Positions 1-64,000 are shown, numbered from the stretch's first letter. The stretch: DNA of 64,000 nucleotides from Capsulimonadaceae bacterium (GCA_965215505.1 OZ244065.1:2304001-2368000); one strand, 5' to 3'. Numbers and translations are program-made. The notes: generated by a model not told the origin, from the sequence alone.

Positions 1-680
1 TGGGGGGCATCGGCGATTCGGTCGCCATCACCTCCCCCCCCGCCGGCTCCTACCTCGTCACCGGGGCTTGGGACGACAGCGGCATCGCCTGCTATACCCT
101 GAGCGGGAAATGCCTGTGGCAGTACCCCGAGAAGTCACTCACGCGCCCCCGGCTGACCAACCGGCTGTTCACCGCCCAGCTTTCCGGCGACGGCCGGTAC
201 GTCCTGGGGCTGTCCTACGGCAACGTCCGCGAGAGCGACCCGACCCTGTACCTGTGGCGTAGCGACGGCGGCGGCACCCCGCAGTGGAAGACGGAACTGG
301 GCGACGACGCCTTCTACCCTACTGCCCAGATCACCCCGCAGGGCGGGTATGTGGCCGTCTCCTACCTGCATCAGATCGTGCGGGGGGACCGGAGCCTGTC
401 CGAACACCAGATCCGCCTGCTGAACCACGACGGCAGCACGCGCTGGCAGGGCGGCGGCCTGCTCTTCTCCCCCACCCTCATCGCGCTGGCCCCCGACGGC
501 GGCAGCGTCCTCGTCTCCGACGGCCAGCGCACTCTGTACGCCCTGGGCGGCAAGGACGGCCGCATTTTAGGAAGCTACCCGCAGCCCGGCCTGATCCGCC
601 AGACGGCGCTCTCGGCGGACGGCCGCGTTCTGCTGGTCTACACGGGCGACGGGACCTTAAGTTTGTGGCGGGTCGGGTGA
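1..680 (+). CDS. Partial (5'-truncated) beta-propeller (WD40/PQQ-like) repeat protein
   Basis: Frame open from the window edge to TGA at 680; repeated blade motifs (AQITPQGGYVAV, ALAPDGGSVLV, ALSADGRVLLV, GTLSLW). Confidence 0.7.
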   Translation, partial: GGIGDSVAITSPPAGSYLVTGAWDDSGIACYTLSGKCLWQYPEKSLTRPRLTNRLFTAQLSGDGRYVLGLSYGNVRESDPTLYLWRSDGGGTPQWKTELGDDAFYPTAQITPQGGYVAVSYLHQIVRGDRSLSEHQIRLLNHDGSTRWQGGGLLFSPTLIALAPDGGSVLVSDGQRTLYALGGKDGRILGSYPQPGLIRQTALSADGRVLLVYTGDGTLSLWRVG

Positions 681-693
681 GTCGGCGGCAGAC

Positions 694-733
694 AAAAAGG
701 AGGGCGGGGGAACCCCGCCCTCCTGCCGGTTTT
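694..733. terminator. Intrinsic terminator between convergent genes
   Basis: Hairpin AGGAGGGCGGGG-gaa-CCCCGCCCTCCT with flanking A-run and T-run. Confidence 0.75.
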
Positions 734-754
734 CCTCACATGTCCCCGGCGTCC

Positions 755-1528
755 CTACACCAGCACCGCCTCCGCCATGCTCGCCAGATGCTCGGCTTCG
801 CCCGCCATGCCGCCGATGTTGAGCTTGATGTCGGCCCGGTTCTCGATCTTCTCGACTTTGCCGTCCTTGATCCAGATCACGCGGTCGGACACGTCCACCA
901 TCTTGTAGTCGTGCGTGGCCGTGATGATCGTCACGCCCTGCTCCTTGTTGAGCCGGCGCAGCAGGGCGATGATCTCCTCGCCCGTCTTCGAGTCCAGGTT
1001 GCCCGTCGGCTCATCGGCAAGGATGATGCTGGGGTTATTCGCCAGCGACCGGGCGATGGCGACGCGCTGCTGCTGGCCGCCCGAGAGTTGCGAGGGCTTG
1101 TGGTGGTAGCGGTGGCCGAGGCCGACGATGTCCAGAAGCTCCATGCCCCGCGCGATGCCGTCGTCGGTGGGCTGGCCGGCGAAGATGGTCGGCAGGGTGA
1201 CATTTTCCAACGCAGTCATGACCGTAATCAGATTAAACGTCTGGAAGATGTACCCGATGGTGTGGCAGCGCAGGTAGGCGAGCTCCCCGGCGTCGAGCTG
1301 CGCCATGTCCACGTCGTTGATGAACACGCTGCCGCTGTCCGGCTTGTCCAGGCCGCCGATGGCGTTAAACAGGGTAGACTTGCCCGACCCGGACGGCCCC
1401 ATGATGGAGATGTACTCGCCGCGCCGGATGTCCACGTTGACTCCGTCGAGCGCGCGCAGCTTCTCTTCGCCGAGGGTAAAGACTTTGACCACGTCCTTGG
1501 TGCGGACGATGTATTCCGTTGCTGACAC
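755..1528 (-). CDS. ABC transporter ATP-binding protein, LolD/MacB family
   Basis: Walker A GPSGSGKS, signature LSGGQQQR, Walker [13 protein letters not shown]-loop ATHD. Confidence 0.95.
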
Positions 1529-1549
1529 TGATGATTTCTCCCGGTAGAA

Positions 1550-2179
1550 TTAGACTTCGGTGCGGAGGGCGGCGGCGGGCGGCATCTGGGCGGCGCGCTG
1601 GGCGGGCAGGAGGGCGGCGATAAGCGTTAGCAGCCCGCCGATGACGACGCAGCCCAGCAGCGTCCCGAAGATGACGCCGGCCGTCAGGTGCGTGACGCCG
1701 GGGTCCCAGCCGAGCGATGCCCAGCGGACCAGGAAGATGCCCAGGAAGCCCAGTATCCAGCCGGCGAACGAGGCCACGAAGCCCATGAAGATGGCTTCGA
1801 TGAGGAACAGGCGCACGATCAACGAGTTCAAAGCCCCCAGGCACTTCATCGTCCCGATCTCGCGGAACCGCTCCGAGACCGACATCAGCATCGAGTTCGT
1901 GATGCCGACCGTGCAGACCAGCAGGGCCATGATGACCAGCCAGACCTGCCGGTTAAAGGCCGCCGAGTTGTGGGACTCCAGCAGCGCGGTCACGCCGGAG
2001 AAGCACAGGAAGGCGATGCCGAGAAAGATGCCCGCGCCCGTGATCATGGACCGCCAGAAACGAATCTTAAGTGAGTTCATGGCGATCTGGATCGCCTTGC
2101 TCCACGGCAGGTTGATCTGCGTCTTAATGCCGCCGTCGCCTCTTGGTTTGCGGCCGTTGCCGCTGATCGCTACGGACAT
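1550..2179 (-). CDS. Small FtsX-like ABC permease lacking a large periplasmic domain
   Basis: ITNSMLMSVSERFREIGTMKCLGA and C-terminal LPAQRAAQMPPAAALR motifs; four hydrophobic segments. Confidence 0.9.
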   Translation of the reverse strand: MSVAISGNGRKPRGDGGIKTQINLPWSKAIQIAMNSLKIRFWRSMITGAGIFLGIAFLCFSGVTALLESHNSAAFNRQVWLVIMALLVCTVGITNSMLMSVSERFREIGTMKCLGALNSLIVRLFLIEAIFMGFVASFAGWILGFLGIFLVRWASLGWDPGVTHLTAGVIFGTLLGCVVIGGLLTLIAALLPAQRAAQMPPAAALRTEV

Positions 2180-2642
2180 TGGCTGTCCCCTTTCCTTTAT
2201 TCGTCCCAGTGGGCTTTGTCCCCGCTGGCTGAAGCCCGATCAACCCGCGCTGGGCGAACATCCGCATGGCCGTGATGACGCCCACCTCGCCCTGGCGGCG
2301 GTTCATCTTGTAGGTATCGCAGGCGTACCGGATGAGCTGGTCTACGCTGTGCTGCCCGTCGCAGCGCGCCCAGAGCTGGGCGTTGATCTCGTCCAGCTCA
2401 ATGGTGCGGGTCGCCGTGACGCGGAAGATGCGGGTCAGGATTCTGCCCACCCGGTCATCCCGGCGCGGGACGGTCAGCTTCGCGCCCGGCGTCTCGTCCT
2501 CGGCCGCCCTCATCTCCCAGACGATTTCGCGGCTGCGAACCGGCTTCAGCCCCAGCATCTCGCCGCGCGGCAGGCCCGCGCTCTCGCGCGCCAGGAACGG
2601 GATGGACTGACGCAGTGTGTTCAGCAGGCCTAACTGTGGCAC
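2124..2642 (-). CDS. PqqD family / RiPP-recognition-element-like protein (start uncertain: GTG 2642 or ATG 2558)
   Basis: IELDEINAQLWARCDGQHSVDQLI...FAQRGLI matches the PqqD winged-helix pattern (LN/D...IW...DG...V..I...L...GL). Confidence 0.75.
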   Translation of the reverse strand: MPQLGLLNTLRQSIPFLARESAGLPRGEMLGLKPVRSREIVWEMRAAEDETPGAKLTVPRRDDRVGRILTRIFRVTATRTIELDEINAQLWARCDGQHSVDQLIRYACDTYKMNRRQGEVGVITAMRMFAQRGLIGLQPAGTKPTGTNKGKGTANVRSDQRQRPQTKRRRRH

Positions 2643-3634
2643 AGGGTACGCTCGACGATCTCGTCCACGACCTGCGGCTGCGGGCGGCGACTGAAGGACT
2701 GCACTAGGTGGACCTTGTTGCTCTCCGGACACTCCCAGATGCGCGCTTCAAAGTGGGTGGCGGGCATCTGGAGCCGGGTGATCTGCGGCACGGCATGGGA
2801 CATCCAGTAGGACAGACCCAGACGCCGCCCGGTCAGGGCCAGCGCGGGGTGGCCTTGGGCGGTCGCCTCGCGGGCCTCATACTTCAACTGCCCCTCTAAC
2901 GCCTGGTTCTTCTGCCGGAACCACTGATCTAAATACGCGCCCCGAAGCTGGACGTTTGCGACGCCCCACTGCTCCACGGAGAGTGAGTCCATGGAGCTGC
3001 CGCGCACGAACGGGAGCTGCACATAGATGTTCATGAGCTGCGGCTTGGTCTTGAGGGCGTAGTCGCTCGGCACCTGCGTGTGCAGGTCGTACAAAGACCA
3101 GACGTGCCAGTCAGTGTCCTCGGAGTGGCATTCCAAGGTCTGGAGGGCGTCGGCGGCTAGGGCGCCGAAGTCGTCCCGCGCGCCGCCGACGACCTGGGCG
3201 ATGACGACGCGCATGCACTCGGAGCAGTGCCAGATGCGCCCGATCGCCTTCCGGTCGGCCTTCCAGGTGAACGACCTCTGGCCGGTCCGCTCCGGGTGGC
3301 GCGCGTCCCGGACGGCTTTGGTCTGCGTCACGGTGGCGATCTTCTGCCGCTTCGCGCTCTTTTCGATGGAGGCGAGGTAGAGGGTGAGCCGCTTTTCCAG
3401 GTCGGCGTCCGTCACCTTGCCCTTGACCGGAATCCAGCGGACGTCCACGCCCAGGACGCCATGCGCCTGGAACTCGCTGTTGTCCAGGCGCAGGCTGCCG
3501 GCCTTGGCATCGCCGCCATAGGAAACCAGGTTCCAGGCGGGCGGGGCCAGCATGGTCAGCCCCTGCCAGCCCATCGTCTTCCAGCCCTTACGGGCGGGCG
3601 GGCGGCTTACTTCTTGTCTCACAAGTGTTGTCAC
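2630..3634 (-). CDS. Hypothetical protein (334 aa), possibly with two internally similar halves
   Basis: Fits operon order and codon usage; GRIWHCSECMRV and ARIWECPESNKV resemble each other. Confidence 0.7.
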   Translation of the reverse strand: MTTLVRQEVSRPPARKGWKTMGWQGLTMLAPPAWNLVSYGGDAKAGSLRLDNSEFQAHGVLGVDVRWIPVKGKVTDADLEKRLTLYLASIEKSAKRQKIATVTQTKAVRDARHPERTGQRSFTWKADRKAIGRIWHCSECMRVVIAQVVGGARDDFGALAADALQTLECHSEDTDWHVWSLYDLHTQVPSDYALKTKPQLMNIYVQLPFVRGSSMDSLSVEQWGVANVQLRGAYLDQWFRQKNQALEGQLKYEAREATAQGHPALALTGRRLGLSYWMSHAVPQITRLQMPATHFEARIWECPESNKVHLVQSFSRRPQPQVVDEIVERTLCHS

Positions 3635-3650
3635 GTTTTGATATACGACC

Positions 3651-5726
3651 CTAGAAGGGCAGGAAGTTCACGGTCTTCTGAATCAGGGCCAGGGCGATGG
3701 CGGACATGCCGATCAGGCCCGTGCCGCAGGCGAAGCCGGCCAGCAGGACCGGCGTGTAGAGCTGCCAGCGCTCCAGGCCGAACCGTTTGGCGAAGTAGTA
3801 GCGGCCCAAAAGCGCGCCGATGAATGTCGGGATCGTGTTGTGCGGGATGTTGCCGATGCCGCCGATGAAGCCGTAGAAGAACAGCAAGGGCCACTTGAAC
3901 AGCAAGGTCGCCCCGTACATCCCCCCCGCGACTAATGCGCCGATGCCGATGACCGGCCCCTTGATGGCGTGCAGCGCCCACGAGGCCCCGTTGCCGGAGT
4001 TGATCTGGGTCCAGATGGACAGGTTGATGACCGAGAGCGGCCAGAACTTCTGGGCGTAGGGGAACTGCGCCGAGGGGATGTCGTTCGTGTGCCACAGGAA
4101 GCCCCAGTAGACGAAGCTCGTGATGAGAATCAAGGGCAGCATCGTGAGTTCCAGCCAGAAGATGCTGGTGAACTTGGTCCCCGTCAGCTCGATCTCGCGG
4201 AATTTCTGCGCCTGCCCGCCGTAGTCGTTGAGCGGCAGCGGCGCGAACCAGATGTCCGGCTTGGTGTAGCCGCTCCTCAAAACCACCGCCTGGTTCAAGA
4301 ACGGGAACGTGACGCCCTGGCCGGTCAGCCCGATCAGGCGGGCGGAGACGTAGGAGTTCAGCGGGGTCCAAACCAGGCCGTAAAAGATGACGATGGCGAT
4401 GGGGAAGGCCGGGACGAGTTGGTGGTTCAGGAGGACATACCCGCAGGTCGCCGCGAACCACGCCCCCACGGCGGCCCACCAGGGGAAGTCGCCGCGCCCC
4501 TGCGGCACTTTCCCCAGGCTCCCGCGCTGGGCGGACCGCTCGGTCCCGCGCGACTTGAGGACCGTGAGCAGGACGGCGAGCAGGCCGAGGGCGGCGATGG
4601 TGAGCTGGGTCCCGATGCTGAACGACATCCAGAAGTCGAAGTCAATGGAGGCCTTTGTCTGGATCGTCGGCGAGCCGGGGACCCAGTGCGGGAAGATGCT
4701 ATTTTGGCCGTTGACCAGGTGCGCCTGTCCGAGATGGTACATGATCGGGTTGGCGACGATCTGGGTGGCGATGGAGGAGATGAAGCTGCCCAGTACGATG
4801 GAGTAGGGCAGGATGAACCCGAACATGACCAGGCCCAGGTCGGGGTTGTAGCCGGTCAGGGCCGTCGGCAGGATGCGCTCGGTGTTTGGCGTCAGGTCCA
4901 TGAACGGGATCGGCAGGATGGTGACGGGCTTGCCCAGGGCGACGCCGGTGAAGATCGGGATCGCGAGGTAGAAGAAGCCGAAGATCAGGCCGACGATGGT
5001 GCCGGTGGAGAAGACCTGCCAGCGCCACGAGTCCTCCTTGGTGGAGGCCTCGGCCAGCGCGGTCGCGCCCGAGGCGGCGATGGAGGCGAACGGGAAGGGC
5101 AGCCGCTCCACGTCCGACGTGATCCGGAACAGCATGTAGCCCAGGCCCATCCACTTCATCCGGTCGAAGACCTGGCCGAACAGGATGATGGCAATGGGGA
5201 AGAGCCAGGCGGTGTCCCACAGGCTGCGGTGCGCGTAGGCCGGCGAGCCGGGCTGCGGACCGATCCAGGCAGGCAGCAGGTGGACGACGCCCACCATGGC
5301 GGGCGACTGCATGATGTACTGGGTCGCGATGAGCGCGCCGAACGGCCCGCCGGAGATGCCCGGCAGCCCGCCGAAGCCGGACCCGGCCAGAGCGCCGGCC
5401 ATGTAGAACAGGCAGTAGATCTCCTGTCGCTTGAGCGGAAGGAACGAGCGCCGGGCGATCTCGGAGAACAGGACGATCGTCACCCACTGGGCGGCCGCGC
5501 CCAGCCCCTGCCCGGCGACCAGGCCGAGGTAGATCGAGCCGGGGAGCATGATGAGGCAGACGAAGAGCATGCCCACCACGACCTTGCCGGTGAAGCCGTT
5601 CTCGAACTGTATCTGTTGGCCGCCCTCGTCGTTAGCCGTGTCTTCGGACCGCTCGCGCGCCGATTCGATGTCGTCCGGGGGCGCGGCACCGCGCCCGCGC
5701 TTCGTTTTTTGTTCCAGTGATGCCAC
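3651..5726 (-). CDS. OPT/YSL-superfamily-like multi-pass peptide transporter (691 aa)
   Basis: Many TM segments; FTGKVVVG...IYLGL and ERLPFP motifs typical of the OPT family; AAGGAGA RBS 9 nt before GTG. Confidence 0.75.
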   Translation of the reverse strand: MASLEQKTKRGRGAAPPDDIESARERSEDTANDEGGQQIQFENGFTGKVVVGMLFVCLIMLPGSIYLGLVAGQGLGAAAQWVTIVLFSEIARRSFLPLKRQEIYCLFYMAGALAGSGFGGLPGISGGPFGALIATQYIMQSPAMVGVVHLLPAWIGPQPGSPAYAHRSLWDTAWLFPIAIILFGQVFDRMKWMGLGYMLFRITSDVERLPFPFASIAASGATALAEASTKEDSWRWQVFSTGTIVGLIFGFFYLAIPIFTGVALGKPVTILPIPFMDLTPNTERILPTALTGYNPDLGLVMFGFILPYSIVLGSFISSIATQIVANPIMYHLGQAHLVNGQNSIFPHWVPGSPTIQTKASIDFDFWMSFSIGTQLTIAALGLLAVLLTVLKSRGTERSAQRGSLGKVPQGRGDFPWWAAVGAWFAATCGYVLLNHQLVPAFPIAIVIFYGLVWTPLNSYVSARLIGLTGQGVTFPFLNQAVVLRSGYTKPDIWFAPLPLNDYGGQAQKFREIELTGTKFTSIFWLELTMLPLILITSFVYWGFLWHTNDIPSAQFPYAQKFWPLSVINLSIWTQINSGNGASWALHAIKGPVIGIGALVAGGMYGATLLFKWPLLFFYGFIGGIGNIPHNTIPTFIGALLGRYYFAKRFGLERWQLYTPVLLAGFACGTGLIGMSAIALALIQKTVNFLPF

Positions 5727-5774
5727 GGGGGCATGTCTCCTTGTCGAAGCCTCGTCGAAACAGGGCGGGAAAAA

Positions 5775-5800
5775 GGGGCGAACACGAGGTTCGCCCCTAC
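5775..5800 (-). repeat. REP-like element (GTAG + hairpin)
   Basis: Minus strand reads GTAGGGGCGAACCTCGTGTTCGCCCC. Confidence 0.7.
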
Positions 5801-5810
5801 GGGGCAGGCG

Positions 5811-8800
5811 TTACAGGGCGGGCGCGACCGCCGCCGTCTCGCCCGCAGCGACCGGGATGGGGGCCGTGCCGACGCCCTCGCCGATCTCCAGGTAGCGTTC
5901 GCGTTGGTCCGCCGTCAGGGTGCGCCAGATGAGGAACTGCTTGCGGACGACGTTCAGGAAGCGGCGGTTGACGCGCTTCCAGTTGGACACGTCGCCCGAA
6001 ACGCGCGTCAGGGTCAGGTGGACGGCGTAGACGTCTTCCAAGTCCGTCGGGGCGGTGTCGAGCGAGATGGTCTGGGACACGCCCAGGTCGAACGGCGCGA
6101 GCCAGATGCGGCCGGTCAGCCGGTAGCCCGTGCCGCCCTCCATCATCTCGCGGCCCGTGCGGATGTCCTGGGTCAAGAAGTCGCCCACGGACTGTTCCTC
6201 GTAAGCCCGGAACCACTCGGCCAGGAACTGGTTGATGCCGGGGGCCTGCGCGCCCGCCACGGCGAAGGGCAGGGAGAGCTTCCAGACGTCGCCGTCCGGC
6301 TCGGGCACTTTCCACGTCCGGTCCACGGCGGGCGTCGCCACCTCGGACGCCTTGCGGGCGGGGAAGATGGTGGACAATAAGACGACCGCGACGACCAGGC
6401 CGATGGCGAGTTCGGCGGACGTGGACGAGAAGTTCAGGTACAGGCCGGGCAGGATATGGAAGACGGAGATCGCCTTGGCCAAGCCCTGGCCGATCAGGTA
6501 GCCCGACACGGCCCCGATGATGCCATAGACCAAAGCCTCGGCGATGAACAGCATGGCGATGTTGGACGGCGACAATCCAATGGAGGAGAAGATCGCGATC
6601 TCCTTGACCCGCTCGAAGACCGACCCGAGCATCGTGTTCAGGACGATCAGGGCGGCGATCAGGATGGGGATGATGATGTTGATCAACCCCTGCGACGAGG
6701 TCGCCCCGATGGCCGAGAAGCGGTGGTTGTCGGTCGAGTCGATGACGGTCCCGTTGGCCTGCTTTTTGAAGCCGCCCGCATACAGGTTCAGGTCCAGGCG
6801 CGGCATCAGGTCTTGCAGCTCGGTGTAGACGGTCGGCCCGGACCCCATGTTGATTCCGACCGATTCGAGGCTGCCGCCGAGGTTGATCAGGGTCGTGTAC
6901 GGCACATACAGGACGGCGTCCGGGTCCAAGTGCAGATATTCCTGGAAGCCCTGGGAGGCCGCCGACTGCGAGGACGACGAGGACGAAGAGCTGCTCTGGC
7001 TCTGCTGGGCCTGGTAGTCCACGGGCGTCAGGGTTTCGTTGTCCAGGTCCTTGATGGCCTTGAACTTGTCCGGGTCCATGATGCCGATGACGAGGTACGG
7101 CACGCCGCTGAAGTTGACCGTCACCCGGCCCACGTCACTCGGGGCGATCTGGAGGCTGGCCGCGACCGCCTTGGGGACGACGGCGGCGTAGGTGTCGGTG
7201 GCATTGAACCAGCGGCCCTCTGGCCTGCCGTCCGGCCCGGTCATCAGGGCTTTGTCCATGCCCGTGACCTGCGCCTCCTGCGGCGTGAAGCCGGTGACGC
7301 CTTTGACGTCGGTGCCGAGGTGCGCGCGGGTCAGGTGCAGGAAGGTGGTCTGGCCGGGCGTCGTGCCGTAGAACCAGGCGCGCGGGGCGACCGGGTAGCG
7401 GCTGCCGTACTCGTCGTTGAGCAGCCGGTAGGCCGTGAAGTCCAGGGTGTCCCAGGTCGGCAGCCGGAGCAGCAGGCCCTTGTAGGCGGCGACGCCCGGC
7501 GCGGACACGTCGTTGTAGCGGATGGTGTTGACGATCGACGTGAACGACAGTACGGTGAAGGTCAGCAGCACGAGTGTCAGGCAGGTCAGCAGCGTCCGTT
7601 CTTTGCGCCGGCGCATGTTGGAGATGCCCAGGGCGAAGGCGGCGAAGGCGATGGAGGCCTTGCCCACGTCGGCCTTGTGGACGCCGGACACGGACTTGTT
7701 GAACTGCTTGAGCTGTTCTTCGAACTTGCCCCACACCAGCAGTGAGACGATGACGGACAGGGCCAGCATGACGAACGCGATCAGGATGATCAGCGGGTTG
7801 ACCGAGCCGATGGCAAAGGCCGGATGGATCTGCGAGAAGACGATGAAGACAGCCAAAAAGATGCCGAAGGCCGCCCCGAGCTGCCGCTTCAGGTCGGAGA
7901 AGCCGAAAAGCAGCCGCTCCAGGAAGTAGGCGAAGGGGATCAAGAGGAACAGGTAGAAGATGACCCCCTGGACCACGTCGTTCGCCGTCTGCTGCACCTG
8001 CGGGTAGACGCGGGCCTCGTTCGCCCAGGCCTGACGGCTGTAGGCGTCGAACAGCTCGTAATCTTTCTTCTGGTAGGCCTCCAACGCCTGCTGAATCTCG
8101 CCCGCCGCCTGGTCGTGCAGGAACGTCACGGGGTTGGTCTTGTCGCCGAGTTGGACGATGCGGAACCGGGCCAGATTCTTGATTCGGAAGTCGTCCAGGC
8201 TCCACATGTCCTTGGCGACGCGAAGGGAGGTGTTGTTGATCGCGCCGTAGCGGACGATGTCGTCCGGGTTGTTCGGGTCGGGCGGCTTGTTGTAGTTCGC
8301 CAGCCGGGCGGAGGGTACGCCGACGGCGTAGCCGATGCCGGTGGGGTGGTCGGGCGTGGAGTTGATGAGCAGGAACCGGATGGCCGGGCCGTCGCCCGCG
8401 ATGACCTTGAGCCGCGTCGTGGTGTCCGGAGGCGAGAACAGCGTCAGCAGGCCCTGGCCGCGCTGGATGCCGTACTGGCGCGGCTCGCTGTCCGAAGCGC
8501 CGTCGAAGACGCTGATGTCGTTGACGCGCTTCAGGGCACCCTGGTTGACCAGCTCGTAGATGGTGGTGGCGACGCACGGGAAGACGATGACCTGGGTCTG
8601 TTTGAAGTCGCTGGTCAGGTCGAACTCGATGGGGTAGTTGGCCGCGCCGTTGACCCCACGGTCCGGCGCGTAGTCCACGTCCCCCCGGTTGCCCAGGCTG
8701 TCGTCGGCCGGGTGCAGCCGGAAGGCGTCCAGGTGCATCTTCCCGTCCGGCGCGAACCGAAGCCCGCCGCCGTTGGAGATGACCAGGGGCATGCCAACGA

Positions 8801-10637
8801 AGTCGAAGGCCGCCGTGCCGGGGGCGGTCGCCTGAATCAAGTTGGTGCGGACGCCGGTCGAACTCGTCCACTGGCAGCCGACCACGGCCAGAGTGTCCGT
8901 GATGGGCTTGTCGGGGACGAAGTTGGTCTTGGGGTCGAACAGCAGGACGCGGCCATGCAGGCGGCTGTAGCCGAGCCTCAGCCCTTGCCGGGTCCAGGCG
9001 GGCCAGGTGGGGACGGGCATCAGCGAGGCGGCGCTGTCGGGCGTGATGGCGTTCGGGTCGTTGGTGTCGTTGAGGACGTGCCAGTATTCGCAGGCGAGGG
9101 TCTTGGTCTGGGTGGCGAGGTTGACGACGTTGACCGTGGGCAGGGTGTCTGCGGGGGTGTCCACCTTCTGCCGGGCGTCGTCTGTGGTGGCGAAGGTGAT
9201 GCCCTTGCCGCCCGCCATCGTCGCCGTCTCGGCGTCAAAGTCGAAAAAGCCGGGGAGGTAGTTGCGCCAGCCCTTGCCGTTCGCGCCGTTGACGCCGTCG
9301 GCGAAGGCGACGGCGGGGTCGAACCCCAACACCTGCCCGGCCTTCTCGGCGTTCTCGCGCATCGTCCGCCCGATGTCCGAGAAGTCGCTCTGGATGTCCT
9401 CGCGGTAGTCGTAGAAGTAGCCCTTGTAGAAGACGCCCACGCTGCCCGTCTGCGAGGACAGGTCCAGGCCGGAGAACAGCAGGAGGTCGGTCCGGTCAGG
9501 CAGGCCGGCGTGGAAAACGCCGTGCTTCACCGTGTCGAGCGTGGAGACGGGCCGCCAGTCGTCCAGGTGCTTGTCTACGAAGGTCCGCGCCCCCTGGATG
9601 CCCAGAAAGTGTGCGCCGCTGGCGACGAACTGGACTGTCCGCTTGGGTGGGTGCGCTTTGAAGGCGCGCGCCAGTTCCAGCATGGCCGCGATGCCATCCG
9701 CCGCGTCCGCACCGGGTGCCTGGGTCGGGACGATGGACATGGAATCGAAATACGACTCGATGACGATGTTCTGGCCGGCCAGCGGCCCCGTTCCGGGGAT
9801 GGTGCCGACGATGTTGGCGGCGTCGCGGGTCTGCCAAGGGTTGTCGCAGGTGAGGTGGACCGCAAAGCCCGGCGTCGTCAGGGCCGCGGACTGGAGCAGG
9901 GCGGCGTCGCCGCGCGTGATCCAAAACCGGGGCATGTTGATAGGCAGGCGCAGGAACTTCAGCTCGCCCTCGCCGCGCTGGATCTGGTCCGGCTCGACGA
10001 AGATGATGGCCTTCGCGCCCAGCCGGGCGGCGTTCTGCCAGTCCACGCCGCAGTTGAAGTCCAGCAGGACGATACTGCCCTCGACGGGCTTGCCCCGGAA
10101 GGCGCGCAGGTCGCCCCGCCCGGCGTAGATCAGGGGGCCGTCAATGCCCGAGGCCGGCAGCGTGGAGGTGCGGACGAGGTTCGGCCAGAGCGGCTGCAAG
10201 GCCAGCGGCCGGGCCAGGCCCGCGCCCTGCACGGACGCGCCGTTGTCGGCGGGGACGGTGACGGGGAAGGTCTCCTCGTGGACGTTCGCCGCGCCGAGTA
10301 TCTGCTTCATCTGGGCCAGCACATAGGCACGCGCCTGGTCGCCGCCCGGCGACCCGGCCATGCGGGAGTGGGCGATGACGGGTGCCCCGGCGGGCTGGTT
10401 GGGGACGGAGTAGTGGATGCCCGACAGGTCGGCGATGGTTCTGGACAATCGGGCGGGGCTGACGCCCCCGGCCAGGGCGACGTAGTTCCTGGCCGCCTCG
10501 GGGTCTACTTTAATCTTGGGCTGGTCGGCGCGCGCCCCGGTCAAACACGGCATCAGGGCCAGGGCCATGAGCAGGCACCGGCAGAAGAAGAAGCAGGAAC
10601 GGGAACGCGCGCCGGGAGCGCGCTGGAAATCCTTCAT
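5811..10637 (-). CDS. Giant membrane protein: signal peptide + PA/M28-peptidase-like ectodomain fused to FtsX/MacB-type permease (~1608 aa)
   Basis: PA domain GPLIYAGRG...GAKAIIF; M28-like NIVGTIPG...IVIESYFDS...PGAD...MLELAR; FtsX motif LNTMLGSVFERVKEIAIFSSIGL and FPARKAS; ATG 10637 chosen from RBS and promoter position. Confidence 0.85.
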   Translation of the reverse strand: MKDFQRAPGARSRSCFFFCRCLLMALALMPCLTGARADQPKIKVDPEAARNYVALAGGVSPARLSRTIADLSGIHYSVPNQPAGAPVIAHSRMAGSPGGDQARAYVLAQMKQILGAANVHEETFPVTVPADNGASVQGAGLARPLALQPLWPNLVRTSTLPASGIDGPLIYAGRGDLRAFRGKPVEGSIVLLDFNCGVDWQNAARLGAKAIIFVEPDQIQRGEGELKFLRLPINMPRFWITRGDAALLQSAALTTPGFAVHLTCDNPWQTRDAANIVGTIPGTGPLAGQNIVIESYFDSMSIVPTQAPGADAADGIAAMLELARAFKAHPPKRTVQFVASGAHFLGIQGARTFVDKHLDDWRPVSTLDTVKHGVFHAGLPDRTDLLLFSGLDLSSQTGSVGVFYKGYFYDYREDIQSDFSDIGRTMRENAEKAGQVLGFDPAVAFADGVNGANGKGWRNYLPGFFDFDAETATMAGGKGITFATTDDARQKVDTPADTLPTVNVVNLATQTKTLACEYWHVLNDTNDPNAITPDSAASLMPVPTWPAWTRQGLRLGYSRLHGRVLLFDPKTNFVPDKPITDTLAVVGCQWTSSTGVRTNLIQATAPGTAAFDFVGMPLVISNGGGLRFAPDGKMHLDAFRLHPADDSLGNRGDVDYAPDRGVNGAANYPIEFDLTSDFKQTQVIVFPCVATTIYELVNQGALKRVNDISVFDGASDSEPRQYGIQRGQGLLTLFSPPDTTTRLKVIAGDGPAIRFLLINSTPDHPTGIGYAVGVPSARLANYNKPPDPNNPDDIVRYGAINNTSLRVAKDMWSLDDFRIKNLARFRIVQLGDKTNPVTFLHDQAAGEIQQALEAYQKKDYELFDAYSRQAWANEARVYPQVQQTANDVVQGVIFYLFLLIPFAYFLERLLFGFSDLKRQLGAAFGIFLAVFIVFSQIHPAFAIGSVNPLIILIAFVMLALSVIVSLLVWGKFEEQLKQFNKSVSGVHKADVGKASIAFAAFALGISNMRRRKERTLLTCLTLVLLTFTVLSFTSIVNTIRYNDVSAPGVAAYKGLLLRLPTWDTLDFTAYRLLNDEYGSRYPVAPRAWFYGTTPGQTTFLHLTRAHLGTDVKGVTGFTPQEAQVTGMDKALMTGPDGRPEGRWFNATDTYAAVVPKAVAASLQIAPSDVGRVTVNFSGVPYLVIGIMDPDKFKAIKDLDNETLTPVDYQAQQSQSSSSSSSSSQSAASQGFQEYLHLDPDAVLYVPYTTLINLGGSLESVGINMGSGPTVYTELQDLMPRLDLNLYAGGFKKQANGTVIDSTDNHRFSAIGATSSQGLINIIIPILIAALIVLNTMLGSVFERVKEIAIFSSIGLSPSNIAMLFIAEALVYGIIGAVSGYLIGQGLAKAISVFHILPGLYLNFSSTSAELAIGLVVAVVLLSTIFPARKASEVATPAVDRTWKVPEPDGDVWKLSLPFAVAGAQAPGINQFLAEWFRAYEEQSVGDFLTQDIRTGREMMEGGTGYRLTGRIWLAPFDLGVSQTISLDTAPTDLEDVYAVHLTLTRVSGDVSNWKRVNRRFLNVVRKQFLIWRTLTADQRERYLEIGEGVGTAPIPVAAGETAAVAPAL

Positions 10638-10738
10638 TGGCGGGTCTATCCTTGGTGGGCGGCCCGGCGCAGCACCGTCGGGCGCGCGGGCCGCTAAGGT
10701 CAAGCGGACGTTAAGAGGGCCAAATCGCAAGCACATTC

Positions 10739-10767
10739 ATAATATCACAAACCCACAAAAAAGGCAA
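10739..10767 (-). promoter_or_regulatory. Sigma70-type promoter for the 755-10637 operon
   Basis: TTGCCT-N17-TATTAT with extended -10 TG on the minus strand. Confidence 0.65.
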
Positions 10768-10850
10768 TAGGCCAAAACGCGGGGAAGCGGCAGCCCTCCG
10801 GCCACACAACAAAGCGCCCCGCCGGCGCTTGCGCCGGGGTGGGTGCTTTG

Positions 10851-10859
10851 TGCTATACT
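10851..10859 (+). promoter_or_regulatory. Extended -10 promoter of gmk, probably leaderless
   Basis: TGcTATACT, 6 nt upstream of GTG 10866; no SD. Confidence 0.6.
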
Positions 10860-10865
10860 CTCTCC

Positions 10866-11501
10866 GTGACTACCTCTACAAAACCCGGTGACACCGGCCT
10901 GCTCGTCGTCGTCTCCGGCCCGTCCGCCGTCGGCAAGGATACCGTCCTGGATGCCCTGCTCTCCCGCGCCGACCTGCCGCGCCCCGTCCAGAAGTGCGTT
11001 ACCACCACGACCCGCGCGCCGCGCCCGAAGGACGGCGGGCGGGGGATGGAGGAGGACGGCGTGGACTACCACTTCGTCAGCCCCGCCCGCTTCAACGAGA
11101 TGGTGGCCCACGACGAGCTGCTGGAATACGCCGAGTACGCGGACAACTACTACGGGACGCCGCGCGCCTGGGTGTCCGAGCGGCGTCGGCTCGGGATCGA
11201 CGTCATCCTCAAGATCGAGGTCCAGGGCGGCCTGATCGTCCAGGAGAAGGCCCCCGACGCCGTGCTGGTCTTCTTGCAGCCTCCGTCGCTGGAGGAGCTG
11301 GAGCGCCGCCTGCGCCACCGCCGGACGGACAGCGAGGACCAGATCGCCAAGCGGCTGCTGCACGCCCGCAAGGAGATGGCCCAGCGCCCCCACTACGACT
11401 ACGCCGTGACCAACGACAGCGTGGAAGACGCCGTGGACGCCATCCGGGCCGTCCTGCGCGCGGAACACTGCCGCATTCATAACGGGGCCGCCGATGTCTG
11501 A
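10866..11501 (+). CDS. gmk: Guanylate kinase
   Basis: SGPSAVGKDT, TTRAPR, GVDYHFVS, YYGTP motifs. Confidence 0.95.
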   Translation: MTTSTKPGDTGLLVVVSGPSAVGKDTVLDALLSRADLPRPVQKCVTTTTRAPRPKDGGRGMEEDGVDYHFVSPARFNEMVAHDELLEYAEYADNYYGTPRAWVSERRRLGIDVILKIEVQGGLIVQEKAPDAVLVFLQPPSLEELERRLRHRRTDSEDQIAKRLLHARKEMAQRPHYDYAVTNDSVEDAVDAIRAVLRAEHCRIHNGAADV

Positions 11502-12681
11502 GAACCCTAAGCGCGTCGTGTTAGGCGTATCCGCCTCCATCGCCGCCTACAAGGCCGCCGACCTTGCGAGCCGGCTGGTCAAGAGCGGCGTCGAGGTCTT
11601 CCCGGTGATGACGGCGGGGGCCGCGAACTTCGTCCAGCCCGCGACGTTCCGCGCCTTGACCCACCACCCCTGCCCCATTGACACGTTTGAAGAGCCGTTC
11701 CCCGGCGAGATCGCCCACATCTGGCTCGCGCGCAACTGCGACCTGTTCGTCATCGTGCCCGCCTCCATGAACGTCATCGCCCGGCTCGCCAACGGGCTGG
11801 CCGAGGACATGCTGACTGCCTCGGCGATGGCCTGCACCGCGCCCATCCTGCTCGCGCCGGGCATGAACACGGGCATGTGGAACAACCCGGCCACGCAGGC
11901 GAATTTGGCGAAGCTGCGCGACTACGGCTACTACTTCATCGAGCCGACGACCGGGCGGCTGGCCTGCCGGACGGAGGGCGTGGGCCGAATGGCCGACGTG
12001 GAAACGATCTTCAGCGCCATCCAGGAGATGCTGGCCCGTTCGGGATCGTGGGCGGGGCGGAACGTCCTGGTGACGGCGGGGCCGACGCGCGAGCCGCTGG
12101 ACCCGGTCCGCTTCCTGTCTAACCGGTCATCGGGCAAGATGGGCTACGCGCTGGCCGAAGCCGCCCGCGTGCGCGGGGCGAGCGTCACGCTGGTTTCCGG
12201 TCCGACGGCTTTGGCCGCGCCGGGGGGCGTGGAGTTCGTCCGCGTGGAGACGGCGGCGCAGATGCGGGACGCCGTGCTGCCGCGCGCCGCCGGGGCAGAC
12301 CTGATACTGGCCGCCGCCGCCGTCGCGGACCACCGGCCCGCCGAGTTCGCGGCGCAGAAGGTCAAAAAAGATGCCGGGGCCTATGCCCTGCCGCTGGCAT
12401 CGAACGACGACATCCTGGCCGCCCTGGGGCGCGCAAAGCGGGCAGGCCAGACATTGGTCGGGTTCGCGGCGGAAACCGAGAACCTCCTTGACAACGCGCG
12501 GGGCAAGCTGACGGCCAAGAACCTGGACTGGATCGTCGCTAACGACGTGACGGCGGAGGGGGCGGGCTTCGACGGGGACACGAACGTCGTCACCCTGCTC
12601 GGGCGCGGCGGGGGCGAGACTGCCCTGCCGCTGCTGACCAAGCGCGAGGTCGCCGAGCGGATACTGGACGCGGTGGGCTGA
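11494..12681 (+). CDS. coaBC: Bifunctional phosphopantothenoylcysteine decarboxylase / phosphopantothenate-cysteine ligase
   Basis: SIAAYKA, PGMNTGM, LAC..G.GRM, TAGPTREPLDPVRFLSNRSSGKMG, VGFAAET. Confidence 0.95.
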   Translation: MSENPKRVVLGVSASIAAYKAADLASRLVKSGVEVFPVMTAGAANFVQPATFRALTHHPCPIDTFEEPFPGEIAHIWLARNCDLFVIVPASMNVIARLANGLAEDMLTASAMACTAPILLAPGMNTGMWNNPATQANLAKLRDYGYYFIEPTTGRLACRTEGVGRMADVETIFSAIQEMLARSGSWAGRNVLVTAGPTREPLDPVRFLSNRSSGKMGYALAEAARVRGASVTLVSGPTALAAPGGVEFVRVETAAQMRDAVLPRAAGADLILAAAAVADHRPAEFAAQKVKKDAGAYALPLASNDDILAALGRAKRAGQTLVGFAAETENLLDNARGKLTAKNLDWIVANDVTAEGAGFDGDTNVVTLLGRGGGETALPLLTKREVAERILDAVG

Positions 12682-12695
12682 GGAGAAACAACAGC

Positions 12696-12731
12696 AAAAG
12701 AGGGCGGGGGCCATGCCCCCGCCTCTTTTTT
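12696..12731. terminator. Bidirectional intrinsic terminator
   Basis: AAAAGAGGGCGGGGGC-cat-GCCCCCGCCTCTTTTTT between convergent genes. Confidence 0.8.
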
Positions 12732-12738
12732 GGTTCTT

Positions 12739-13683
12739 TTATTGCACGGTGGGGGTGAGGGCGGCGGGCGGCGCGGAGGCGCGCTTCAGGGTCGAAGTGA
12801 CCTTCATGTCCATGTTCACCGGGGCGTTCGCGCCGGGCGGCGTCATGTTCATGGTGATGTTGGCGCGGCCGGTCTGCCCGATGATGGCCCCGGCGTCTAC
12901 GTCGAACCGCATCGTCCCGGTCCCCGTGACGTTCCCCTTCATCGGAGGGCCTGCGGGTGCCGCCCCCGCCGCAGTGGCGGAGGTGTCGAACGCGCCGCTG
13001 GTGGTCTGCTTGATGATCGCGACCGTCTTGCCGCCGGTCGTGTCCAGACTCAGCAGCGTGAAGCCGGCGGCGATGTTCGTCCCCATCATGCCCATGGCGA
13101 CGGCGCTCTTCCAGGTGTCCCCGGCCTTGACGGGACCGTCCGGGAACTGGCCCAGGCTGCCCATCGGGTTCATGTGGGTCATGTCCATGCCCGGCATCGG
13201 CCCCGCCGCACTCATGCCCTCGCTGGGCGTGAAGGACACCGTCTTGCCGGTCGGCAGGATCACCATCGTCCCGATCGTCTTCATCTGGGCCAGCTTCTCG
13301 GGCGGCGTGGGCATCGTCTGCCCGTTCATGCCCATCTGCATCGCGTCCAGCCCGACGTCAAGCGTCGCCGCGCCGTCCGAAGCCTGGACGGACTTGACCG
13401 TCTGGTGCATCAGCATCTGCATGTGGATGTGGAGCGGCATCCCCGCCCCGCCCTGCCCGGTCAGCAGGGTGCCGTCGGTGTCCGTGGTCAGCGAGTAATA
13501 CAGAGTCTGCCCCGGCGTGAACTTGAGCCGCAGCGGGACGGCCGAAGCCGCCGAAGGGGTGGCCGTGGGTGCCGCCGTCGGCACGGCGGGCGGCACGGGC
13601 GGGGCGGCCTGTGCGTGTGCGGCGAGCGGAGAGGCGGCAAGCATTAGAGCTGCCGCGAGTGAATAGCTGTTGTTCTTTGTCAT
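12739..13683 (-). CDS. Secreted hypothetical protein, Met-rich and beta-rich
   Basis: Signal peptide (AAALMLAASPLAAHA), LRLKFTPGQ, PVKAGDTW; ATG 13683 overlaps the upstream stop. Confidence 0.7.
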   Translation of the reverse strand: MTKNNSYSLAAALMLAASPLAAHAQAAPPVPPAVPTAAPTATPSAASAVPLRLKFTPGQTLYYSLTTDTDGTLLTGQGGAGMPLHIHMQMLMHQTVKSVQASDGAATLDVGLDAMQMGMNGQTMPTPPEKLAQMKTIGTMVILPTGKTVSFTPSEGMSAAGPMPGMDMTHMNPMGSLGQFPDGPVKAGDTWKSAVAMGMMGTNIAAGFTLLSLDTTGGKTVAIIKQTTSGAFDTSATAAGAAPAGPPMKGNVTGTGTMRFDVDAGAIIGQTGRANITMNMTPPGANAPVNMDMKVTSTLKRASAPPAALTPTVQ

Positions 13684-14678
13684 TGTTCTGGCTCCTGGTT
13701 TCCCTGAAAACGGAAATAGTTGTCGCCGATCTTGATCTCGTCCCCGAGGTTCAGGATGGCGCGCTGGACGCGCATCCCGTTGACATACACGCCGTTCGCG
13801 CTGCCGAGGTCCATCACCGTCCATTTCCCCTGGTCGTCGCGCTGGACGCGGGCGTGCTGGCGCGAGACGGTGTTTTCGGCCAGCACGATCTCGCTGTCGC
13901 CGTCGCGCCCGATGGTCAGGTCGCCCAGGGTCAGCGCGAACGTGCTGCCCGCCGCGATCCCCTGCAAGCCGACGAGGGAAGGCCCGCCGGGCGGCATCAG
14001 CTCCAGCCCGCGCGGGGCGCCTGTCGCCGCGACCGCAAGCCCCGCCTCTTCCGGGACCGGCTCCGGCGCGCGCCTGGTGGGCACATAGGCGGTGATCTTG
14101 TCCTGGTCCTCCGCTGCCTCCAGGGCGGCGGGTTCCGGGGCCTCGATGCCGAGCCGCCGGGCCACCAGCCGCAGCGGCTCGCCGCGCGTCTTGACGAGCT
14201 GGACGACGACCCATAGGACGCCCGCCGCAAGGGCCAGGCTGAACAGGCCGGTCACGAGCCGCCCCACCCCGCCCGCACGGTCCGGGGCGGGCGCGGGGGA
14301 CGGCGGGATGACGATCACGGCGGGAGCGGCGGGAGTCGCAACGGGGGCGGGGGCAACCGGCTGGAAGTCCGCCACGGCCAGCGTGATTGGGGCAGGGACG
14401 CCACCCGCCCCGACCGTGACGGCTCGGGCGGCAACCTGTCCGGTGTGGGCGTCCAGCACGAGCAGGCGGTCACCAGCCGTCAAAGTGGCGGCGATCTTGA
14501 TACTGGCTTTACCGGAAACGCCGATAGGAAGAGCCGTGACGGCCCCGGCCTTCGACTGTATCCAATACGAGTACGCCCCGCTGTCCGGCAGCGTCAAGGT
14601 CAGCGGCGGGGCGGCTATGGCGGACGGGGCCGACGCCAGCAGGCAGAAGGCGGAGAGGAGCGCGAAGAGTCTAGTCAT
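13680..14678 (-). CDS. Single-pass membrane protein with C-terminal FHA domain
   Basis: Signal peptide, TM helix, FHA motifs IGR...VSRQHA...DLGSANGVYVNG. Confidence 0.9.
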   Translation of the reverse strand: MTRLFALLSAFCLLASAPSAIAAPPLTLTLPDSGAYSYWIQSKAGAVTALPIGVSGKASIKIAATLTAGDRLLVLDAHTGQVAARAVTVGAGGVPAPITLAVADFQPVAPAPVATPAAPAVIVIPPSPAPAPDRAGGVGRLVTGLFSLALAAGVLWVVVQLVKTRGEPLRLVARRLGIEAPEPAALEAAEDQDKITAYVPTRRAPEPVPEEAGLAVAATGAPRGLELMPPGGPSLVGLQGIAAGSTFALTLGDLTIGRDGDSEIVLAENTVSRQHARVQRDDQGKWTVMDLGSANGVYVNGMRVQRAILNLGDEIKIGDNYFRFQGNQEPEQ

Positions 14679-16254
14679 AAGTGGGTGCCTCGGCATGGCA
14701 GTGGGCGATGGCGGCGGGCAGGTGGTCCAGGAGGTCGGTCGCGATCAGCCCGGCCGGCCCGCCCTGTTCGGCGGCGGTCAGGTCCCCGGCCAGACCGTGC
14801 AGGAACGCGCCCGCCGCTGCCGCCTCCCAGGGTTCGAGCTTACCGGCCAGCAGGGCGGCGATGACGCCCGAAAGCACGTCCCCCGACCCGCCGGTCGCCA
14901 TGCCGGGGTTGGAGGTCGTGTTGACGGCGAGCCGCCCGTCGGGACCGGCGATCAGCGTCCGCGCCCCTTTCAGCAGGACGGGGCAGCCATAGTCGCGTGC
15001 GGCCTGCTCCACGGCGGCCCGGCGGTCGGCCTGCACGGTTTTCGTGTCCGTCCCCAGGAGCCGCCCCATCTCGCCCGGATGGGGGGTCAAGACCGTCGCG
15101 GCGGGCCGGCTCTTGACCACGGACGCGCCCCGGTCCGGCTCCAAAGCCAGGCAGTTCAGTGCGTCGGCGTCTATGACCAGCGGCACCGGGCAGCGGGCGA
15201 CGAACTCGCGGACGAAGGCGCGCGTCTCCTCACTGTCCGGCCCGCCCAGGCCCGGCCCGAGCGCGGCGGCCGTGCCCTTGGCGGCAAGCTTCAAAGCCGC
15301 TTCTACGGCGGACCGCGCGAACGTGCCGCCCTCGGTCTGTGCTAGCCCGCGCGTCATCACGACCGGGCTGACGCGCGCCATGAGGGCGCTCTGGATGCCT
15401 TCCGGGACGGCCAAAGTCACCAGACCTGCGCCGGTCCGGGCCGATGCCTCGGCGGTGAGTGTCGGTGCCCCGACGAACCCGCTCGACCCGGCGAAGACGG
15501 TCACATGGCCGAACTGCCCTTTGTTGCTGTCCCGCCCGTTGACGCGGGCCGGCAGCCAGCCGTTCACGTCGGCGGCCTGGGTTTCGCCCACCAAAACGTC
15601 GTCCGCCGCCATCACCTGCCGGGGCATGCCGATGTCGGCGACGACCAGTTCCCCGACGTATTCCGCGCCGGGGTAGACCATCAGGCCGAACTTTGGCAGC
15701 GCGAACGACACGGTCAAAGTCGCCTTGACGCAGGCTCCTTCCACCCGGCCGGTGTCGGCGTCCAGACCCGACGGCACATCCACGGCGACGATGGGGCAGC
15801 CGCCCTCGTTCATGGCGTTGATGACCTCGGCCAGTGCGCCCGTGACGCCGCCCTTGATCCCGGTGCCGAGCAGGGCGTCCACGATCAGTTCGGCACCGCC
15901 CCTGACCTGGGGGGCGTCGGAGGCGAGGAAGTTCAGCCCGAACCGCACCGCCATCTTGAAGTTCGCGGCGGCGTCGCCGGTCAGCGCGAGCGGGTCCGCC
16001 GCCAGCCACACCTCCACGTCCGCGCCGAAGCGCGTCGCCAGGTGCCGCGCGACCGCCAAGCCGTCGCCGCCGTTGTTGCCCTTGCCGCAGACGACCCCGA
16101 TGCGCTGGCCGCGCAGCGGCCCGAACCGCTCGGCGATCACGTCCACGACGCGCAGGGCCGCGTTCTCCATCAGGACGAGGCTGGGGACGCCGTAGTCCTC
16201 GATAGTGCGCCGGTCCATCTCGCGCATCTGCGCCGCTGTGGTCAGTTTGAGCAT
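14671..16254 (-). CDS. nnr: Bifunctional NAD(P)H-hydrate epimerase/dehydratase
   Basis: LMENAA, GKGNNGGDG, DALLGTG, VDVPSG, DADAL, LTPHPGE, MATGGSGDVL. Confidence 0.95.
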   Translation of the reverse strand: MLKLTTAAQMREMDRRTIEDYGVPSLVLMENAALRVVDVIAERFGPLRGQRIGVVCGKGNNGGDGLAVARHLATRFGADVEVWLAADPLALTGDAAANFKMAVRFGLNFLASDAPQVRGGAELIVDALLGTGIKGGVTGALAEVINAMNEGGCPIVAVDVPSGLDADTGRVEGACVKATLTVSFALPKFGLMVYPGAEYVGELVVADIGMPRQVMAADDVLVGETQAADVNGWLPARVNGRDSNKGQFGHVTVFAGSSGFVGAPTLTAEASARTGAGLVTLAVPEGIQSALMARVSPVVMTRGLAQTEGGTFARSAVEAALKLAAKGTAAALGPGLGGPDSEETRAFVREFVARCPVPLVIDADALNCLALEPDRGASVVKSRPAATVLTPHPGEMGRLLGTDTKTVQADRRAAVEQAARDYGCPVLLKGARTLIAGPDGRLAVNTTSNPGMATGGSGDVLSGVIAALLAGKLEPWEAAAAGAFLHGLAGDLTAAEQGGPAGLIATDLLDHLPAAIAHCHAEAPTYD

Positions 16255-17198
16255 CAAAACACCCCCGCGATCCGCGCCCGCTCCGCCTCATCAATCGGCG
16301 AAACGCCTACGGCCCCGACGTTCTCCTCCACCTGCGCCGCCGTCTTTGCGCCGACGACGACGGAAGAAACGGCCAGATCGTCCAGAACGAAGCGCAGGGC
16401 CGCCTGCGCCGGCGTCCGCGCACCATCCCGATTTAGGAAATCCAGTTGGGCCGCCGTCTGCGCCATCGCCGCCACATATTCGGGCGGCAGGGAGGCCCGG
16501 ATGTCGCCTTCGGGGAACCGCGCGTCGGGACCATACTTGCCGGCCAGAAACCCGTTTGCCAGCGGCTCCCGCGCGAGAACGCCTACCTTGCGTTTGCGCG
16601 CCAGCGGCAGAAGCTCTGTCGTCGCGCCCTGGTAGAACAGGCTGTAGCCGACCTCCAAGACATCTACGGGCAGGCTGTTACGCAGCAGCCAAACCCCGTC
16701 CTCCGGCTCGGCCACCGAAACCCCGACCCACTTGATTTTTCCGGCCCGGCGCAGCGCGTCCAGCGTTTCCCAGACACGGAAGCGGTCCAGGTCTTCCACG
16801 GGCGGGTTCATCAGCAGGAACACATCCAGCGCCTCCCGCCGCAGCCGGGTGAGGCTCTGCTGCACGGCATGGGCCAGGGCCAAAGGCGTCCAGTCCGGTT
16901 CCAGCGTCCCGTCTTTGCGGTAGAAGTTGATGCCGCCCTTGGTGACGATGACCGGCGGCGGGCCGCACCACTCGGTCAGGACCTCCCCCAGCAAGGCCTC
17001 GCTGTGCCCATGTCCGTAAACGTCGGCGGTGTCGAAGAGCGTGACGCCAAGCTCCAGCGCCCGGCGCAGTGCCGCCTTGGAGACGGCGTCGTCGGTCTCC
17101 CCGTAGGAGTTGCCCCACCCGTTGCCGCCGATGGCCCAGCCGCCGAAGCCGATCTCGGACACCGAAAGCCCCGTCCTGCCCAGCCGCCGCGTTCGCAT
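16254..17198 (-). CDS. Aldo/keto reductase
   Basis: LGRTGLSVSEIGFGGW, FDTADVYG, GKIKWVGVS, PLANGFL. Confidence 0.9.
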   Translation of the reverse strand: MRTRRLGRTGLSVSEIGFGGWAIGGNGWGNSYGETDDAVSKAALRRALELGVTLFDTADVYGHGHSEALLGEVLTEWCGPPPVIVTKGGINFYRKDGTLEPDWTPLALAHAVQQSLTRLRREALDVFLLMNPPVEDLDRFRVWETLDALRRAGKIKWVGVSVAEPEDGVWLLRNSLPVDVLEVGYSLFYQGATTELLPLARKRKVGVLAREPLANGFLAGKYGPDARFPEGDIRASLPPEYVAAMAQTAAQLDFLNRDGARTPAQAALRFVLDDLAVSSVVVGAKTAAQVEENVGAVGVSPIDEAERARIAGVF

Positions 17199-17518
17199 CA
17201 GGCGGACGGTGCCCCGAACGGCCGCTTGGCCTTCAGCTTCTCGTCCAGCCGCTTCGCCTCGGCGCGGGCCGCCAGGTACGCCTTGGCATCGAAAGCCGGG
17301 AACCGGCCGCCCAGGCCCATCGCCACGTCGTCCGGCAGGTCCAGGCCGGTCACCTGGTCCAGAAACTCCGGCTCCCGCGCGACGACGGCGGTCAGGTACA
17401 GTATCCCAGTGTCAAACAAGATCTTCGTGTTCTGCGGCGCGTTGGGCGTCTGCGCCCGCAGGCTGACGCCCTTCTGGAAGGCGTAAAAGCACAAGGTTTT
17501 GTAGCGGTCTAGGTTCAA
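17198..17518 (-). CDS. Small hypothetical protein
   Basis: GAGGAA RBS and TATACT -10 upstream; stop overlaps the next start (TGATG). Confidence 0.6.
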   Translation of the reverse strand: MNLDRYKTLCFYAFQKGVSLRAQTPNAPQNTKILFDTGILYLTAVVAREPEFLDQVTGLDLPDDVAMGLGGRFPAFDAKAYLAARAEAKRLDEKLKAKRPFGAPSA

Positions 17519-17653
17519 GTCACGGGTTCCTCGAAATCAGTATACCCAACAGTCCGCCCGGAATGTGGCACGGCAGCCGGACAAACGCTTTGTGTCTCCT
17601 GCTCGGCAGGGGCCGCCCGATTCGCGCCCGGTTTCGGGTACAGTGGTTGCGCC

Positions 17654-18736
17654 ATGACCCAAACCGCGTTTATCCCGAACACCGAGGCCCCCGCCGCTTC
17701 GCCCGTGAACCAGAAGACCGTCTACGTCATCTTCAACCCGGTCTCGGGCAAGAGCGACCCGGAGGGGCGCAAGAAGGTGATCTCCGACGCCCTGGCCGCC
17801 CACGACTACACCTGCCAGTTCATCGCCACCACGAAGGAGCAGGGCGCGAAGGCCTGCGCCGAGGAGGCCTTGCGGCTCGGCGCGGACCTACTGGCCGTCT
17901 CGGGCGGCGACGGGACCGTCATGGAGGCCATGTCCGCCCTGGTCGGCACGGACACCCCCATCGCCGTCTTCCCCGCCGGGACCGGCAACCTGCTCTCCAT
18001 CAATCTCGGCATCCCGACCACCGTTCCCGACGCCGTGGATGTCGCCCTGGGCGGAAACCTGTATGCCCTGGACCTCGCCCGCACGGGGGACGGCCGGTAC
18101 TTCGCCATCATGGGGGGCCTGGGCATGGACGCCCAGATGATCGCCGATGCCGACCGGGAGGCGAAAAACAAGATGGGCAAGATGGCCTACTTCGTCGCCG
18201 CCGTCAAGAACCTGCCCCGCCGCCGGCTCCGCGTGGAGATCACCCTGGACGACCGCCCGCCCCTGCGCCGCCGCGTCAAGTCCGTCCTGCTGGCGAACAT
18301 GGGCAAGATCACCGGCGGGCTGGACGCCATGCCGACCGCCTCCCCCAACGACGGCCTGCTGGACGTGGGCCTGCTGAAAGCGGCCACGCTCGGCCACTGG
18401 GTCCACCTGATGGGGAGCGCCCTGCTGGGCCGCGCCCACCAGGACCCCTCCCTGGAGGTCTACCAGGCCCGCAAGGTGGTCCTGCGCCTGCGCCGTCCCC
18501 AGCCCGTCCAGTTCGACGGCGAGGACGGGGGCCGGACGCGCGAGTTGACTGTCGAGATCGTCCCCCACGCCGTCAATGTGCTGATCCCCGAGGCCGCGCC
18601 CGGCACCCAGGAGGCCCAGGACCTCCCGCCCGCCGTCGTCGCCGAGCGGACCGCCAAGCGCCGCCTGCTGGTCCCCCTGGCCCTGCTCCTGCTGGCCGTC
18701 GGGTCTGCACTGGCCTGGCGGCAGCGCAAACCGTAG
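17654..18736 (+). CDS. Diacylglycerol/lipid kinase family (YegS/BmrU) with C-terminal TM helix
   Basis: FNPVSG, GGDGT, PAGTGN, PNDGLLD, QFDGE. Confidence 0.92.
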   Translation: MTQTAFIPNTEAPAASPVNQKTVYVIFNPVSGKSDPEGRKKVISDALAAHDYTCQFIATTKEQGAKACAEEALRLGADLLAVSGGDGTVMEAMSALVGTDTPIAVFPAGTGNLLSINLGIPTTVPDAVDVALGGNLYALDLARTGDGRYFAIMGGLGMDAQMIADADREAKNKMGKMAYFVAAVKNLPRRRLRVEITLDDRPPLRRRVKSVLLANMGKITGGLDAMPTASPNDGLLDVGLLKAATLGHWVHLMGSALLGRAHQDPSLEVYQARKVVLRLRRPQPVQFDGEDGGRTRELTVEIVPHAVNVLIPEAAPGTQEAQDLPPAVVAERTAKRRLLVPLALLLLAVGSALAWRQRKP

Positions 18737-18757
18737 GGGCGCGATTCATTGCGCCCC
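18733..18757 (+). repeat. REP-like element (GTAG + hairpin) overlapping the stop codon
   Basis: GTAGGGGCGCGATTCATTGCGCCCC; its TAG is the kinase stop codon. Confidence 0.75.
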
Positions 18758-18816
18758 CTTCTATCATCGCGCCCTCCTCTACTACTGCGACTGGGACAAA
18801 GACGCCCAGCCACTTG

Positions 18817-19341
18817 CTAGAGTGGGTCGGACGGCCGAGTGTCAGGCACCGAGCATTGTGAAGCCGCGGGCAGTCCTGGCCTTGACGAGACATACTCTTG
18901 TGCGTCATCCGCGCTGAATGCGAAGACGCGGCACCCCTGCTCCCATGCTTTTTTCAGCATCACTTTCGCTTCCGCTCTGGCCTCCTCCGCAGTGAGTTCT
19001 CCTGGGTGGCTCCAAATCAGCATCGCCAGGTTGTGAGTTGCAGTCCCGATCCCCTGGTCAGACGCCTTTGTTAGCCACTTGATGGCCTCCGGGTTATCCA
19101 GTTCTTCCCAGAGTGCCATTTCCTCCCTGCTGAGGCGGCTCCACCCATCCTCATCCTCCGGCTTGGGAAACCTGTAGAGGCTGTCCGTATACAGAAACCC
19201 TACACAGGCCTGTGCCTCCGCGTTCCCAGCCTCGGCTAACGGCAGCAGAATGGCGAGTGCGGCGGAGTAGTTATTAGCCTCTACGGCGGCCAGCCCATGT
19301 TGGAACTGCTCCTGATCGCTTTGCACGCGGCGATACCTCAT
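18817..19341 (-). CDS. Sel1-repeat protein
   Basis: LPLAEAGNAEAQACVGFLY and AIKWLTKASDQGIGTATHNLA; lower GC than neighbours. Confidence 0.8.
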   Translation of the reverse strand: MRYRRVQSDQEQFQHGLAAVEANNYSAALAILLPLAEAGNAEAQACVGFLYTDSLYRFPKPEDEDGWSRLSREEMALWEELDNPEAIKWLTKASDQGIGTATHNLAMLIWSHPGELTAEEARAEAKVMLKKAWEQGCRVFAFSADDAQEYVSSRPGLPAASQCSVPDTRPSDPL

Positions 19342-19361
19342 AAACACCGGAACCGGCGCGC

Positions 19362-20378
19362 TCACAGCGGCAGCATTTGCGCCTGCCCCGTGTCCGCCGA
19401 GCGCAGGCCCGCCTCCAGAATCTCCTGCGCGTCGCGGCTGACCTGGGCGGAGCAGAAGCCCTCGATGGGTGCCCCCGTTTCCAGGCAGTGCAGGAGGTAT
19501 TCGGGGGCGTTCCGGTGCGGAGCGACGGGGGCGGGGGGCGTGATCGTCTCGGCCGCGTGGCCGGGGCGCTGCCAGACCACCTTGTCGCCCGCGACGGACA
19601 GCGAGCCGCCTACCCCGTAGGCGATGGGGTTCGCGCCCTCGGCGTAGGGGACGGTCTGGGTCCAGGAGGCCTCGGCGATGCCGAAGGCGTGAGGGTACTT
19701 CATCAGGATGATGGCGTTGTCGTCGGGGACGGGGTAGTCCTTGACGAACACGCCGCGCATCCCCATCACCTGCGTCGGGACGCCGAGGAAGCGGGCGTTC
19801 ATGTCGGCGGCGTAGCCGCAGTAGTCCATCAGGGCACCCGCGCCGTTCTTCTCGGCGTCGTACAGCCACTCGTAGAAGAACGGGTCGCAGCCGATCTCCT
19901 TGGGGCCGTTGTGGGCGGACCGGTACTTGAGGTAGGTGATCGCACCGATGTCGCCCGCGACCAACCGGCGCTCCCACTCCTGGATCGCCGGGGACCAGGC
20001 CGTCGGCCAGTTGATCAGCAGGCGCGTCCCGGCCTCCCGCGCGGCCCGCAGCATCCGGTCCGCCTGGGCCAAGGTCGCCGCCATCGGCTTCTCGCTGATG
20101 ACGTGGATGCCCTTCGCGGCGCAGGCCTCCACGATGTCCGCGCCGACGCTGTTCTCCGAGGCGGCCTGCACGATGTCCAGATCTTCTTTGGCGATCATCT
20201 CCTGCCACGAGTCGTAGACCCGCGCGATGCCGCCCGCCCGTGCCCGCTCCCGCAGGGGCGCGTTGACGTCCCCCGCCGCGACCAGCTCCACGTCGGGCAG
20301 CGCCTCCCAGTGATTCAGCTCGCCCCAGACGTGGTCATGCACCATCGTCGCCACGCCCACTTTGTACGTTTTCGCCAT
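19362..20378 (-). CDS. Gfo/Idh/MocA family oxidoreductase
   Basis: HVISEKPMA, GAGALMDYCGY; GGAGG RBS before ATG 20378. Confidence 0.9.
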   Translation of the reverse strand: MAKTYKVGVATMVHDHVWGELNHWEALPDVELVAAGDVNAPLRERARAGGIARVYDSWQEMIAKEDLDIVQAASENSVGADIVEACAAKGIHVISEKPMAATLAQADRMLRAAREAGTRLLINWPTAWSPAIQEWERRLVAGDIGAITYLKYRSAHNGPKEIGCDPFFYEWLYDAEKNGAGALMDYCGYAADMNARFLGVPTQVMGMRGVFVKDYPVPDDNAIILMKYPHAFGIAEASWTQTVPYAEGANPIAYGVGGSLSVAGDKVVWQRPGHAAETITPPAPVAPHRNAPEYLLHCLETGAPIEGFCSAQVSRDAQEILEAGLRSADTGQAQMLPL

Positions 20379-20525
20379 GCCGTCCTCCCGTCCGTTCACC
20401 TTGCGGTAAGGATACGCGGCGCGTGGCTGAATCTCCTTTGCCTCTTGCGCTCCGGCCTGATTTCGTATATAATAAAGTGTAGAAGAGGGCGGGCCGGAAG
20501 ATTGGCCCGCGCGGAAGGAACACGT

Positions 20526-20822
20526 ATGACATTTCTCCATGAGCATCGGGGCTTGACGCGGCGGCTGTGCCTGGCCGGCGCGGGCGCGGCCCTGGTCGCC
20601 CTGCTGGCCGGGTGCGGCGGCGGGGGCGGCAACGGCAACAACGACGGCGGCACGACTGGCACCACGGGGACCAGCAGCGGCACGACAGGAACCACGGGCA
20701 CGACCGGGACGACCGGCACTACGGGGACTACAGGCACCACGGGAACGACAGGGACGACCGGCACCAACTCCGGCAGCAGCAGCCCGCCCGCCCCGCCGAT
20801 CCTGCCTTTCATACGCAAGTGA
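20526..20822 (+). CDS. Small Tat-type lipoprotein made of Gly-Thr-Thr repeats (98 aa)
   Basis: LTRRLCL twin-Arg, lipobox LAGC, 11 GTT triplets; AAGGA RBS and TATAAT at 20468-20473. Confidence 0.75.
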   Translation: MTFLHEHRGLTRRLCLAGAGAALVALLAGCGGGGGNGNNDGGTTGTTGTSSGTTGTTGTTGTTGTTGTTGTTGTTGTTGTNSGSSSPPAPPILPFIRK

Positions 20823-21649
20823 GTCCGCGCAGCCTGCGACTGCTCCTGGGTCTGCTGGGGGCGGCGTTCGTCGCCCTGACCGCCTGGTCCCTACGCTACT
20901 TTTCCCATTCCCAGATGCTCACCGCTTTGGGACAGGACTACGCCCAGCCCGGCCTGGGACAGATCGGGCTGAAGGCAGGGGATGTGCTTGTGGTCGCGCA
21001 CGAGCAGGGGCGGCGGCGCTGGCGCGTGTCGGCCCGGACGCTGACCCTGAGCCGCGACCGGCGCTCGGTGAGCGTGGACGGCATCAAGCAGGGGACCTTG
21101 TACGGTGCGGACGGGAAGCCGGAAATCTCGCTGGACGCCGGCCACGCCCTCTACGCCACCCCGTTCGGCCAGATCGGGACGGGGGCGATGGGGACATTGC
21201 GGGTGGACGGCGGCGTCCGGGCCATCCTCCTCAGCGCCCAGCGTCCCGTCCTGACCAGCCGGGCGCTGGCCTGGGATGCGGCCCGCAGTGAGTTGTCCAG
21301 CCCCGGCCCGGTCACCGCGTCCGTCTCCCGGCTGTCAGTGACGGCAGGGAACGGCACCTACGACAAGCCGCCCGGCGCGGCGACTGAGTCCGCGCGCGGC
21401 ACGTTGCGGCTCGGCGGTGGCGTCCGCGCCCTCCTCCACAGTGCGCGCGGCCCGGTCACTCTGGACTGCCCCGGCCTGACCTGGGACGCCGCCCAAAATG
21501 AGGTGCAGAGTCTGGGGCCGGTGACGGCCCTCATCCCTGGCGACCGTGGCACGGCGACCGTCACCGCCGCCGAGGCGAACACCAAGACGGGCTACCTGAC
21601 GCTGCACGACTTCCGGGGAACAGTTCGGTTGCCCAAAGGGGTAGAATGA
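20819..21649 (+). CDS. LptC-like (OstA beta-jellyroll) membrane-anchored protein
   Basis: N-terminal TM helix, G...W.V.A, and repeated L.WD.....L.S.GPV motifs; GTGA overlap with the upstream gene. Confidence 0.6.
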   Translation: MSPRSLRLLLGLLGAAFVALTAWSLRYFSHSQMLTALGQDYAQPGLGQIGLKAGDVLVVAHEQGRRRWRVSARTLTLSRDRRSVSVDGIKQGTLYGADGKPEISLDAGHALYATPFGQIGTGAMGTLRVDGGVRAILLSAQRPVLTSRALAWDAARSELSSPGPVTASVSRLSVTAGNGTYDKPPGAATESARGTLRLGGGVRALLHSARGPVTLDCPGLTWDAAQNEVQSLGPVTALIPGDRGTATVTAAEANTKTGYLTLHDFRGTVRLPKGVE

Positions 21650-22668
21650 ACATCATGCGTACCCAGCGACCACTCCTCCAGCGACCGTACCTCTGGGGCG
21701 TCCTCCTTCTGGCCATCCCCGTCCTGGTGACGGGCCGGACCGGGGGGACGCTGCGTGCCGCCCCCGCGCCCGCCCCCAAGCCGCCCGGCGACATCGGTGT
21801 ACAGGCCGGGCTGACAAAGTACCTCGCCGACCCGCGTATGACTGCACTGAGCGAGGGCATCCAGTTCACGCAGGACGACGCGGTCATGAAGACCGATCAC
21901 GCCACCGCCCTCCACGACAAGGACGGGAGCCTCCTGAGTGCCGACGCGCCCGGCCCGGTCCACCTATACGATCCACAGGATGACCTGACGGGGCAGCACG
22001 GGACGATAGACTTCACCAGCCACCTTGCGAAGCTGTCCGGAGACGTGATCCTGCGCGTCACGCCCGGCAAGCGTGAGGCGGAGGCCCCCGACGGATCCCC
22101 GCGCCGCCAGTTCAAGGACCCGGCCACGGTGACCTGCGCCCTGATGACCTACGACTACAGGCGCAAGGTCGGCAAGATCCCCGGCCCGCTCACGGTCCGC
22201 CAGATTATCCAGCGCCCGGAAGGGGCGCTGACCCGCACCCTGACCGCCGACACCGGCCTCTACAGCGGGCGGGCGCAGACCATCCTGCTGGCCGGCACGG
22301 TTAAAGGGGAGGACAGCGACGGTAACGTCATCAACGCGGACACCCGCGCCAGCGGCAAGCCCATCGTCATCGGCATCAAGGAAGGGTCCGAGTACCTCAG
22401 CGTCCCGTTCAAAACCAACGGCCGGTTCAAAGTGAAGCCGCAGGCGGATGACGGCAAGGAGGGCGGGGACGGCCTGGATGAAGTGCCGCCCGTCCCGCCC
22501 GCGCCCGTGTCGCCGTCGGGCAGCGTGCCCAATACCATCACGAACATCGCGCCGCCCGCCCCGGCATCCACACCGGCCACGCCGCCCGCGACAGTCACGC
22601 CTCCTGCATCGGCTCCGCCCGCCACAGGAACCGCGCCACCCGCCCCGGCGGGGACGGGCAAGCCGTGA
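21646..22668 (+). CDS. LptA/OstA-like exported protein with Pro-rich tail
   Basis: Signal peptide; LTGQHGTIDF...AKLSGDV and LTADTGLY...LAGTV strands; follows the LptC-like gene. Confidence 0.55.
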   Translation: MNIMRTQRPLLQRPYLWGVLLLAIPVLVTGRTGGTLRAAPAPAPKPPGDIGVQAGLTKYLADPRMTALSEGIQFTQDDAVMKTDHATALHDKDGSLLSADAPGPVHLYDPQDDLTGQHGTIDFTSHLAKLSGDVILRVTPGKREAEAPDGSPRRQFKDPATVTCALMTYDYRRKVGKIPGPLTVRQIIQRPEGALTRTLTADTGLYSGRAQTILLAGTVKGEDSDGNVINADTRASGKPIVIGIKEGSEYLSVPFKTNGRFKVKPQADDGKEGGDGLDEVPPVPPAPVSPSGSVPNTITNIAPPAPASTPATPPATVTPPASAPPATGTAPPAPAGTGKP

Positions 22669-23789
22669 GCGACATCCTGCACGGGATCGCCGCCCGGCCC
22701 GGCGTCGCCATCGCGGTCGCCGCCCGCCTGCATGACGACCTCGGCGTGCCCTCGCTCGCCCCCGAGCGGCTGCGGCGGCTCGGCGAGCGGCTGCGCTCCT
22801 ACGGCGTAGACAACCCCGAGCCGGAGCAGATCATCGTCGTCGCCGACCGCATCCCACCCGCCTTCTGGCTGGCCCCCCTGCCCGGCGTCCAGGTGGTCGG
22901 GCTAGCGGCAGCTAACACCGCGCCCCTTGCCCCGCCGCCCGATCTGCCCGTCGTGCTGGGGCTGGACGAGGCCGCCCTCGCCGCCATCGAGGAGGACGAC
23001 ATCCTGATTGTGGACGGCGACCGGGGCCGCGTCTATGTCGCCCCCGACGCCGCCACGGTGGCCCGCTACCAGGCCCCGTTCCTTTCCACGCGCCGCTTCT
23101 TCCTGGAAGGCTCACACCTGCCCGCCCGGACCGCCTCGGACAACCGCCTGATCTCGGTCCTGTGTTCCGCCCAAACTCTGGCCGAGGCGGAGGAGGCAAT
23201 GAAGTCCGGCGCGGACGGCCTGGTCGTCCCCGAAGGCAACGACTTCCTGGGGTCCGAGTCCCTGCCTCAGACGGCGGGCGAGCAGGCACAGATGCTGGGC
23301 GACCTGGCCCGGATCATCGGTGGCCAGCCGCTCACCCTGGACATCCCGCCGGAGCGGCTGGCCCTGACCGCCCTGGCGCGCGGCGCGGCTCGCCTTCCCC
23401 TGCACCTGGTCCTGCGGGACTGGGACGAGCTGCCCGACCTTTTGGGGCGCATTGAGGAGATCGAGGCCGCTCTGGAGCAGGACGACGCCCTGTTCGGCCG
23501 GGTCAAGATCGAAGCCGGGCTGGACGCCTCGGATGACGGGGACGATCTGCCCGAGTCGCTGGACGGTTTTTCGGGCGTGTTCGTGGCGGGGAGCATCCTG
23601 GACGCCTCCTGGGAACTCCTGCTGCCCGCCGTCGGCCAGGCGCGGCACGCGGGCAAGCCGGTCACGGTCGCCCTGGACGGCGACTGGTGGCCGCAGGTCT
23701 TGGGCGACGCCGTGGGCATGGGCTTCAGCCGGCTCATCGTCCCCGCCGCCGCCGTCGCGGACGTCAAGGACGCCGTGCGCGAGCTTTGA
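22665..23789 (+). CDS. Degenerate PTS Enzyme I (PEP-utiliser)-like protein
   Basis: GIAARPGVAI, PVVLG...LIVDGDRGRVYVAP, LPARTASD, GADG, LP..AGEQ are collinear with PtsI; phospho-His motif absent. Confidence 0.65.
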   Translation: MSDILHGIAARPGVAIAVAARLHDDLGVPSLAPERLRRLGERLRSYGVDNPEPEQIIVVADRIPPAFWLAPLPGVQVVGLAAANTAPLAPPPDLPVVLGLDEAALAAIEEDDILIVDGDRGRVYVAPDAATVARYQAPFLSTRRFFLEGSHLPARTASDNRLISVLCSAQTLAEAEEAMKSGADGLVVPEGNDFLGSESLPQTAGEQAQMLGDLARIIGGQPLTLDIPPERLALTALARGAARLPLHLVLRDWDELPDLLGRIEEIEAALEQDDALFGRVKIEAGLDASDDGDDLPESLDGFSGVFVAGSILDASWELLLPAVGQARHAGKPVTVALDGDWWPQVLGDAVGMGFSRLIVPAAAVADVKDAVREL

Positions 23790-23793
23790 CGTG

Positions 23794-24594
23794 ATGACCA
23801 CCCCCCTCGCCGTCACCACCGCCATCAATCCGGGCATCGCTGTTGAGGCGCAGGCCCAGAGCATCGCCGCCGAACTCGGGGCACCCTTCGTCCCGCGCCT
23901 CGCCCGCCCCCTGCCCCAGATATTCGAAGCCGCCCAGGCCACGCGCCTGCTGATCGCCGGGGCGGACCACCTGCGCCTGCGGGACGGGGCGACCGGGACG
24001 GAATACTACTTCCACCCGAATCTATTCCTAATTCGCGGCTCGAACGTCTTGCGCGGCGTGCCGGACCATTTCCTGGAGGCCACGAGCCTCGGCCCCGGCG
24101 ATTTGCTTCTGGACTGCACCCTGGGCTTCGCGTCCGAGGCCGCCCTGGCTTCCCTGGTCGTCGGGGAACGCGGGTCGGTCGTCGGCTTGGAGAGCGTCCC
24201 CGAACTCGCCGCCGTCGCCCGCGCGGGTGTCCGGGACTTCCCCATGACGAGCGCCATGCTGGGAGCCGCCCTGCGCCGCGTCCGGGTCGTCACCGCCGAC
24301 AACGGCGCGTACCTGCGCGGCTGCGCGGCGCGTTCGTTCGACGTGGTCTATTTCGACCCGTTCTTTGACAAGCGGCTGACCGGCTCCGAGGCTTCGGTCA
24401 GCCCGCTCTTCGTCTTCGGCAACCCCGCCCCGCTCGACCCCGACGCCGTCCGGGAGGCCTGCCGCGTCACCCGCCGCCGCGTCGTCATCAAGCACCCGCG
24501 CCACGAGCCGCTGCCCGCTGGGGTGTCGGCGCGGGTCACCGAGACAGTCGGCAGCCGCAAGAGCCGCCTGGTGTACGCGGTGATCAGGGTGTGA
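23794..24594 (+). CDS. Class I SAM-dependent methyltransferase (RsmJ/YhiQ-like)
   Basis: LLDCTLGFASEA, VVGLES, FDVVYFDPFF. Confidence 0.8.
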   Translation: MTTPLAVTTAINPGIAVEAQAQSIAAELGAPFVPRLARPLPQIFEAAQATRLLIAGADHLRLRDGATGTEYYFHPNLFLIRGSNVLRGVPDHFLEATSLGPGDLLLDCTLGFASEAALASLVVGERGSVVGLESVPELAAVARAGVRDFPMTSAMLGAALRRVRVVTADNGAYLRGCAARSFDVVYFDPFFDKRLTGSEASVSPLFVFGNPAPLDPDAVREACRVTRRRVVIKHPRHEPLPAGVSARVTETVGSRKSRLVYAVIRV

Positions 24595-24668
24595 TGAACC
24601 CACTTCCCCCGCATTTTAGGGTACAATTGTCGGGAACATTCATCGCCACAGAGTAAGGTTTAGGACTA

Positions 24669-27653
24669 ATGAGCGATTTAGACGAATTTTATGGACCCAA
24701 TGCCGGGTATGTACTCGACCTCTACGACCGCTACCAGCAGGACCCCAGCACGGTAGACCCCGCCACCCGCGCTGCCTTCCAGGACTGGACCCCACACGCC
24801 GAGACGCCTCACCGCAATGGGTCTGGCAACGGGTCCGTAAACGGCTCCATGAATGGGAGTGCGGCGAATGGGGCGGCGGCGAAGTCCAGCCCGACCGACT
24901 TCGCGGCCTGCCCGCTCCCGTCCGCGCCCCCAGCGCCGCCGCAGGTGGACGTGATGAAGATCGTCGGCGCGGCCCGCGTCACCCGGATGGTGCGCGAGCT
25001 TGGGCACCTGACCGCCCACGTTGACCCGCTCGGCAGCGAGCCGCCCGGCGACCCCGGCCTGGAACTCGCGACGCACGGCCTGACCACCGAGGACCTGGCC
25101 GCCCTCCCGGCCAGCGTTGTCGGCGGGCCGCTGGCCCAGGACGCCGCCAACGCCCTGGAAGCCCTGGGCCGTCTGCGGAAAGCTTATTCCGGCCCCATCG
25201 GCTACGAGGACAACCACCTCCAGACACCCGAGGAGCGCGAGTGGATGCGCGATGCGGCGGAAAGCCGGAGGTTCTTCAAGAGCATCGGCACGGCGGACAG
25301 GCGCAACATACTGAAGCGTCTGACCGAGGTCGAGTCGCTGGAGAAGTTCCTGCACACGACCTTCGTCGGGGCCAAGCGATTCTCCATCGAGGGCGTTGAC
25401 ATCCTCGTGCCGATGCTCGACCAGATCATCCACGAGGCCGCCCTGAGCCACACCCACGAGGTCGTCATGGGCATGGCCCACCGGGGGCGGCTGAACGTCC
25501 TGGCGCACGTCCTGGGCAAGCCCTACACAGACATCCTCCAGGAGTTCAAGTCCTCCAAGCAGGACGAGAGCGCCTCGGTCGCGGGCGGCTCCCAGCAGGG
25601 CTACTCGGGCGACGTCATCTACCATGGCGGCGCGCGGCGCGACTTCAGCGACAACGGCATCGAGGAGATGCCGATCACGCTCACCCCAAACCCCAGCCAC
25701 CTGGAGTTCGTGGACCCGGTCGTCGAGGGACGGGCGCGCGCCGCCCAGGAGGAGCGCAAGAAGCCGGGGCCGCCGGAGCAGAACCCGCAGGCCTCGCTCG
25801 CCATCCTGATCCACGGCGACGCCGCCTTCCCCGGCCAGGGCATCGTCCCCGAGACTCTGAACCTGTCCAGCCTGCCCGGCTACTCGGTCGGCGGGACGGT
25901 CCACATCATCACTAACAACCAGATCGGGTTCACCACGGCCCCGCGCGACTCGCGCTCGACCTTGTACGCCTCGGACCTCGCCAAAGGGTTTGAGATCCCC
26001 ATCGTCCATGTCAACGCCGATGACGCCGAGGCGTGCATCGCCGCCGCCCGCATGGCCTTCGCCTATCGGGAGAAGTTCGGCAAGGACTTCCTGATCGACC
26101 TGGTCGGCTACCGCCGCTGGGGCCACAACGAGGGCGAAGAGCCGGCCTACACCCAGCCGCGCATGTATGAGATGATCAAGGCGCACCCGACTATCCGCGA
26201 GTCCTACGCCAAGCAGCTGGAAAAGCAGGACGTCGTGACGCGCGACGAGGCGCAGGAGATGGTCGCGGCCGTCATGCAGCGCTTGTCGGAGGCCCGGACC
26301 AAGCCGACCGGCAAGGGTCTGGGCAAGGGGTCGGCGCTGCCCGAGGGCTTCACCGAACTCGCAAAAAACGTCAAAACGAACGTCCCCGCCGAACGGCTGC
26401 GGGCGCTCAATGAGGCGCTCCTGGTCCGCCCGGAGGGTTTCACGCCCAATGCCAAGCTGGAACGGCTGACCTTCCAAGCGCGCCGCGCGGCGATGGAAAG
26501 CGGGGAGGGCATCCGCTGGGCGCACGCCGAGACGCTGGCGTTCGCGTCCATCCTCGCCGACGGCACCCCCATCCGGCTGTCGGGGCAGGACTCACAGGCG
26601 GGCACTTTCAGCCAGCGCCACTCGGTCCTGCATGACCCGATGACGGGCGAAACCTACTGCCCGCTCCAGGCACTTCCCGAGGCGAAAGCTTCCTTCGCCG
26701 TCGTCAACAGCCCGCTGTCCGAGAACGCCGTGCTGGGCTTCGAGTACGGCTACTCGATGCACGCGACCGGCTGCCTCGTCCTGTGGGAAGCCCAGTTCGG
26801 CGACTTCGCCAACGGCGCACAGGTGATCGTCGACCAGTTCATCTCTTCCGGGAACGCCAAGTGGCAGCAGACCCCCTCGCTGGTCCTGCTCCTGCCGCAC
26901 GGCTATGAGGGCCAGGGGCCGGAGCATTCCAGCGCCCGCCTGGAGCGGTACTTGCAGCTCGCCGCCAACGACAACATGCGGGTCGCCTATCCCACGACGG
27001 CCGCCCAGTATTTCCACATCCTGCGCCGCCAGGCCGGCCTGCTCTGGGACGCCCCGCGCCCGCTCGTGCTGATGACGCCCAAGGGCTTGCTCAAAGTGGA
27101 CACCCCCCCGGTCGCCTCCACGCTCCAGGACCTAACCGAAGGCGCGTTCCAGCCCATGCTGGACGACCCGCGCCCGCGCGAGCGGGCGGAGGGCGTGACC
27201 CGGCTGGTGCTGTGCAGCGGCAAGGTCTATGTGGACCTGACCGCCAACAAGGATAAGGATAAGGACATCCGCGAGAGGTATGAGGCAGCACAGAACGTCG
27301 CCGTCGCGCGTATCGAAGAACTCTACCCCTTCCCCTACGCCGAGTTGGAGAAGATCATGCAGGGCTACCCGAACCTGCGCGAAGTGGTCTGGCTCCAGGA
27401 AGAGCCGCGCAACACCGGCGCCTGGGTCTTCGTCTCGTCCCGCATCCGCAGCCTGCTGCCGCCCGGCATGGAGCTGACCTATATCGGCCGCCCGAAGGCG
27501 GCAAGCCCCTCCGAGGGGTCCAAGCGCCGCCACGATGTCGAGCAGGGCCGCCTGCTGTCCGCCGTGTTCAGCGAGCTGCCCAAGCCGGGCCGGAACGGCG
27601 TCAAAACGAACGGCGCGAAAACGAAAAGGAGCGTCCCTGTCCATGCCAGTTGA
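24669..27653 (+). CDS. sucA: 2-oxoglutarate dehydrogenase E1
   Basis: [53 protein letters not shown]. Confidence 0.97.
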
Positions 27654-28875
27654 AATCCGAGTCCCGCAGATGGGCGAGTCCGTCACCGAAGCCACCATCC
27701 TCCGCTGGCTCAAAAAGGAAGGCGAGACGGTCGCCGCCGGTGACCCCGTCGCCGAACTCGAAACCGACAAGGTGAACGTCGAAGTGCCCGCCGACTCGGC
27801 GGGCGTCATCCAGTCGTTCGCCCACGCCGAGGGCGACACGGTCGCCGTCGGCGACGTGCTCGCCATCGTCGGCGAGGCCGTCCGCAACGGGACCACTCCC
27901 GTTCCGCCCCCTCCCCCGCAGCCCCCAGATCCCGATCCGATAGCCACACCGCTCGCCCGGAAAATAGCCCAGGAGAACGGTGTAGACTTGAAGATGGTGA
28001 CGGGAACCGGCGAGGGGGGCAAGGTCACCCACATCGACGTCGAAAACTACATCAAGCAGAACACCGGCGGAACGACGACCGGGACGGGCACGGGAACGAC
28101 GACCGGGACGGGCACGGGAACGACGACCGGGACGGGCACGGGAACGACGACACAAGAACCCCCACCCACCCCCACCCGTCCCGAAGAGCGCGTCCGCATG
28201 ACGCGCCGCCGCCAGACGATCGCGACGCGGCTGGTCGAGGCCCAGCACACGGCGGCCATGCTGACCACCTTCAACGAGCTGGACATGACCGCCGTCATGG
28301 CGATCCGCGCCAAGCGAAAGGACACTTTCAAGGAGAAGAACGGCATCGGCCTGGGCTTCATGTCCTTCTTCACCAAGGCCAGCATCGGTGCGTTGAAGGC
28401 ATTCCCCCTGCTGAACGCCGAAATCCAGGGCCAGGAGATCGTCAAGAAGGGCTACTACGACATCGGCATCGCCGTCGGAGCCGAGGAAGGCCTGGTCGTC
28501 CCGGTCGTCCGCAACGCCGACAAGCTGACTTTCGCCGGCATCGAGAAGGAGATAGCGGGGCTTGCGGGCCGGGCCAAGAACAACACCCTGACCATCGAGG
28601 AGATGCGCGGCGGCACGTTCACCATCACGAACGGCGGCGTCTTCGGGTCGCTGATGTCCACGCCCATCCTGAACGCCCCCCAGGTCGCCATTCTGGGCCT
28701 GCACAAGATCGAGCCGCGCCCCATCGCTCTGAACGGCGAGGTCGTCATCCGCCCGATGATGTACGTCGCGCTGTCCTACGACCACCGCATCGTGGATGGC
28801 AGCGAGGCCGTCCGCTTCCTGGTCCGCATCAAAGAGCTGATCGAAGACCCCGAGGCGCTGCTGCTGGAAGGGTAG
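27643..28875 (+). CDS. sucB: 2-oxoglutarate dehydrogenase E2 (dihydrolipoyl succinyltransferase)
   Basis: Lipoyl ETDKVN, E3-binding GTGEGGKV, catalytic [10 protein letters not shown]. Confidence 0.96.
28069..28151 (+). repeat. Perfect 24-bp tandem repeat (~3.5 copies) in the sucB linker, encoding GTTTGTGT
   Basis: GGAACGACGACCGGGACGGGCACG x3 plus a partial copy. Confidence 0.95.
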
Positions 28876-28890
28876 TCCTAGACGTAGGAG

Positions 28891-28921
28891 AGCCGCCCCG
28901 GCCTATGGCCGGAGCGGCTTT
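28891..28921 (+). terminator. Probable terminator after sucB
   Basis: AGCCGCCCCGGCC-tat-GGCCGGAGCGGCT followed by a short T-run. Confidence 0.6.
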
Positions 28922-28994
28922 CTGGTGTCCGTCAATGTGGCACGTTCAGGAGGGACCGGAAGCCATCGGGACGGCGAGACACACGGCGATGCCG

Positions 28995-29117
28995 AGCCGA
29001 GTGGTTAAAAACCACTCGCTCGGAGAAGCGTCCTGCGGACGGGCAAAGGCGGTGCGCGGGTCCAGTCTTGTGTCCGAAGGACACCTGGCCTAGCGAGTGG
29101 TTTTCAACCACTGGGCT
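28995..29117. repeat. REPIN/MITE-like element with 26-bp terminal inverted repeats
   Basis: AGCCGAGTGGTTAAAAACCACTCGCT vs reverse complement of AGCGAGTGGTTTTCAACCACTGGGCT (24/26); each arm is itself a hairpin. Confidence 0.75.
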
Positions 29118-29140
29118 TCTCCACCAGAAACCGTATCACC

Positions 29141-31792
29141 TCAGCCCGGTATGTCGAAATCGGTGTGGTCCTTCGTCGGGCTATCCTTCGTCTTGACCGG
29201 CTTGCCCTTCTTGTCTAACTGCACCGGCGGCGGCAGGAACTCGATGGCGGGAAGCTGGGTGCCGCTGGGGTGGAAGGGGACGCGGCTGAGGCAGAAGGCG
29301 TCAATCGCCAGGGCATAGCGGTTGTCGCGGGCGCGCGTTCCGGTGACGGTGATCGTCAGGGTGTGCTTGCCTCGGGCGAGGGTGGCGTCTCCGAAGTGGC
29401 TCCAGAGGAACCGCCCGGCGTACACGCCGCCTTCGGTCGGCACGTCCTCGGCCTGGTTCGCGCCGCCGTCGTCCACGGTGTAGGTGAACGGGGAGGAGTC
29501 GCGGGCGGGGCTTGCGGCCATCCACAGGGCGTAGGAGCCGCCGGCGTTGACGGAGAAGTCGTAGACGGCCCGGTAGCCGCCCCCGGCGTCGCCCGTGGAT
29601 GACGGCGGCAGGCGGTCGGTGTCCAGGGACAGGTAGGAGCCGCCCGAGGCTTCCGAGTCGGAGACGAGCGCGTCGAAGGTATGCGAGGACGCGCCCTCGG
29701 CTTCGAGCCAGACGAACGGCTGCAAGTCGCGCGTCATGTCGGCGACCAGCTTGGCGTAGGCGTTATAGCGCAGGTCCGCGTCCTGCGCTTTGACGGGGAT
29801 GGTGTTCCGCACCTGGAACAGCCGGTCCGCATACAGCTCGGTGGGCAGGCCCTGGTCCTTCGCCAGCGTGAGCAGGCGCGTCGCTTCCTTGTCCGCAGCG
29901 TCGGCGGCGTCCTCGGGCAGCGGCACGATCGCCACATGGCTGAAGACGATGGGGTCCGCGCCCACGGCGACCGTCCACTCGCCCTTCTTCTTGTCTATCT
30001 TCACCGGCATGCCGGCGGCGTCGGTGATGGCGGCGTTGGCGTCTTTGGCAAACGGGAACTTGGCCTGGGTCAGCGCGCCGTGGGGAGACCAGACGACGAA
30101 GCGCGGCAGCCGCCCGTCCGGGTCGGAGAGCTTGTAGGCCCGCAGGAGCGGGCCGAGCGAGAGCGAGTCGCCCGCCGAGAACAAGGCCCCCGCGCGGTAG
30201 GAGGGCAGCCACCAGACGCCGTCGGCCAGACGGCGCAGGCCGACCTGGAGGCCCGGCACCCCGGCGGGGTATGGCAGGACGCGCATCGGCTGCGCCAGCT
30301 CCGGGGCCTGGAACGAGAGCGAGGCCCCGTAATCGGCCAGCCGCCGCGCCGATTCGGGCGTGGCGGCGGGGGCGAAGAAGCCGCGCACCCCCGCCCCCTT
30401 CAAAGCGTCCCAGTCGGCATTCGCCGTCGCCGAGAGTGTTCCGCCAGGCTGGGCGGCGATGAGCCAGGTCGTCTTGGGCGTCTCCTCCGCCTGCGCGAAG
30501 GCATACGCGCCCGTGGCGACGTCGGCAACGCACAGCCCGTCGAAGCCGCCGCGCGCCTGCGGGTTGGTGAACAGGGCGCTGCGCCCACCCCAGCCGTAGA
30601 CGACCGGGGCGTCGGCGACGCCCTTCTTCAGAACGCCCGCCAGGGCGTTCATGTAGCCGCGCACGGACTCGAGCCGGAACTGCTGCATGTCGTCCCAGAC
30701 GTGGCCGCCGAGCGGGCGGTTGAGGACCTGGTACGGGACCTTCTTGATGGGGTCATAGATGTAGGGCGCACCCTTGCCCCCCGACCAGAGCGGCAGGGAG
30801 CGGGCGGCGACGGCGAAGTCGGGTAGGTCGTTGTTCTTGATGCCCCAGCTCCGGTACAGGTCATCCAGGTTATGGTTGTACTTCTTGGTCAGCCACGCCT
30901 CGAAGTCCAGCCGGTAGCCGTCGGTGGTCGGCACGACGTTCTCCACCTCGCCGTCGAACCCGATCCCGTCGCTGATCGGGTCCAGGAAGAACCGGAATCC
31001 CGGTCCCAGGTGGACGCGGCTAAAGAAGCCGAGCAGGCGGTCGCGGTACTCGTCGTAACCCTGCCACAAGTCCGGCAGGCGGCTCTCGGGCGTCCCCGGC
31101 AGGTACAGCCGCTGCGGATAGAGCAGCAGGACATCGCCCGAAGTCGGGTTATTGAGCGTCACCTGGGCCGTCTCGCCGCCCACGACCTGGGCCGTGCCGC
31201 TGTCTTCGATATCGCCGTCCTTGGGCGTCACCAGCACATAGAAGGCGTCGGCGAGGCTTGGGATGTGGCGGAACCGGGTCGGCCCCGTGGGGGCGGGCGA
31301 GGCGCTGCGGTAGACGGCGGGCTTGACGACGTACCCGATCAAGGGGTCTTTAGGAAAGTCCGCGATCCTCAGCCCGTAGTGGAAGCCGTTCGCGTCCAGA
31401 TAGTCCAGGACGCGCTGCGCCGCCGCCGGAGGCACATGCGTCAGCCCCTTCGCCCCCGCCGACAGCACCAGGTCATGCACGCCGCCCTTGCCCAACGCAT
31501 CCAGGGCCGCTTTGTCCTTCGCCCAATCGTCCTCCCCGCCCGCCCCCGTCCAGGATTGCGGCACAAAGACCGCCCCGGCGGGCAGGTAAGGCGCCCCCTC
31601 CCAGTTCAGCCCGTGCCCCTGCCCGATGCTCCACGCATGGCTGCCTCCGCGGGCGTCCTGGAACGTCCCGCTCGACTCGGGCTTCAGCAGGATCGGCGGC
31701 GGGGCCGGCGGCAGCAGGGGGGCGGCGTTGGCCGCACGCGCGGGGTGCGGCAGGAGCGCCAGGGTGAGGAGCAGGAGGGGCAGGTGTTTCAT
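29141..31792 (-). CDS. Secreted protein with a glycoside-hydrolase-like (GH42-like) barrel and C-terminal CBM-like domain
   Basis: Signal peptide; FEAWLTKKY...L..SWG motif; C-terminal WLEAE...ASGG...GSYALW...GKHTLTI...IDAFCL. Confidence 0.6.
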   Translation of the reverse strand: MKHLPLLLLTLALLPHPARAANAAPLLPPAPPPILLKPESSGTFQDARGGSHAWSIGQGHGLNWEGAPYLPAGAVFVPQSWTGAGGEDDWAKDKAALDALGKGGVHDLVLSAGAKGLTHVPPAAAQRVLDYLDANGFHYGLRIADFPKDPLIGYVVKPAVYRSASPAPTGPTRFRHIPSLADAFYVLVTPKDGDIEDSGTAQVVGGETAQVTLNNPTSGDVLLLYPQRLYLPGTPESRLPDLWQGYDEYRDRLLGFFSRVHLGPGFRFFLDPISDGIGFDGEVENVVPTTDGYRLDFEAWLTKKYNHNLDDLYRSWGIKNNDLPDFAVAARSLPLWSGGKGAPYIYDPIKKVPYQVLNRPLGGHVWDDMQQFRLESVRGYMNALAGVLKKGVADAPVVYGWGGRSALFTNPQARGGFDGLCVADVATGAYAFAQAEETPKTTWLIAAQPGGTLSATANADWDALKGAGVRGFFAPAATPESARRLADYGASLSFQAPELAQPMRVLPYPAGVPGLQVGLRRLADGVWWLPSYRAGALFSAGDSLSLGPLLRAYKLSDPDGRLPRFVVWSPHGALTQAKFPFAKDANAAITDAAGMPVKIDKKKGEWTVAVGADPIVFSHVAIVPLPEDAADAADKEATRLLTLAKDQGLPTELYADRLFQVRNTIPVKAQDADLRYNAYAKLVADMTRDLQPFVWLEAEGASSHTFDALVSDSEASGGSYLSLDTDRLPPSSTGDAGGGYRAVYDFSVNAGGSYALWMAASPARDSSPFTYTVDDGGANQAEDVPTEGGVYAGRFLWSHFGDATLARGKHTLTITVTGTRARDNRYALAIDAFCLSRVPFHPSGTQLPAIEFLPPPVQLDKKGKPVKTKDSPTKDHTDFDIPG

Positions 31793-31816
31793 GGGATTTA
31801 CAGCGTTTTTCGACGA

Positions 31817-32203
31817 TCAGAGAACAGACACCATGGGATAGGTGCGAATGGCGGCGTCCACGGTGACGAGGGTTAGTCCGTGTTGTATCGCCTGACCGAT
31901 GAGCAGACGGTCAAACGGGTCGCTATGCAAAAGAGGCAGGGCGGCGACTTGCGCTACATCTACTTCCTCAACGGAGAGGCTGATGATTTGGTGATATTCT
32001 CGCAATCGAGGTATGTACGTCTCAGGCGCTTCCGGAAGGGGCAGCTTTCCTGTGCTGTATTTGATGATCGCTTCCCACAATGAGACGACGCTGAGGTACA
32101 CCTCATTATCTGGATCACGGATTGCCTGGCTCCAAGCCTGAGTAAGCCTCTTGTCATTCGCGATGTACCACAAGAAAATGTGGGTGTCCAGCAGCAGTCT
32201 CAT
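31817..32203 (-). CDS. vapC: PIN-domain toxin (VapC family)
   Basis: MRLLLDTHIFLW, SVVSLWE, HSDPFDRLLIGQA, LVTVD. Confidence 0.93.
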   Translation of the reverse strand: MRLLLDTHIFLWYIANDKRLTQAWSQAIRDPDNEVYLSVVSLWEAIIKYSTGKLPLPEAPETYIPRLREYHQIISLSVEEVDVAQVAALPLLHSDPFDRLLIGQAIQHGLTLVTVDAAIRTYPMVSVL

Positions 32204-32451
32204 CTCCCCTCAAACTCCCGAAGGATCTCTTCGGGTAAGGGATCATCAAAATCATCCGGCACGACGAACTCGCCTTCTGCGAGGCCGATAGGACGCAGCG
32301 ACTTCGTTTTGCCTTCTTCAGCAGGCACGACTGGCTTGATCTCAGCAATGGGCTGACCATGTTGGGTCAACAAAAAAGTTTCCCCAGCTTTAGCATTCCG
32401 CAGGTAGCCAGCTAGATCGCTCTGTATCTCGTCAATGCTGATTGTTGTCAT
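32200..32451 (-). CDS. Phd/YefM-type antitoxin
   Basis: GETFLLTQHGQPIAEI and RPIGLAEGEFVVPDDFDDPLP; ATGA overlap with vapC. Confidence 0.9.
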   Translation of the reverse strand: MTTISIDEIQSDLAGYLRNAKAGETFLLTQHGQPIAEIKPVVPAEEGKTKSLRPIGLAEGEFVVPDDFDDPLPEEILREFEGR

Positions 32452-32465
32452 GGTTCTTTATCCCC

Positions 32466-32648
32466 TCAGTCTGCGGAGGCAATCACATCAGGCCCAAATG
32501 TCTCGACATGAAAAGCAATCGCCGACTTGACATCCGCAAGGGCTTCCTCATAGGTATCGCCTTCGCCGACCACGACGCCTGCAACGCCGAGCGGGTAGGC
32601 GACGTAGCCGTCTGAGTGTCTTTCCACCACGATGTCAATTTGCTTCAT
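32466..32648 (-). CDS. Short HicB-like antitoxin
   Basis: IVVE...GYVAY...GVVVGEGDTYEEALADVKSAI. Confidence 0.8.
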   Translation of the reverse strand: MKQIDIVVERHSDGYVAYPLGVAGVVVGEGDTYEEALADVKSAIAFHVETFGPDVIASAD

Positions 32649-32895
32649 GTGTCTGCTCCATGGGCTTTTCTGAGTGGGAATATGAGCCACCAACGCCATG
32701 CGCCCAGGAGTAGGGGAAGCCATGGTTTTGCCGCGCTTCAGCGACGACCTGAGCCAAAGGCTTGACACGCCCTGCCGCCGCTGCCTCTAGTCCGCGCGAA
32801 ATTCCGGCCCGGCTTTGTGCCATCTGCTCATCCGTCAGGTCATCGGGATTATCTGCAAGTGGATCGTCCGTCTCAGATGTTAGGTTGACGCTCAT
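32635..32895 (-). CDS. Antitoxin-like small protein (possibly internally deleted)
   Basis: AGISRGLEAAAAGRVKPLAQV resembles the C-terminal helix of ParD/RelB-like antitoxins. Confidence 0.5.
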   Translation of the reverse strand: MSVNLTSETDDPLADNPDDLTDEQMAQSRAGISRGLEAAAAGRVKPLAQVVAEARQNHGFPYSWAHGVGGSYSHSEKPMEQTHEAN

Positions 32896-32938
32896 GCCTT
32901 TCGAGTTCCTAATGCCCTAGGGTTGTAGGCAGGGCAAT

Positions 32939-33700
32939 TCAGATTGTGAGCGAATAGCTGCTGAGGATTTTGTGACATTGGCGAATAGTCCACACTAAAC
33001 GCTTAACATCATCATGTTTCCGAATGAGCCGCTCGGGGGCATGCGAAAGTGAGTTCCTCACTTTGTACAGCTCGGTGACTTCTTCGTCGCTCAATTCCAA
33101 CAATTTAAAGTGTATGGCAACTTGAAGCATCCTCTTCAAACTGAGTTCGTTCAACAAACTCCGATTGACGTCGTTTGATTTGTTTTTGTTGAAGCTTTTT
33201 ATGATCTTGTTTGCATCAGGCGTACCAAAAACTTTATGTAACACCTGCTCTTCGAGTCGATCTTGAATCAAGGAAATGATGTGGAACTCCACTGCCTGCA
33301 ACAGGATGTAGAAGGGCAGGTTGACTAAATGATGATTAAGGTCGGAGAAATGAACATACCCTTCGACGCCCCACTTACCCAAGACAAAGCAGAACTGCCG
33401 TTCAGCAAAAACATCTACAATGTCCAGGATACTGCATCCTGATCCTACTGCCATATCGAAGTCAATTGACTTTAGATCAGGGCAATCACGTTCAATGTAG
33501 CCAGTTATCTTCCCGCTTGCCTCCACAGGCACCAGATTGAAGTCATCATACTCTTCAAGCAAGCGGCAGCCCTCTTCCGACGTTTTTGCTTTGACCAACT
33601 TCTCTACGGGAACCATGATGTCCCGCACAGTAAATTGCGTCGCAAGACGCTGAAGCGTTTGCTCGATGCTTGATGTTCGTGGATGTGGCATGTCATTCAT
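32939..33700 (-). CDS. CBS-like domain + HEPN-like putative RNase
   Basis: TVRDIM...VPV..GKITG and V.G.V..SDL CBS-like motifs; C-terminal RNSLSH (Rx4H); AT-richer. Confidence 0.65.
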   Translation of the reverse strand: MNDMPHPRTSSIEQTLQRLATQFTVRDIMVPVEKLVKAKTSEEGCRLLEEYDDFNLVPVEASGKITGYIERDCPDLKSIDFDMAVGSGCSILDIVDVFAERQFCFVLGKWGVEGYVHFSDLNHHLVNLPFYILLQAVEFHIISLIQDRLEEQVLHKVFGTPDANKIIKSFNKNKSNDVNRSLLNELSLKRMLQVAIHFKLLELSDEEVTELYKVRNSLSHAPERLIRKHDDVKRLVWTIRQCHKILSSYSLTI

Positions 33701-33736
33701 GTTAGAGTTGAGACGTCCTCATTCTGTTGACCGGAA

Positions 33737-35191
33737 TCATTTTGATAGCTGGTCAGGGACTTTCATCTTGATTTCCTGCTGCTTTCCGTTTCGGAACAGT
33801 GCCACATTGATTTCGTGGCCCGCGTTAGCTTTGACTAGCCGCTTGAAATCGCTTAGGGAGGCAAACGTGACGCCTTGAGCGGAAATCAGTTGGTCGCCAC
33901 TCTTGAGGCCAAGTTTATCCGCTAAACTGCCCTTGGGTACAGTAAGCACCCCTAGCATATTCCCAAAGAAAAGGCCACTTCCAAGTTGAAAGCCAGTGCC
34001 GTCACCGCCATGGCGAAGGGCTTCCGCCACATCGGCGGGAAGAGAGTGAGAAAACGCCGGAGATTGCACGATGACTTTGATATCTTCAAGGGAAGTAGGT
34101 ACGGCACTGTTTGCAGCGGCGATTGATCTCGATATGGCGTCATTAGCAACAGGTGTCCATCCACCTGTGCTTTGAGCGCTATGAACCCCATCAATCATCA
34201 AATCCACTGCCTGAAGTTGGTGTGCCAGATTCGCCTGGAACCCAGTAGCGAGCCGCTGCCTTAAAGCATCTGTCGTAGTTACCCTGCTGAGTGCTTCCGA
34301 CTCCTCTTTGGCTTCTCCTTGTAGCTTATAAACAAAGGCAGGTACGCCGGATTTGAATCCGCCGTTCTTTGCGATTTCTTCTTGCCCCACGAACTGCATA
34401 GCCACCGCAAGGTCTTCAGCGGTCACAAAAGTTCGCGCGAGAAGTTTATCAAGATCATCGTTTGCGCCAGCCCCGGAGGTCGGCGTGACAACCACAGTTT
34501 CCTTGGCGCTTCCCCAAGGCTGCGTAGGCAGGCTTGCGTCTAGCCCGAGGACGTAAGTCGAAGGCACGGCAAAATTGAGGTTCTGCCCCTCCCGGAACTG
34601 AAACGACACGACACCAGTGACTTGGCCTTGTGCGTTAAAGAGAGGCCCCCCGCTATTTCCAGGCGAAGAGGGGCAAGAGAACTGGTAGTGATTGATACCG
34701 TCTGCGATTTGTATTTGACTCAGAAGGCCGCTTGTGATGCTGAACTCTAACCCTTCTGGTGCGCCAATAACGTAAGCGGCGGAGCCTACGTCGGGGGCAG
34801 TTGTGGCGACAGGCAAGAGAGCTTTGCCGAAAACTTTGACACGAATTAAAGCGATGTCACGTTTCTCATCCTTATCCACAAGCCCCGACGATTCGAACTC
34901 CTGGCCGTCTGAAAACTTGGCAGTGACTGTTTTAGCGTCACGAACGACATGCCAAGCGGTGACGGCCATGCCATCCTTAACCGCCATGAAGCCGGTTCCC
35001 AGAACATTGTCACCGTTGCTTTTCAGCACCTTCAGCGTCATCACTGAGGGTAAAGATTGTTTGTAGATGTCCTGCGACTTTAACTCATCTGCTAAAGCCA
35101 ACGAAGCTACTATGAGTAGCAGTGACACAGTTGACATTATGTGCTGAATTATACGTTGCACCGATTTTATGTTCCTTTTGTGTTGCTTCAT
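33737..35191 (-). CDS. Trypsin-like (S1C) serine protease with helical middle region and C-terminal PDZ
   Basis: Triad TAWHVV / RDIAL / GNSGGP; PDZ GSLADKLGLKSGDQL...RNGK; signal peptide. Confidence 0.9.
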   Translation of the reverse strand: MKQHKRNIKSVQRIIQHIMSTVSLLLIVASLALADELKSQDIYKQSLPSVMTLKVLKSNGDNVLGTGFMAVKDGMAVTAWHVVRDAKTVTAKFSDGQEFESSGLVDKDEKRDIALIRVKVFGKALLPVATTAPDVGSAAYVIGAPEGLEFSITSGLLSQIQIADGINHYQFSCPSSPGNSGGPLFNAQGQVTGVVSFQFREGQNLNFAVPSTYVLGLDASLPTQPWGSAKETVVVTPTSGAGANDDLDKLLARTFVTAEDLAVAMQFVGQEEIAKNGGFKSGVPAFVYKLQGEAKEESEALSRVTTTDALRQRLATGFQANLAHQLQAVDLMIDGVHSAQSTGGWTPVANDAISRSIAAANSAVPTSLEDIKVIVQSPAFSHSLPADVAEALRHGGDGTGFQLGSGLFFGNMLGVLTVPKGSLADKLGLKSGDQLISAQGVTFASLSDFKRLVKANAGHEINVALFRNGKQQEIKMKVPDQLSK

Positions 35192-35256
35192 GTGTGGCGA
35201 GAATTGACAGAACAGAAGGCCCAGGAAGATGGCTATTACGGCGTCTTGGAGCCTTC

Positions 35257-36960
35257 CTACATCCGCTCCGGCGCGGACAGGCCGAGCAGGGCCAGCACGT
35301 TCCGCAGGACGGTCTGGGTGGCGTGGACCAGGACCAGGCGGGCCTTCATGGTTTCCACGTCGTCGCAGACCACGCGGAGGGCGGTGGTGCGGTTGCCGGC
35401 GTCGTAGAAGGAGTGGAACAGGGCGGCCAGGTCGCGGGCGTACTGGACGATGCGCTGGGGGGCGTACTCGGACGCGGCCAGGACGACCTCGTTGGGCAGC
35501 TCGCTCAGTTTCTTGATCAGGTCGGTCTCGGCGTCTTCGGTCAGCAGGGACAGGTCGGCGTCTCCAGCGGCGGGGACGGAAACGCCCTTCTCGGCGCGCG
35601 CCTTGTCAATGGCCTGGACGATCCGGGCGTGGGCGTACTGGACGTAGTAGACGGGGTTGTCCTTCTCGGTCTTCCGGGCTAAATCTACGTCAATCTCCAG
35701 GGCGCTGTAGGGGGAGCGCATCAGGAAGAAGAACCGGGCGGCGTCTTTGCCGATCTCGTCAATCAGGTCGGCTTTTAGCTCCAGGATATTGCCCTTGCGC
35801 TTGGAGGACATGACGACCTCGCCGCCCTTGACGATGCTGACGAGCTGGTACAGCAGCACGTCCAGCCGGGCGGGGTCGTAGCCCAGGGCGGCCAGGCTCG
35901 CCTTGGTCCGGGCGACGTAGCCCGCGTGGTCGGCCCCCCAGACGTTGATGGCGCGGTCGAAGCCGCGGTCCAGCTTGTCCTTGCTGTAGGCCAGGTCCCC
36001 GGTCATGTAGGTGGGGGTGCCGTCGGAGCGCACCAGGACGCGGTCCTTGTCGTCACCGAACTCGGTGGACTTGAACCAGAGCGCGCCGTCCTTCTCGTAG
36101 GTGTAGCCGCGCTCCTGGATGCTCTCGATGGCCCGCGCGACGCGCCCGTCGGCGTGCAGAGTGGCCTCGCTGAACCAGGTGTCGAAGGTGACGCCGAAGG
36201 CGGCAAGGTCCGCCTTCTGCTGGGCGATCATGCCCTTCTCCGACAGGTCGCGGAAGGTGCGCGTGGTCTGCGGGTCGTCAATGTCGGCGTTCACGAACTC
36301 CTCGCCGTGGAGCGCCAGCACCTCGCGGGCCACGTCCAGGACGTAGTCGCCCCGGTACATCTCCTCCCACTCCTGGCCCGAATGCCCGAGCAGTTCCCGG
36401 TAGCGGAAGAAGACCGAGCGCCCGAAGTTGTTCATCTGGACCGAGTTCAGGGCGTCGTTGATGTAGTACTCGCGCGAGACCTCATTGCCCGCCGCCGCCA
36501 GCAGGGAGCAGAGCGTGTCGCCGATGGCGGCGTTGCGGCCCCCGGCCACGGTGATGGGGCCGTTCGGGTTGGTCGAGACGAACTCGACGACGATTCTTTG
36601 GCCGCCGGCCTCGGAGCGTCCGTAACTTGCGCCCTGCGCCTCGACGCGCCTGAGGATGTCGCCGAGCCAGTCCGGGCGCAGGCGCAGGTTGATGAAGCCC
36701 GGCCCGGCGATCTCCGCCCCGGCGATGAGGGCGTCGTCGCCGATGGGCAGGTGGCTGACGATGCGCGCGGCCACGTCACGCGGCGGCATGCCGAGGGTGC
36801 GGGCCAGCCCCAAGGCGACGCCCGTCGCCCAGTCGCCGTGCGCCTTCTGCTTGGGCATCTCCAGTGTGACGGCCGGGATCGTTTCGAGGGCTAGGTCGCC
36901 GTCCGCCCTGGCGGCTTCCAGTGCCTGCCCGATGATTCCCGCCAGTTGTTCCTTGATCAT
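35257..36960 (-). CDS. argS: Arginine--tRNA ligase
   Basis: HGDWAT, AGPGFIN, REYYIND, FGDDKDRV, WGADH, NPVYYVQYAHARI, C-terminal APERM. Confidence 0.96.
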   Translation of the reverse strand: MIKEQLAGIIGQALEAARADGDLALETIPAVTLEMPKQKAHGDWATGVALGLARTLGMPPRDVAARIVSHLPIGDDALIAGAEIAGPGFINLRLRPDWLGDILRRVEAQGASYGRSEAGGQRIVVEFVSTNPNGPITVAGGRNAAIGDTLCSLLAAAGNEVSREYYINDALNSVQMNNFGRSVFFRYRELLGHSGQEWEEMYRGDYVLDVAREVLALHGEEFVNADIDDPQTTRTFRDLSEKGMIAQQKADLAAFGVTFDTWFSEATLHADGRVARAIESIQERGYTYEKDGALWFKSTEFGDDKDRVLVRSDGTPTYMTGDLAYSKDKLDRGFDRAINVWGADHAGYVARTKASLAALGYDPARLDVLLYQLVSIVKGGEVVMSSKRKGNILELKADLIDEIGKDAARFFFLMRSPYSALEIDVDLARKTEKDNPVYYVQYAHARIVQAIDKARAEKGVSVPAAGDADLSLLTEDAETDLIKKLSELPNEVVLAASEYAPQRIVQYARDLAALFHSFYDAGNRTTALRVVCDDVETMKARLVLVHATQTVLRNVLALLGLSAPERM

Positions 36961-37006
36961 GTTGCTCCTAAGATACTCTCCCCGGCGCGAGTGCCGGGAG
37001 AGGAGG

Positions 37007-37963
37007 TCACTCCACCCATCTCGCAAGCCCCGGCCACAGCCTCTCGGCCAGACTCAGCAGGCCGTACACCGCCCCGTACCCCAGCAGGAGCTGCGCCAGC
37101 CCCATCGCCCACAGCCGGCGGGCTGGGGCGAAGCGCAGGACCATCCCGTTCTCCATCCACGATTGGCGGCGGGCCAGCACCTCTTCGGCGGCGCGGATCG
37201 CGCCCGCGATCTGTGCATCGGTGGCCGGGCGGGTCGCGAACCACTGCTGGAACCAGCCGCCGACTCGCCGCCAGAAAACCAGCGCGAACGGCCCGGCCAC
37301 CATCGCGGACACCGAGGCAGCGTCCGTCTGCGGCCAGCCGCCCGCCGAGGCCGCGCTGAAGACGGCCAAAAACGTCAGCAGGAACAGGGTGAAGCCGACG
37401 AACAGGTTCGTCCCGCAGCGCGGGTGGACGCGCGGCATCGCCCGGACACTCTCCGGCACGAGCGGGACGGAACGCTCGACGCAGTGGACGACCTGATGCT
37501 CGGCGGCGTGGGTCCCGGACAACGGGGCGAGGCGCAGCAGCAGGAAGACGAGCGGCAGGGGCAGCCAGGGCGAGATCGCCGCCAGCCACGTCTGGAAGCC
37601 GGGCGGCAGGCGTGCCTCCCAGCGGCTCAGGCCGGGCAGGTGGGCAGATGCCTCGTGCGCCAGGCCGTGCGCGCCGGCCTGGGCCAGCAGGGCCAGGCTG
37701 CTCATCGCCGCGCCCGTCAGGAACAGGCCCCAGAGACCCGCCCCGCCGCTGGAAACGCCGTCGTGCAGGTACACGCCCAGGGGCGTCGCCATGCCGCCCA
37801 AGCGGGGCGGTTCGGGCCGCGACAGGACGGCCAGAGTCAGGCCCGTCTGCGGGTCCAGGATCGGGAGCGTGGGCCAGGGCGAACGGTGCAGCGCCTCCAG
37901 AGCGTCGTGCAGACTGGTTTCGGGGACTGCGGGCGCGGCCACCGGCGGCGGTTCCTCTTGCAT
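37007..37963 (-). CDS. DUF1385-like membrane protein (putative metal-binding)
   Basis: GGMA...GV, HAAEHQVVH, HPRCGTN, TRP motifs. Confidence 0.8.
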   Translation of the reverse strand: MQEEPPPVAAPAVPETSLHDALEALHRSPWPTLPILDPQTGLTLAVLSRPEPPRLGGMATPLGVYLHDGVSSGGAGLWGLFLTGAAMSSLALLAQAGAHGLAHEASAHLPGLSRWEARLPPGFQTWLAAISPWLPLPLVFLLLRLAPLSGTHAAEHQVVHCVERSVPLVPESVRAMPRVHPRCGTNLFVGFTLFLLTFLAVFSAASAGGWPQTDAASVSAMVAGPFALVFWRRVGGWFQQWFATRPATDAQIAGAIRAAEEVLARRQSWMENGMVLRFAPARRLWAMGLAQLLLGYGAVYGLLSLAERLWPGLARWVE

Positions 37964-38107
37964 TGGTTAACTATACCGTTTCAATCCTCACCGTTTCCGA
38001 AGAAGCAGTGCCAGTATTTATCATACCAAAGCCCCGGTGAAAAGTCAACCGCAGACCAGCGGTGAACTCCGGCAGAAACACCGGCATGTTTACCGGCGTG
38101 GATACCC

Positions 38108-38134
38108 TAGAGAACCGGCCGAGGCCGCCCATAA
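38108..38134 (+). promoter_or_regulatory. Sigma28 (FliA)-type promoter of flagellin
   Basis: TAGA-N15-GCCCATAA vs consensus TAAA-N15-GCCGATAA. Confidence 0.65.
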
Positions 38135-38329
38135 TAGAGTTGTACGCAGCAGGAAGCCCCGACAGCCTCGCCGAGACAAGCGGATCACAGGGAACGTGAT
38201 CCGGGTTCGGCCCGCCTCCACCGTCCCGGCGAGAAGAGCGGCCTTCCCAACCCGTACCCATCACTGGCAGGAAGCCAGCGAGTCAACACACCGTCCCCGG
38301 CTCCGGGGGCATCAAGGAAGAAAGAAACC

Positions 38330-39808
38330 ATGTCCAGCTACATCAACACCAACACGACCGCCAGCGAGGCCGCCTACAACCTCGGCATCAACCAGTCGAA
38401 CGAGCAGAAGAACATCCAGCGCCTGTCGTCCGGCCTCCGCATCAACTCCGCCGCCGACGACGCCTCGGGCCTGGTCATCTCCGAAAGCCTGCGCGCCCAG
38501 TCCGCCGGCTTGACCCAGGCGACCGCGAACACCAACGACGCCATCAACGTGGTGAAGACGGCGGAAGGTGCCTTGAACGAGGTCCACTCGCTCCTGATCA
38601 ACATCCGCTCGCTCGTCGTCCACGCCGCCAACGTCGGCGCCAACGACCCGACCGCCCTGAAGGCCGACCAGGACGCCATCGCGTCCGCCGTCTCCAGCAT
38701 CAACCGCATCGCCAGCACGACCCAGTTCAACAACAAGAACCTGCTGGACGGCTCGGCCAGCTCCTCCTCGGCGGCCGTCACCGCCGGGACCGGCACGGCC
38801 AGCAGCACCGGCTCCACCAGCCTCGCCCTGGTCTCGCAGGCTTCGTCCTACGGCACCACCGCCATCGCCAGCGGCCACGTCGGCTACACCCAGGCGGTCG
38901 CCAACGTGCAGAAGGCGACATTCACGGGTGGTCTGGCCGCTGACACCTTCGGCGGCTCGTTCGTCATCGAAGGCAAGACGGTCGTCCTGAACGGCTCCTC
39001 CAACACGAACGCCAGCATCGCCACCGCGATCCAGCAGCAGACGGGCCTGAACTACGCGGTCACCGGGACCGGTGCCGCCGGCACCGGCCTGACCTTCACC
39101 AATCAGAAGACGGGCGCGGCGGCGGGGACCACGGACTTCACGAACCTGACCTCCACGACCGCTACGGCCACGGTGACGACCAACCCGACGGTCGGCGCGA
39201 ACGCCTCCGTCTCGGTGAACGGCCTGACCAGTGACACGGTGAGCACGGACGGCAAGACCTTCAGCTTCACCTCGGGTGCCCTCAAGGGCCTCTCCCTGAG
39301 CACCAACGCGACCGCCACCAACACCGACATCGGCGAGTTCAGCGCGACGGCGGACAAGGCGGTCGCCGGGCAGGACTTGCAGTTCCAGGTCGGCGCGAAC
39401 GCCGGCCAGACGGTGAACATCAGCATCGGCAGCACGAAGGCCAACACGCTGGGCAATGCCGGCAGCTTCAACCTCGGCGACCTGGCCGCAGGCGGCGCGC
39501 TGAACGTGACCGACCCGACGGGCGCCGCGCAGCAGAGCGCCCTGAAGGTGGTTGACCAGGCCATCGCGGACGTCTCCACGACCCGCGAGAAACTGGGCGC
39601 GCTCCAGAGCAACGTCCTGCAATCCAACGTCCGCAGCCTCGGCGTCGCGCAGCAGAATACGGACGCCTCGGAGAGTACCATCCGCGACACGAACCTCTCC
39701 TCGGAGATCGTGGACTTCACGAAGAACCAGATCCTGGTGCAGGCGGGCACGTCCGCTCTGGCCCAGGCGAATTCGGCTCCGCAGGCGATCCTGAAGCTCC
39801 TCCAGTAA
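38330..39808 (+). CDS. fliC: Flagellin
   Basis: INTN...RLSSGLRINSAADDASGL, FQVGAN, SSEIVDFTKNQILVQAG...LKLLQ. Confidence 0.97.
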   Translation: MSSYINTNTTASEAAYNLGINQSNEQKNIQRLSSGLRINSAADDASGLVISESLRAQSAGLTQATANTNDAINVVKTAEGALNEVHSLLINIRSLVVHAANVGANDPTALKADQDAIASAVSSINRIASTTQFNNKNLLDGSASSSSAAVTAGTGTASSTGSTSLALVSQASSYGTTAIASGHVGYTQAVANVQKATFTGGLAADTFGGSFVIEGKTVVLNGSSNTNASIATAIQQQTGLNYAVTGTGAAGTGLTFTNQKTGAAAGTTDFTNLTSTTATATVTTNPTVGANASVSVNGLTSDTVSTDGKTFSFTSGALKGLSLSTNATATNTDIGEFSATADKAVAGQDLQFQVGANAGQTVNISIGSTKANTLGNAGSFNLGDLAAGGALNVTDPTGAAQQSALKVVDQAIADVSTTREKLGALQSNVLQSNVRSLGVAQQNTDASESTIRDTNLSSEIVDFTKNQILVQAGTSALAQANSAPQAILKLLQ

Positions 39809-39833
39809 TCCTGACGGCTCACTTCTCTCCCGC

Positions 39834-39864
39834 GAGGGGGCTGCTTCGGCAGCCCCCTCTTTTT
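39834..39864 (+). terminator. Intrinsic terminator of fliC
   Basis: GAGGGGGCTGC-TTCG-GCAGCCCCCTC-TTTTT. Confidence 0.9.
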
Positions 39865-39941
39865 CGTCCGCTTTTCCTCCGTTGTGCCTGCCACGGATTG
39901 AAACCCGTGACCTCCGCCAAGCATCTTTGGCAGGACTCCCC

Positions 39942-39969
39942 TAATGAAAGCGGTCCCGCCCGCCGATTA
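39942..39969 (+). promoter_or_regulatory. Sigma28-type promoter of fliD
   Basis: TAAT-N16-GCCGATTA. Confidence 0.55.
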
Positions 39970-39996
39970 TTCGGGTAACGCAGGAGACCCACCGTT

Positions 39997-42702
39997 ATGA
40001 CCACGCCCAGCATCAGTTTTTCCGGCCTCGCCTCGGGGATCGACAGCTCCAGCATCATCACGCAGCTCACGACGGTCGCGCAGCAGCCGATCACGCTGCT
40101 CCAGGGCAAGGACGACGCCTACAACGCCAGCCTTGCGGCCTGGCAGCAGCTCAACACCAACCTGTCCGCCCTGCAAACCGCCGCCGTCGCCCTGACCCAA
40201 GCGTCCACCTTCAGCGCGGCCAGCGCCACCTCTTCCAACCCCGCCGTCGCCACCGTCACCACCCTGCCGGGGGCCGCACTGGGGGAACACAGCCTTTCCG
40301 TCACCCAGATCGCCCAGGCGCAGAAGGTCGTCTCCGCCCCGGTCGCGAGCGGCAGCACCGCCCTGGGCCGATCAGGCAGCTTCCTGCTGAATGGGAAGAC
40401 GATCACCGTCAGCAGCACCGACGCCCTGACCGACATCTCGGTCAAGATCAATGCCGCCCAGGCGGGCGTCTCCTCCACCGTCGTCAACGTCGGCCCCGGC
40501 GATTTCCGGCTGACCCTGACCAGCAACCAGACCGGCGCGGCGAACACCATCGCCGCTTCGGACACGGCCGGCGGTATCCTCGGCGGGCTGGGCGTGCTGG
40601 CGACGGGCACGGCGGCCGTGCGGCAGGGCCTCAGCGGCACCCAGAACGGAGCGGCCTACTCCGGCGCGGCCTCACTGACCTTCAGCAGCGCGACACAGTC
40701 CATCGGCTCCCTGCTGGGGATCGCGGCGGGCAGCGCGCCCAATGCCCCCTTCCACATCACGAACGGCACGAGCGGGGCCGGCAACGAGGCCGACATCTCG
40801 GTGAACCTGAACACCGCCTCGCTTTCCGACGTGGCGAATGCCATCAACCAGGCCGGGATCAGCGGCGTCTCCGCCGAGGTCATCACCCTCCCGGACGCCA
40901 ACGGCAACCTGTACCGCATTCATCAGCTCCAGATCACCAACAGCAATTCTACGCCCGCCACGCCCAGCACGGCGTCGGCGTCGGGAACATCGCTGCTCGC
41001 CTCCGACACCTATTCCGGGTCAGTGACGGTCAACGGCCAGGCCGTCACGCTGGCCGGACACGCGACCACGCTGGCCCAGCTCAACACCGCCATCCAGGGG
41101 ACGATCGGCAACTCGGGCATCGTCGCCAGCGTCAGCGGGGGTGCCCTGGTGCTGACCGACGCCTCGGGCAAAAACATCACGGCGACGACGACCGGCCTGG
41201 ACAACTGGACCGGCGGCACGGCCGACAACGGTCCCCTGGGCGCGGCCGTGGTCGCGAACGGCACCCCGGCCGCGGCCGCCACGACGACGTTCACCGACCC
41301 GAGCGGCGTCCTGGGGACTTTGGGCGTGCTGCAAAAACCGTACACGCAGACGGTGACGAGCGCCCAGGACGCCAAGTTCAACCTGGACGGCCTGGACCTG
41401 ACGCGATCCTCCAACAGCGTCGGCGACGTGGTCCCCGGCGCGACGGTCAAGCTGCTCTCGGGGACATCAGCCTCGCCCGGCACGAGCGACCTCAACATCT
41501 CCCAGAACAGCGACTCCATCGTGGCCGCCGTTAACTCCTTCGCCACCGCCTACAACGCCATCACCGATTTCGTCACCGCCCAGAACCAGTTCACGCCGCC
41601 GACGGACACGTCCGCGGGCGTCGCCGGTGCCAGCGCGCCGCTGTTCGGCGACGCGACCCTGAACCAAATTCAGGACCAGCTCTCGCAGGCGCTCACGGCC
41701 GTTTCCGGCTCGACCACGCTCCAATCCATCGGCGTGACTCTGGACACCAAGGGCAAACTCCAGGTTGACTCGAACGTCCTGACGGCGGCCCTCCAGGCTG
41801 ACCCGACCAGCGTCGCCGACCTCTTCGGCGCGTCGGGCAAGTCGGACAGCAGCGCCATCCAGTTCGTCCAGGCCGGACCGAAGACGACGGCGACCTCGGG
41901 GACCGGCTATGCCGTCGCCATCACGCAGCCGGCGACCCAGAGCAGCGGCACGGCCGGGACAGCGAACACCGGCACGACGAGTACGGCCCCCGAGACGCTG
42001 ACTTTCGGCGGCGCGCTGTTCCCCGCCGGGGCCAAGCTGACGCTTCCGGTCGGCAGCACCCTCCAGGACACGGTCAGCCTGATCAACAACACCAGCAGCC
42101 TGAACAGCCAGATCTACGCGCGGATAGACGCGACCAACCATCTGGTGATCTCCTCGCAGCGGTATGGGTCGGGGACGGGGTTTTCGGTTAGCTCCGACAC
42201 CGCCGCGTCGGGCACGAACTCGGGCATCGGCCCTTCCCTGGCGGCGACTTTCGGCGTGGACGTCGCGGGGACCATCAACGGCGAGCCGGCGACGGGGACC
42301 GGGCGGACCCTCACCGGGAACTCCGGGAACGCGACGACGGAGGGCTTGCAGCTCCTCGTCTCCGCCACGACCGCCTCCCCGGCGGGCGGCGCGACCGGCC
42401 ACGTCACGGTGAATCAGGGCGTCGCAGACGGCCTCAACGTGACCCTGACCCAGATGCTGGACCCGGTCAATGGGGCGGTCGCCGGGGCGGAAACCAGCCT
42501 CAACTCGCAGATTTCCGACACGCAGAACCAGATCTCTCAGATCCAGACCGAGATAAGCACTTACAAGGATTACCTGTCACAGATGTTCAGCGACATGGAA
42601 ACCAGGGTCAGCGCACTCCAAGCGCAGGGCAACGCCTTCAACGCCTCGCTCGGCAACACGACGACTTCCACCAGTACCGCTTCCAGCGGTAAACTGGCTT
42701 AA
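39997..42702 (+). CDS. fliD: Flagellar filament cap protein (large, 901 aa)
   Basis: FSGLASGID, VTQIAQAQK, AQDAKFNLDG..SSN, C-terminal coiled coil. Confidence 0.93.
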   Translation: MTTPSISFSGLASGIDSSSIITQLTTVAQQPITLLQGKDDAYNASLAAWQQLNTNLSALQTAAVALTQASTFSAASATSSNPAVATVTTLPGAALGEHSLSVTQIAQAQKVVSAPVASGSTALGRSGSFLLNGKTITVSSTDALTDISVKINAAQAGVSSTVVNVGPGDFRLTLTSNQTGAANTIAASDTAGGILGGLGVLATGTAAVRQGLSGTQNGAAYSGAASLTFSSATQSIGSLLGIAAGSAPNAPFHITNGTSGAGNEADISVNLNTASLSDVANAINQAGISGVSAEVITLPDANGNLYRIHQLQITNSNSTPATPSTASASGTSLLASDTYSGSVTVNGQAVTLAGHATTLAQLNTAIQGTIGNSGIVASVSGGALVLTDASGKNITATTTGLDNWTGGTADNGPLGAAVVANGTPAAAATTTFTDPSGVLGTLGVLQKPYTQTVTSAQDAKFNLDGLDLTRSSNSVGDVVPGATVKLLSGTSASPGTSDLNISQNSDSIVAAVNSFATAYNAITDFVTAQNQFTPPTDTSAGVAGASAPLFGDATLNQIQDQLSQALTAVSGSTTLQSIGVTLDTKGKLQVDSNVLTAALQADPTSVADLFGASGKSDSSAIQFVQAGPKTTATSGTGYAVAITQPATQSSGTAGTANTGTTSTAPETLTFGGALFPAGAKLTLPVGSTLQDTVSLINNTSSLNSQIYARIDATNHLVISSQRYGSGTGFSVSSDTAASGTNSGIGPSLAATFGVDVAGTINGEPATGTGRTLTGNSGNATTEGLQLLVSATTASPAGGATGHVTVNQGVADGLNVTLTQMLDPVNGAVAGAETSLNSQISDTQNQISQIQTEISTYKDYLSQMFSDMETRVSALQAQGNAFNASLGNTTTSTSTASSGKLA

Positions 42703-42732
42703 ACATTCTGGAAGCCAAGACACACAAGGACA

Positions 42733-43152
42733 ATGATGAGTCTCTCTAACCCCTACGCGCAGTACCGGCAGAACTCGGTCGAGACGGCAACGCCGACGCG
42801 GATGATCGTGATGCTCTACGATGGCGCGATCCGCTTTCTCAGTCTGGCCCTGCCCGCCATGCGCGCACAGGTGTATGATCAGCAGTCGCTCCAGATCGGC
42901 AAGGCGCAGGCGATCATCGCCCACCTGCGTGACACCCTGGACTTCCAGACGGGCGGCGCGGTCGCCGGGCACTTGAGCAAGATCTACGGCGACATGTTCG
43001 ACGCCCTCACCGACGCCAACATCCACGACAAACCGGAGCGGGTCGAGGAGGTCATCGCGGCCCTACGCGGCCTGCGCGAGGCCTGGGTCGAGGTGGACCG
43101 CCAATGCCAGATAGGCAAGGCGGCGGGCACCCGCGAGCGGGTCGCGGCGTGA
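42733..43152 (+). CDS. fliS: Flagellin chaperone FliS
   Basis: YRQNSVETATP..MLYDGAI, KAQAII, LREAW. Confidence 0.93.
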   Translation: MMSLSNPYAQYRQNSVETATPTRMIVMLYDGAIRFLSLALPAMRAQVYDQQSLQIGKAQAIIAHLRDTLDFQTGGAVAGHLSKIYGDMFDALTDANIHDKPERVEEVIAALRGLREAWVEVDRQCQIGKAAGTRERVAA

Positions 43153-43189
43153 ACGCGCTAAGAGACGCTTCAAGAAAGGATTCCACCCC

Positions 43190-43594
43190 ATGTCTACTGC
43201 TGCGGGCAGCACGGAACGCGCGAAGTTCGGCTATCTCCTCGACCTCAGTTACCAGCAGGTCCAGGCTTTGGAATGCGAAGACATGTTCGCCTTTGACCGC
43301 ATCCTGGCGGCGAAGAAGACGGTGATCGAGAGCCTGAGGGACCCGCGCGGCGTCCTCGCCGCCGATCCGACCCTGGCCTCCGTCGTGACGCGCATCCAGG
43401 ACGCGGACAAGATGGCGCAGCGCCTGCTCTTCCGTATGGTGGGCCGGATCATGCGCGAGATGAACGAGCTGAACCAGCAGAAGAAGGCGCGCGGCGCTTA
43501 CGGGTATGCCGGTGGGAACGCAGCCCGGCGCGCGGCGGCTCGGCCTATCGGCCTCCTGCCGGATACATCCAGCTACCTGGACACGAAATCGTGA
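43190..43594 (+). CDS. FliT/FlgN-like flagellar chaperone
   Basis: Position after fliS; helical; ends ...AYGY...YLDTKS. Confidence 0.55.
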   Translation: MSTAAGSTERAKFGYLLDLSYQQVQALECEDMFAFDRILAAKKTVIESLRDPRGVLAADPTLASVVTRIQDADKMAQRLLFRMVGRIMREMNELNQQKKARGAYGYAGGNAARRAAARPIGLLPDTSSYLDTKS

Positions 43595-43656
43595 CGCCGT
43601 TTGCGGCGTGACGCCGTTTACAGCGCCCACCGCTCCGTGCTACAATGGGGGCACTC

Positions 43657-44529
43657 ATGCCCGCCCCCACCCGACCCAATCCACCCGCCGCCGCGCCGCA
43701 CCCGGCTGGCGTGACGCCCTTCGACCGCAACTTCTGGGAGGGCGACGCCTCCTGGATGGTGCTGGCCGATGTCGCCAAAATCGTCCTCCTCTACCTCGTC
43801 CTGCGCTTCGTCCTGCGCCGGCTCGTGGACCGCGTCCTGTGGCCCGCCGTGCGCGAGGGCGAGAAGAAGGTTGACCCGGCCCAGGCCTCGCGCATCAAGA
43901 CGCTGGCGAGCCTGGTCAACAGCTCCATCTCCTACATCCTGACCTTCGTCTTCGGCATCATGCTCCTGCGCGCCCTGCGTCTGGACCCCATCCCCCTGCT
44001 CACCACGGCCAGCGTCGCGGGTCTTGCCGTCGGCTTCGGCGCGCAGAAGCTGGTCAAGGACATGATCTCCGGCTTCTTCATCCTGCTGGAGAACCAGTAC
44101 GGCGTCGGCGACTACGTCACCATCGGGGCCGTGACAGGGACCGTGGAGGAGGTCGGCCTGCGGACGACGCGCATCCGCGACGACGCGGGCAAGCTGTACA
44201 TCCTGTCCAACGGCGACATCACCCAGGTCTGCAACCAGAGCCGGGGCGCGGTCGCCTCGTTCGTCGAGATCGGCATCGCCGCCGCCGCCGACATGGGCAA
44301 GGCGACCGAGATCATCAACAAGGCTGGGGAGGAGATCGCCCGTGATCAGCCCGGCCTGGACTTCGCCGAGCCGCCGAGCGTGCAGGGCCTGGGTGCGATG
44401 GACGCCGCCAAGCTCACCCTACGCGTCTCCTGCCCCGTCACCGCCCCCGCCAAGCTGACTCAGGCGCAGATCGCTCTGCGCGGGCTGGCGCATCAGCGGC
44501 TGGTGGAGGAGGAGATCGGGCTGGCGTGA
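43657..44529 (+). CDS. mscS: Small-conductance mechanosensitive channel family protein
   Basis: AGLAVGFGAQKLVKD.ISGFFIL.E.QY.VGD, GTVEEVGLRTT. Confidence 0.92.
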   Translation: MPAPTRPNPPAAAPHPAGVTPFDRNFWEGDASWMVLADVAKIVLLYLVLRFVLRRLVDRVLWPAVREGEKKVDPAQASRIKTLASLVNSSISYILTFVFGIMLLRALRLDPIPLLTTASVAGLAVGFGAQKLVKDMISGFFILLENQYGVGDYVTIGAVTGTVEEVGLRTTRIRDDAGKLYILSNGDITQVCNQSRGAVASFVEIGIAAAADMGKATEIINKAGEEIARDQPGLDFAEPPSVQGLGAMDAAKLTLRVSCPVTAPAKLTQAQIALRGLAHQRLVEEEIGLA

Positions 44530-44530
44530 G

Positions 44531-44674
44531 TGCGCTAATTAAAGGATAAGCCCTTATCCTTTATTAACGGCTCCGCTAAGTAAAGTTTGCTTTACTAACG
44601 GTCGCTTACGAAAAGATAAGGGCTGAACTTTTCGTTAGGAATTCCTAATAAAATGTTACTTTCGTTGGGAGCGC
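44531..44674. repeat. AT-rich cluster of nested palindromes
   Basis: TAAAGGATAAG/CTTATCCTTTA, AGTAAAG/CTTTACT, ACGAAAAG/CTTTTCGT. Confidence 0.7.
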
Positions 44675-44736
44675 GGTTGAGGTGCGCCTGAGTTCATCCA
44701 TACCAGTGCATGCTGGGTAGGAATGGGGAGCGCTTG

Positions 44737-46041
44737 CTACTGAATCTTGCCTAGGACTACCTTCACACCGGCCGCCAGAATCACATCCTGCTCCCCGTCA
44801 CCCAAATGCGAGAGATCAACCAACACGGGCGGCACGAAGACTTCGCGCGGGGTGCCGTTGACGTGGAACAGGCGCTCGGTGGGGAAACCGACGCCGATGC
44901 CGGTGCTGGGCAGCGTGATGCCCTCGACGGCCCCGTTCAGCCCGGCCATGCGCGTCCCGACCACGGTCCCGCGCTTCATAGCGTCCATGCCGATCGCCAT
45001 CCCCTCCCCCATGCTGCCGGTCCAGTGGTCCACCAGGACCACAACCGGGCCGGCGTAGCGGGGGCCGCGCGGCGAGACGATGTCTACCCACTTCTGCTGG
45101 ATGCCGTGGGCGCGCACTTCGGCGGGCGAGTCGTGCCTCTGGTAGAACATGTCCTGCGCGATGAAGCGCCCCAGGATGCCTCGGGCGACCGTCGTGTTCC
45201 CGCCGCTGGGCGTGTCCCGCAGGTCGAGGACAAGCCCGCGCGTGTCCCTCAGTCTGTCCAGGGCGGCGTCAAACTGTGCGACCGTTTGCGTCCGCCCCAG
45301 AGAGTTGTTCAGGCGAACATAGCCGATGCGCGGGTCCTGACGGAGCAGGGACACACCGAGCAGGGGCTTTCCATCCTCCGAGCCGCTGCCGCGCTCTGCC
45401 GCCGCGTCATCGGGCGTTATGGTGACTGGCGGCTGGCTTCCGTCTCGGACGACAAACCGCCGCGCCTCATTGTGACGCCCGGCGAGCAGCGCCCTCAGCG
45501 CCCAATCGTCCGCCGCCGGATCGGGCCGACGCAGGCATTGGCCCTGCCTCTGCCGCACGGCCTGGCGTACAGTGAGGCCGTTGATCGAGAGGATTTCCAT
45601 GCCGGCCCGCAGGCCCGCTTTCTCCGCGATGCCGCCGGGCCGGACTTCGGTCACGACGGCTTTGTCACCCTGCCACTCCGCCCAGGTATCGGCCCCCGTC
45701 GGGACGAGGCGCGGCGACGAGGGGAGATTGGTGTTCAGAGAAGCGTGCGGGTCGTAAAGCTCTTCCAGAGCGTGTTCCAGGAAGGTGATGAATTGCGCCC
45801 GCGTCTGCACCCCGGCGAGTTGTACCCGGTAAACATCCCGCACCCTGTTCCAGTCGGTTGCTTTGGCGTCCAGATAGGCGTAGCTGTCGTCAACGCTCTG
45901 CCAGAAGAAGTCGAAGTCGGCCCTCAGCTCCTGCGGCGTGTATTTCGTGTCCCGGTTGGCTTTCGGGGATTGTGCGGACACGGCACATAGGCTTGCGGCC
46001 AGCAGGAAGCAGGAGAAGAGGCAGACGGAAACGGCGCGCAT
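44737..46041 (-). CDS. S41 family peptidase with PDZ domain
   Basis: Signal peptide, DPHA, LVLDLRDTPSGGN, TGSMGE, VVGTRMAG. Confidence 0.88.
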   Translation of the reverse strand: MRAVSVCLFSCFLLAASLCAVSAQSPKANRDTKYTPQELRADFDFFWQSVDDSYAYLDAKATDWNRVRDVYRVQLAGVQTRAQFITFLEHALEELYDPHASLNTNLPSSPRLVPTGADTWAEWQGDKAVVTEVRPGGIAEKAGLRAGMEILSINGLTVRQAVRQRQGQCLRRPDPAADDWALRALLAGRHNEARRFVVRDGSQPPVTITPDDAAAERGSGSEDGKPLLGVSLLRQDPRIGYVRLNNSLGRTQTVAQFDAALDRLRDTRGLVLDLRDTPSGGNTTVARGILGRFIAQDMFYQRHDSPAEVRAHGIQQKWVDIVSPRGPRYAGPVVVLVDHWTGSMGEGMAIGMDAMKRGTVVGTRMAGLNGAVEGITLPSTGIGVGFPTERLFHVNGTPREVFVPPVLVDLSHLGDGEQDVILAAGVKVVLGKIQ

Positions 46042-46052
46042 GGTGGTCCTAA

Positions 46053-46679
46053 TCAGTTCATCCGCGCCGACGCGGGCCGGGCGCTGAGGTCCTGCGTGCC
46101 CGCCGTGCGGGCCAACGTGGCGAGCAGGGAGCGGCCGTCGTCGCGGTTGTGGGGGGTGAGGAAGAACAAGACGCCCTGGGTCAATCCTAGTTCGGTCGGG
46201 AGGGGCGCGTCGCCGCAGTCCAGGCGCAGCTTGAAGAAGCGCGGCAGGGACTCGGGCTGCCAGACGCCGTGGGCGAACGGCTCCTCGCCGGGGCGCTGGT
46301 CGAAGACGAACATCCGGCGGCGCGTCCGCAGGCTGCCCCCGGCGTAGAGCGCGTACAACGAGACGGACCGGACGGGCAGTGTCCCCGACTGGATCGCCGC
46401 CACTAAAGCCTGCACCCGGCGCAAAGTCTCCCAGGCCTCGGCGTCGGCGACCAGGCGGTGCGAGACGCCCGCGCCCAGAGCGCCCGCGAATTCCTCAGGC
46501 ATTTCGGCGAGCTGGTAGTAGCCGCCCTGCGCGGACAGCACGGCGCGGGCGACATCGTTCCGGTACTCCGCGCCCTCCCCCACCCGCTTCTTGATGTAGG
46601 CGATGGTCAGGCCGTGCCGGTCCTGCTGCTCGGCGCGGAGCGAGGCGTATTCGGGGTCGTCATCGTGGGCTAATAGCAT
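46053..46679 (-). CDS. Hypothetical protein
   Basis: 208-aa ORF filling the gap between co-oriented genes. Confidence 0.6.
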   Translation of the reverse strand: MLLAHDDDPEYASLRAEQQDRHGLTIAYIKKRVGEGAEYRNDVARAVLSAQGGYYQLAEMPEEFAGALGAGVSHRLVADAEAWETLRRVQALVAAIQSGTLPVRSVSLYALYAGGSLRTRRRMFVFDQRPGEEPFAHGVWQPESLPRFFKLRLDCGDAPLPTELGLTQGVLFFLTPHNRDDGRSLLATLARTAGTQDLSARPASARMN

Positions 46680-46685
46680 ATGTAT

Positions 46686-48491
46686 TTACTTGAAGGAGGG
46701 CAGGATCACGCCCTTCATGATCACGTTCTGGGCGAGCAGGAAGGCGAACAGTGTCGGCACGGCGGCCAGGGTCAGGGCGGCCATCATTACATACATGGGT
46801 GCGCCGCTCGATTGTAGTTCATAGAGCCAGACCATCAGCGTCCACATGTTATGGTCCTGACAGATCGTCATGGCGTACAGGAAGCCGCCGTAGGCCGTCG
46901 TGAAGGCGATGAAGCTGATGTAGGCGAAGATCGGGCGGCTCAGGGGCAGCGTGATGGTCCAAAACATCCGTAGCTCGGTGGCCCCGTCAATCGTCCCCGC
47001 CTCGTACAGCTCGCGCGGCAGGCTGTCGAAAAAGCCCTTCATCAGAAAGATCGAGTAGCCGCTTGCCGCGCCGGGCAGGATCAGGGCGGCATAGGTGTTG
47101 AGCAGGCTGAACTGCTTCAACAGCAGGAAGTTCTGAATCAGCGAAATCTCGCCGGGGAACGACATCGTCGCCAGCAGGAACAGCAGCACGGCGTTCCCGT
47201 AGGAGAGATTATACCGCGAAAGGGCGTAAGCGCAGAGCGGGTTGACGAGCAGCGTGGACAGGATCGCCAGTAGGCAGAATATGACCGTCACCCAAACGGC
47301 CCGCCCGTGCAGCAGGACGTATTGGATGACGAGGCTGTAGTTGCGCGCCACATAGTCCCGCCGCAATGCGCCCGTGTGGGCCTGGACGTAGGCCCAGTCG
47401 GAGGCCTGGACGGGCAAGAACTGGCCCGCGCCCGCCTGCGCCCGCCAGCGGGTTTCGGGCGTGTCGGCGGACAAGGCGGCGAGCGGGGCGACTTTCAGGA
47501 AGTCTATCCAGTCCAGCAGCGGCGGCCCCTGGGCGGGCAGGCCCTCGGGGTCCGGCAGTGGCAATGCCTCAAAAGAAGCCGCCGACGCTCGGTGCTTCCG
47601 GTCGTAATCGGCGATGCTGCCCTTGTAGCGCGTCCGCAGGAAGGCCCGGTAGGCGGGCGCGGCGGACGGGTCTACGACGATGTCCCGGAACGGCAGCTTG
47701 GTGCGGACGAACGTCTCCCAACCCTTGCGCTCCCCCGCGCTGCCCTCGGGCCGGGCCGTGAGCGCGAGCGCCGCGTAGGTTTTGGCCCCTGTCCCCCACG
47801 CCTTGTTGAGCGCACCCAGGTTCGGGTAGGCCTCCTCTTTGAGCCACTTCTGGTACAGCGGGTCCGCGCCGATGACGGTGAAATAGTTCAGGGGCAGGGT
47901 CGCCTCGAACGCCTTCCAGTCCTGGTACTTGACACCATTGTCCGGGGTCCAGTTGTGCTTGGCGGGCTGCTCGAACGGGGGGAAGACGGTCAGGAAGTCC
48001 TCGTCCTCCTGGGCATAGGCCCGGTCCAGGGCGCGGACATCGCCGTGAAAATGGTCGCGCAGGAACTGGTGGTAGCGGTCCAGCAGCGGGCTGGGGCTGA
48101 AGGCCGCCGCCGCGCCGCCGAAGCCCGCCGCCTTGTAGCGGGCCGGCAGAGCGGCGGCGAATCGGTCCCACTGCTCCACGCCGGACGTATCGGGCGGCAG
48201 CACGACGTTTTGCAGGCCGGCATAATCGGTCCCATACGTCGCATTGATCTGGACGAGGTCGCCTCGGTACTTGTCCTCGGCATACTTTCCGAACAGGGCG
48301 CTGTCCGAGTGCAGGTAGCGGGGGATCAGTTCATAAGTCGTCTTCTCATACTGCGACTCAACGGACGCACCGAGCATGACGAGGAAGGGGTAGACCATCG
48401 TGACCGCGCCCAGGCTCAGTACCAGATAGAGTGCGCCGATCAGCGCGCGCATTTTCAGTGTCTTGCGACCGACAACCGGAATCAGGGCCAT
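46686..48491 (-). CDS. Carbohydrate ABC transporter permease (MalG-like) with large extracytoplasmic insert
   Basis: YPF, AYALSR, EAA motif LPRELYEAGTIDGA, LPLSRP. Confidence 0.9.
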   Translation of the reverse strand: MALIPVVGRKTLKMRALIGALYLVLSLGAVTMVYPFLVMLGASVESQYEKTTYELIPRYLHSDSALFGKYAEDKYRGDLVQINATYGTDYAGLQNVVLPPDTSGVEQWDRFAAALPARYKAAGFGGAAAAFSPSPLLDRYHQFLRDHFHGDVRALDRAYAQEDEDFLTVFPPFEQPAKHNWTPDNGVKYQDWKAFEATLPLNYFTVIGADPLYQKWLKEEAYPNLGALNKAWGTGAKTYAALALTARPEGSAGERKGWETFVRTKLPFRDIVVDPSAAPAYRAFLRTRYKGSIADYDRKHRASAASFEALPLPDPEGLPAQGPPLLDWIDFLKVAPLAALSADTPETRWRAQAGAGQFLPVQASDWAYVQAHTGALRRDYVARNYSLVIQYVLLHGRAVWVTVIFCLLAILSTLLVNPLCAYALSRYNLSYGNAVLLFLLATMSFPGEISLIQNFLLLKQFSLLNTYAALILPGAASGYSIFLMKGFFDSLPRELYEAGTIDGATELRMFWTITLPLSRPIFAYISFIAFTTAYGGFLYAMTICQDHNMWTLMVWLYELQSSGAPMYVMMAALTLAAVPTLFAFLLAQNVIMKGVILPSFK

Positions 48492-48497
48492 AGGCTC

Positions 48498-48526
48498 ATT
48501 ATAACGTCAAGCCGCCCGGATTGCAA
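48498..48526 (-). promoter_or_regulatory. Sigma70 promoter giving a leaderless mRNA
   Basis: TTGCAA-N17-TATAAT-N6-ATG(48491). Confidence 0.8.
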
Positions 48527-48545
48527 GGGCAGGACAGCATCAGGC

Positions 48546-49355
48546 CTACGGCCACCACGCCCGGTACAGCACGAAGCGCGAACTCAGGGCCTCAACACCG
48601 CCCGCTTTCGGGAATGTCCGGGCGGCGTGGCGGCGCGTTTCATTCATCAGCTCCTCATGTACCGCGTCTGGAATGCCCCACATCTGCGAGTAGGCCCGGC
48701 CCTCCAGCGCCTCCAGGGTGTCCGCCGTCGGCGCGTGGCGCTTCCAGGCGAGTTGCGGCGTTTCCATCAGCGCCACCCGGCCCCCCAGGCCGCCCGACCG
48801 CTCCGTGCGACGCAGGTAGGCCAGGGCGGGGGCCATGCCGCTGCCCAGGCTGACCCCCAGGACGTTCCGGGCGCGCGCCCGCTCGTAGTAGAAGTCCACC
48901 AGGAGGGACCGTCCGCCCTGCTCGACACCGAGGAAGAGGCCGGGGGCACGCGGGGCCAGGAGCCGGCGCATCTCGTGAAGGACGAGCCGCCACTGCTCGA
49001 TGAGCTGGAGGATGTGGACCAGCAGGATGCCCTCGAAAGCGCCGCGCCGGAAGGGGAGGCGCTGCAAGTCGGCCTGCACGAGCGGCAGGCTGCCGGGCGT
49101 CGCCTTCGCCCCGATCCGCTCCATCATGGCGGGCGCGATGTCGGTCCCGACGACCTGCCCCGGATGGCGACGCGCGAGCGGGGCGGCGAACCGCCCAGTC
49201 CCGACCCCGGCGTCCAGGAACAGCCCGCCGCGCTCCAGGCAGCACTCGCGCGAGAGGATGCGGGCGACTTCCTCCAGATGGGCGTCGGGGATGACGCGCG
49301 TCCGGTCGTACTCCCCGGCCACGGTGTCGAAGGAGAGATAACGGCCCGGCGTCAT
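48546..49355 (-). CDS. Class I SAM-dependent methyltransferase
   Basis: FLDAGVGTGR, VVGTDIAPAM, ADLQRLPF. Confidence 0.9.
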   Translation of the reverse strand: MTPGRYLSFDTVAGEYDRTRVIPDAHLEEVARILSRECCLERGGLFLDAGVGTGRFAAPLARRHPGQVVGTDIAPAMMERIGAKATPGSLPLVQADLQRLPFRRGAFEGILLVHILQLIEQWRLVLHEMRRLLAPRAPGLFLGVEQGGRSLLVDFYYERARARNVLGVSLGSGMAPALAYLRRTERSGGLGGRVALMETPQLAWKRHAPTADTLEALEGRAYSQMWGIPDAVHEELMNETRRHAARTFPKAGGVEALSSRFVLYRAWWP

Positions 49356-50008
49356 GGGCGGGCCTTCGGCGTGCTGATAGTGGGCGCGACGACGTACAGC
49401 GGGACCAGGCCGAGCGGGTCATCCGTGTCACCCGACGCCAGCCGTCGGGCGGCGATACGCGCCAGACCCTCGGGCGGCGTCCAGGGCTGTGCGAGCGACC
49501 GCCCCGCCCAGTCTGGCAGCAGGTGCGGTGCCCCGCACACGATGACGCCGGCCATCTCGCCAAGCCGCCCGGCCAGCGCCTCGATTGGGGCCGCAAACGG
49601 CTCCTCCACGGTCTGGCCGCTCCAGTAGACGGCGGCATAGACCTCGCCGCGCCGGGACGGCAGAACCGGCACGACAGAAGCGTCGCCAGATGTCATCCAG
49701 ACGGCGGCATAGGCGTCCAGTGTGCCAATACCGACCAGAGGCTTCCCCGTCACCTGTGCCAGCGTCTTGGCCGTCGTGACGCCGACCCGGACGCCCGTAA
49801 AGGAACCCGGCCCCAAGCCGACAGCGAAGGCCGTCAGGTCCGGTAGCGTCAGCCCATTGCGCGTCAGCAGGCTGTCCAGCTCCCCCATCAGCCGCCGCGA
49901 AAGGGTGCGGCGGCCCTCAAAGACGGTGACTGCCTTGACTGTGCCGTCGTCTTCCGCCAACGCCAGTACGCACATCTCGCCGCTCGTGTCAAACGCGAGG
50001 AAAGTCAC
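49352..50008 (-). CDS. tsaB: t6A biosynthesis protein TsaB
   Basis: LAFDTS, GPGSFTGVRVG, SRRGEVY, PLY. Confidence 0.93.
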   Translation of the reverse strand: MTFLAFDTSGEMCVLALAEDDGTVKAVTVFEGRRTLSRRLMGELDSLLTRNGLTLPDLTAFAVGLGPGSFTGVRVGVTTAKTLAQVTGKPLVGIGTLDAYAAVWMTSGDASVVPVLPSRRGEVYAAVYWSGQTVEEPFAAPIEALAGRLGEMAGVIVCGAPHLLPDWAGRSLAQPWTPPEGLARIAARRLASGDTDDPLGLVPLYVVAPTISTPKARP

Positions 50009-50718
50009 AGTGTCCCGCCTTCCAGCCAGTTGCTCCAGTGCGTGTTCGGCGGCAGTGTCGGCTTGTAGCGCATTGGGTCGCCGGAAACGAAAACGTCAGC
50101 AATCATCTGGAAAGCCTCGTTTCCGCTCGGCAGTTCGTCTTCAACAACATCGGGATGATGCCATTCGTCCAAGCGAAGCACGAGGGGCAAGTCGAAAGGC
50201 AGCCTCTGCCTGAGTTCTTCCTCAGTCGCGAGCAGCAGCGCGTGGTGTTCAGGGAGAAGGCTTCTAACCAGTTCGGTGATGGTAACACCGCCACTGTCCC
50301 AGGTGTCTTCCCCTATGCCTTTTTCCAGAAGATGCTTCATGGAAACGTCGTAAGCAATAGTTTTGCCGCGAACACGAAGAGACCCTTTCTCTTGCTGAAC
50401 GTCCCAGCGGTCTTCCTCGTCGAAGATGGGATTGTTGAGAGGGTCGTCCAAAACAGCGACGATCCCGTCGTCGGCAAGACCAGCAGGATGAGCGAAACAA
50501 TTGCCATAGCAATGCAGGGCGTTGTAGACGCCACTCGCTCTGAAGTTAGAGCCAAGGGTTTCGATAATCAAGGCCCAGTATGCCTCGGTCCTGTATGCGC
50601 TCAGACGTACATCCGCCAAATATACATAGCCATTATCAAGCATCGGGAATGTGAAGTCGGGGCAACACGCATCAAGTTGGCTGAGGATTTCGCCTTGCGT
50701 GTACGCAGTTTGACTCAT
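50005..50718 (-). CDS. Hypothetical protein (resembles DUF7003-type proteins), lower GC
   Basis: FTFPMLDNGYVY, LRLDEWHHPD, PNTHWSNW; 4-bp overlaps with tsaE and tsaB. Confidence 0.7.
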   Translation of the reverse strand: MSQTAYTQGEILSQLDACCPDFTFPMLDNGYVYLADVRLSAYRTEAYWALIIETLGSNFRASGVYNALHCYGNCFAHPAGLADDGIVAVLDDPLNNPIFDEEDRWDVQQEKGSLRVRGKTIAYDVSMKHLLEKGIGEDTWDSGGVTITELVRSLLPEHHALLLATEEELRQRLPFDLPLVLRLDEWHHPDVVEDELPSGNEAFQMIADVFVSGDPMRYKPTLPPNTHWSNWLEGGTL

Positions 50719-51188
50719 GATGACCCTCGAAGCGAGGACAAGACTTCTTCGAGCCATGCCCCGTGCGCCGTCATCACGATGCGCCGCCTGTCCGGCCCTT
50801 CCACCGTCAAGGCAATGTCTATCCGGTCGGGCGGCAGGGCATCGGCGATCAGGTCGGCCCACTCGATGACGACTACGCCCTCGCCGCTCAGGTATTCGTC
50901 GAACGCTAAATCGTACAGACCGGACGAGTCGGGCAGGCGGTAGACGTCGAAGTGGTACAGGGGGACGCGCCCGCCGGGGTGTTCGGCCAGCAATGTGAAG
51001 GTGGGGGAGTTGACCGGCTCCTCCGGGGGCAGGCCGAGGCCCAGCGCCAGGCCCTGCGTCCAGGTCGTCTTGCCCGCGCCCAGGTCGCCGATGAGGCAGA
51101 GAACATCGCCCGGCCGGAGCAGGGAGCCGAGGGCGGCGGCCAGGGCGCGGGTTTCGTCCGCACTGTTCGTTTCAAAGGCGCGCGTCAT
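50715..51188 (-). CDS. tsaE: t6A ATPase TsaE
   Basis: GDLGAGKT, SPTF, HFDVYRL, IEW. Confidence 0.95.
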   Translation of the reverse strand: MTRAFETNSADETRALAAALGSLLRPGDVLCLIGDLGAGKTTWTQGLALGLGLPPEEPVNSPTFTLLAEHPGGRVPLYHFDVYRLPDSSGLYDLAFDEYLSGEGVVVIEWADLIADALPPDRIDIALTVEGPDRRRIVMTAHGAWLEEVLSSLRGSS

Positions 51189-51198
51189 AAGGAGTCAA

Positions 51199-52203
51199 TC
51201 ATGGGGCGAAGTGGTCCCAGCCGCGCCGCTGCGTCGGCATCTCCTCGCCGCCGGGGCCGAGGATGTGGAAGCCCGCACGGAGGACTTCCCCGATGGGGGT
51301 CAGGACGGTCCCGGCGACGGCGGCCTGGACGGCCTCCACGTCGCCCGGCGCGACGGCCAGCAGGAGTTCGCAGCACTCGCCGCCGTCGAGGGCCATGTCG
51401 AGCGGGGACTGGCCGAGTTCTTTGGCTACGGCCTGCACCGCCTCGGAGAGCGGCAGGGCGGCGGCGTTGATCCTCGCGCCCACGCCCGAGGCCGCGCAGA
51501 GCTTGGGCAGGTCGCCCGCCAGGCCGTCGCTGATGTCCATGGCGGCGTGGATACAGCCGGTCATGCGGGCGGCCCGCCCGGCGACGATCCGGGGCTGCGG
51601 GCGTCGGTGGGACTGGACCGCGTCGTGGCTGACCTTCTCGGCCTGCGCCGCACCGCACTGCATGAGCAGGGCGAGGCCGGCGGCGGAGTCGCCCAAAGTC
51701 CCCGTGGTCAACAGGGTGTCGCCGACCTTCGCACCCGTGCGGGTCAGAGCCGCCCCGCGCGGGACGGTCCCGAGCTGCGTGACGCTGATGACAAGCCCCG
51801 TTCCGGCCGAGTTCGTGTCGCCGCCCGCCAGACGCGAACCGTAGCGGTTGAGGCAGTCGCACAGCCCGTCATAAAGCCGCTCCAGCCACTCGACCGTTTC
51901 TCCCGCAGGCAGGGCCAGTGAGACGAAGGTGAAGGTCGGGTCCGCCCCCATCGCCGCGATGTCCGAGAGGTTGACGGCGGCGGCCTTCCACCCGATCGAA
52001 TAGGGGTCGCTCCAGTCTCGGCGGAAGTGGACCCCTTCGACCAAGGCGTCGGTCGTGACGACGACCTGCCGGTCAGCGGGGACATCCAGCACGGCGGCGT
52101 CGTCACCGATGGGCACGGCGAGGCTATCCGCCTTCGCCCCCGCGAAGGTGGCGCGGATGTGGTCAATGAAGCCGAACTCGCCGCCGATGTCGGAGATTCG
52201 CAT
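51199..52203 (-). CDS. thiL: Thiamine-phosphate kinase
   Basis: GEFGFI, IGDDAA, NLSDIAAMG, GGDT, MDISDGL. Confidence 0.95.
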   Translation of the reverse strand: MRISDIGGEFGFIDHIRATFAGAKADSLAVPIGDDAAVLDVPADRQVVVTTDALVEGVHFRRDWSDPYSIGWKAAAVNLSDIAAMGADPTFTFVSLALPAGETVEWLERLYDGLCDCLNRYGSRLAGGDTNSAGTGLVISVTQLGTVPRGAALTRTGAKVGDTLLTTGTLGDSAAGLALLMQCGAAQAEKVSHDAVQSHRRPQPRIVAGRAARMTGCIHAAMDISDGLAGDLPKLCAASGVGARINAAALPLSEAVQAVAKELGQSPLDMALDGGECCELLLAVAPGDVEAVQAAVAGTVLTPIGEVLRAGFHILGPGGEEMPTQRRGWDHFAP

Positions 52204-52211
52204 GGGATGAC

Positions 52212-53177
52212 CTAACCGCCCCAGTTCCACATGATCGGGTTGTTGTCCAGCCGGTCGGTGACGGTGCGGCCCACCTCGTCGATCATCTCCAGGTCGTCCT
52301 CGTCTATCTCCACGTCGCCCGCGACCGCGTTCTGGGTCGCCTGCTCGGCGTTACGCGCGCCGACGATGGCCGAGGTCATCGGCTGGGCGATGAGCCAGCC
52401 CAGCGACAACTGCCCAACCGTCACGCCGTACTTGTCGGCGAGGGGCCGCAGCCTGTCCAGCGCGTTCAGGGCGCGGTCGTAGTTCTCGCCCTGGAACAGC
52501 TTGTTCCCCGCCCGATTGTCGCCCTCTTCAAACTTGTGGCCGCGCCCAAACTTGCCGGTCAGAAGCCCCTGCGCCAGCGGCGAGTAGGCGATGATGGAGA
52601 TCTTGTTGTCGATGCAGTATGGCGCGGCGTCCGCCTCGACCTGCCGCCAGAACAGCGAGTAGGGAGGCTGGATGCTGTCCACGCGCCCCACGGCGGCGGC
52701 CTCTTCGAGCTGGGCGCGGCTGAAGTTCGAAACGCCGATGGCCCGAATCTTGCCCTGCTGCTTCAGTTCATTCAGCGCCCCCATCGTCTCCCCGATGGGC
52801 ACGACGTCCGAGCCGAACGACCCCGACGGCCAGTGGATCTGGTACAGGTCTATCCGGTCCGTCCCCAGGTTCTTCAAAGACCGCTCGCAGGCTTCGATCA
52901 CCTGGTCGTGCTTGAGGTGGTCGGCGAAGACCTTGGTGGCGATGACGATCTGGTCGCGCTTGTCGCCGAGCGCCTGTGCCAAAATCCGCTCGCTGTAGCC
53001 CTCGCCGTAGGCCTCGGCGGTGTCGAAGGTCGTGATACCGCTGTCGAAGGCGGCCCGGTGGGCGGCGACCGTGTCGTCGTCATTGATGCTGGTCCAGCCG
53101 GACTTGCCGGCCTGCCACCCGCCGAAGATGATCGCGCTCATTTCGATCTTGGTCCGCCCGAGCTGTCGGTGCTGCAT
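52212..53177 (-). CDS. Aldo/keto reductase
   Basis: FDTAEAYG, IDLYQIHWP, GKIRAIGVSNF, YSPLAQGLLTGK. Confidence 0.93.
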   Translation of the reverse strand: MQHRQLGRTKIEMSAIIFGGWQAGKSGWTSINDDDTVAAHRAAFDSGITTFDTAEAYGEGYSERILAQALGDKRDQIVIATKVFADHLKHDQVIEACERSLKNLGTDRIDLYQIHWPSGSFGSDVVPIGETMGALNELKQQGKIRAIGVSNFSRAQLEEAAAVGRVDSIQPPYSLFWRQVEADAAPYCIDNKISIIAYSPLAQGLLTGKFGRGHKFEEGDNRAGNKLFQGENYDRALNALDRLRPLADKYGVTVGQLSLGWLIAQPMTSAIVGARNAEQATQNAVAGDVEIDEDDLEMIDEVGRTVTDRLDNNPIMWNWGG

Positions 53178-53524
53178 GTGAAAAGTCCCTTTCGGACAAA
53201 AAGTGTGTGGAGTGTCTTGGTGTGAAGTGTCTTGCGGCTATTATGCCCTATTTGGAGAGCAAATGAAAAGAGGAGGCAAAGAAAAGCCGCGCGCCTGACT
53301 GCGGGGAGCCTTCAACGTCATGCCGTATGCGCGCCATGACGGGTTTGAGAGCGCCATCGTCTCTTCACAACTTCTTCACAATTCTCCTATACAGTGCCAT
53401 TGTAACAATCCGCAAGGAGTGGTCTGTAGCCTCAGTCATGCCTCACGGGCGACTGTCTCTTATGAGGAAGTTCAGGTTTTCGATGCCGCCGATGCAGCGA
53501 AGTTTTCGGTCAAAGGAGAGGAAA

Positions 53525-54961
53525 ATGAAAGCGCGCACTCAATCTTTAGGCTTCCTGGCAACTACCGGCGCCCTTGTCGGCGTCTTTTCAGTAGCATCTC
53601 TAGGAGGCCCGCCGCCGGGTGGTCGTTATGTGTCAGTCGCCCAGGACCCCGGCATTCGGGGCGGGGCGGCAGGCGCGGGAGGCACATTCCCCGTTCTCGA
53701 CGCCGCAAGTCCGGCACGGAATGCGGCAGATAAAGCGTTCTTTCAGGCCGCAGCACTCCGCTTCCGGGAAGCCGATTCCGTTTCCGGAACGATGCCGGAG
53801 GAATTAGGGATCGGCCTGGGGCCACGCTTCAATGGCAATAGCTGTGCCCAATGTCATGCATTCCCGGCCATCGGCGGGACAAGCCCCCTCGTGAATCCCT
53901 TGGTCGCCGGTGACTTTGCCCATCTGGACGGTGCCGCGAACCCTGTCAACCTTTCCGGGATACTGAGCCTCCACGGACCGATCCGCGAGGTCCGGCGGAT
54001 CACCGATCCGGCCACGGGGATGCCCGACGGCAGCGTCGCCGACCTCTTCACGATCCGGGGCCGGTCGGACGCGCCGGGGGCCACGGCCGCGCAGATGGAT
54101 TTCCCCAGGCAGCTCGCGAGCAACAACCTCAGCTTCCGCATCCCGACGCCCCTCTTCGGCCTCGGCCTGGTCGAGTCCACCTCGGACGCGGCGCTGCGGG
54201 CGAACCTCAGCGCCACCGCAGCACAGAGGGCCGCCCTGGGCATCGGCGGCCGGTTTAACTACAACGGCAATAACCAGACGATCACGCGGTTCGGCTGGAA
54301 GGCCAAGAATCAGTCGCTGCTCATGTTCGCCGGCGAAGCCTACAGCGTCGAGCAAGGCGTCAGCAACGAACTCTTCCAGAGCGAGCGCTTCACGCCCACC
54401 GAGGACCCCACGGTCATCGCGGACAGCACGTTCAACGGAGCCGGCGAGGACTGTACAAACGTCTCGGTAGGCAATGCGACCACCGGCACCGCGTCGGACA
54501 TGTCCTCGGACATCGTCAACTTCGCCGCCTTCATCCGGCTGCTCGCCCCGCCGGCCTCCACGACAACCACGTCCTCTCAGCTCGTGGGCAGTCGTCTGTT
54601 CGCCCAGGTCGGCTGCCAATGCTGCCACTCGCCCAGCCTGACGACGGCGAAGGCGTCCTTCCCGGCGCTGTCGGACGTGACGTACCACCCCTACTCGGAC
54701 TTCATGATCCATCACATGGGGTCCGGCCTGGCCGACGGGGTTTCCCAGGGGGAGGCCGGGCCAGATGAGTTCCGCACGGTACCGCTGTGGGGCGTCGGCC
54801 AGCGGACGTTCTTCCTGCATGACGGAAGGACCGATGACATCATTCAGGCGATCCAGGCCCACGCGGGTAACGGTTCGGAAGCCAACGGCGTCATTCGCGG
54901 CTTCGACCGGCTTCCCGCGGGTCAGCAACAGGACATGGTCAACTTCCTGCGCTCACTCTGA
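53525..54961 (+). CDS. Di-haem oxidoreductase (DHOR)-family exported protein
   Basis: GLGPRFN, CAQCH and CQCCH haem motifs, RFGWKA, FRTVPLWG, LHDGR; AAGGAG RBS. Confidence 0.88.
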   Translation: MKARTQSLGFLATTGALVGVFSVASLGGPPPGGRYVSVAQDPGIRGGAAGAGGTFPVLDAASPARNAADKAFFQAAALRFREADSVSGTMPEELGIGLGPRFNGNSCAQCHAFPAIGGTSPLVNPLVAGDFAHLDGAANPVNLSGILSLHGPIREVRRITDPATGMPDGSVADLFTIRGRSDAPGATAAQMDFPRQLASNNLSFRIPTPLFGLGLVESTSDAALRANLSATAAQRAALGIGGRFNYNGNNQTITRFGWKAKNQSLLMFAGEAYSVEQGVSNELFQSERFTPTEDPTVIADSTFNGAGEDCTNVSVGNATTGTASDMSSDIVNFAAFIRLLAPPASTTTTSSQLVGSRLFAQVGCQCCHSPSLTTAKASFPALSDVTYHPYSDFMIHHMGSGLADGVSQGEAGPDEFRTVPLWGVGQRTFFLHDGRTDDIIQAIQAHAGNGSEANGVIRGFDRLPAGQQQDMVNFLRSL

Positions 54962-54992
54962 CCGCAGAACTGACCGGCCGGCCACGGCCAAC

Positions 54993-55024
54993 AAAAAGGC
55001 CCGGCGCTTTCGCGCCGGGCCTTT
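54993..55024. terminator. Bidirectional terminator
   Basis: AAAAAGGCCCGGCGC-tttc-GCGCCGGGCCTTT. Confidence 0.85.
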
Positions 55025-55035
55025 CCGTCAACCGT

Positions 55036-56346
55036 CTACTCCATCAGGGACAGCGGGTTTTGCAGGAGCCGCTTCAGCTCTTGCAGGAACTTCGCGCCGG
55101 TCGCCCCGTCCATGACCCGGTGGTCGCCGCTGAAGGTCAGGTTCATGCGCGGGCGGGCGGCGAGGGTGCCGTCGCCCAGCACGACGGCCTTTTGGGTGAT
55201 GCTGGAGACGGCCAGGATCGCGCCCTGGGCCGGGTCAATGATGGCGGTGAAGCTCTCCACGTCGAACGGGCCGAGGTTGGAAACGGTGAAGGTGCCGCCG
55301 CTGTACTCGGAGGGCTGGAGTTTCTTGTCGCGGGCCTTCTTGACCAGCGACTTGCTTGCCTCGGCCAGCTTGCGGAGGGGGAGCGTGTCGGCGTCGCGGA
55401 TGACCGGCACGATCAGGCCGTCGTCGAGGGCGACGGCGACGCCGACGTGGAAGCCCGCGCCGGGGTAGACCTTGTCGTCCTTAAAGGCGGCATTGACGGC
55501 GGGGAACTTGACGAGCGCCTTGGCGGTGGCCTTGACGATCATGTCGTTGAGTGTGATCTTGGTCAAGGTCTCATCATAGGCGTTCAGCCGCTCGCGCAGG
55601 GCCATCGCCTCGGCCATGTCCACTTCCGAGGTGATGTAGAAGTGCGGGATGGTGGTCTTGCTCTCCACCATGCGCCGCGCGATGACCTTCCGCATGGCGG
55701 ACAGCTCAGTCGGGACGGTGAGCGGCGCGGGGGTCGTGTCCGCCCGCTTCTGCGGCGCGGCGGGCGTCGCTTGCGAGGGCGGCAGGTCGGCCTGCACGGC
55801 GGTCGAGGGGGCGGCGGTCATCGGCTGGGCCGGGGCGGCAGGCGCGCTTTCGGCGAAGGCCAGCACGTCCGCCTCGATGATGCGGCCCGACGGCCCGGTG
55901 CCTTTGATCTGGGCGATGTCCAGGCCGCGCTGCCGCGCGACGGAGCGGGCGAGCGGCGAGGCTTTCAGCCGGGCGGTGCCGTTCGTCGAGGTGCCGTTCG
56001 TCCCGTGCGCGGACGCCGGGGCGGCGGTTTCGCGTACCACGCTCGGCGAGCGGCTGGGGGCGGCGTCAACCGGACAGGAAGGCGCGACGGCCTCGGCGGG
56101 AGCGGCCTTGGGCGCATCCTCGCCGATCATGGCGATGGCCTTGCCGACGGCGACGACCGCGCCGGGCTGGGCCTGGATGTGCAGCACGCCCGCGTCTTCG
56201 GCCTCGATCTCCACGTTGCTCTTGTCCGTCTCGATCTCGGCGATCACGTCACCGACCGACACCGCCTGGCCGTCCTGCTTCAGCCACTGAATCAGGGTGC
56301 CCTCTTCCATCGCGTCGCCCATCTTGGGCATGATCACTTCTGGCAT
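55036..56346 (-). CDS. pdhC: Pyruvate dehydrogenase E2 (dihydrolipoamide acetyltransferase)
   Basis: Lipoyl ETDK, ASPLAR...GTGPSGRI, TIPHFY, DHRVMDG. Confidence 0.93.
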   Translation of the reverse strand: MPEVIMPKMGDAMEEGTLIQWLKQDGQAVSVGDVIAEIETDKSNVEIEAEDAGVLHIQAQPGAVVAVGKAIAMIGEDAPKAAPAEAVAPSCPVDAAPSRSPSVVRETAAPASAHGTNGTSTNGTARLKASPLARSVARQRGLDIAQIKGTGPSGRIIEADVLAFAESAPAAPAQPMTAAPSTAVQADLPPSQATPAAPQKRADTTPAPLTVPTELSAMRKVIARRMVESKTTIPHFYITSEVDMAEAMALRERLNAYDETLTKITLNDMIVKATAKALVKFPAVNAAFKDDKVYPGAGFHVGVAVALDDGLIVPVIRDADTLPLRKLAEASKSLVKKARDKKLQPSEYSGGTFTVSNLGPFDVESFTAIIDPAQGAILAVSSITQKAVVLGDGTLAARPRMNLTFSGDHRVMDGATGAKFLQELKRLLQNPLSLME

Positions 56347-56356
56347 AAGTTGTTTC

Positions 56357-57793
56357 CTAACCGTTCCGCGCCAGTGTCTTCTTGACGGCGGCGATGATGT
56401 CGGCCTCGTGCGGGGTGGCGGCAAGCTCCAGGGCGCGAGAGTACGGCATCGGGGTGAACGAGCCGGCGACCCGCTCGACCGGGGCGTCGAGGTAGTCAAA
56501 CGCCTCGGTGCTGATCTGGGCGGCGAACTCGGCGGCGACGCCATAGAAGAGCCACTGCTCCTGCACGACGACCGCACGGTGCGTCTTCTTGACGCTCTTG
56601 ATCACCGTCTCGATGTCCAGCGGCTGGAGCGAGCGCAGGTCCACGACCTCGGCGCTGATGCCCTCCTCCGCGAGCTGCTCGGCGGCGGCGAGGGCCAGCA
56701 TGGTGCCGCGCGAGTAGGAAATGATCGAAACGTCGGTGCCTTCACGTTTGACGTCGGCCAGGCCGATGGGAACGATGAACTCCGGGTCGGTCGGCACGTC
56801 GCCCTTGGTGCGGTACAGGCCGGCGTGTTCGGTGAAGACGACCGGGTTGTTGTCCCGGACGGCCGCTTTGAGCAGGCCTTTGGCGTCGGCGGGCGTCGCG
56901 GGCACGACCACTTTCAGGCCGGGCGTGTTGGCATACCAGTGGGCGAGGTCCTGGGAGTGCTGGGCGGAGAGCTGGACGCCCACCCCGCCCGGCCCGCGCA
57001 AGACGCAGGGGACGCTGTACTGGCCGCCACTCATATAGAGAATTTTGGCGGCGTGGTTGATAATGCCGTCCCAGGCGACCAGGGCAAAGTTCAGGGTCAT
57101 GAACTCGATGATGGGCCGCAGGCCCATCATGGCCGAGCCGACCGTCATGCCTACCATGCCCGCCTCGGAAATCGGGGTGTCCACGATGCGCTCGGGGCCG
57201 TACTTCTGCAAGAAGTCCTTGGTGATCTTGAACGTCCCCTGGTACTGGCCGATCTCCTCGCCGAGCATAAAGACCTTCTCGTCCCGGTCCAGTTCTTCCT
57301 GGAGGGCCAGCCGGATGGCGTCGGCGTAGGTCATGTTCTCGGTCTGGCCGGTCGGCTCGTGGCTGTGGACGGACGGGGAAATGTCCTGGATGTCCTTGTC
57401 GTCGCTGTTGTCCACCCGGAACTGCGTGCCCTCACCGCCGTGGACCGATTGTGGGTCTTTGGTGGGGTCCGCCTCCGGCTTCGAGCCGTTCGTGCCGTTG
57501 CCGGCGGCCTTGGCCGCCGTCCCGTTGCCGTTCGCGGCCGAGCCGTTTGCGGCGGCCTTGACGCTGTCGCCGATGACGGCGATGACCTTGCCGACGGCGA
57601 CGACCGCGCCGGGCTGGGCCTGGATGTGCAGCACGCCCGCGTCTTCGGCCTCGATCTCCACGTTGCTCTTGTCCGTCTCGATCTCGGCGATCACGTCGCC
57701 CGCCGCAACCGTCTCGCCGTCCTGCTTGTGCCAGGAGACCAGCGTTCCTTCTTCCATCGCGTCGCCCATCTTGGGCATGATCACTTCTGCCAT
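56357..57793 (-). CDS. pdhB: Pyruvate dehydrogenase E1 beta with N-terminal lipoyl domain
   Basis: ETDK lipoyl domain, DTPISE, AQHSQ, DLRSLQPLD, LDAPVERV. Confidence 0.95.
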   Translation of the reverse strand: MAEVIMPKMGDAMEEGTLVSWHKQDGETVAAGDVIAEIETDKSNVEIEAEDAGVLHIQAQPGAVVAVGKVIAVIGDSVKAAANGSAANGNGTAAKAAGNGTNGSKPEADPTKDPQSVHGGEGTQFRVDNSDDKDIQDISPSVHSHEPTGQTENMTYADAIRLALQEELDRDEKVFMLGEEIGQYQGTFKITKDFLQKYGPERIVDTPISEAGMVGMTVGSAMMGLRPIIEFMTLNFALVAWDGIINHAAKILYMSGGQYSVPCVLRGPGGVGVQLSAQHSQDLAHWYANTPGLKVVVPATPADAKGLLKAAVRDNNPVVFTEHAGLYRTKGDVPTDPEFIVPIGLADVKREGTDVSIISYSRGTMLALAAAEQLAEEGISAEVVDLRSLQPLDIETVIKSVKKTHRAVVVQEQWLFYGVAAEFAAQISTEAFDYLDAPVERVAGSFTPMPYSRALELAATPHEADIIAAVKKTLARNG

Positions 57794-57852
57794 GTTTTCC
57801 TTCTGTTTCAGACGAAAGGGCGGGGATTTCCCGCCCTGTTCTGCCCTACTTG

Positions 57853-58998
57853 TCAATCGGCGTAAACGTCCTGCGTGAGTTCCTCGATGGAGCAGACGGG
57901 GCTGGTCTCGGCGAAGTCGGCGGCCTGGCGGGCCATGTCAATGGCCTGCTTGTCCATGGTGTCCTTCTTGGCGTCGTCCAGGATGCCGCGCTCGCGCAGC
58001 GTCTTCTCCAAGATCAGCAGGGGGTCGCGGCCCTTCCACTGCTCCGTCTCGGCGGGGTCCCGGTACGTCCCCTGCGTCTCGGCCCCGTCGGCGGCACCGT
58101 GGCCGACGTAGCGGTAGGTGATCGCTTCGAGGAAGTAGGGGGCGGGGTGCTGCCGCATGTTGTCGATGATCTCCTGGGCGGCGGCGCGGACGGCGAAATA
58201 GTCCTGCCCATCCACCTTGGAGTTTGCCATCGCATAGGAATCGGCGCGGGAGGCGAGGTCGGTGTTGGCCGAGGAGCGGTCCACCGATGTGCCCATGGCG
58301 TACTTGTTGTTTTCCAGGACGTACAGGATCGGCAGCTCGTAAAGCTGGGCCATGTTCATGGCCTCGTGGAAGCCGCCCGCGTTCATGGAGCCGTCGCCGA
58401 GGAAGCAGACGCAGATGTTGCCTTTGCCCTTAAACTCGGGCGCGTGCTTCAGCGCCCAGCCGATGCCGACGGCCAGGGGGACGTTGCCGCCGACGATGCC
58501 GTAGCCGCCCGCGAAGCCGTGTTCCTTGTCGAACAGGTGCATCGAGCCGCCCTTGCCGCGCGAGATGCCCGTGCCCTTGCCGTAGATCTCCGCCATCAGC
58601 TTGTTCGGGTCGCTGCCCAGGATCATGCAGTGGGCGTGGTCCCGGTACGACGACAGGGCCTGATCGCCCGGCTGGTAGGAGCTGAGGACGCCCAGCGAAA
58701 CCGCCTCCTGGCCGATGTAGAGGTGCAGGTAGCCGCCGACCTTACCGGCGCGGAAGCCGCGCTCGCATTGCTGCTCGAAGTGGCGGATGTCCAGCATCTG
58801 CTGGTAGGTGTGCAGGAGGTCCGCGTCGCTGAGTTTGAGCGACTTGATGACGGCGTCCGCCGAGGTCGGCTCCAGGCCGACGCTGTGCGCGTCATAGCGG
58901 GGAGCGCGCAGTTTCGCGCCCTTGCTGCCGTTCTTTTCGCTGTTCTTGTCACTGCCTTTATGGGTCTTGTGCGGAGGCGCGGCGGGGCTTGCTGCCAT
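57853..58998 (-). CDS. pdhA: Pyruvate dehydrogenase E1 alpha
   Basis: HLYIGQEA, YRDH, GKGGSMH, GDG...NN, TYRYVGH. Confidence 0.95.
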   Translation of the reverse strand: MAASPAAPPHKTHKGSDKNSEKNGSKGAKLRAPRYDAHSVGLEPTSADAVIKSLKLSDADLLHTYQQMLDIRHFEQQCERGFRAGKVGGYLHLYIGQEAVSLGVLSSYQPGDQALSSYRDHAHCMILGSDPNKLMAEIYGKGTGISRGKGGSMHLFDKEHGFAGGYGIVGGNVPLAVGIGWALKHAPEFKGKGNICVCFLGDGSMNAGGFHEAMNMAQLYELPILYVLENNKYAMGTSVDRSSANTDLASRADSYAMANSKVDGQDYFAVRAAAQEIIDNMRQHPAPYFLEAITYRYVGHGAADGAETQGTYRDPAETEQWKGRDPLLILEKTLRERGILDDAKKDTMDKQAIDMARQAADFAETSPVCSIEELTQDVYAD

Positions 58999-59134
58999 GG
59001 GGGTTAAACCTCTTATGTCTAGAATAAACGTCGCGTTAGGTCGGTGCGTTACATCAATGCATTACATCAGTTGGGAGTTCGGGAAGCGGGTCCCAATCAA
59101 GCTTGGGGCCGGTTGTCGTTCGGAAAGCCCCTGT

Positions 59135-59164
59135 ATTATAGCGTCATCGGGCGGGCGGTGTCAA
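59135..59164 (-). promoter_or_regulatory. Consensus sigma70 promoter of pdhABC
   Basis: TTGACA-N18-TATAAT on the minus strand. Confidence 0.75.
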
Positions 59165-59205
59165 GGAACGGGACTACCGGCTTTGGTGAGCATACCCAAA
59201 AACGG

Positions 59206-59568
59206 CTACAGCGGCTCAATGGAGACCTCGCCGCCGTCCGTCATCTCGGCTTGCAGGAGTGAACCGGCGAGCAGGTTGACCCCGAGCAGTGGTGTCCCTT
59301 CCAGCAGCAGGACGTCCGTTTGCCGGAGGTCATCATCCCAGTCCATGTCTACGCGGTAGAGCGGGCACCTGCCGCGCGACCCGTCCGCCAGCATGATCTC
59401 CTGGTCAATGGAAAAGGAGGCATCGAGTTGTTGCAGGATGAACCCCGGCAGCGCGAGTTCCCCGTCAAACCCGGTGTCCACCAGGAACTCGACGGGGACC
59501 GGTCCCGCCTGGCCGGGGAGCGTCAGGATAACGCGGATAAAATTGTCCCGAACATGGCCGATGGTCAT
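59206..59568 (-). CDS. Clan AA (retropepsin-like) aspartic protease
   Basis: FLVDTGFDGEL, LADGS, PLLG. Confidence 0.88.
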   Translation of the reverse strand: MTIGHVRDNFIRVILTLPGQAGPVPVEFLVDTGFDGELALPGFILQQLDASFSIDQEIMLADGSRGRCPLYRVDMDWDDDLRQTDVLLLEGTPLLGVNLLAGSLLQAEMTDGGEVSIEPL

Positions 59569-59858
59569 TTGGCACGCCCCGCCATCATCTCGCCCATCAG
59601 GAGGCGCGTGGCAAGGCCGTACTCGACCTCGTCGCCGATCCGGCGGCCATAGAGCCGGCCATCCAGTGGACGGCGCTTCAGCATCTCGCGATGAGCGGCG
59701 TTGAACGTCTTGCCGATGACGTGTTCGCCCGTGTCCACATGGATTACGACGTACTGGTTGTTGAACTCCGGTTCCAGCAGAGGCCTTTTGGCCTCGTAAA
59801 CCGCTTGCCCGCGCGTAGACAGTTCTGCCATGTCTTCTTCCGTGGGTATGACCGCCAT
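59565..59858 (-). CDS. Small hypothetical protein (DUF5678-like) coupled to the aspartic protease
   Basis: LEPEFNNQYVVIHVDTGEH...RIG; GGAGG RBS; ATGA overlap. Confidence 0.7.
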   Translation of the reverse strand: MAVIPTEEDMAELSTRGQAVYEAKRPLLEPEFNNQYVVIHVDTGEHVIGKTFNAAHREMLKRRPLDGRLYGRRIGDEVEYGLATRLLMGEMMAGRAK

Positions 59859-59955
59859 AGTGGTGCCTCCTGGGTGCATTCTCGCCACGAAGATTATACC
59901 GAAATCCCGCGCCGATTTGGCCTCCCCGCCCCTCCGGTGCGGGCCGAGAATCCGC

Positions 59956-59984
59956 TTGACAGAACCGGCCCGTTCGTTTATAAT
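59956..59984 (+). promoter_or_regulatory. Perfect consensus sigma70 promoter
   Basis: TTGACA-N17-TATAAT. Confidence 0.85.
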
Positions 59985-60034
59985 GGGCCACATCTTCAAC
60001 GGGCCTTAGAAGCATAGACACACGGAATAATGCC

Positions 60035-60634
60035 ATGAACCTTATCACTAGGCTTGCCCAACGCTGGCGGGCGCTCCAGCAGGAAAGCGCGGTCCGCGCC
60101 GCCTACGAGGACGGCCGCCTGGAGGACGCGATCTCGCACGCGCGCGCCCTCTACGAGTTCGACCTGGACAACCCCTGGGCGAACTTCTTCCTGGCCTGCC
60201 ACCACCTCGAAGCCGAGCGCTACGCCGAGGCCCTGAGCCACCTGGAGCGCGTCCGGGAGGACTGGCCCGACGACGCCTACACGCATTTCGCCGTCGGCCT
60301 GTGCCACGACTATCTGGAAGACCCGCGCGCCGCCGTCGCCTCCTACCGGCGCGTCCTGGAACTGGCCCCGGAGTGGGCCAAGGCCCGCAAGAACCTGGGC
60401 CGCGACCTGTACCTGATCGGCGACTATGCCGCCGCCGAGGCCCTCCTGCGGGTCTACTGCGGCGAGGCCCCTGAAGACCGCGAGGCCCACGACCTGCTCG
60501 GCTATGTCTGCTACCGCCGGGGCAAATTCACCGACTCGTTCGGCCACTACGAAAGCGCGCGGCGGCTGGACCCCTTCAACTCCAAGATGGAGCGCAACGC
60601 CCGGCTTCTGTACATGAAGAGCGCGCGGTCGTAA
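60035..60634 (+). CDS. Tetratricopeptide repeat protein
   Basis: Several TPRs (AVASYRRVLELAP, AHDLLGY...ARRLDP). Confidence 0.9.
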   Translation: MNLITRLAQRWRALQQESAVRAAYEDGRLEDAISHARALYEFDLDNPWANFFLACHHLEAERYAEALSHLERVREDWPDDAYTHFAVGLCHDYLEDPRAAVASYRRVLELAPEWAKARKNLGRDLYLIGDYAAAEALLRVYCGEAPEDREAHDLLGYVCYRRGKFTDSFGHYESARRLDPFNSKMERNARLLYMKSARS

Positions 60635-60640
60635 GGCCGC

Positions 60641-61621
60641 ATGAAAATCCCTGACCGCTATCGTGGCCTCTCCATCGCGGATTATCCGCTGAACCTTGGC
60701 GATCTGGAAAAGCTGGAAGCATGGCCGCAGGCCGACATATATCCGCTGCCGGGCTTTATCCAGGGGATTACGCTTTTCGAGATCGGCAACGGGGACATGA
60801 CCGGCTTCTATTGGCCAATCGGTAGGGAGATTAATGAGCCGCTTCTTTGCGACACCTACCATGATGCGTGGTCATTAGGGCCGCAAGCCTCTAGCCTAGA
60901 AGGTTTAGTCAAGCTCAAAGTCGCCGAAGGCTACTGCGAACCTGGCGATGATGACTATCAAGCGGTTCTGGAACTTGCGGAGCAACTTGGCTTTCACTTA
61001 CCCTCCCCCAGCGAAGATGCCCAGCTCCCACCAGACTTGTGGCTGTCTCTTGATGCAAACTCCCCTGCTGCGTTGAAGTCTGCCGCCGCACAGGCCATGA
61101 AAGCGGGAGAACTGGAAGTGGCGGCAGCCCATCTGGAACATGCTCTACAGGCGTTGCCTGAGTATACCGAAGCCCTTTTCATGCTTGGCAACCTGTATCG
61201 CCGACAGAAAAGACTGCTCGAAGCAGCGCAGAAGATGGTTGAGGTGTTAAGCGCTCCGCTCTGCTTCGGCGGGGACCGTGAGAAAGCCTTACAGTCGGTA
61301 AAAAGGCTGCGTGACGAGGACTATCCCGAACTCCGCAGCGACCCGCTGTGGTCACAGCGCCAGCAACTTACCTTTGCGACCGGCGTCAAGCGCAACGACG
61401 ATTTCAACATTTATGAGGAAGCCGTGGCCGAGTATCTGCGTCAGGGGAAGGGCGTTCTGGCCGTGCGGCTCCGCGTCCTGGTCGGTGAGATGATGTGGCG
61501 CGAGACCACCTCGTTCCGGGAGCGCTACGGCTACGGCCTAGAGAAGCATCGACAGCTTCTCAGGAGCGAGATCGAGCAAGCGGGGCTGACAGACCGGCTC
61601 ATCGCTGTGGCGAAGTCATAG
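60641..61621 (+). CDS. Hypothetical protein: SMI1/KNR4(SUKH)-like N-terminus + TPR
   Basis: GNGDMTGFYW...ASSLEGL; TPR ALQALPEYTEALFMLGNLY; lower GC. Confidence 0.6.
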   Translation: MKIPDRYRGLSIADYPLNLGDLEKLEAWPQADIYPLPGFIQGITLFEIGNGDMTGFYWPIGREINEPLLCDTYHDAWSLGPQASSLEGLVKLKVAEGYCEPGDDDYQAVLELAEQLGFHLPSPSEDAQLPPDLWLSLDANSPAALKSAAAQAMKAGELEVAAAHLEHALQALPEYTEALFMLGNLYRRQKRLLEAAQKMVEVLSAPLCFGGDREKALQSVKRLRDEDYPELRSDPLWSQRQQLTFATGVKRNDDFNIYEEAVAEYLRQGKGVLAVRLRVLVGEMMWRETTSFRERYGYGLEKHRQLLRSEIEQAGLTDRLIAVAKS

Positions 61622-61636
61622 TCAAAAGATTATTCC

Positions 61637-64000
61637 TCAGCGGCGAGCGAGGCGGGCGGCATAGGTGGGGCCGGGGTAGGCGACAGTATGGCCCTTGACG
61701 GCGTGCCAGAGCAGGCGGTTGAGCGTGTCCGGGTCGCAGCGGTCGTAGTGCGAAAAGTCCAGGCGGGCGGAGGCGACGGCACCCGCCCCGCGCTTGGGGT
61801 TTACGGCCATCAGGTCCGTGCGTTGGGCTAGGACAGTGTAGGGCGCGAGATTGGGCACATCCGTGAAACTCGCGAACAGAGGAGTCGCCCCGGCGTCGTA
61901 CTGGGTCATCGGCGGCAGGCCGAGCAGAAGCTCCATCGTGCGGACGAACGAGGCCGTGGTATAGAAGGTGTGGTCGAGCGCGCGGCGCTTGGTGTAGGGA
62001 CTGACGACCAGGCCGACCGTGCGGTGGGCGTCTATGTGGTCCGGCCCGGCCTGGGCGTCGTCCTCGATGACGAAGATCGCGGTCGTAGGCCAGAACTTGG
62101 AGTGGCTCACGGCGTCCACGATCCGGCCCAGGCCCAGGTCGTTCGAGGCGACGGCCGCCCAGGGCGTCGGGCGGTTCGGGGTCAGGCCGACCGTGTGATC
62201 TTCGCCCAGGGACATGACCATGTAGTTCGGCCACTGCCCCGTCTTTTCCCCCGCGCGCAGCTCGTCAAGGAAGGCGTCCACATGCTGGAAGTCCCGGCCC
62301 TTGCCCTGCCGGCTCGCCAGTTCCCAGGCGAGGCTGACGTGGCCTTTCAGGGCGGGCTGGGTGGACGTGGCGACGGGAGCGGTGTCCTTGTTGGACACGA
62401 AATTCGAAAACTCGCCGTAGGTGCGGTAGGTCAGGCCGTGGCGCGCACAATTGTCCCACAGGTAGCCGCCCGTCGAGGCGGAAACGGCGTCGTCGCCGGG
62501 CGCATCCCCGCGCGACGGGCTGGCGTAATTGCCGGGGTAGACCTTCTCGGTCCAGTCCGTGCAGAAGGCCGCATTGCACCACTGGTGGCCATCCTCGGAG
62601 ACTTCCCCGTTGCAGTACAAGTTGTCCAGCGTCACGAAGGCCCGCGCCAGCGCGTGGTGATTGGGCGTGACCGTCTTGCCGAACAGCGTCAGGCTGGGGT
62701 CGCCGTCGCCGATGCCGAGGTCGCCGAAGACCTGATCGTAAGTGCGGTTCTCCTTGATGATGTACAGGACGTGCTTGATCGGCGACTTTTGGCCCACGAC
62801 GGACGGGAGGACCGAGTGCGCGGGCCGCTCCGCCGTCCGGGTCAGCAGGGCATCGCGGTAGGGGCAGCCCGCGAGGACCTGGGCCGTGTAGCGCGCGAGC
62901 TGCGCCCGGTCCGGCATGTCAATGACCGAGACGCTGCCGCTCAGGAGCGAGGAGATGTAGTCGAAGGTCACGCCCTTGTCGTGGCGCGGGCCGTAGGACT
63001 GGCCGGGCTTGTTGTAGATGTCCAGGATCATGCCGCCGCCCCGCTTGGGGTAGCTCGGCCCGGTGCCCAGGCCCTTCCCCACCCCGACGAACAGCTTTCT
63101 GCCGTCCGGCGAGACGGCGACGGCGTCGGGATACCAGCCGGTCGGGATGAACCCCAGCACGCGGCTCTCGTCGGGATCCGAAACGTCTATGACTGCCACG
63201 TCGTTGTTGTCGGCGTTGGTGACGAACAGCGTTTTGCCATCCGGCGACAGAGCCAGCGCGTTGGGCGTGCTGCCGGTCGGGGACTGCGGGAAGAGGGAAG
63301 TGCGGACCGTCTGCCGGACGGCGTGCGTCGCCGTGTCAACGACGCTGACGGTGTTGCTCCCGGAGTTGGCGACGTACACGCGCCCGCCGTCGGGGCTGAG
63401 AAGCAGGGCGACGGGCTGCTTGCCTACGGGGACGGTGGCGACGGGGGAGAGCGTCCCAGCCCGGAAGACGGACACGGCCCCGCCGCCCTGGTCCGTCACC
63501 CACACCTCATGGCCGTCCGGCGAGACGGCGACGGCATTCGGATGATCGCCGGTGGCCGCCGAGGCTCTGGCCTTCCCCGTCTCCGGGTCGAGGGCATAGA
63601 GGGTCGCGCCTGGCACGTTGAGCGCATAGAGCGTCCCGTCGGGGCCGACGGCGGGGCCGGCGACCCAGGCGTTCGCGCCCGCCGCCGAGTCGCGGCTGTA
63701 GGGGGCGGGGCGGCCTTTGAGGTCCGCAACCGCCAGCGGCTCCTGCCGGATCAGGTCGCCGCCGCTTTTGACGTACCCGAAGCGCCAGAGCAGCCCGCGC
63801 CCCCCGCCTGAAACGTACAGAGTGTCGCCCGCCGGCCCGAACGCCATGCCCTCCCACGACTGGTCCAGGGTTTGGGTCACCTGCACCTGCTCGTTGTCGG
63901 TGTTGAGGGAGACGACCTGGCAGGGCCGGAACCCGCCCGTGCTGACCAGCAGGCGGCGGCCGTCGGGCGAAAGGCACATCGCCAGCGGCATGTCGCCGAC
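61637..64000 (-). CDS. Partial (5'-truncated) YVTN/YncE beta-propeller + phosphoesterase (alkaline-phosphatase superfamily) protein
   Basis: SPDG..VYVANSGSNTVSVVD repeats; IKHVLYIIKENRTYDQVFGD, TPNHH, EDDAQAGPDH. Confidence 0.9.
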   Translation of the reverse strand, partial: VGDMPLAMCLSPDGRRLLVSTGGFRPCQVVSLNTDNEQVQVTQTLDQSWEGMAFGPAGDTLYVSGGGRGLLWRFGYVKSGGDLIRQEPLAVADLKGRPAPYSRDSAAGANAWVAGPAVGPDGTLYALNVPGATLYALDPETGKARASAATGDHPNAVAVSPDGHEVWVTDQGGGAVSVFRAGTLSPVATVPVGKQPVALLLSPDGGRVYVANSGSNTVSVVDTATHAVRQTVRTSLFPQSPTGSTPNALALSPDGKTLFVTNADNNDVAVIDVSDPDESRVLGFIPTGWYPDAVAVSPDGRKLFVGVGKGLGTGPSYPKRGGGMILDIYNKPGQSYGPRHDKGVTFDYISSLLSGSVSVIDMPDRAQLARYTAQVLAGCPYRDALLTRTAERPAHSVLPSVVGQKSPIKHVLYIIKENRTYDQVFGDLGIGDGDPSLTLFGKTVTPNHHALARAFVTLDNLYCNGEVSEDGHQWCNAAFCTDWTEKVYPGNYASPSRGDAPGDDAVSASTGGYLWDNCARHGLTYRTYGEFSNFVSNKDTAPVATSTQPALKGHVSLAWELASRQGKGRDFQHVDAFLDELRAGEKTGQWPNYMVMSLGEDHTVGLTPNRPTPWAAVASNDLGLGRIVDAVSHSKFWPTTAIFVIEDDAQAGPDHIDAHRTVGLVVSPYTKRRALDHTFYTTASFVRTMELLLGLPPMTQYDAGATPLFASFTDVPNLAPYTVLAQRTDLMAVNPKRGAGAVASARLDFSHYDRCDPDTLNRLLWHAVKGHTVAYPGPTYAARLARR

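Follow-up and report, generated by a model that had tools for sequence, protein, structure and literature searches.

What does an operon do that combines a giant FtsX-type permease carrying a peptidase-like head, a membrane protein of apparent oligopeptide transporter (OPT) fold, a PqqD-like protein and an ABC ATPase? This question is raised by six genes in a 64,000-nucleotide stretch of Capsulimonadaceae bacterium DNA, referred to below as the window. A previous sequence-only reading had proposed an undescribed peptide-handling system and knew of no characterised counterpart, and our literature search likewise found no paper on this machine and no described system of this composition.

Gene order and boundaries

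Six co-oriented open reading frames follow each other on the minus strand with gaps of 21, 16 and 84 nt and with overlaps in two gene pairs (Table 1). The only minus-strand sigma-70-like site between positions 400 and 11,000 lies just upstream of the cluster, in the 100-nt divergent spacer that precedes a guanylate kinase gene, while the best terminator-like hairpin, with a T run after its stem, lies 31 nt 3' of the ATPase stop codon. Both candidates are consensus matches only, and are to be read against chance levels of 1.0 promoter-like site (2 found) and 5.7 terminator-like sites (14 found). The guanylate kinase and CoaBC genes upstream occupy the opposite strand and so set the operon boundary where it had been drawn before.

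The probable start of the giant gene is the ATG at 10637 (residue 34 of the open frame) and not that at 10736: for most full-length homologues the alignment begins no earlier than residue 34, AAGGA is found upstream of this ATG, and the predicted transcript would begin only at the ATG at 10736 or downstream of it. Alignment with homologues places the probable start of the PqqD-like gene at 2642, in agreement with the sequence-only reading. The start of the small FtsX gene is uncertain, as 56 nt of its frame also belong to the PqqD-like gene.

Table 1. Predicted features of the operon, with positions in the window and the evidence for each. Residues of the giant protein are counted from the ATG at 10736.
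Feature	Position	Strand	Evidence
Intrinsic-terminator-like hairpin, operon end	698..724	-	12-bp stem, 10 GC pairs, 3-nt loop, then TTTTTGTCTG
ABC ATPase, MacB/LolD type, 257 aa	755..1528	-	ABC_tran, E 4.7e-33
Small FtsX-type permease, 209 aa	1550..2179	-	FtsX PF02687, E 2.7e-16, residues 81-201
PqqD-like (RRE-type winged-helix) protein, 172 aa	2124..2642	-	ORF open to 2732; PF05402
Predicted cytoplasmic protein, 334 aa, two tandem PsbP/Mog1-fold domains	2630..3634	-	AF2 model; structure comparison
TM691, polytopic membrane protein, 691 aa, predicted OPT/Yellow-Stripe fold	3651..5726	-	AF2 model; fold search
Giant FtsX-type permease, ~1608 aa from likely start	5811..10637	-	ORF open to 10736; domains, hydropathy, alignment of 29 homologues
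Giant, conserved cytoplasmic C-terminal domain, residues 1470-1641	5814..6329	-	29-homologue alignment; no known family
Giant, FtsX C-terminal permease domain (TM2-4), residues 1355-1464	6345..6674	-	PF02687, E 1e-13, 51.8 bits
Giant, MacB-like periplasmic core domain, residues 1048-1248	6993..7595	-	PF12704, E 8.3e-7, 29.9 bits, cut-off 27
Giant, three extra hydrophobic segments, residues ~918-1001	7734..7985	-	Hydropathy; join ectodomain to FtsX module
Giant, M28-like half-domain, residues 308-401	9534..9815	-	PF04389, E 4e-11
Giant, PA (protease-associated) domain, residues 200-279	9900..10139	-	PF02225, E 0.0013, 19.2 bits (below cut-off 23.9)
Sigma-70-like promoter candidate	10739..10767	-	TTGCCT-17-TATTAT, 9/12, TG before -10

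The giant permease and its ABC partners

Profile searches recovered the M28-like, PA, MacB_PCD and FtsX domains that had been read in the giant protein, as well as the small FtsX permease and the LolD/MacB-type ATPase. The giant is composed of a signal/anchor segment, an ectodomain of ~850 aa, three extra TM segments, FtsX TM1, the MacB periplasmic core domain, FtsX TM2-4 and a conserved cytoplasmic tail, with hydrophobic segments at residues 48-66, 918-1001, 1051-1069 and 1342-1458 according to hydropathy. The PA stretch aligns with the PA+M28 aminopeptidases YwaD (6hc6, E 3e-6) and 2ek8 (E 6.7e-6), and the PF04389 match next to it covers only profile positions 1-93 of 193. In the alignments, SYFDS occupies the position of the aminopeptidase His ligand and GAHFLG that of GAEELG in YwaD; none of the 29 homologues has His in the first catalytic column or Glu-Glu in the second. 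The M28-like label given earlier is upheld as a family match, but the catalytic residues are missing and the domain is a pseudo-peptidase. The extra-TM block is strongly conserved, with F960, H971, P972, A973, F974 and F988 invariant among the 29 homologues. The C-terminal domain has no Pfam match and no PDB sequence relative below E 0.48; its invariant residues include D1483, P1490, G1518, P1548, D1550, G1552, R1578, G1581, W1586, R1598, W1604 and R1605.

The small FtsX protein shows four hydrophobic segments by hydropathy (about residues 49-67, 73-101, 120-151 and 173-191), whose positions leave only ~6-12 residues for the first loop, and it is a minimal four-helix subunit without a periplasmic domain. 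The ATPase has the motifs GPSGSGKST (Walker A), LSGGQQQR (signature) and ILADEPT (Walker B) and is 71-98% identical in syntenic loci. Its best matches are LolD TIGR02211 (231.4 bits, cut-off 307.75) and MacB NF007826 (229.5 bits), and it reaches no NCBIfam equivalog cut-off. Judged by their domains, the giant, the small FtsX protein and the ATPase are a MacB/FtsX-type (type VII) ABC set.

The best match to LolD also fits a housekeeping envelope machine, i.e., a lineage-specific stand-in for FtsEX in the control of wall hydrolases or for LolCDE in lipoprotein extraction, in which the OPT-fold protein would serve structurally or recycle wall peptides. The putative heterodimeric FtsX pair recalls LolC/LolE, and genome G000 encodes five FtsX-domain proteins, all short of the FtsX and LolCE equivalog cut-offs. 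EnvC, which has a dead-enzyme domain, serves FtsEX control of cell-wall hydrolases, and the pseudo-enzyme ectodomain of the giant may be seen as its analogue; M28, however, is an aminopeptidase fold and not a cell-wall hydrolase fold.

The OPT-fold protein, its relatives and two accessory proteins

TM691 had been read as an OPT transporter. The fold part of this claim stands in the predicted model (pLDDT 79.7, pTM 0.79), which matches barley YS1 (7wst_A and 7wsr_A; E 5.8e-9 and 9.7e-9, probability 1.00, TM 0.60/0.67), the next match following at E 0.08. Membership of the OPT family by sequence does not stand: TM691 has 0 Pfam and 0 NCBIfam matches and no PF03169 match even at E 10, and PF03169 is touched by only 2 of 34 homologues. 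The OPT/Yellow-Stripe fold is assigned only in the predicted model. The atlas clusters nearest TM691 are named 'peptide transporter' and have PF03169 on 15-33% of their members, and one source gives the same name to a homologue.

Profile comparison of TM691 with DUF6785 (hhalign probability 74.9%, E 2.6e-5) revealed a D-x-ERL-x-FP motif common to both, and DUF6785 proteins are distant paralogues of TM691. There are 10 DUF6785 copies in the source genome, while TM691 mostly occurs once per giant gene. DUF6785 genes lie in loci for glycoside hydrolases and sugar catabolism: beside them, G000 encodes GH125, GH92, GH127 and GH116 together with an FGGY kinase, an aldolase and an esterase, and G130 encodes GH32, GH43 and GH2; four of the ten G000 loci have other neighbours (ICDH/PEPC, a DNA glycosylase-like protein, Lon/TPR or M1 peptidase). 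DUF6785 genes also adjoin the giant or TM691 gene at L055/L085, L058, L109 and L057. The system extends past the window to this multi-copy family, an indication of glycan or nutrient uptake and not of a dedicated peptide substrate.

The same relatives bear on a transporter of metal chelates or small peptides in the Yellow-Stripe/OPT manner, in which TM691 would transport a metallophore or oligopeptide, to be expelled or captured in the periplasm by the ABC module, like pyoverdine by PvdRT-OpmQ. We consider this quite improbable. The sole structural relatives of TM691 are indeed YS1 with and without Fe(III)-phytosiderophore, the 'peptide transporter' names (automatic in the case of the atlas) and a PA and M28-like head from peptide-binding families fit such a role, and two DUF6785 paralogues have peptidase genes (M1 and M16) in their vicinity. 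The operon, however, has no gene for metallophore biosynthesis, a TonB-type receptor or a membrane-fusion protein, the residues for zinc-mediated binding of peptide N-termini are missing in the giant, and the neighbours of the DUF6785 paralogues are mostly glycoside hydrolases.

The 334-aa protein, on which the sequence-only reading had made no specific comment, belongs to no Pfam or NCBIfam family; Pfam searches with 24 homologues gave scattered matches below cut-off, and its profile gave 0 matches to PDB sequences. In its AF2 model (pLDDT 89.1, pTM 0.84), the first domain (residues 15-170) resembles CyanoP (2xb3, Z 15.0, rmsd 2.7 over 142) and the second (residues 174-333) resembles Tsi3 (4luq_C, Z 10.5), and Foldseek returned TplEi and PsbP (E 6e-5 to 1e-3). 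The model suggests a tandem PsbP/Mog1 fold of no described family, with conserved columns C137, C140, H170, C302, C332 and H333. The PsbP/Mog1 fold by itself gives no function for this protein.

The PqqD/RRE domain claimed for the neighbouring gene was confirmed. The protein scores 23.1-23.5 bits against PF05402 (cut-off 23.4), the family is matched by 17 of 17 homologues at E<=0.01 (best 3.8e-15), and the profile matches the lasso PqqD chaperone 9x90_B (E 2.1e-7), PqqD 3g2b (6.3e-5) and TbiB1 5v1u (9.7e-5). The protein has a conserved N-terminal part of ~70 residues, a basic RRRH tail and no hydrophobic segment by hydropathy. Its binding to the 334-aa protein is weakly predicted, with a pairing score of 0.50 versus 0.02 for the best control. 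Among 80 solved complexes, 58 came up to that mark, as did 2 of 110 mismatched pairs; only 7 of the 80 complexes did so with a score no higher than 0.60, whereas the two mismatched pairs both fell in this range. At least 39% of contacts are shared between runs, with a partner pLDDT of 63 or more.

A PqqD/RRE domain would also suit a cassette for export of, and immunity to, a RiPP-type product or bacteriocin, in which a leader would be recognised by the PqqD-like protein and the product exported or resisted by the ABC system. The ATPase resembles the exporter ATPases DarD (darobactin, 220.5 bits) and L_ocin_972_ABC (lactococcin-972, 187.7 bits), both below cut-off. Nevertheless, we give this explanation hardly any credence. 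The operon contains no RiPP maturase and no precursor-sized conserved ORF, its intergenic gaps being 16-84 nt, which bears out the earlier view that it is neither a standard RiPP nor a PQQ cluster. The PqqD-like and 334-aa genes are spread across the phylum in conserved order, and nearly every positive genome gave a single match to each, unlike patchy RiPP clusters. Some Planctomycetota and Verrucomicrobiota carry the machine too; in their variant clusters the 334-aa gene was not seen and tblastn gave no PqqD-like gene, but a PqqD-like ORF was later found in two of these loci.

Distribution, probable role and known systems

Co-occurrence in other genomes, which the sequence-only reading had named as its own test, was found in a sample of 151 Armatimonadota genomes, in which related genomes are not independent. 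The giant, TM691 and DUF6785 are each present in 127 genomes, with identical tallies by family and by genus and, among the negatives listed, the same 20 genomes. The PqqD-like protein occurs in 126 genomes and the 334-aa protein in 123, against just 19 for canonical OPT (PF03169), which served as the control. The six-gene order recurs in 23 of 65 loci and is kept in 10 of 20 loci from different families (eight families are represented), and the giant and TM691 genes adjoin in 16 of these 20. This recurrence makes the operon more than a chance arrangement, and the six co-oriented genes between promoter-like and terminator-like sites can be taken as real. Co-occurrence persists in four genomes where the genes lie far apart, and the 334-aa, PqqD-like, FtsX and ATPase genes remain one module in three of six split genomes checked. 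One metagenome-assembled genome has the giant and TM691 fused in a single 2538-aa open frame; the fusion is absent from the other genome of its genus and could be a sequencing error.

The giant and TM691 are each 45-60% identical between families, a level that would also fit a housekeeping envelope role. We regard the FtsEX or LolCDE stand-in outlined above as unlikely, despite this strong conservation and a presence in 127 of 151 genomes of the phylum. The giant was not found in 24 of the 151, including six rated 98-100% complete, which makes the machine dispensable for the cell plan of the phylum. The giant/TM691 pair is present two- to three-fold in four genomes, and such duplications suit substrate diversification better than division; the giant also tracks the multi-copy DUF6785 family of glycan-utilisation loci. 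The link between the giant and DUF6785 is mainly phyletic, however, and both could simply mark lineages and have disappeared along with a lifestyle.

The explanation that we favour, tentatively and at slightly less than an even chance, is that the six genes specify the central part of an envelope machine with several subunits, in which a type VII ABC mechanotransducer is coupled to OPT-fold permeases and nutrients are taken up. Uptake of glycan- or peptide-derived nutrients is the most likely role, and neither antibiotic export nor RiPP maturation. The giant and small FtsX proteins would form a heterodimer driven by two ATPase copies, and ATP hydrolysis would move the periplasmic core domain, and thereby the pseudo-peptidase head, by analogy with MacB, LolCDE and FtsEX. 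The sequence-only reading had also proposed such a heterodimer and would have the ectodomain and the RRE select a peptide. In our reading, the head would capture or release a nutrient-derived ligand, which TM691, and perhaps the DUF6785 paralogues too, would carry across the cytoplasmic membrane. The PsbP-like/PqqD-like pair may dock on the cytoplasmic face as an adaptor or regulator, the PqqD domain binding an extended segment of a partner protein and not a RiPP leader.

Both halves of the 334-aa protein share the predicted alpha-beta-alpha sandwich of PsbP/Mog1/DUF1795-type proteins (Eag chaperone, DcrB, TplEi), but it has no sequence similarity to them, is predicted to be cytoplasmic and has a conserved Cys/His set not described there. 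The PqqD-like protein has, by profile, the winged-helix domain of PqqD and TbiB1; unlike these RiPP recognition elements, it has the extra N-terminal 70 residues and basic tail, no radical-SAM, cyclase, protease or precursor partner in the operon, and a gene that adjoins that of a PsbP-fold protein. The membrane-tethered PA and M28-like ectodomain without zinc or catalytic residues is reminiscent of nicalin (a weak match to the giant head, 6w6l_5, E 0.0012), nicastrin and the transferrin receptor, which are eukaryotic, single-pass and unfused to an ABC permease.

TM691 shares with OPT/Yellow-Stripe proteins (PF03169; YS1 7wst, 7wsr) the overall fold of its predicted model and, through its homologues, occasional weak PF03169 matches, but it is ~13% identical to YS1, has its own signature in common with DUF6785, and always accompanies the giant FtsX protein; to our knowledge, OPT proteins have no such constant companion. 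Size, polytopic character, remote profile similarity and an identical phyletic pattern link it to the uncharacterised DUF6785/DUF6784 proteins, whose Pfam models it nevertheless fails. Like the type VII ABC systems MacB (of MacAB-TolC), LolCDE and FtsEX, the operon encodes an FtsX four-helix permease domain, a MacB periplasmic core domain that separates TM1 from TM2, and a LolD/MacB-type ATPase as a protein of its own, and like LolC/LolE it has two different permeases, with mechanotransmission presumed. The type VII systems described so far, as far as we know, export, extract or signal, and none imports. Unlike them, the operon lacks a membrane-fusion protein gene and has a partner FtsX without any periplasmic domain, its giant adds a ~850-residue PA/dead-M28 head, three TM segments and a 170-residue cytoplasmic tail, and the whole comes with an OPT-fold protein as obligate partner and a pair of accessory proteins in the cytoplasm.

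Organization and conservation of the six-gene cluster

The six genes lie on the minus strand with gaps of 21, 16 and 84 nt and overlaps in two gene pairs (see table). The sequence-only reading had described a co-oriented operon with one promoter and one terminator; six minus-strand open frames are indeed found, flanked by a promoter-like site and a terminator-like hairpin, both of which are consensus matches and no proof of function. A minus-strand frame at 10737-11540 (267 aa) was not counted as a seventh gene, because it belongs to no family and runs antisense to the guanylate kinase gene; it is a typical high-GC shadow frame. Metatranscriptome contigs of relatives (~90% identity, ice metagenomes of one study) align to portions of the ATPase, OPT-fold and giant genes, and three runs each have one contig that bridges the 334-aa and OPT-fold genes (3416-3886), although such contigs cannot prove a single transcript, DNA carry-over is possible, and stretches lacking coverage carry no meaning.

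Features of the operon in the window, of its genome G000 (contig C1) and of selected loci in other genomes
Feature	Location	Strand	Remarks
ATPase ORF	755-1528	minus	257 aa
Small FtsX ORF	1550-2179	minus	209 aa
PqqD-like ORF	2124-2732	minus	202 aa; probably 2124-2642, 172 aa
334-aa protein ORF	2630-3634	minus	334 aa
OPT-fold protein ORF	3651-5726	minus	691 aa
Giant ORF (FtsX-type permease with PA and M28-like head)	5811-10736	minus	1641 aa; probably starts at ATG 10637
Promoter-like site	10767-10739	minus	TTGCCT-17-TATTAT with TG; pattern scan
Terminator-like hairpin	724-698	minus	12-bp GC-rich stem and T run, just past last stop; pattern scan
Guanylate kinase and bifunctional CoaBC	10839-12681	plus	8-nt overlap; divergent from the operon's promoter region
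G000 DUF6785+DUF6784 genes 1-5	C1:105454-107526, 821139-823214, 912173-914308, 1372084-1374075, 2182519-2184537		outside window
G000 DUF6785+DUF6784 genes 6-10	C1:3118150-3120261, 3262660-3264837, 3909342-3911453, 5900504-5902498, 6106186-6108189		outside window
Conventional MacA-type adaptor, MacB-type permease and ATPase	G000:C1:292779-296524 (L086 2779-6524)		outside window
Variant cluster L084, family f18	G129:C2:60500-80400		PqqD, FtsX, ATPase, giant, 691-aa, ATPase
Variant cluster L085/L055, family f18	G107:C30		DUF6785, giant, 691-aa, FtsX, ATPase; weak PqqD-like ORF and second ATPase
Giant and OPT-fold protein in one frame, L108 (G036:C432:14500-26000)	2372-9985	plus	2538 aa, no stop
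Solitary OPT-fold gene locus, L038 (Fimbriimonas-labelled MAG)	12055-16688	plus	then PSCyt1/PSCyt2/PSD1 protein and DUF1501 protein; mutS precedes
DUF1559/N-terminal-methylation gene, L111 (G130:C1:202000-215500)	7647-8459	minus	pseudopilin-like, SBP_bac_10; directly upstream of DUF6785 gene, then two GH32 genes

Each component was searched in one even set of 151 Armatimonadota genomes, in which related genomes are not independent. The C-terminal half of the giant, the 691-aa OPT-fold protein and DUF6785 (PF20581) were each found in 127 genomes, the PqqD-like profile in 126 and the 334-aa profile in 123. The control, canonical OPT family PF03169, was found in 19 (11 over cut-off), with one strong match only and several weak ones that fall on homologues of the 691-aa protein or DUF6785. 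The giant, the 691-aa protein and DUF6785 have identical tallies per family and per genus and share the same 20 negative genomes among those listed, out of 24 negatives in all; genomes rated 98-100% complete are among the negatives. Lack of the 334-aa protein in giant-positive genomes is limited to four cases, G143 and the three positives of family f18, and the one genome without a PqqD match is G080, where only 23 of 134 first-look candidates were scored. In nearly all sampled genomes, the set is either complete or absent (127 positives, 24 negatives). Presence is patchy within several families and agrees across components (5/6 in f2, 2/7 in f7, 3/12 in f11, 2/3 in f19, 4/6 in f22), and co-occurrence is kept where the genes lie hundreds of kilobases apart (G176, G168, G114). 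Of six split genomes, three (G176, G168, G055) keep the 334-aa, PqqD, FtsX and ATPase genes together, and three (G083, G151, G130) have the 334-aa gene on its own. Beyond the phylum, the 691-aa profile is present in 23 of 151 Planctomycetota genomes, and giant and 691-aa genes occur in three MAGs labelled Planctomycetaceae, Verrucomicrobiia and Tepidisphaeraceae; in L056 and L058, loci on contigs of sufficient length, FtsX and ATPase genes are present beside them as well.

Of 65 loci collected by means of the 691-aa protein, 23 show the six-gene order, and many of the remainder are short contigs; in 16 loci of the Fimbriimonadaceae and Chthonomonas type, the flanks of the 691-aa gene contain none of the other five. 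In a second set of 20 loci, obtained by way of the giant gene and drawn from various families of the phylum, the six-gene order was found in 10, the giant and the 691-aa gene only in four, variants in two and the giant alone in four, so that the giant and the 691-aa gene are adjacent in 16. Both variants belong to family f18, whose cluster lacks the 334-aa gene, carries two ATPase genes and encodes a longer FtsX partner (ORF of 339-495 aa), with a DUF6785 gene upstream of the giant in G107; the N-terminal 200 residues of the longer FtsX (L055 protein, single-sequence hhalign) resemble neither the PqqD-like nor the 334-aa family. The single open frame that joins the giant and the OPT-fold protein in L108 may be a natural fusion or else an assembly error, the latter being possible because the two genes are not fused in the other genome of the same genus. 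An apparent 2363-aa open frame in G180 turned out to be two frames split by one stop codon.

Recurrent order and co-occurrence across genomes rule out a chance juxtaposition of the six genes. The sequence-only reading had named conservation across genomes as a check on its proposal, and the components do co-occur, in 123-127 of the 151 genomes, with the full order kept at part of the loci; we are highly confident that a conserved multi-protein system exists. The genome that holds the window is a single contig of 6.18 Mb, and the closest relatives in public records carry the labels Capsulimonadaceae and Armatimonadota. A complete cluster with an OPT-fold protein 82% identical was also encountered under the label of a Janthinobacterium lividum MAG (L018, JBPBQB010000001.1); this looks like a binning error, since all other close relatives are labelled Armatimonadota.

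Protein components of the cluster

The ATPase matches ABC_tran (Pfam, E 4.7e-33) with intact Walker A, signature and Walker B motifs. Its best NCBIfam matches are LolD (231.4 bits), MacB (229.5) and DarD (220.5), followed by YbbA, DevA and FtsE; the whole set spans 199-231 bits, and each match is below its equivalog cut-off. By sequence, the protein is of the MacB/LolD/FtsE type, yet no named orthologue. The FtsX domain PF02687 is found in the small FtsX (E 2.7e-16, 60.1 bits vs cut-off 25.5) and in the giant (E 1e-13, 51.8 bits vs the same cut-off), so the FtsX proteins and LolD-type ATPase proposed from the sequence alone hold. Hydropathy gives the small FtsX four hydrophobic segments; it has no periplasmic domain because the first loop is almost missing, and Pfam finds no PF12704 core domain in it.

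In the giant, PF12704 (MacB_PCD) lies between TM1 and TM2 (29.9 bits vs cut-off 27). Hydropathy suggests an N-terminal signal or anchor and an ectodomain reaching approximately residue 915, followed by three extra hydrophobic segments, FtsX TM1, the periplasmic core domain, TM2-4 and a conserved 170-residue cytoplasmic tail with no Pfam relatives and nothing under E 0.48 among PDB sequences. The ectodomain contains a PA domain under the Pfam cut-off (19.2 bits) and a Peptidase_M28 match (E 4e-11) that covers only profile positions 1-93 of 193; residues 400-915 retrieved one uncharacterised cluster only from the protein atlas. The M28 catalytic domain binds zinc through two His, two Asp and one Glu and has an additional catalytic Glu. 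In HMMER alignments with YwaD, 2ek8 and the Aeromonas and Vibrio aminopeptidases, the first zinc-ligand His is replaced by SYFDS in the giant, and GAEELG of YwaD, whose Glu-Glu we take to be the catalytic Glu and the zinc-ligand Glu, aligns with GAHFLG. Among 29 homologues from the whole phylum and beyond, none has His in the first column (Tyr, Phe or other residues instead) and none keeps the Glu-Glu pair, which is His-Phe or similar, the first position being His in 26. The proposed M28 relationship stands at the level of the profile, but the catalytic residues are absent from all 29 homologues, and judged by these alignments, the M28-like part is a pseudo-enzyme.

The 691-aa protein has no match in Pfam, PF03169 included, or in NCBIfam up to E 10; only two of its 34 homologues touch PF03169 (best 8.7e-8), with sporadic weak matches on homologues elsewhere, and its family profile finds nothing among PDB sequences. 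Its predicted model (pLDDT 79.7, pTM 0.79) matches barley Yellow Stripe 1 (YS1, 7wst_A) at E 5.8e-9, probability 1.00 and TM 0.60/0.67, the next match being at E 0.08. By the predicted model, the protein has the OPT/YSL three-dimensional fold, and the call of an OPT transporter made from the sequence alone was right for the fold but wrong for the family, given the YS1 match and the lack of a family profile match. The family is small, with 1129 representatives at E<=0.001 and 461 at E<=1e-30 among 1.84 billion proteins. Transport of metal chelates or peptides would agree with the YS1 match and with the peptidase-like head of the giant; nevertheless, supporting genes are absent, and we consider such a role unlikely.

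The PqqD-like protein scores on the Pfam threshold of PF05402 (23.1-23.5 bits, cut-off 23.4). The assignment to PqqD/RRE proteins made in the sequence-only reading is confirmed by its homologues, 17 of 17 of which match PF05402 at E<=0.01 (best 3.8e-15), and by the family profile, which finds the solved PqqD/RRE proteins 9x90_B (E 2.1e-7), 3g2b (6.3e-5) and 5v1u (9.7e-5). The N-terminal extension of the protein is conserved, and its C-terminal tail is basic. A RiPP or bacteriocin cassette, which a PqqD/RRE protein might call to mind, is highly improbable: neither a maturase domain nor room for a conserved precursor gene was found in the operon or its homologues, in line with the original view of neither a standard RiPP nor a PQQ cluster, and the distribution is phylum-wide and essentially single-copy.

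The 334-aa protein belongs to no Pfam or NCBIfam family; a Pfam scan of all 24 homologues gave scattered sub-cut-off matches only, and its profile had no match among PDB sequences. Its AlphaFold2 model is confident (pLDDT 89.1, pTM 0.84) and shows two tandem domains of the PsbP/Mog1 type, with which Foldseek agrees; residues 15-170 resemble cyanobacterial PsbP (Z 15.0, rmsd 2.7 Å over 142) and residues 174-333 resemble Tsi3 (Z 10.5). Six Cys/His positions are invariant or nearly invariant in the homologue alignment, which suggests a metal site. Complex prediction for this protein with the PqqD-like one scored 0.50 against 0.02 for the best control (contact agreement at least 39%, partner pLDDT at least 63). 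Of 80 solved complexes, 58 attain the 0.50 mark, as do 2 of 110 mismatched pairs, but scores from there up to 0.60 belong to only 7 of these 80 and to both mismatches, so the model hints weakly at a pairing.

The DUF6785 link and the proposed mechanism

G000 encodes 10 DUF6785+DUF6784 proteins (PF20581 and PF20580; approximately 660-730 aa), and many sampled genomes have nine or more scored DUF6785 matches. The DUF6785 model finds nothing in 14 control genomes. In the five genomes with just one DUF6785 copy, the giant and the 691-aa gene are likewise single, and a DUF6785 gene directly adjoins the giant or 691-aa gene in loci L055/L085, L058, L109 and L057. The 691-aa protein itself matches neither PF20581 nor PF20580. 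Profile-profile comparison of its family with DUF6785 gave a probability of 74.9% (E 2.6e-5, 143 columns) with a D-x-ERL-x-FP motif common to both, and the protein atlas ranked DUF6784/6785 clusters at 0.88-0.89 for it; one DUF6785 protein compared by single-sequence hhalign with the OPT-fold profile had no similarity, and a related-locus search with one such protein found itself only.

Beside five of the 10 G000 genes lie co-oriented genes for degrading glycans or catabolising sugars: GH125; GH92, GH127 and a cupin/lyxose-isomerase-like gene; an aldolase and a dehydrogenase together with an FGGY kinase; a BD-FAE esterase; and GH116, with GH35 close by. For a sixth, the next gene downstream is a xylose-isomerase-like TIM-barrel gene, and the other four have no such neighbour among those scanned. 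In G130, from a distant family, GH32, GH43 or GH2 genes adjoin DUF6785 genes at four of five loci scanned (seven fetched). The DUF1559-type gene of locus L111 may be another recurring partner in DUF6785 loci. The G000 genes look like an uncharacterised family of glycan-locus membrane transporters, and this link changes how the operon is read.

The best supported step of the mechanism that we infer is a heterodimeric type VII permease formed by the giant and the small FtsX with two ATPase copies. Second in support, the OPT-fold protein would be a physical partner of the giant, as suggested by their adjacency, copy numbers that mostly agree, an identical distribution and one possible fusion. Third, ATP hydrolysis would drive motion of the periplasmic core domain and of the pseudo-peptidase head attached to it, and the head would bind its ligand rather than cleave it. 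Fourth, the membrane path would run through the OPT-fold permease, and perhaps through DUF6785 paralogues, to serve nutrient uptake; least supported is the docking of the PsbP-fold and PqqD-like proteins on the complex as a cytoplasmic pair. The chain as a whole is tentative, with a little less than an even chance of being correct. A housekeeping role of the FtsEX/LolCDE kind would suit the high conservation and the finding that none of the five FtsX-domain genes of G000 is an FtsX or LolCE equivalog, but the 24 negative genomes, the giant/OPT pairs that occur as paralogues and the DUF6785 link speak against it, and we regard it as rather unlikely.

Within the uptake mechanism, a broader and improbable extension is that the giant FtsX-ABC complex would be a shared ATP-driven hub for a family of OPT-fold permeases, namely the operon's own and from one to more than 10 DUF6785/DUF6784 paralogues in glycoside-hydrolase loci. 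A type VII ABC mechanotransducer whose receptor head is a dead peptidase would then serve many substrate-specific modules resembling secondary transporters, much as one TonB-ExbBD or one ECF module serves many receptors, and would be a new class of nutrient uptake and the main glycan-import route of Armatimonadota and some Planctomycetota and Verrucomicrobiota. If the DUF6785 link is functional, it would give a role to two Pfam DUFs and several orphan families, explain nutrient import in a poorly studied, mostly saccharolytic phylum, and add a new working mode for the ABC superfamily and a non-RiPP job for the PqqD/RRE domain. Culturable relatives exist (Capsulimonas, Fimbriimonas, Chthonomonas), which makes the question open to experiment.

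Comparison with known systems

In MacAB-TolC, a MacA-type adaptor goes with the pump, but none is encoded among the six operon products; G000 has one conventional set with such an adaptor elsewhere and, at 1.28 and 1.97 Mb, two additional pairs of a MacB-like permease and an ATPase. Against the LolCDE/FtsEX equivalogs (TIGR02212, TIGR00439, NF038346/7; cut-offs 225-362), the giant scores 21.5 and 21.2 bits and the small FtsX 42.4 and 30.5. The 691-aa protein shares the predicted fold of the OPT family without its profile match, the giant matches half of the M28 profile without the first His and Glu-Glu, and the PqqD-like protein has the winged-helix domain in a setting from which maturase and precursor are absent.

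The type VII ABC systems known so far export, extract or transduce signals. To our knowledge, none has been described that is coupled to an OPT-fold permease, has a pseudo-peptidase head built in, or includes cytoplasmic partners of the PqqD-like and PsbP-fold types. Nothing on DUF6785/DUF6784 was found in the full main text of the literature, and titles and the beginnings of abstracts offered nothing relevant on the FtsX/PqqD/M28 combination or on Armatimonadetes transporter clusters. Homologues are named "hypothetical protein" in databases and, in one case, "peptide transporter". The operon, so far unstudied, encodes a type VII ABC system of new architecture that is coupled to OPT-fold proteins and widespread in one phylum.
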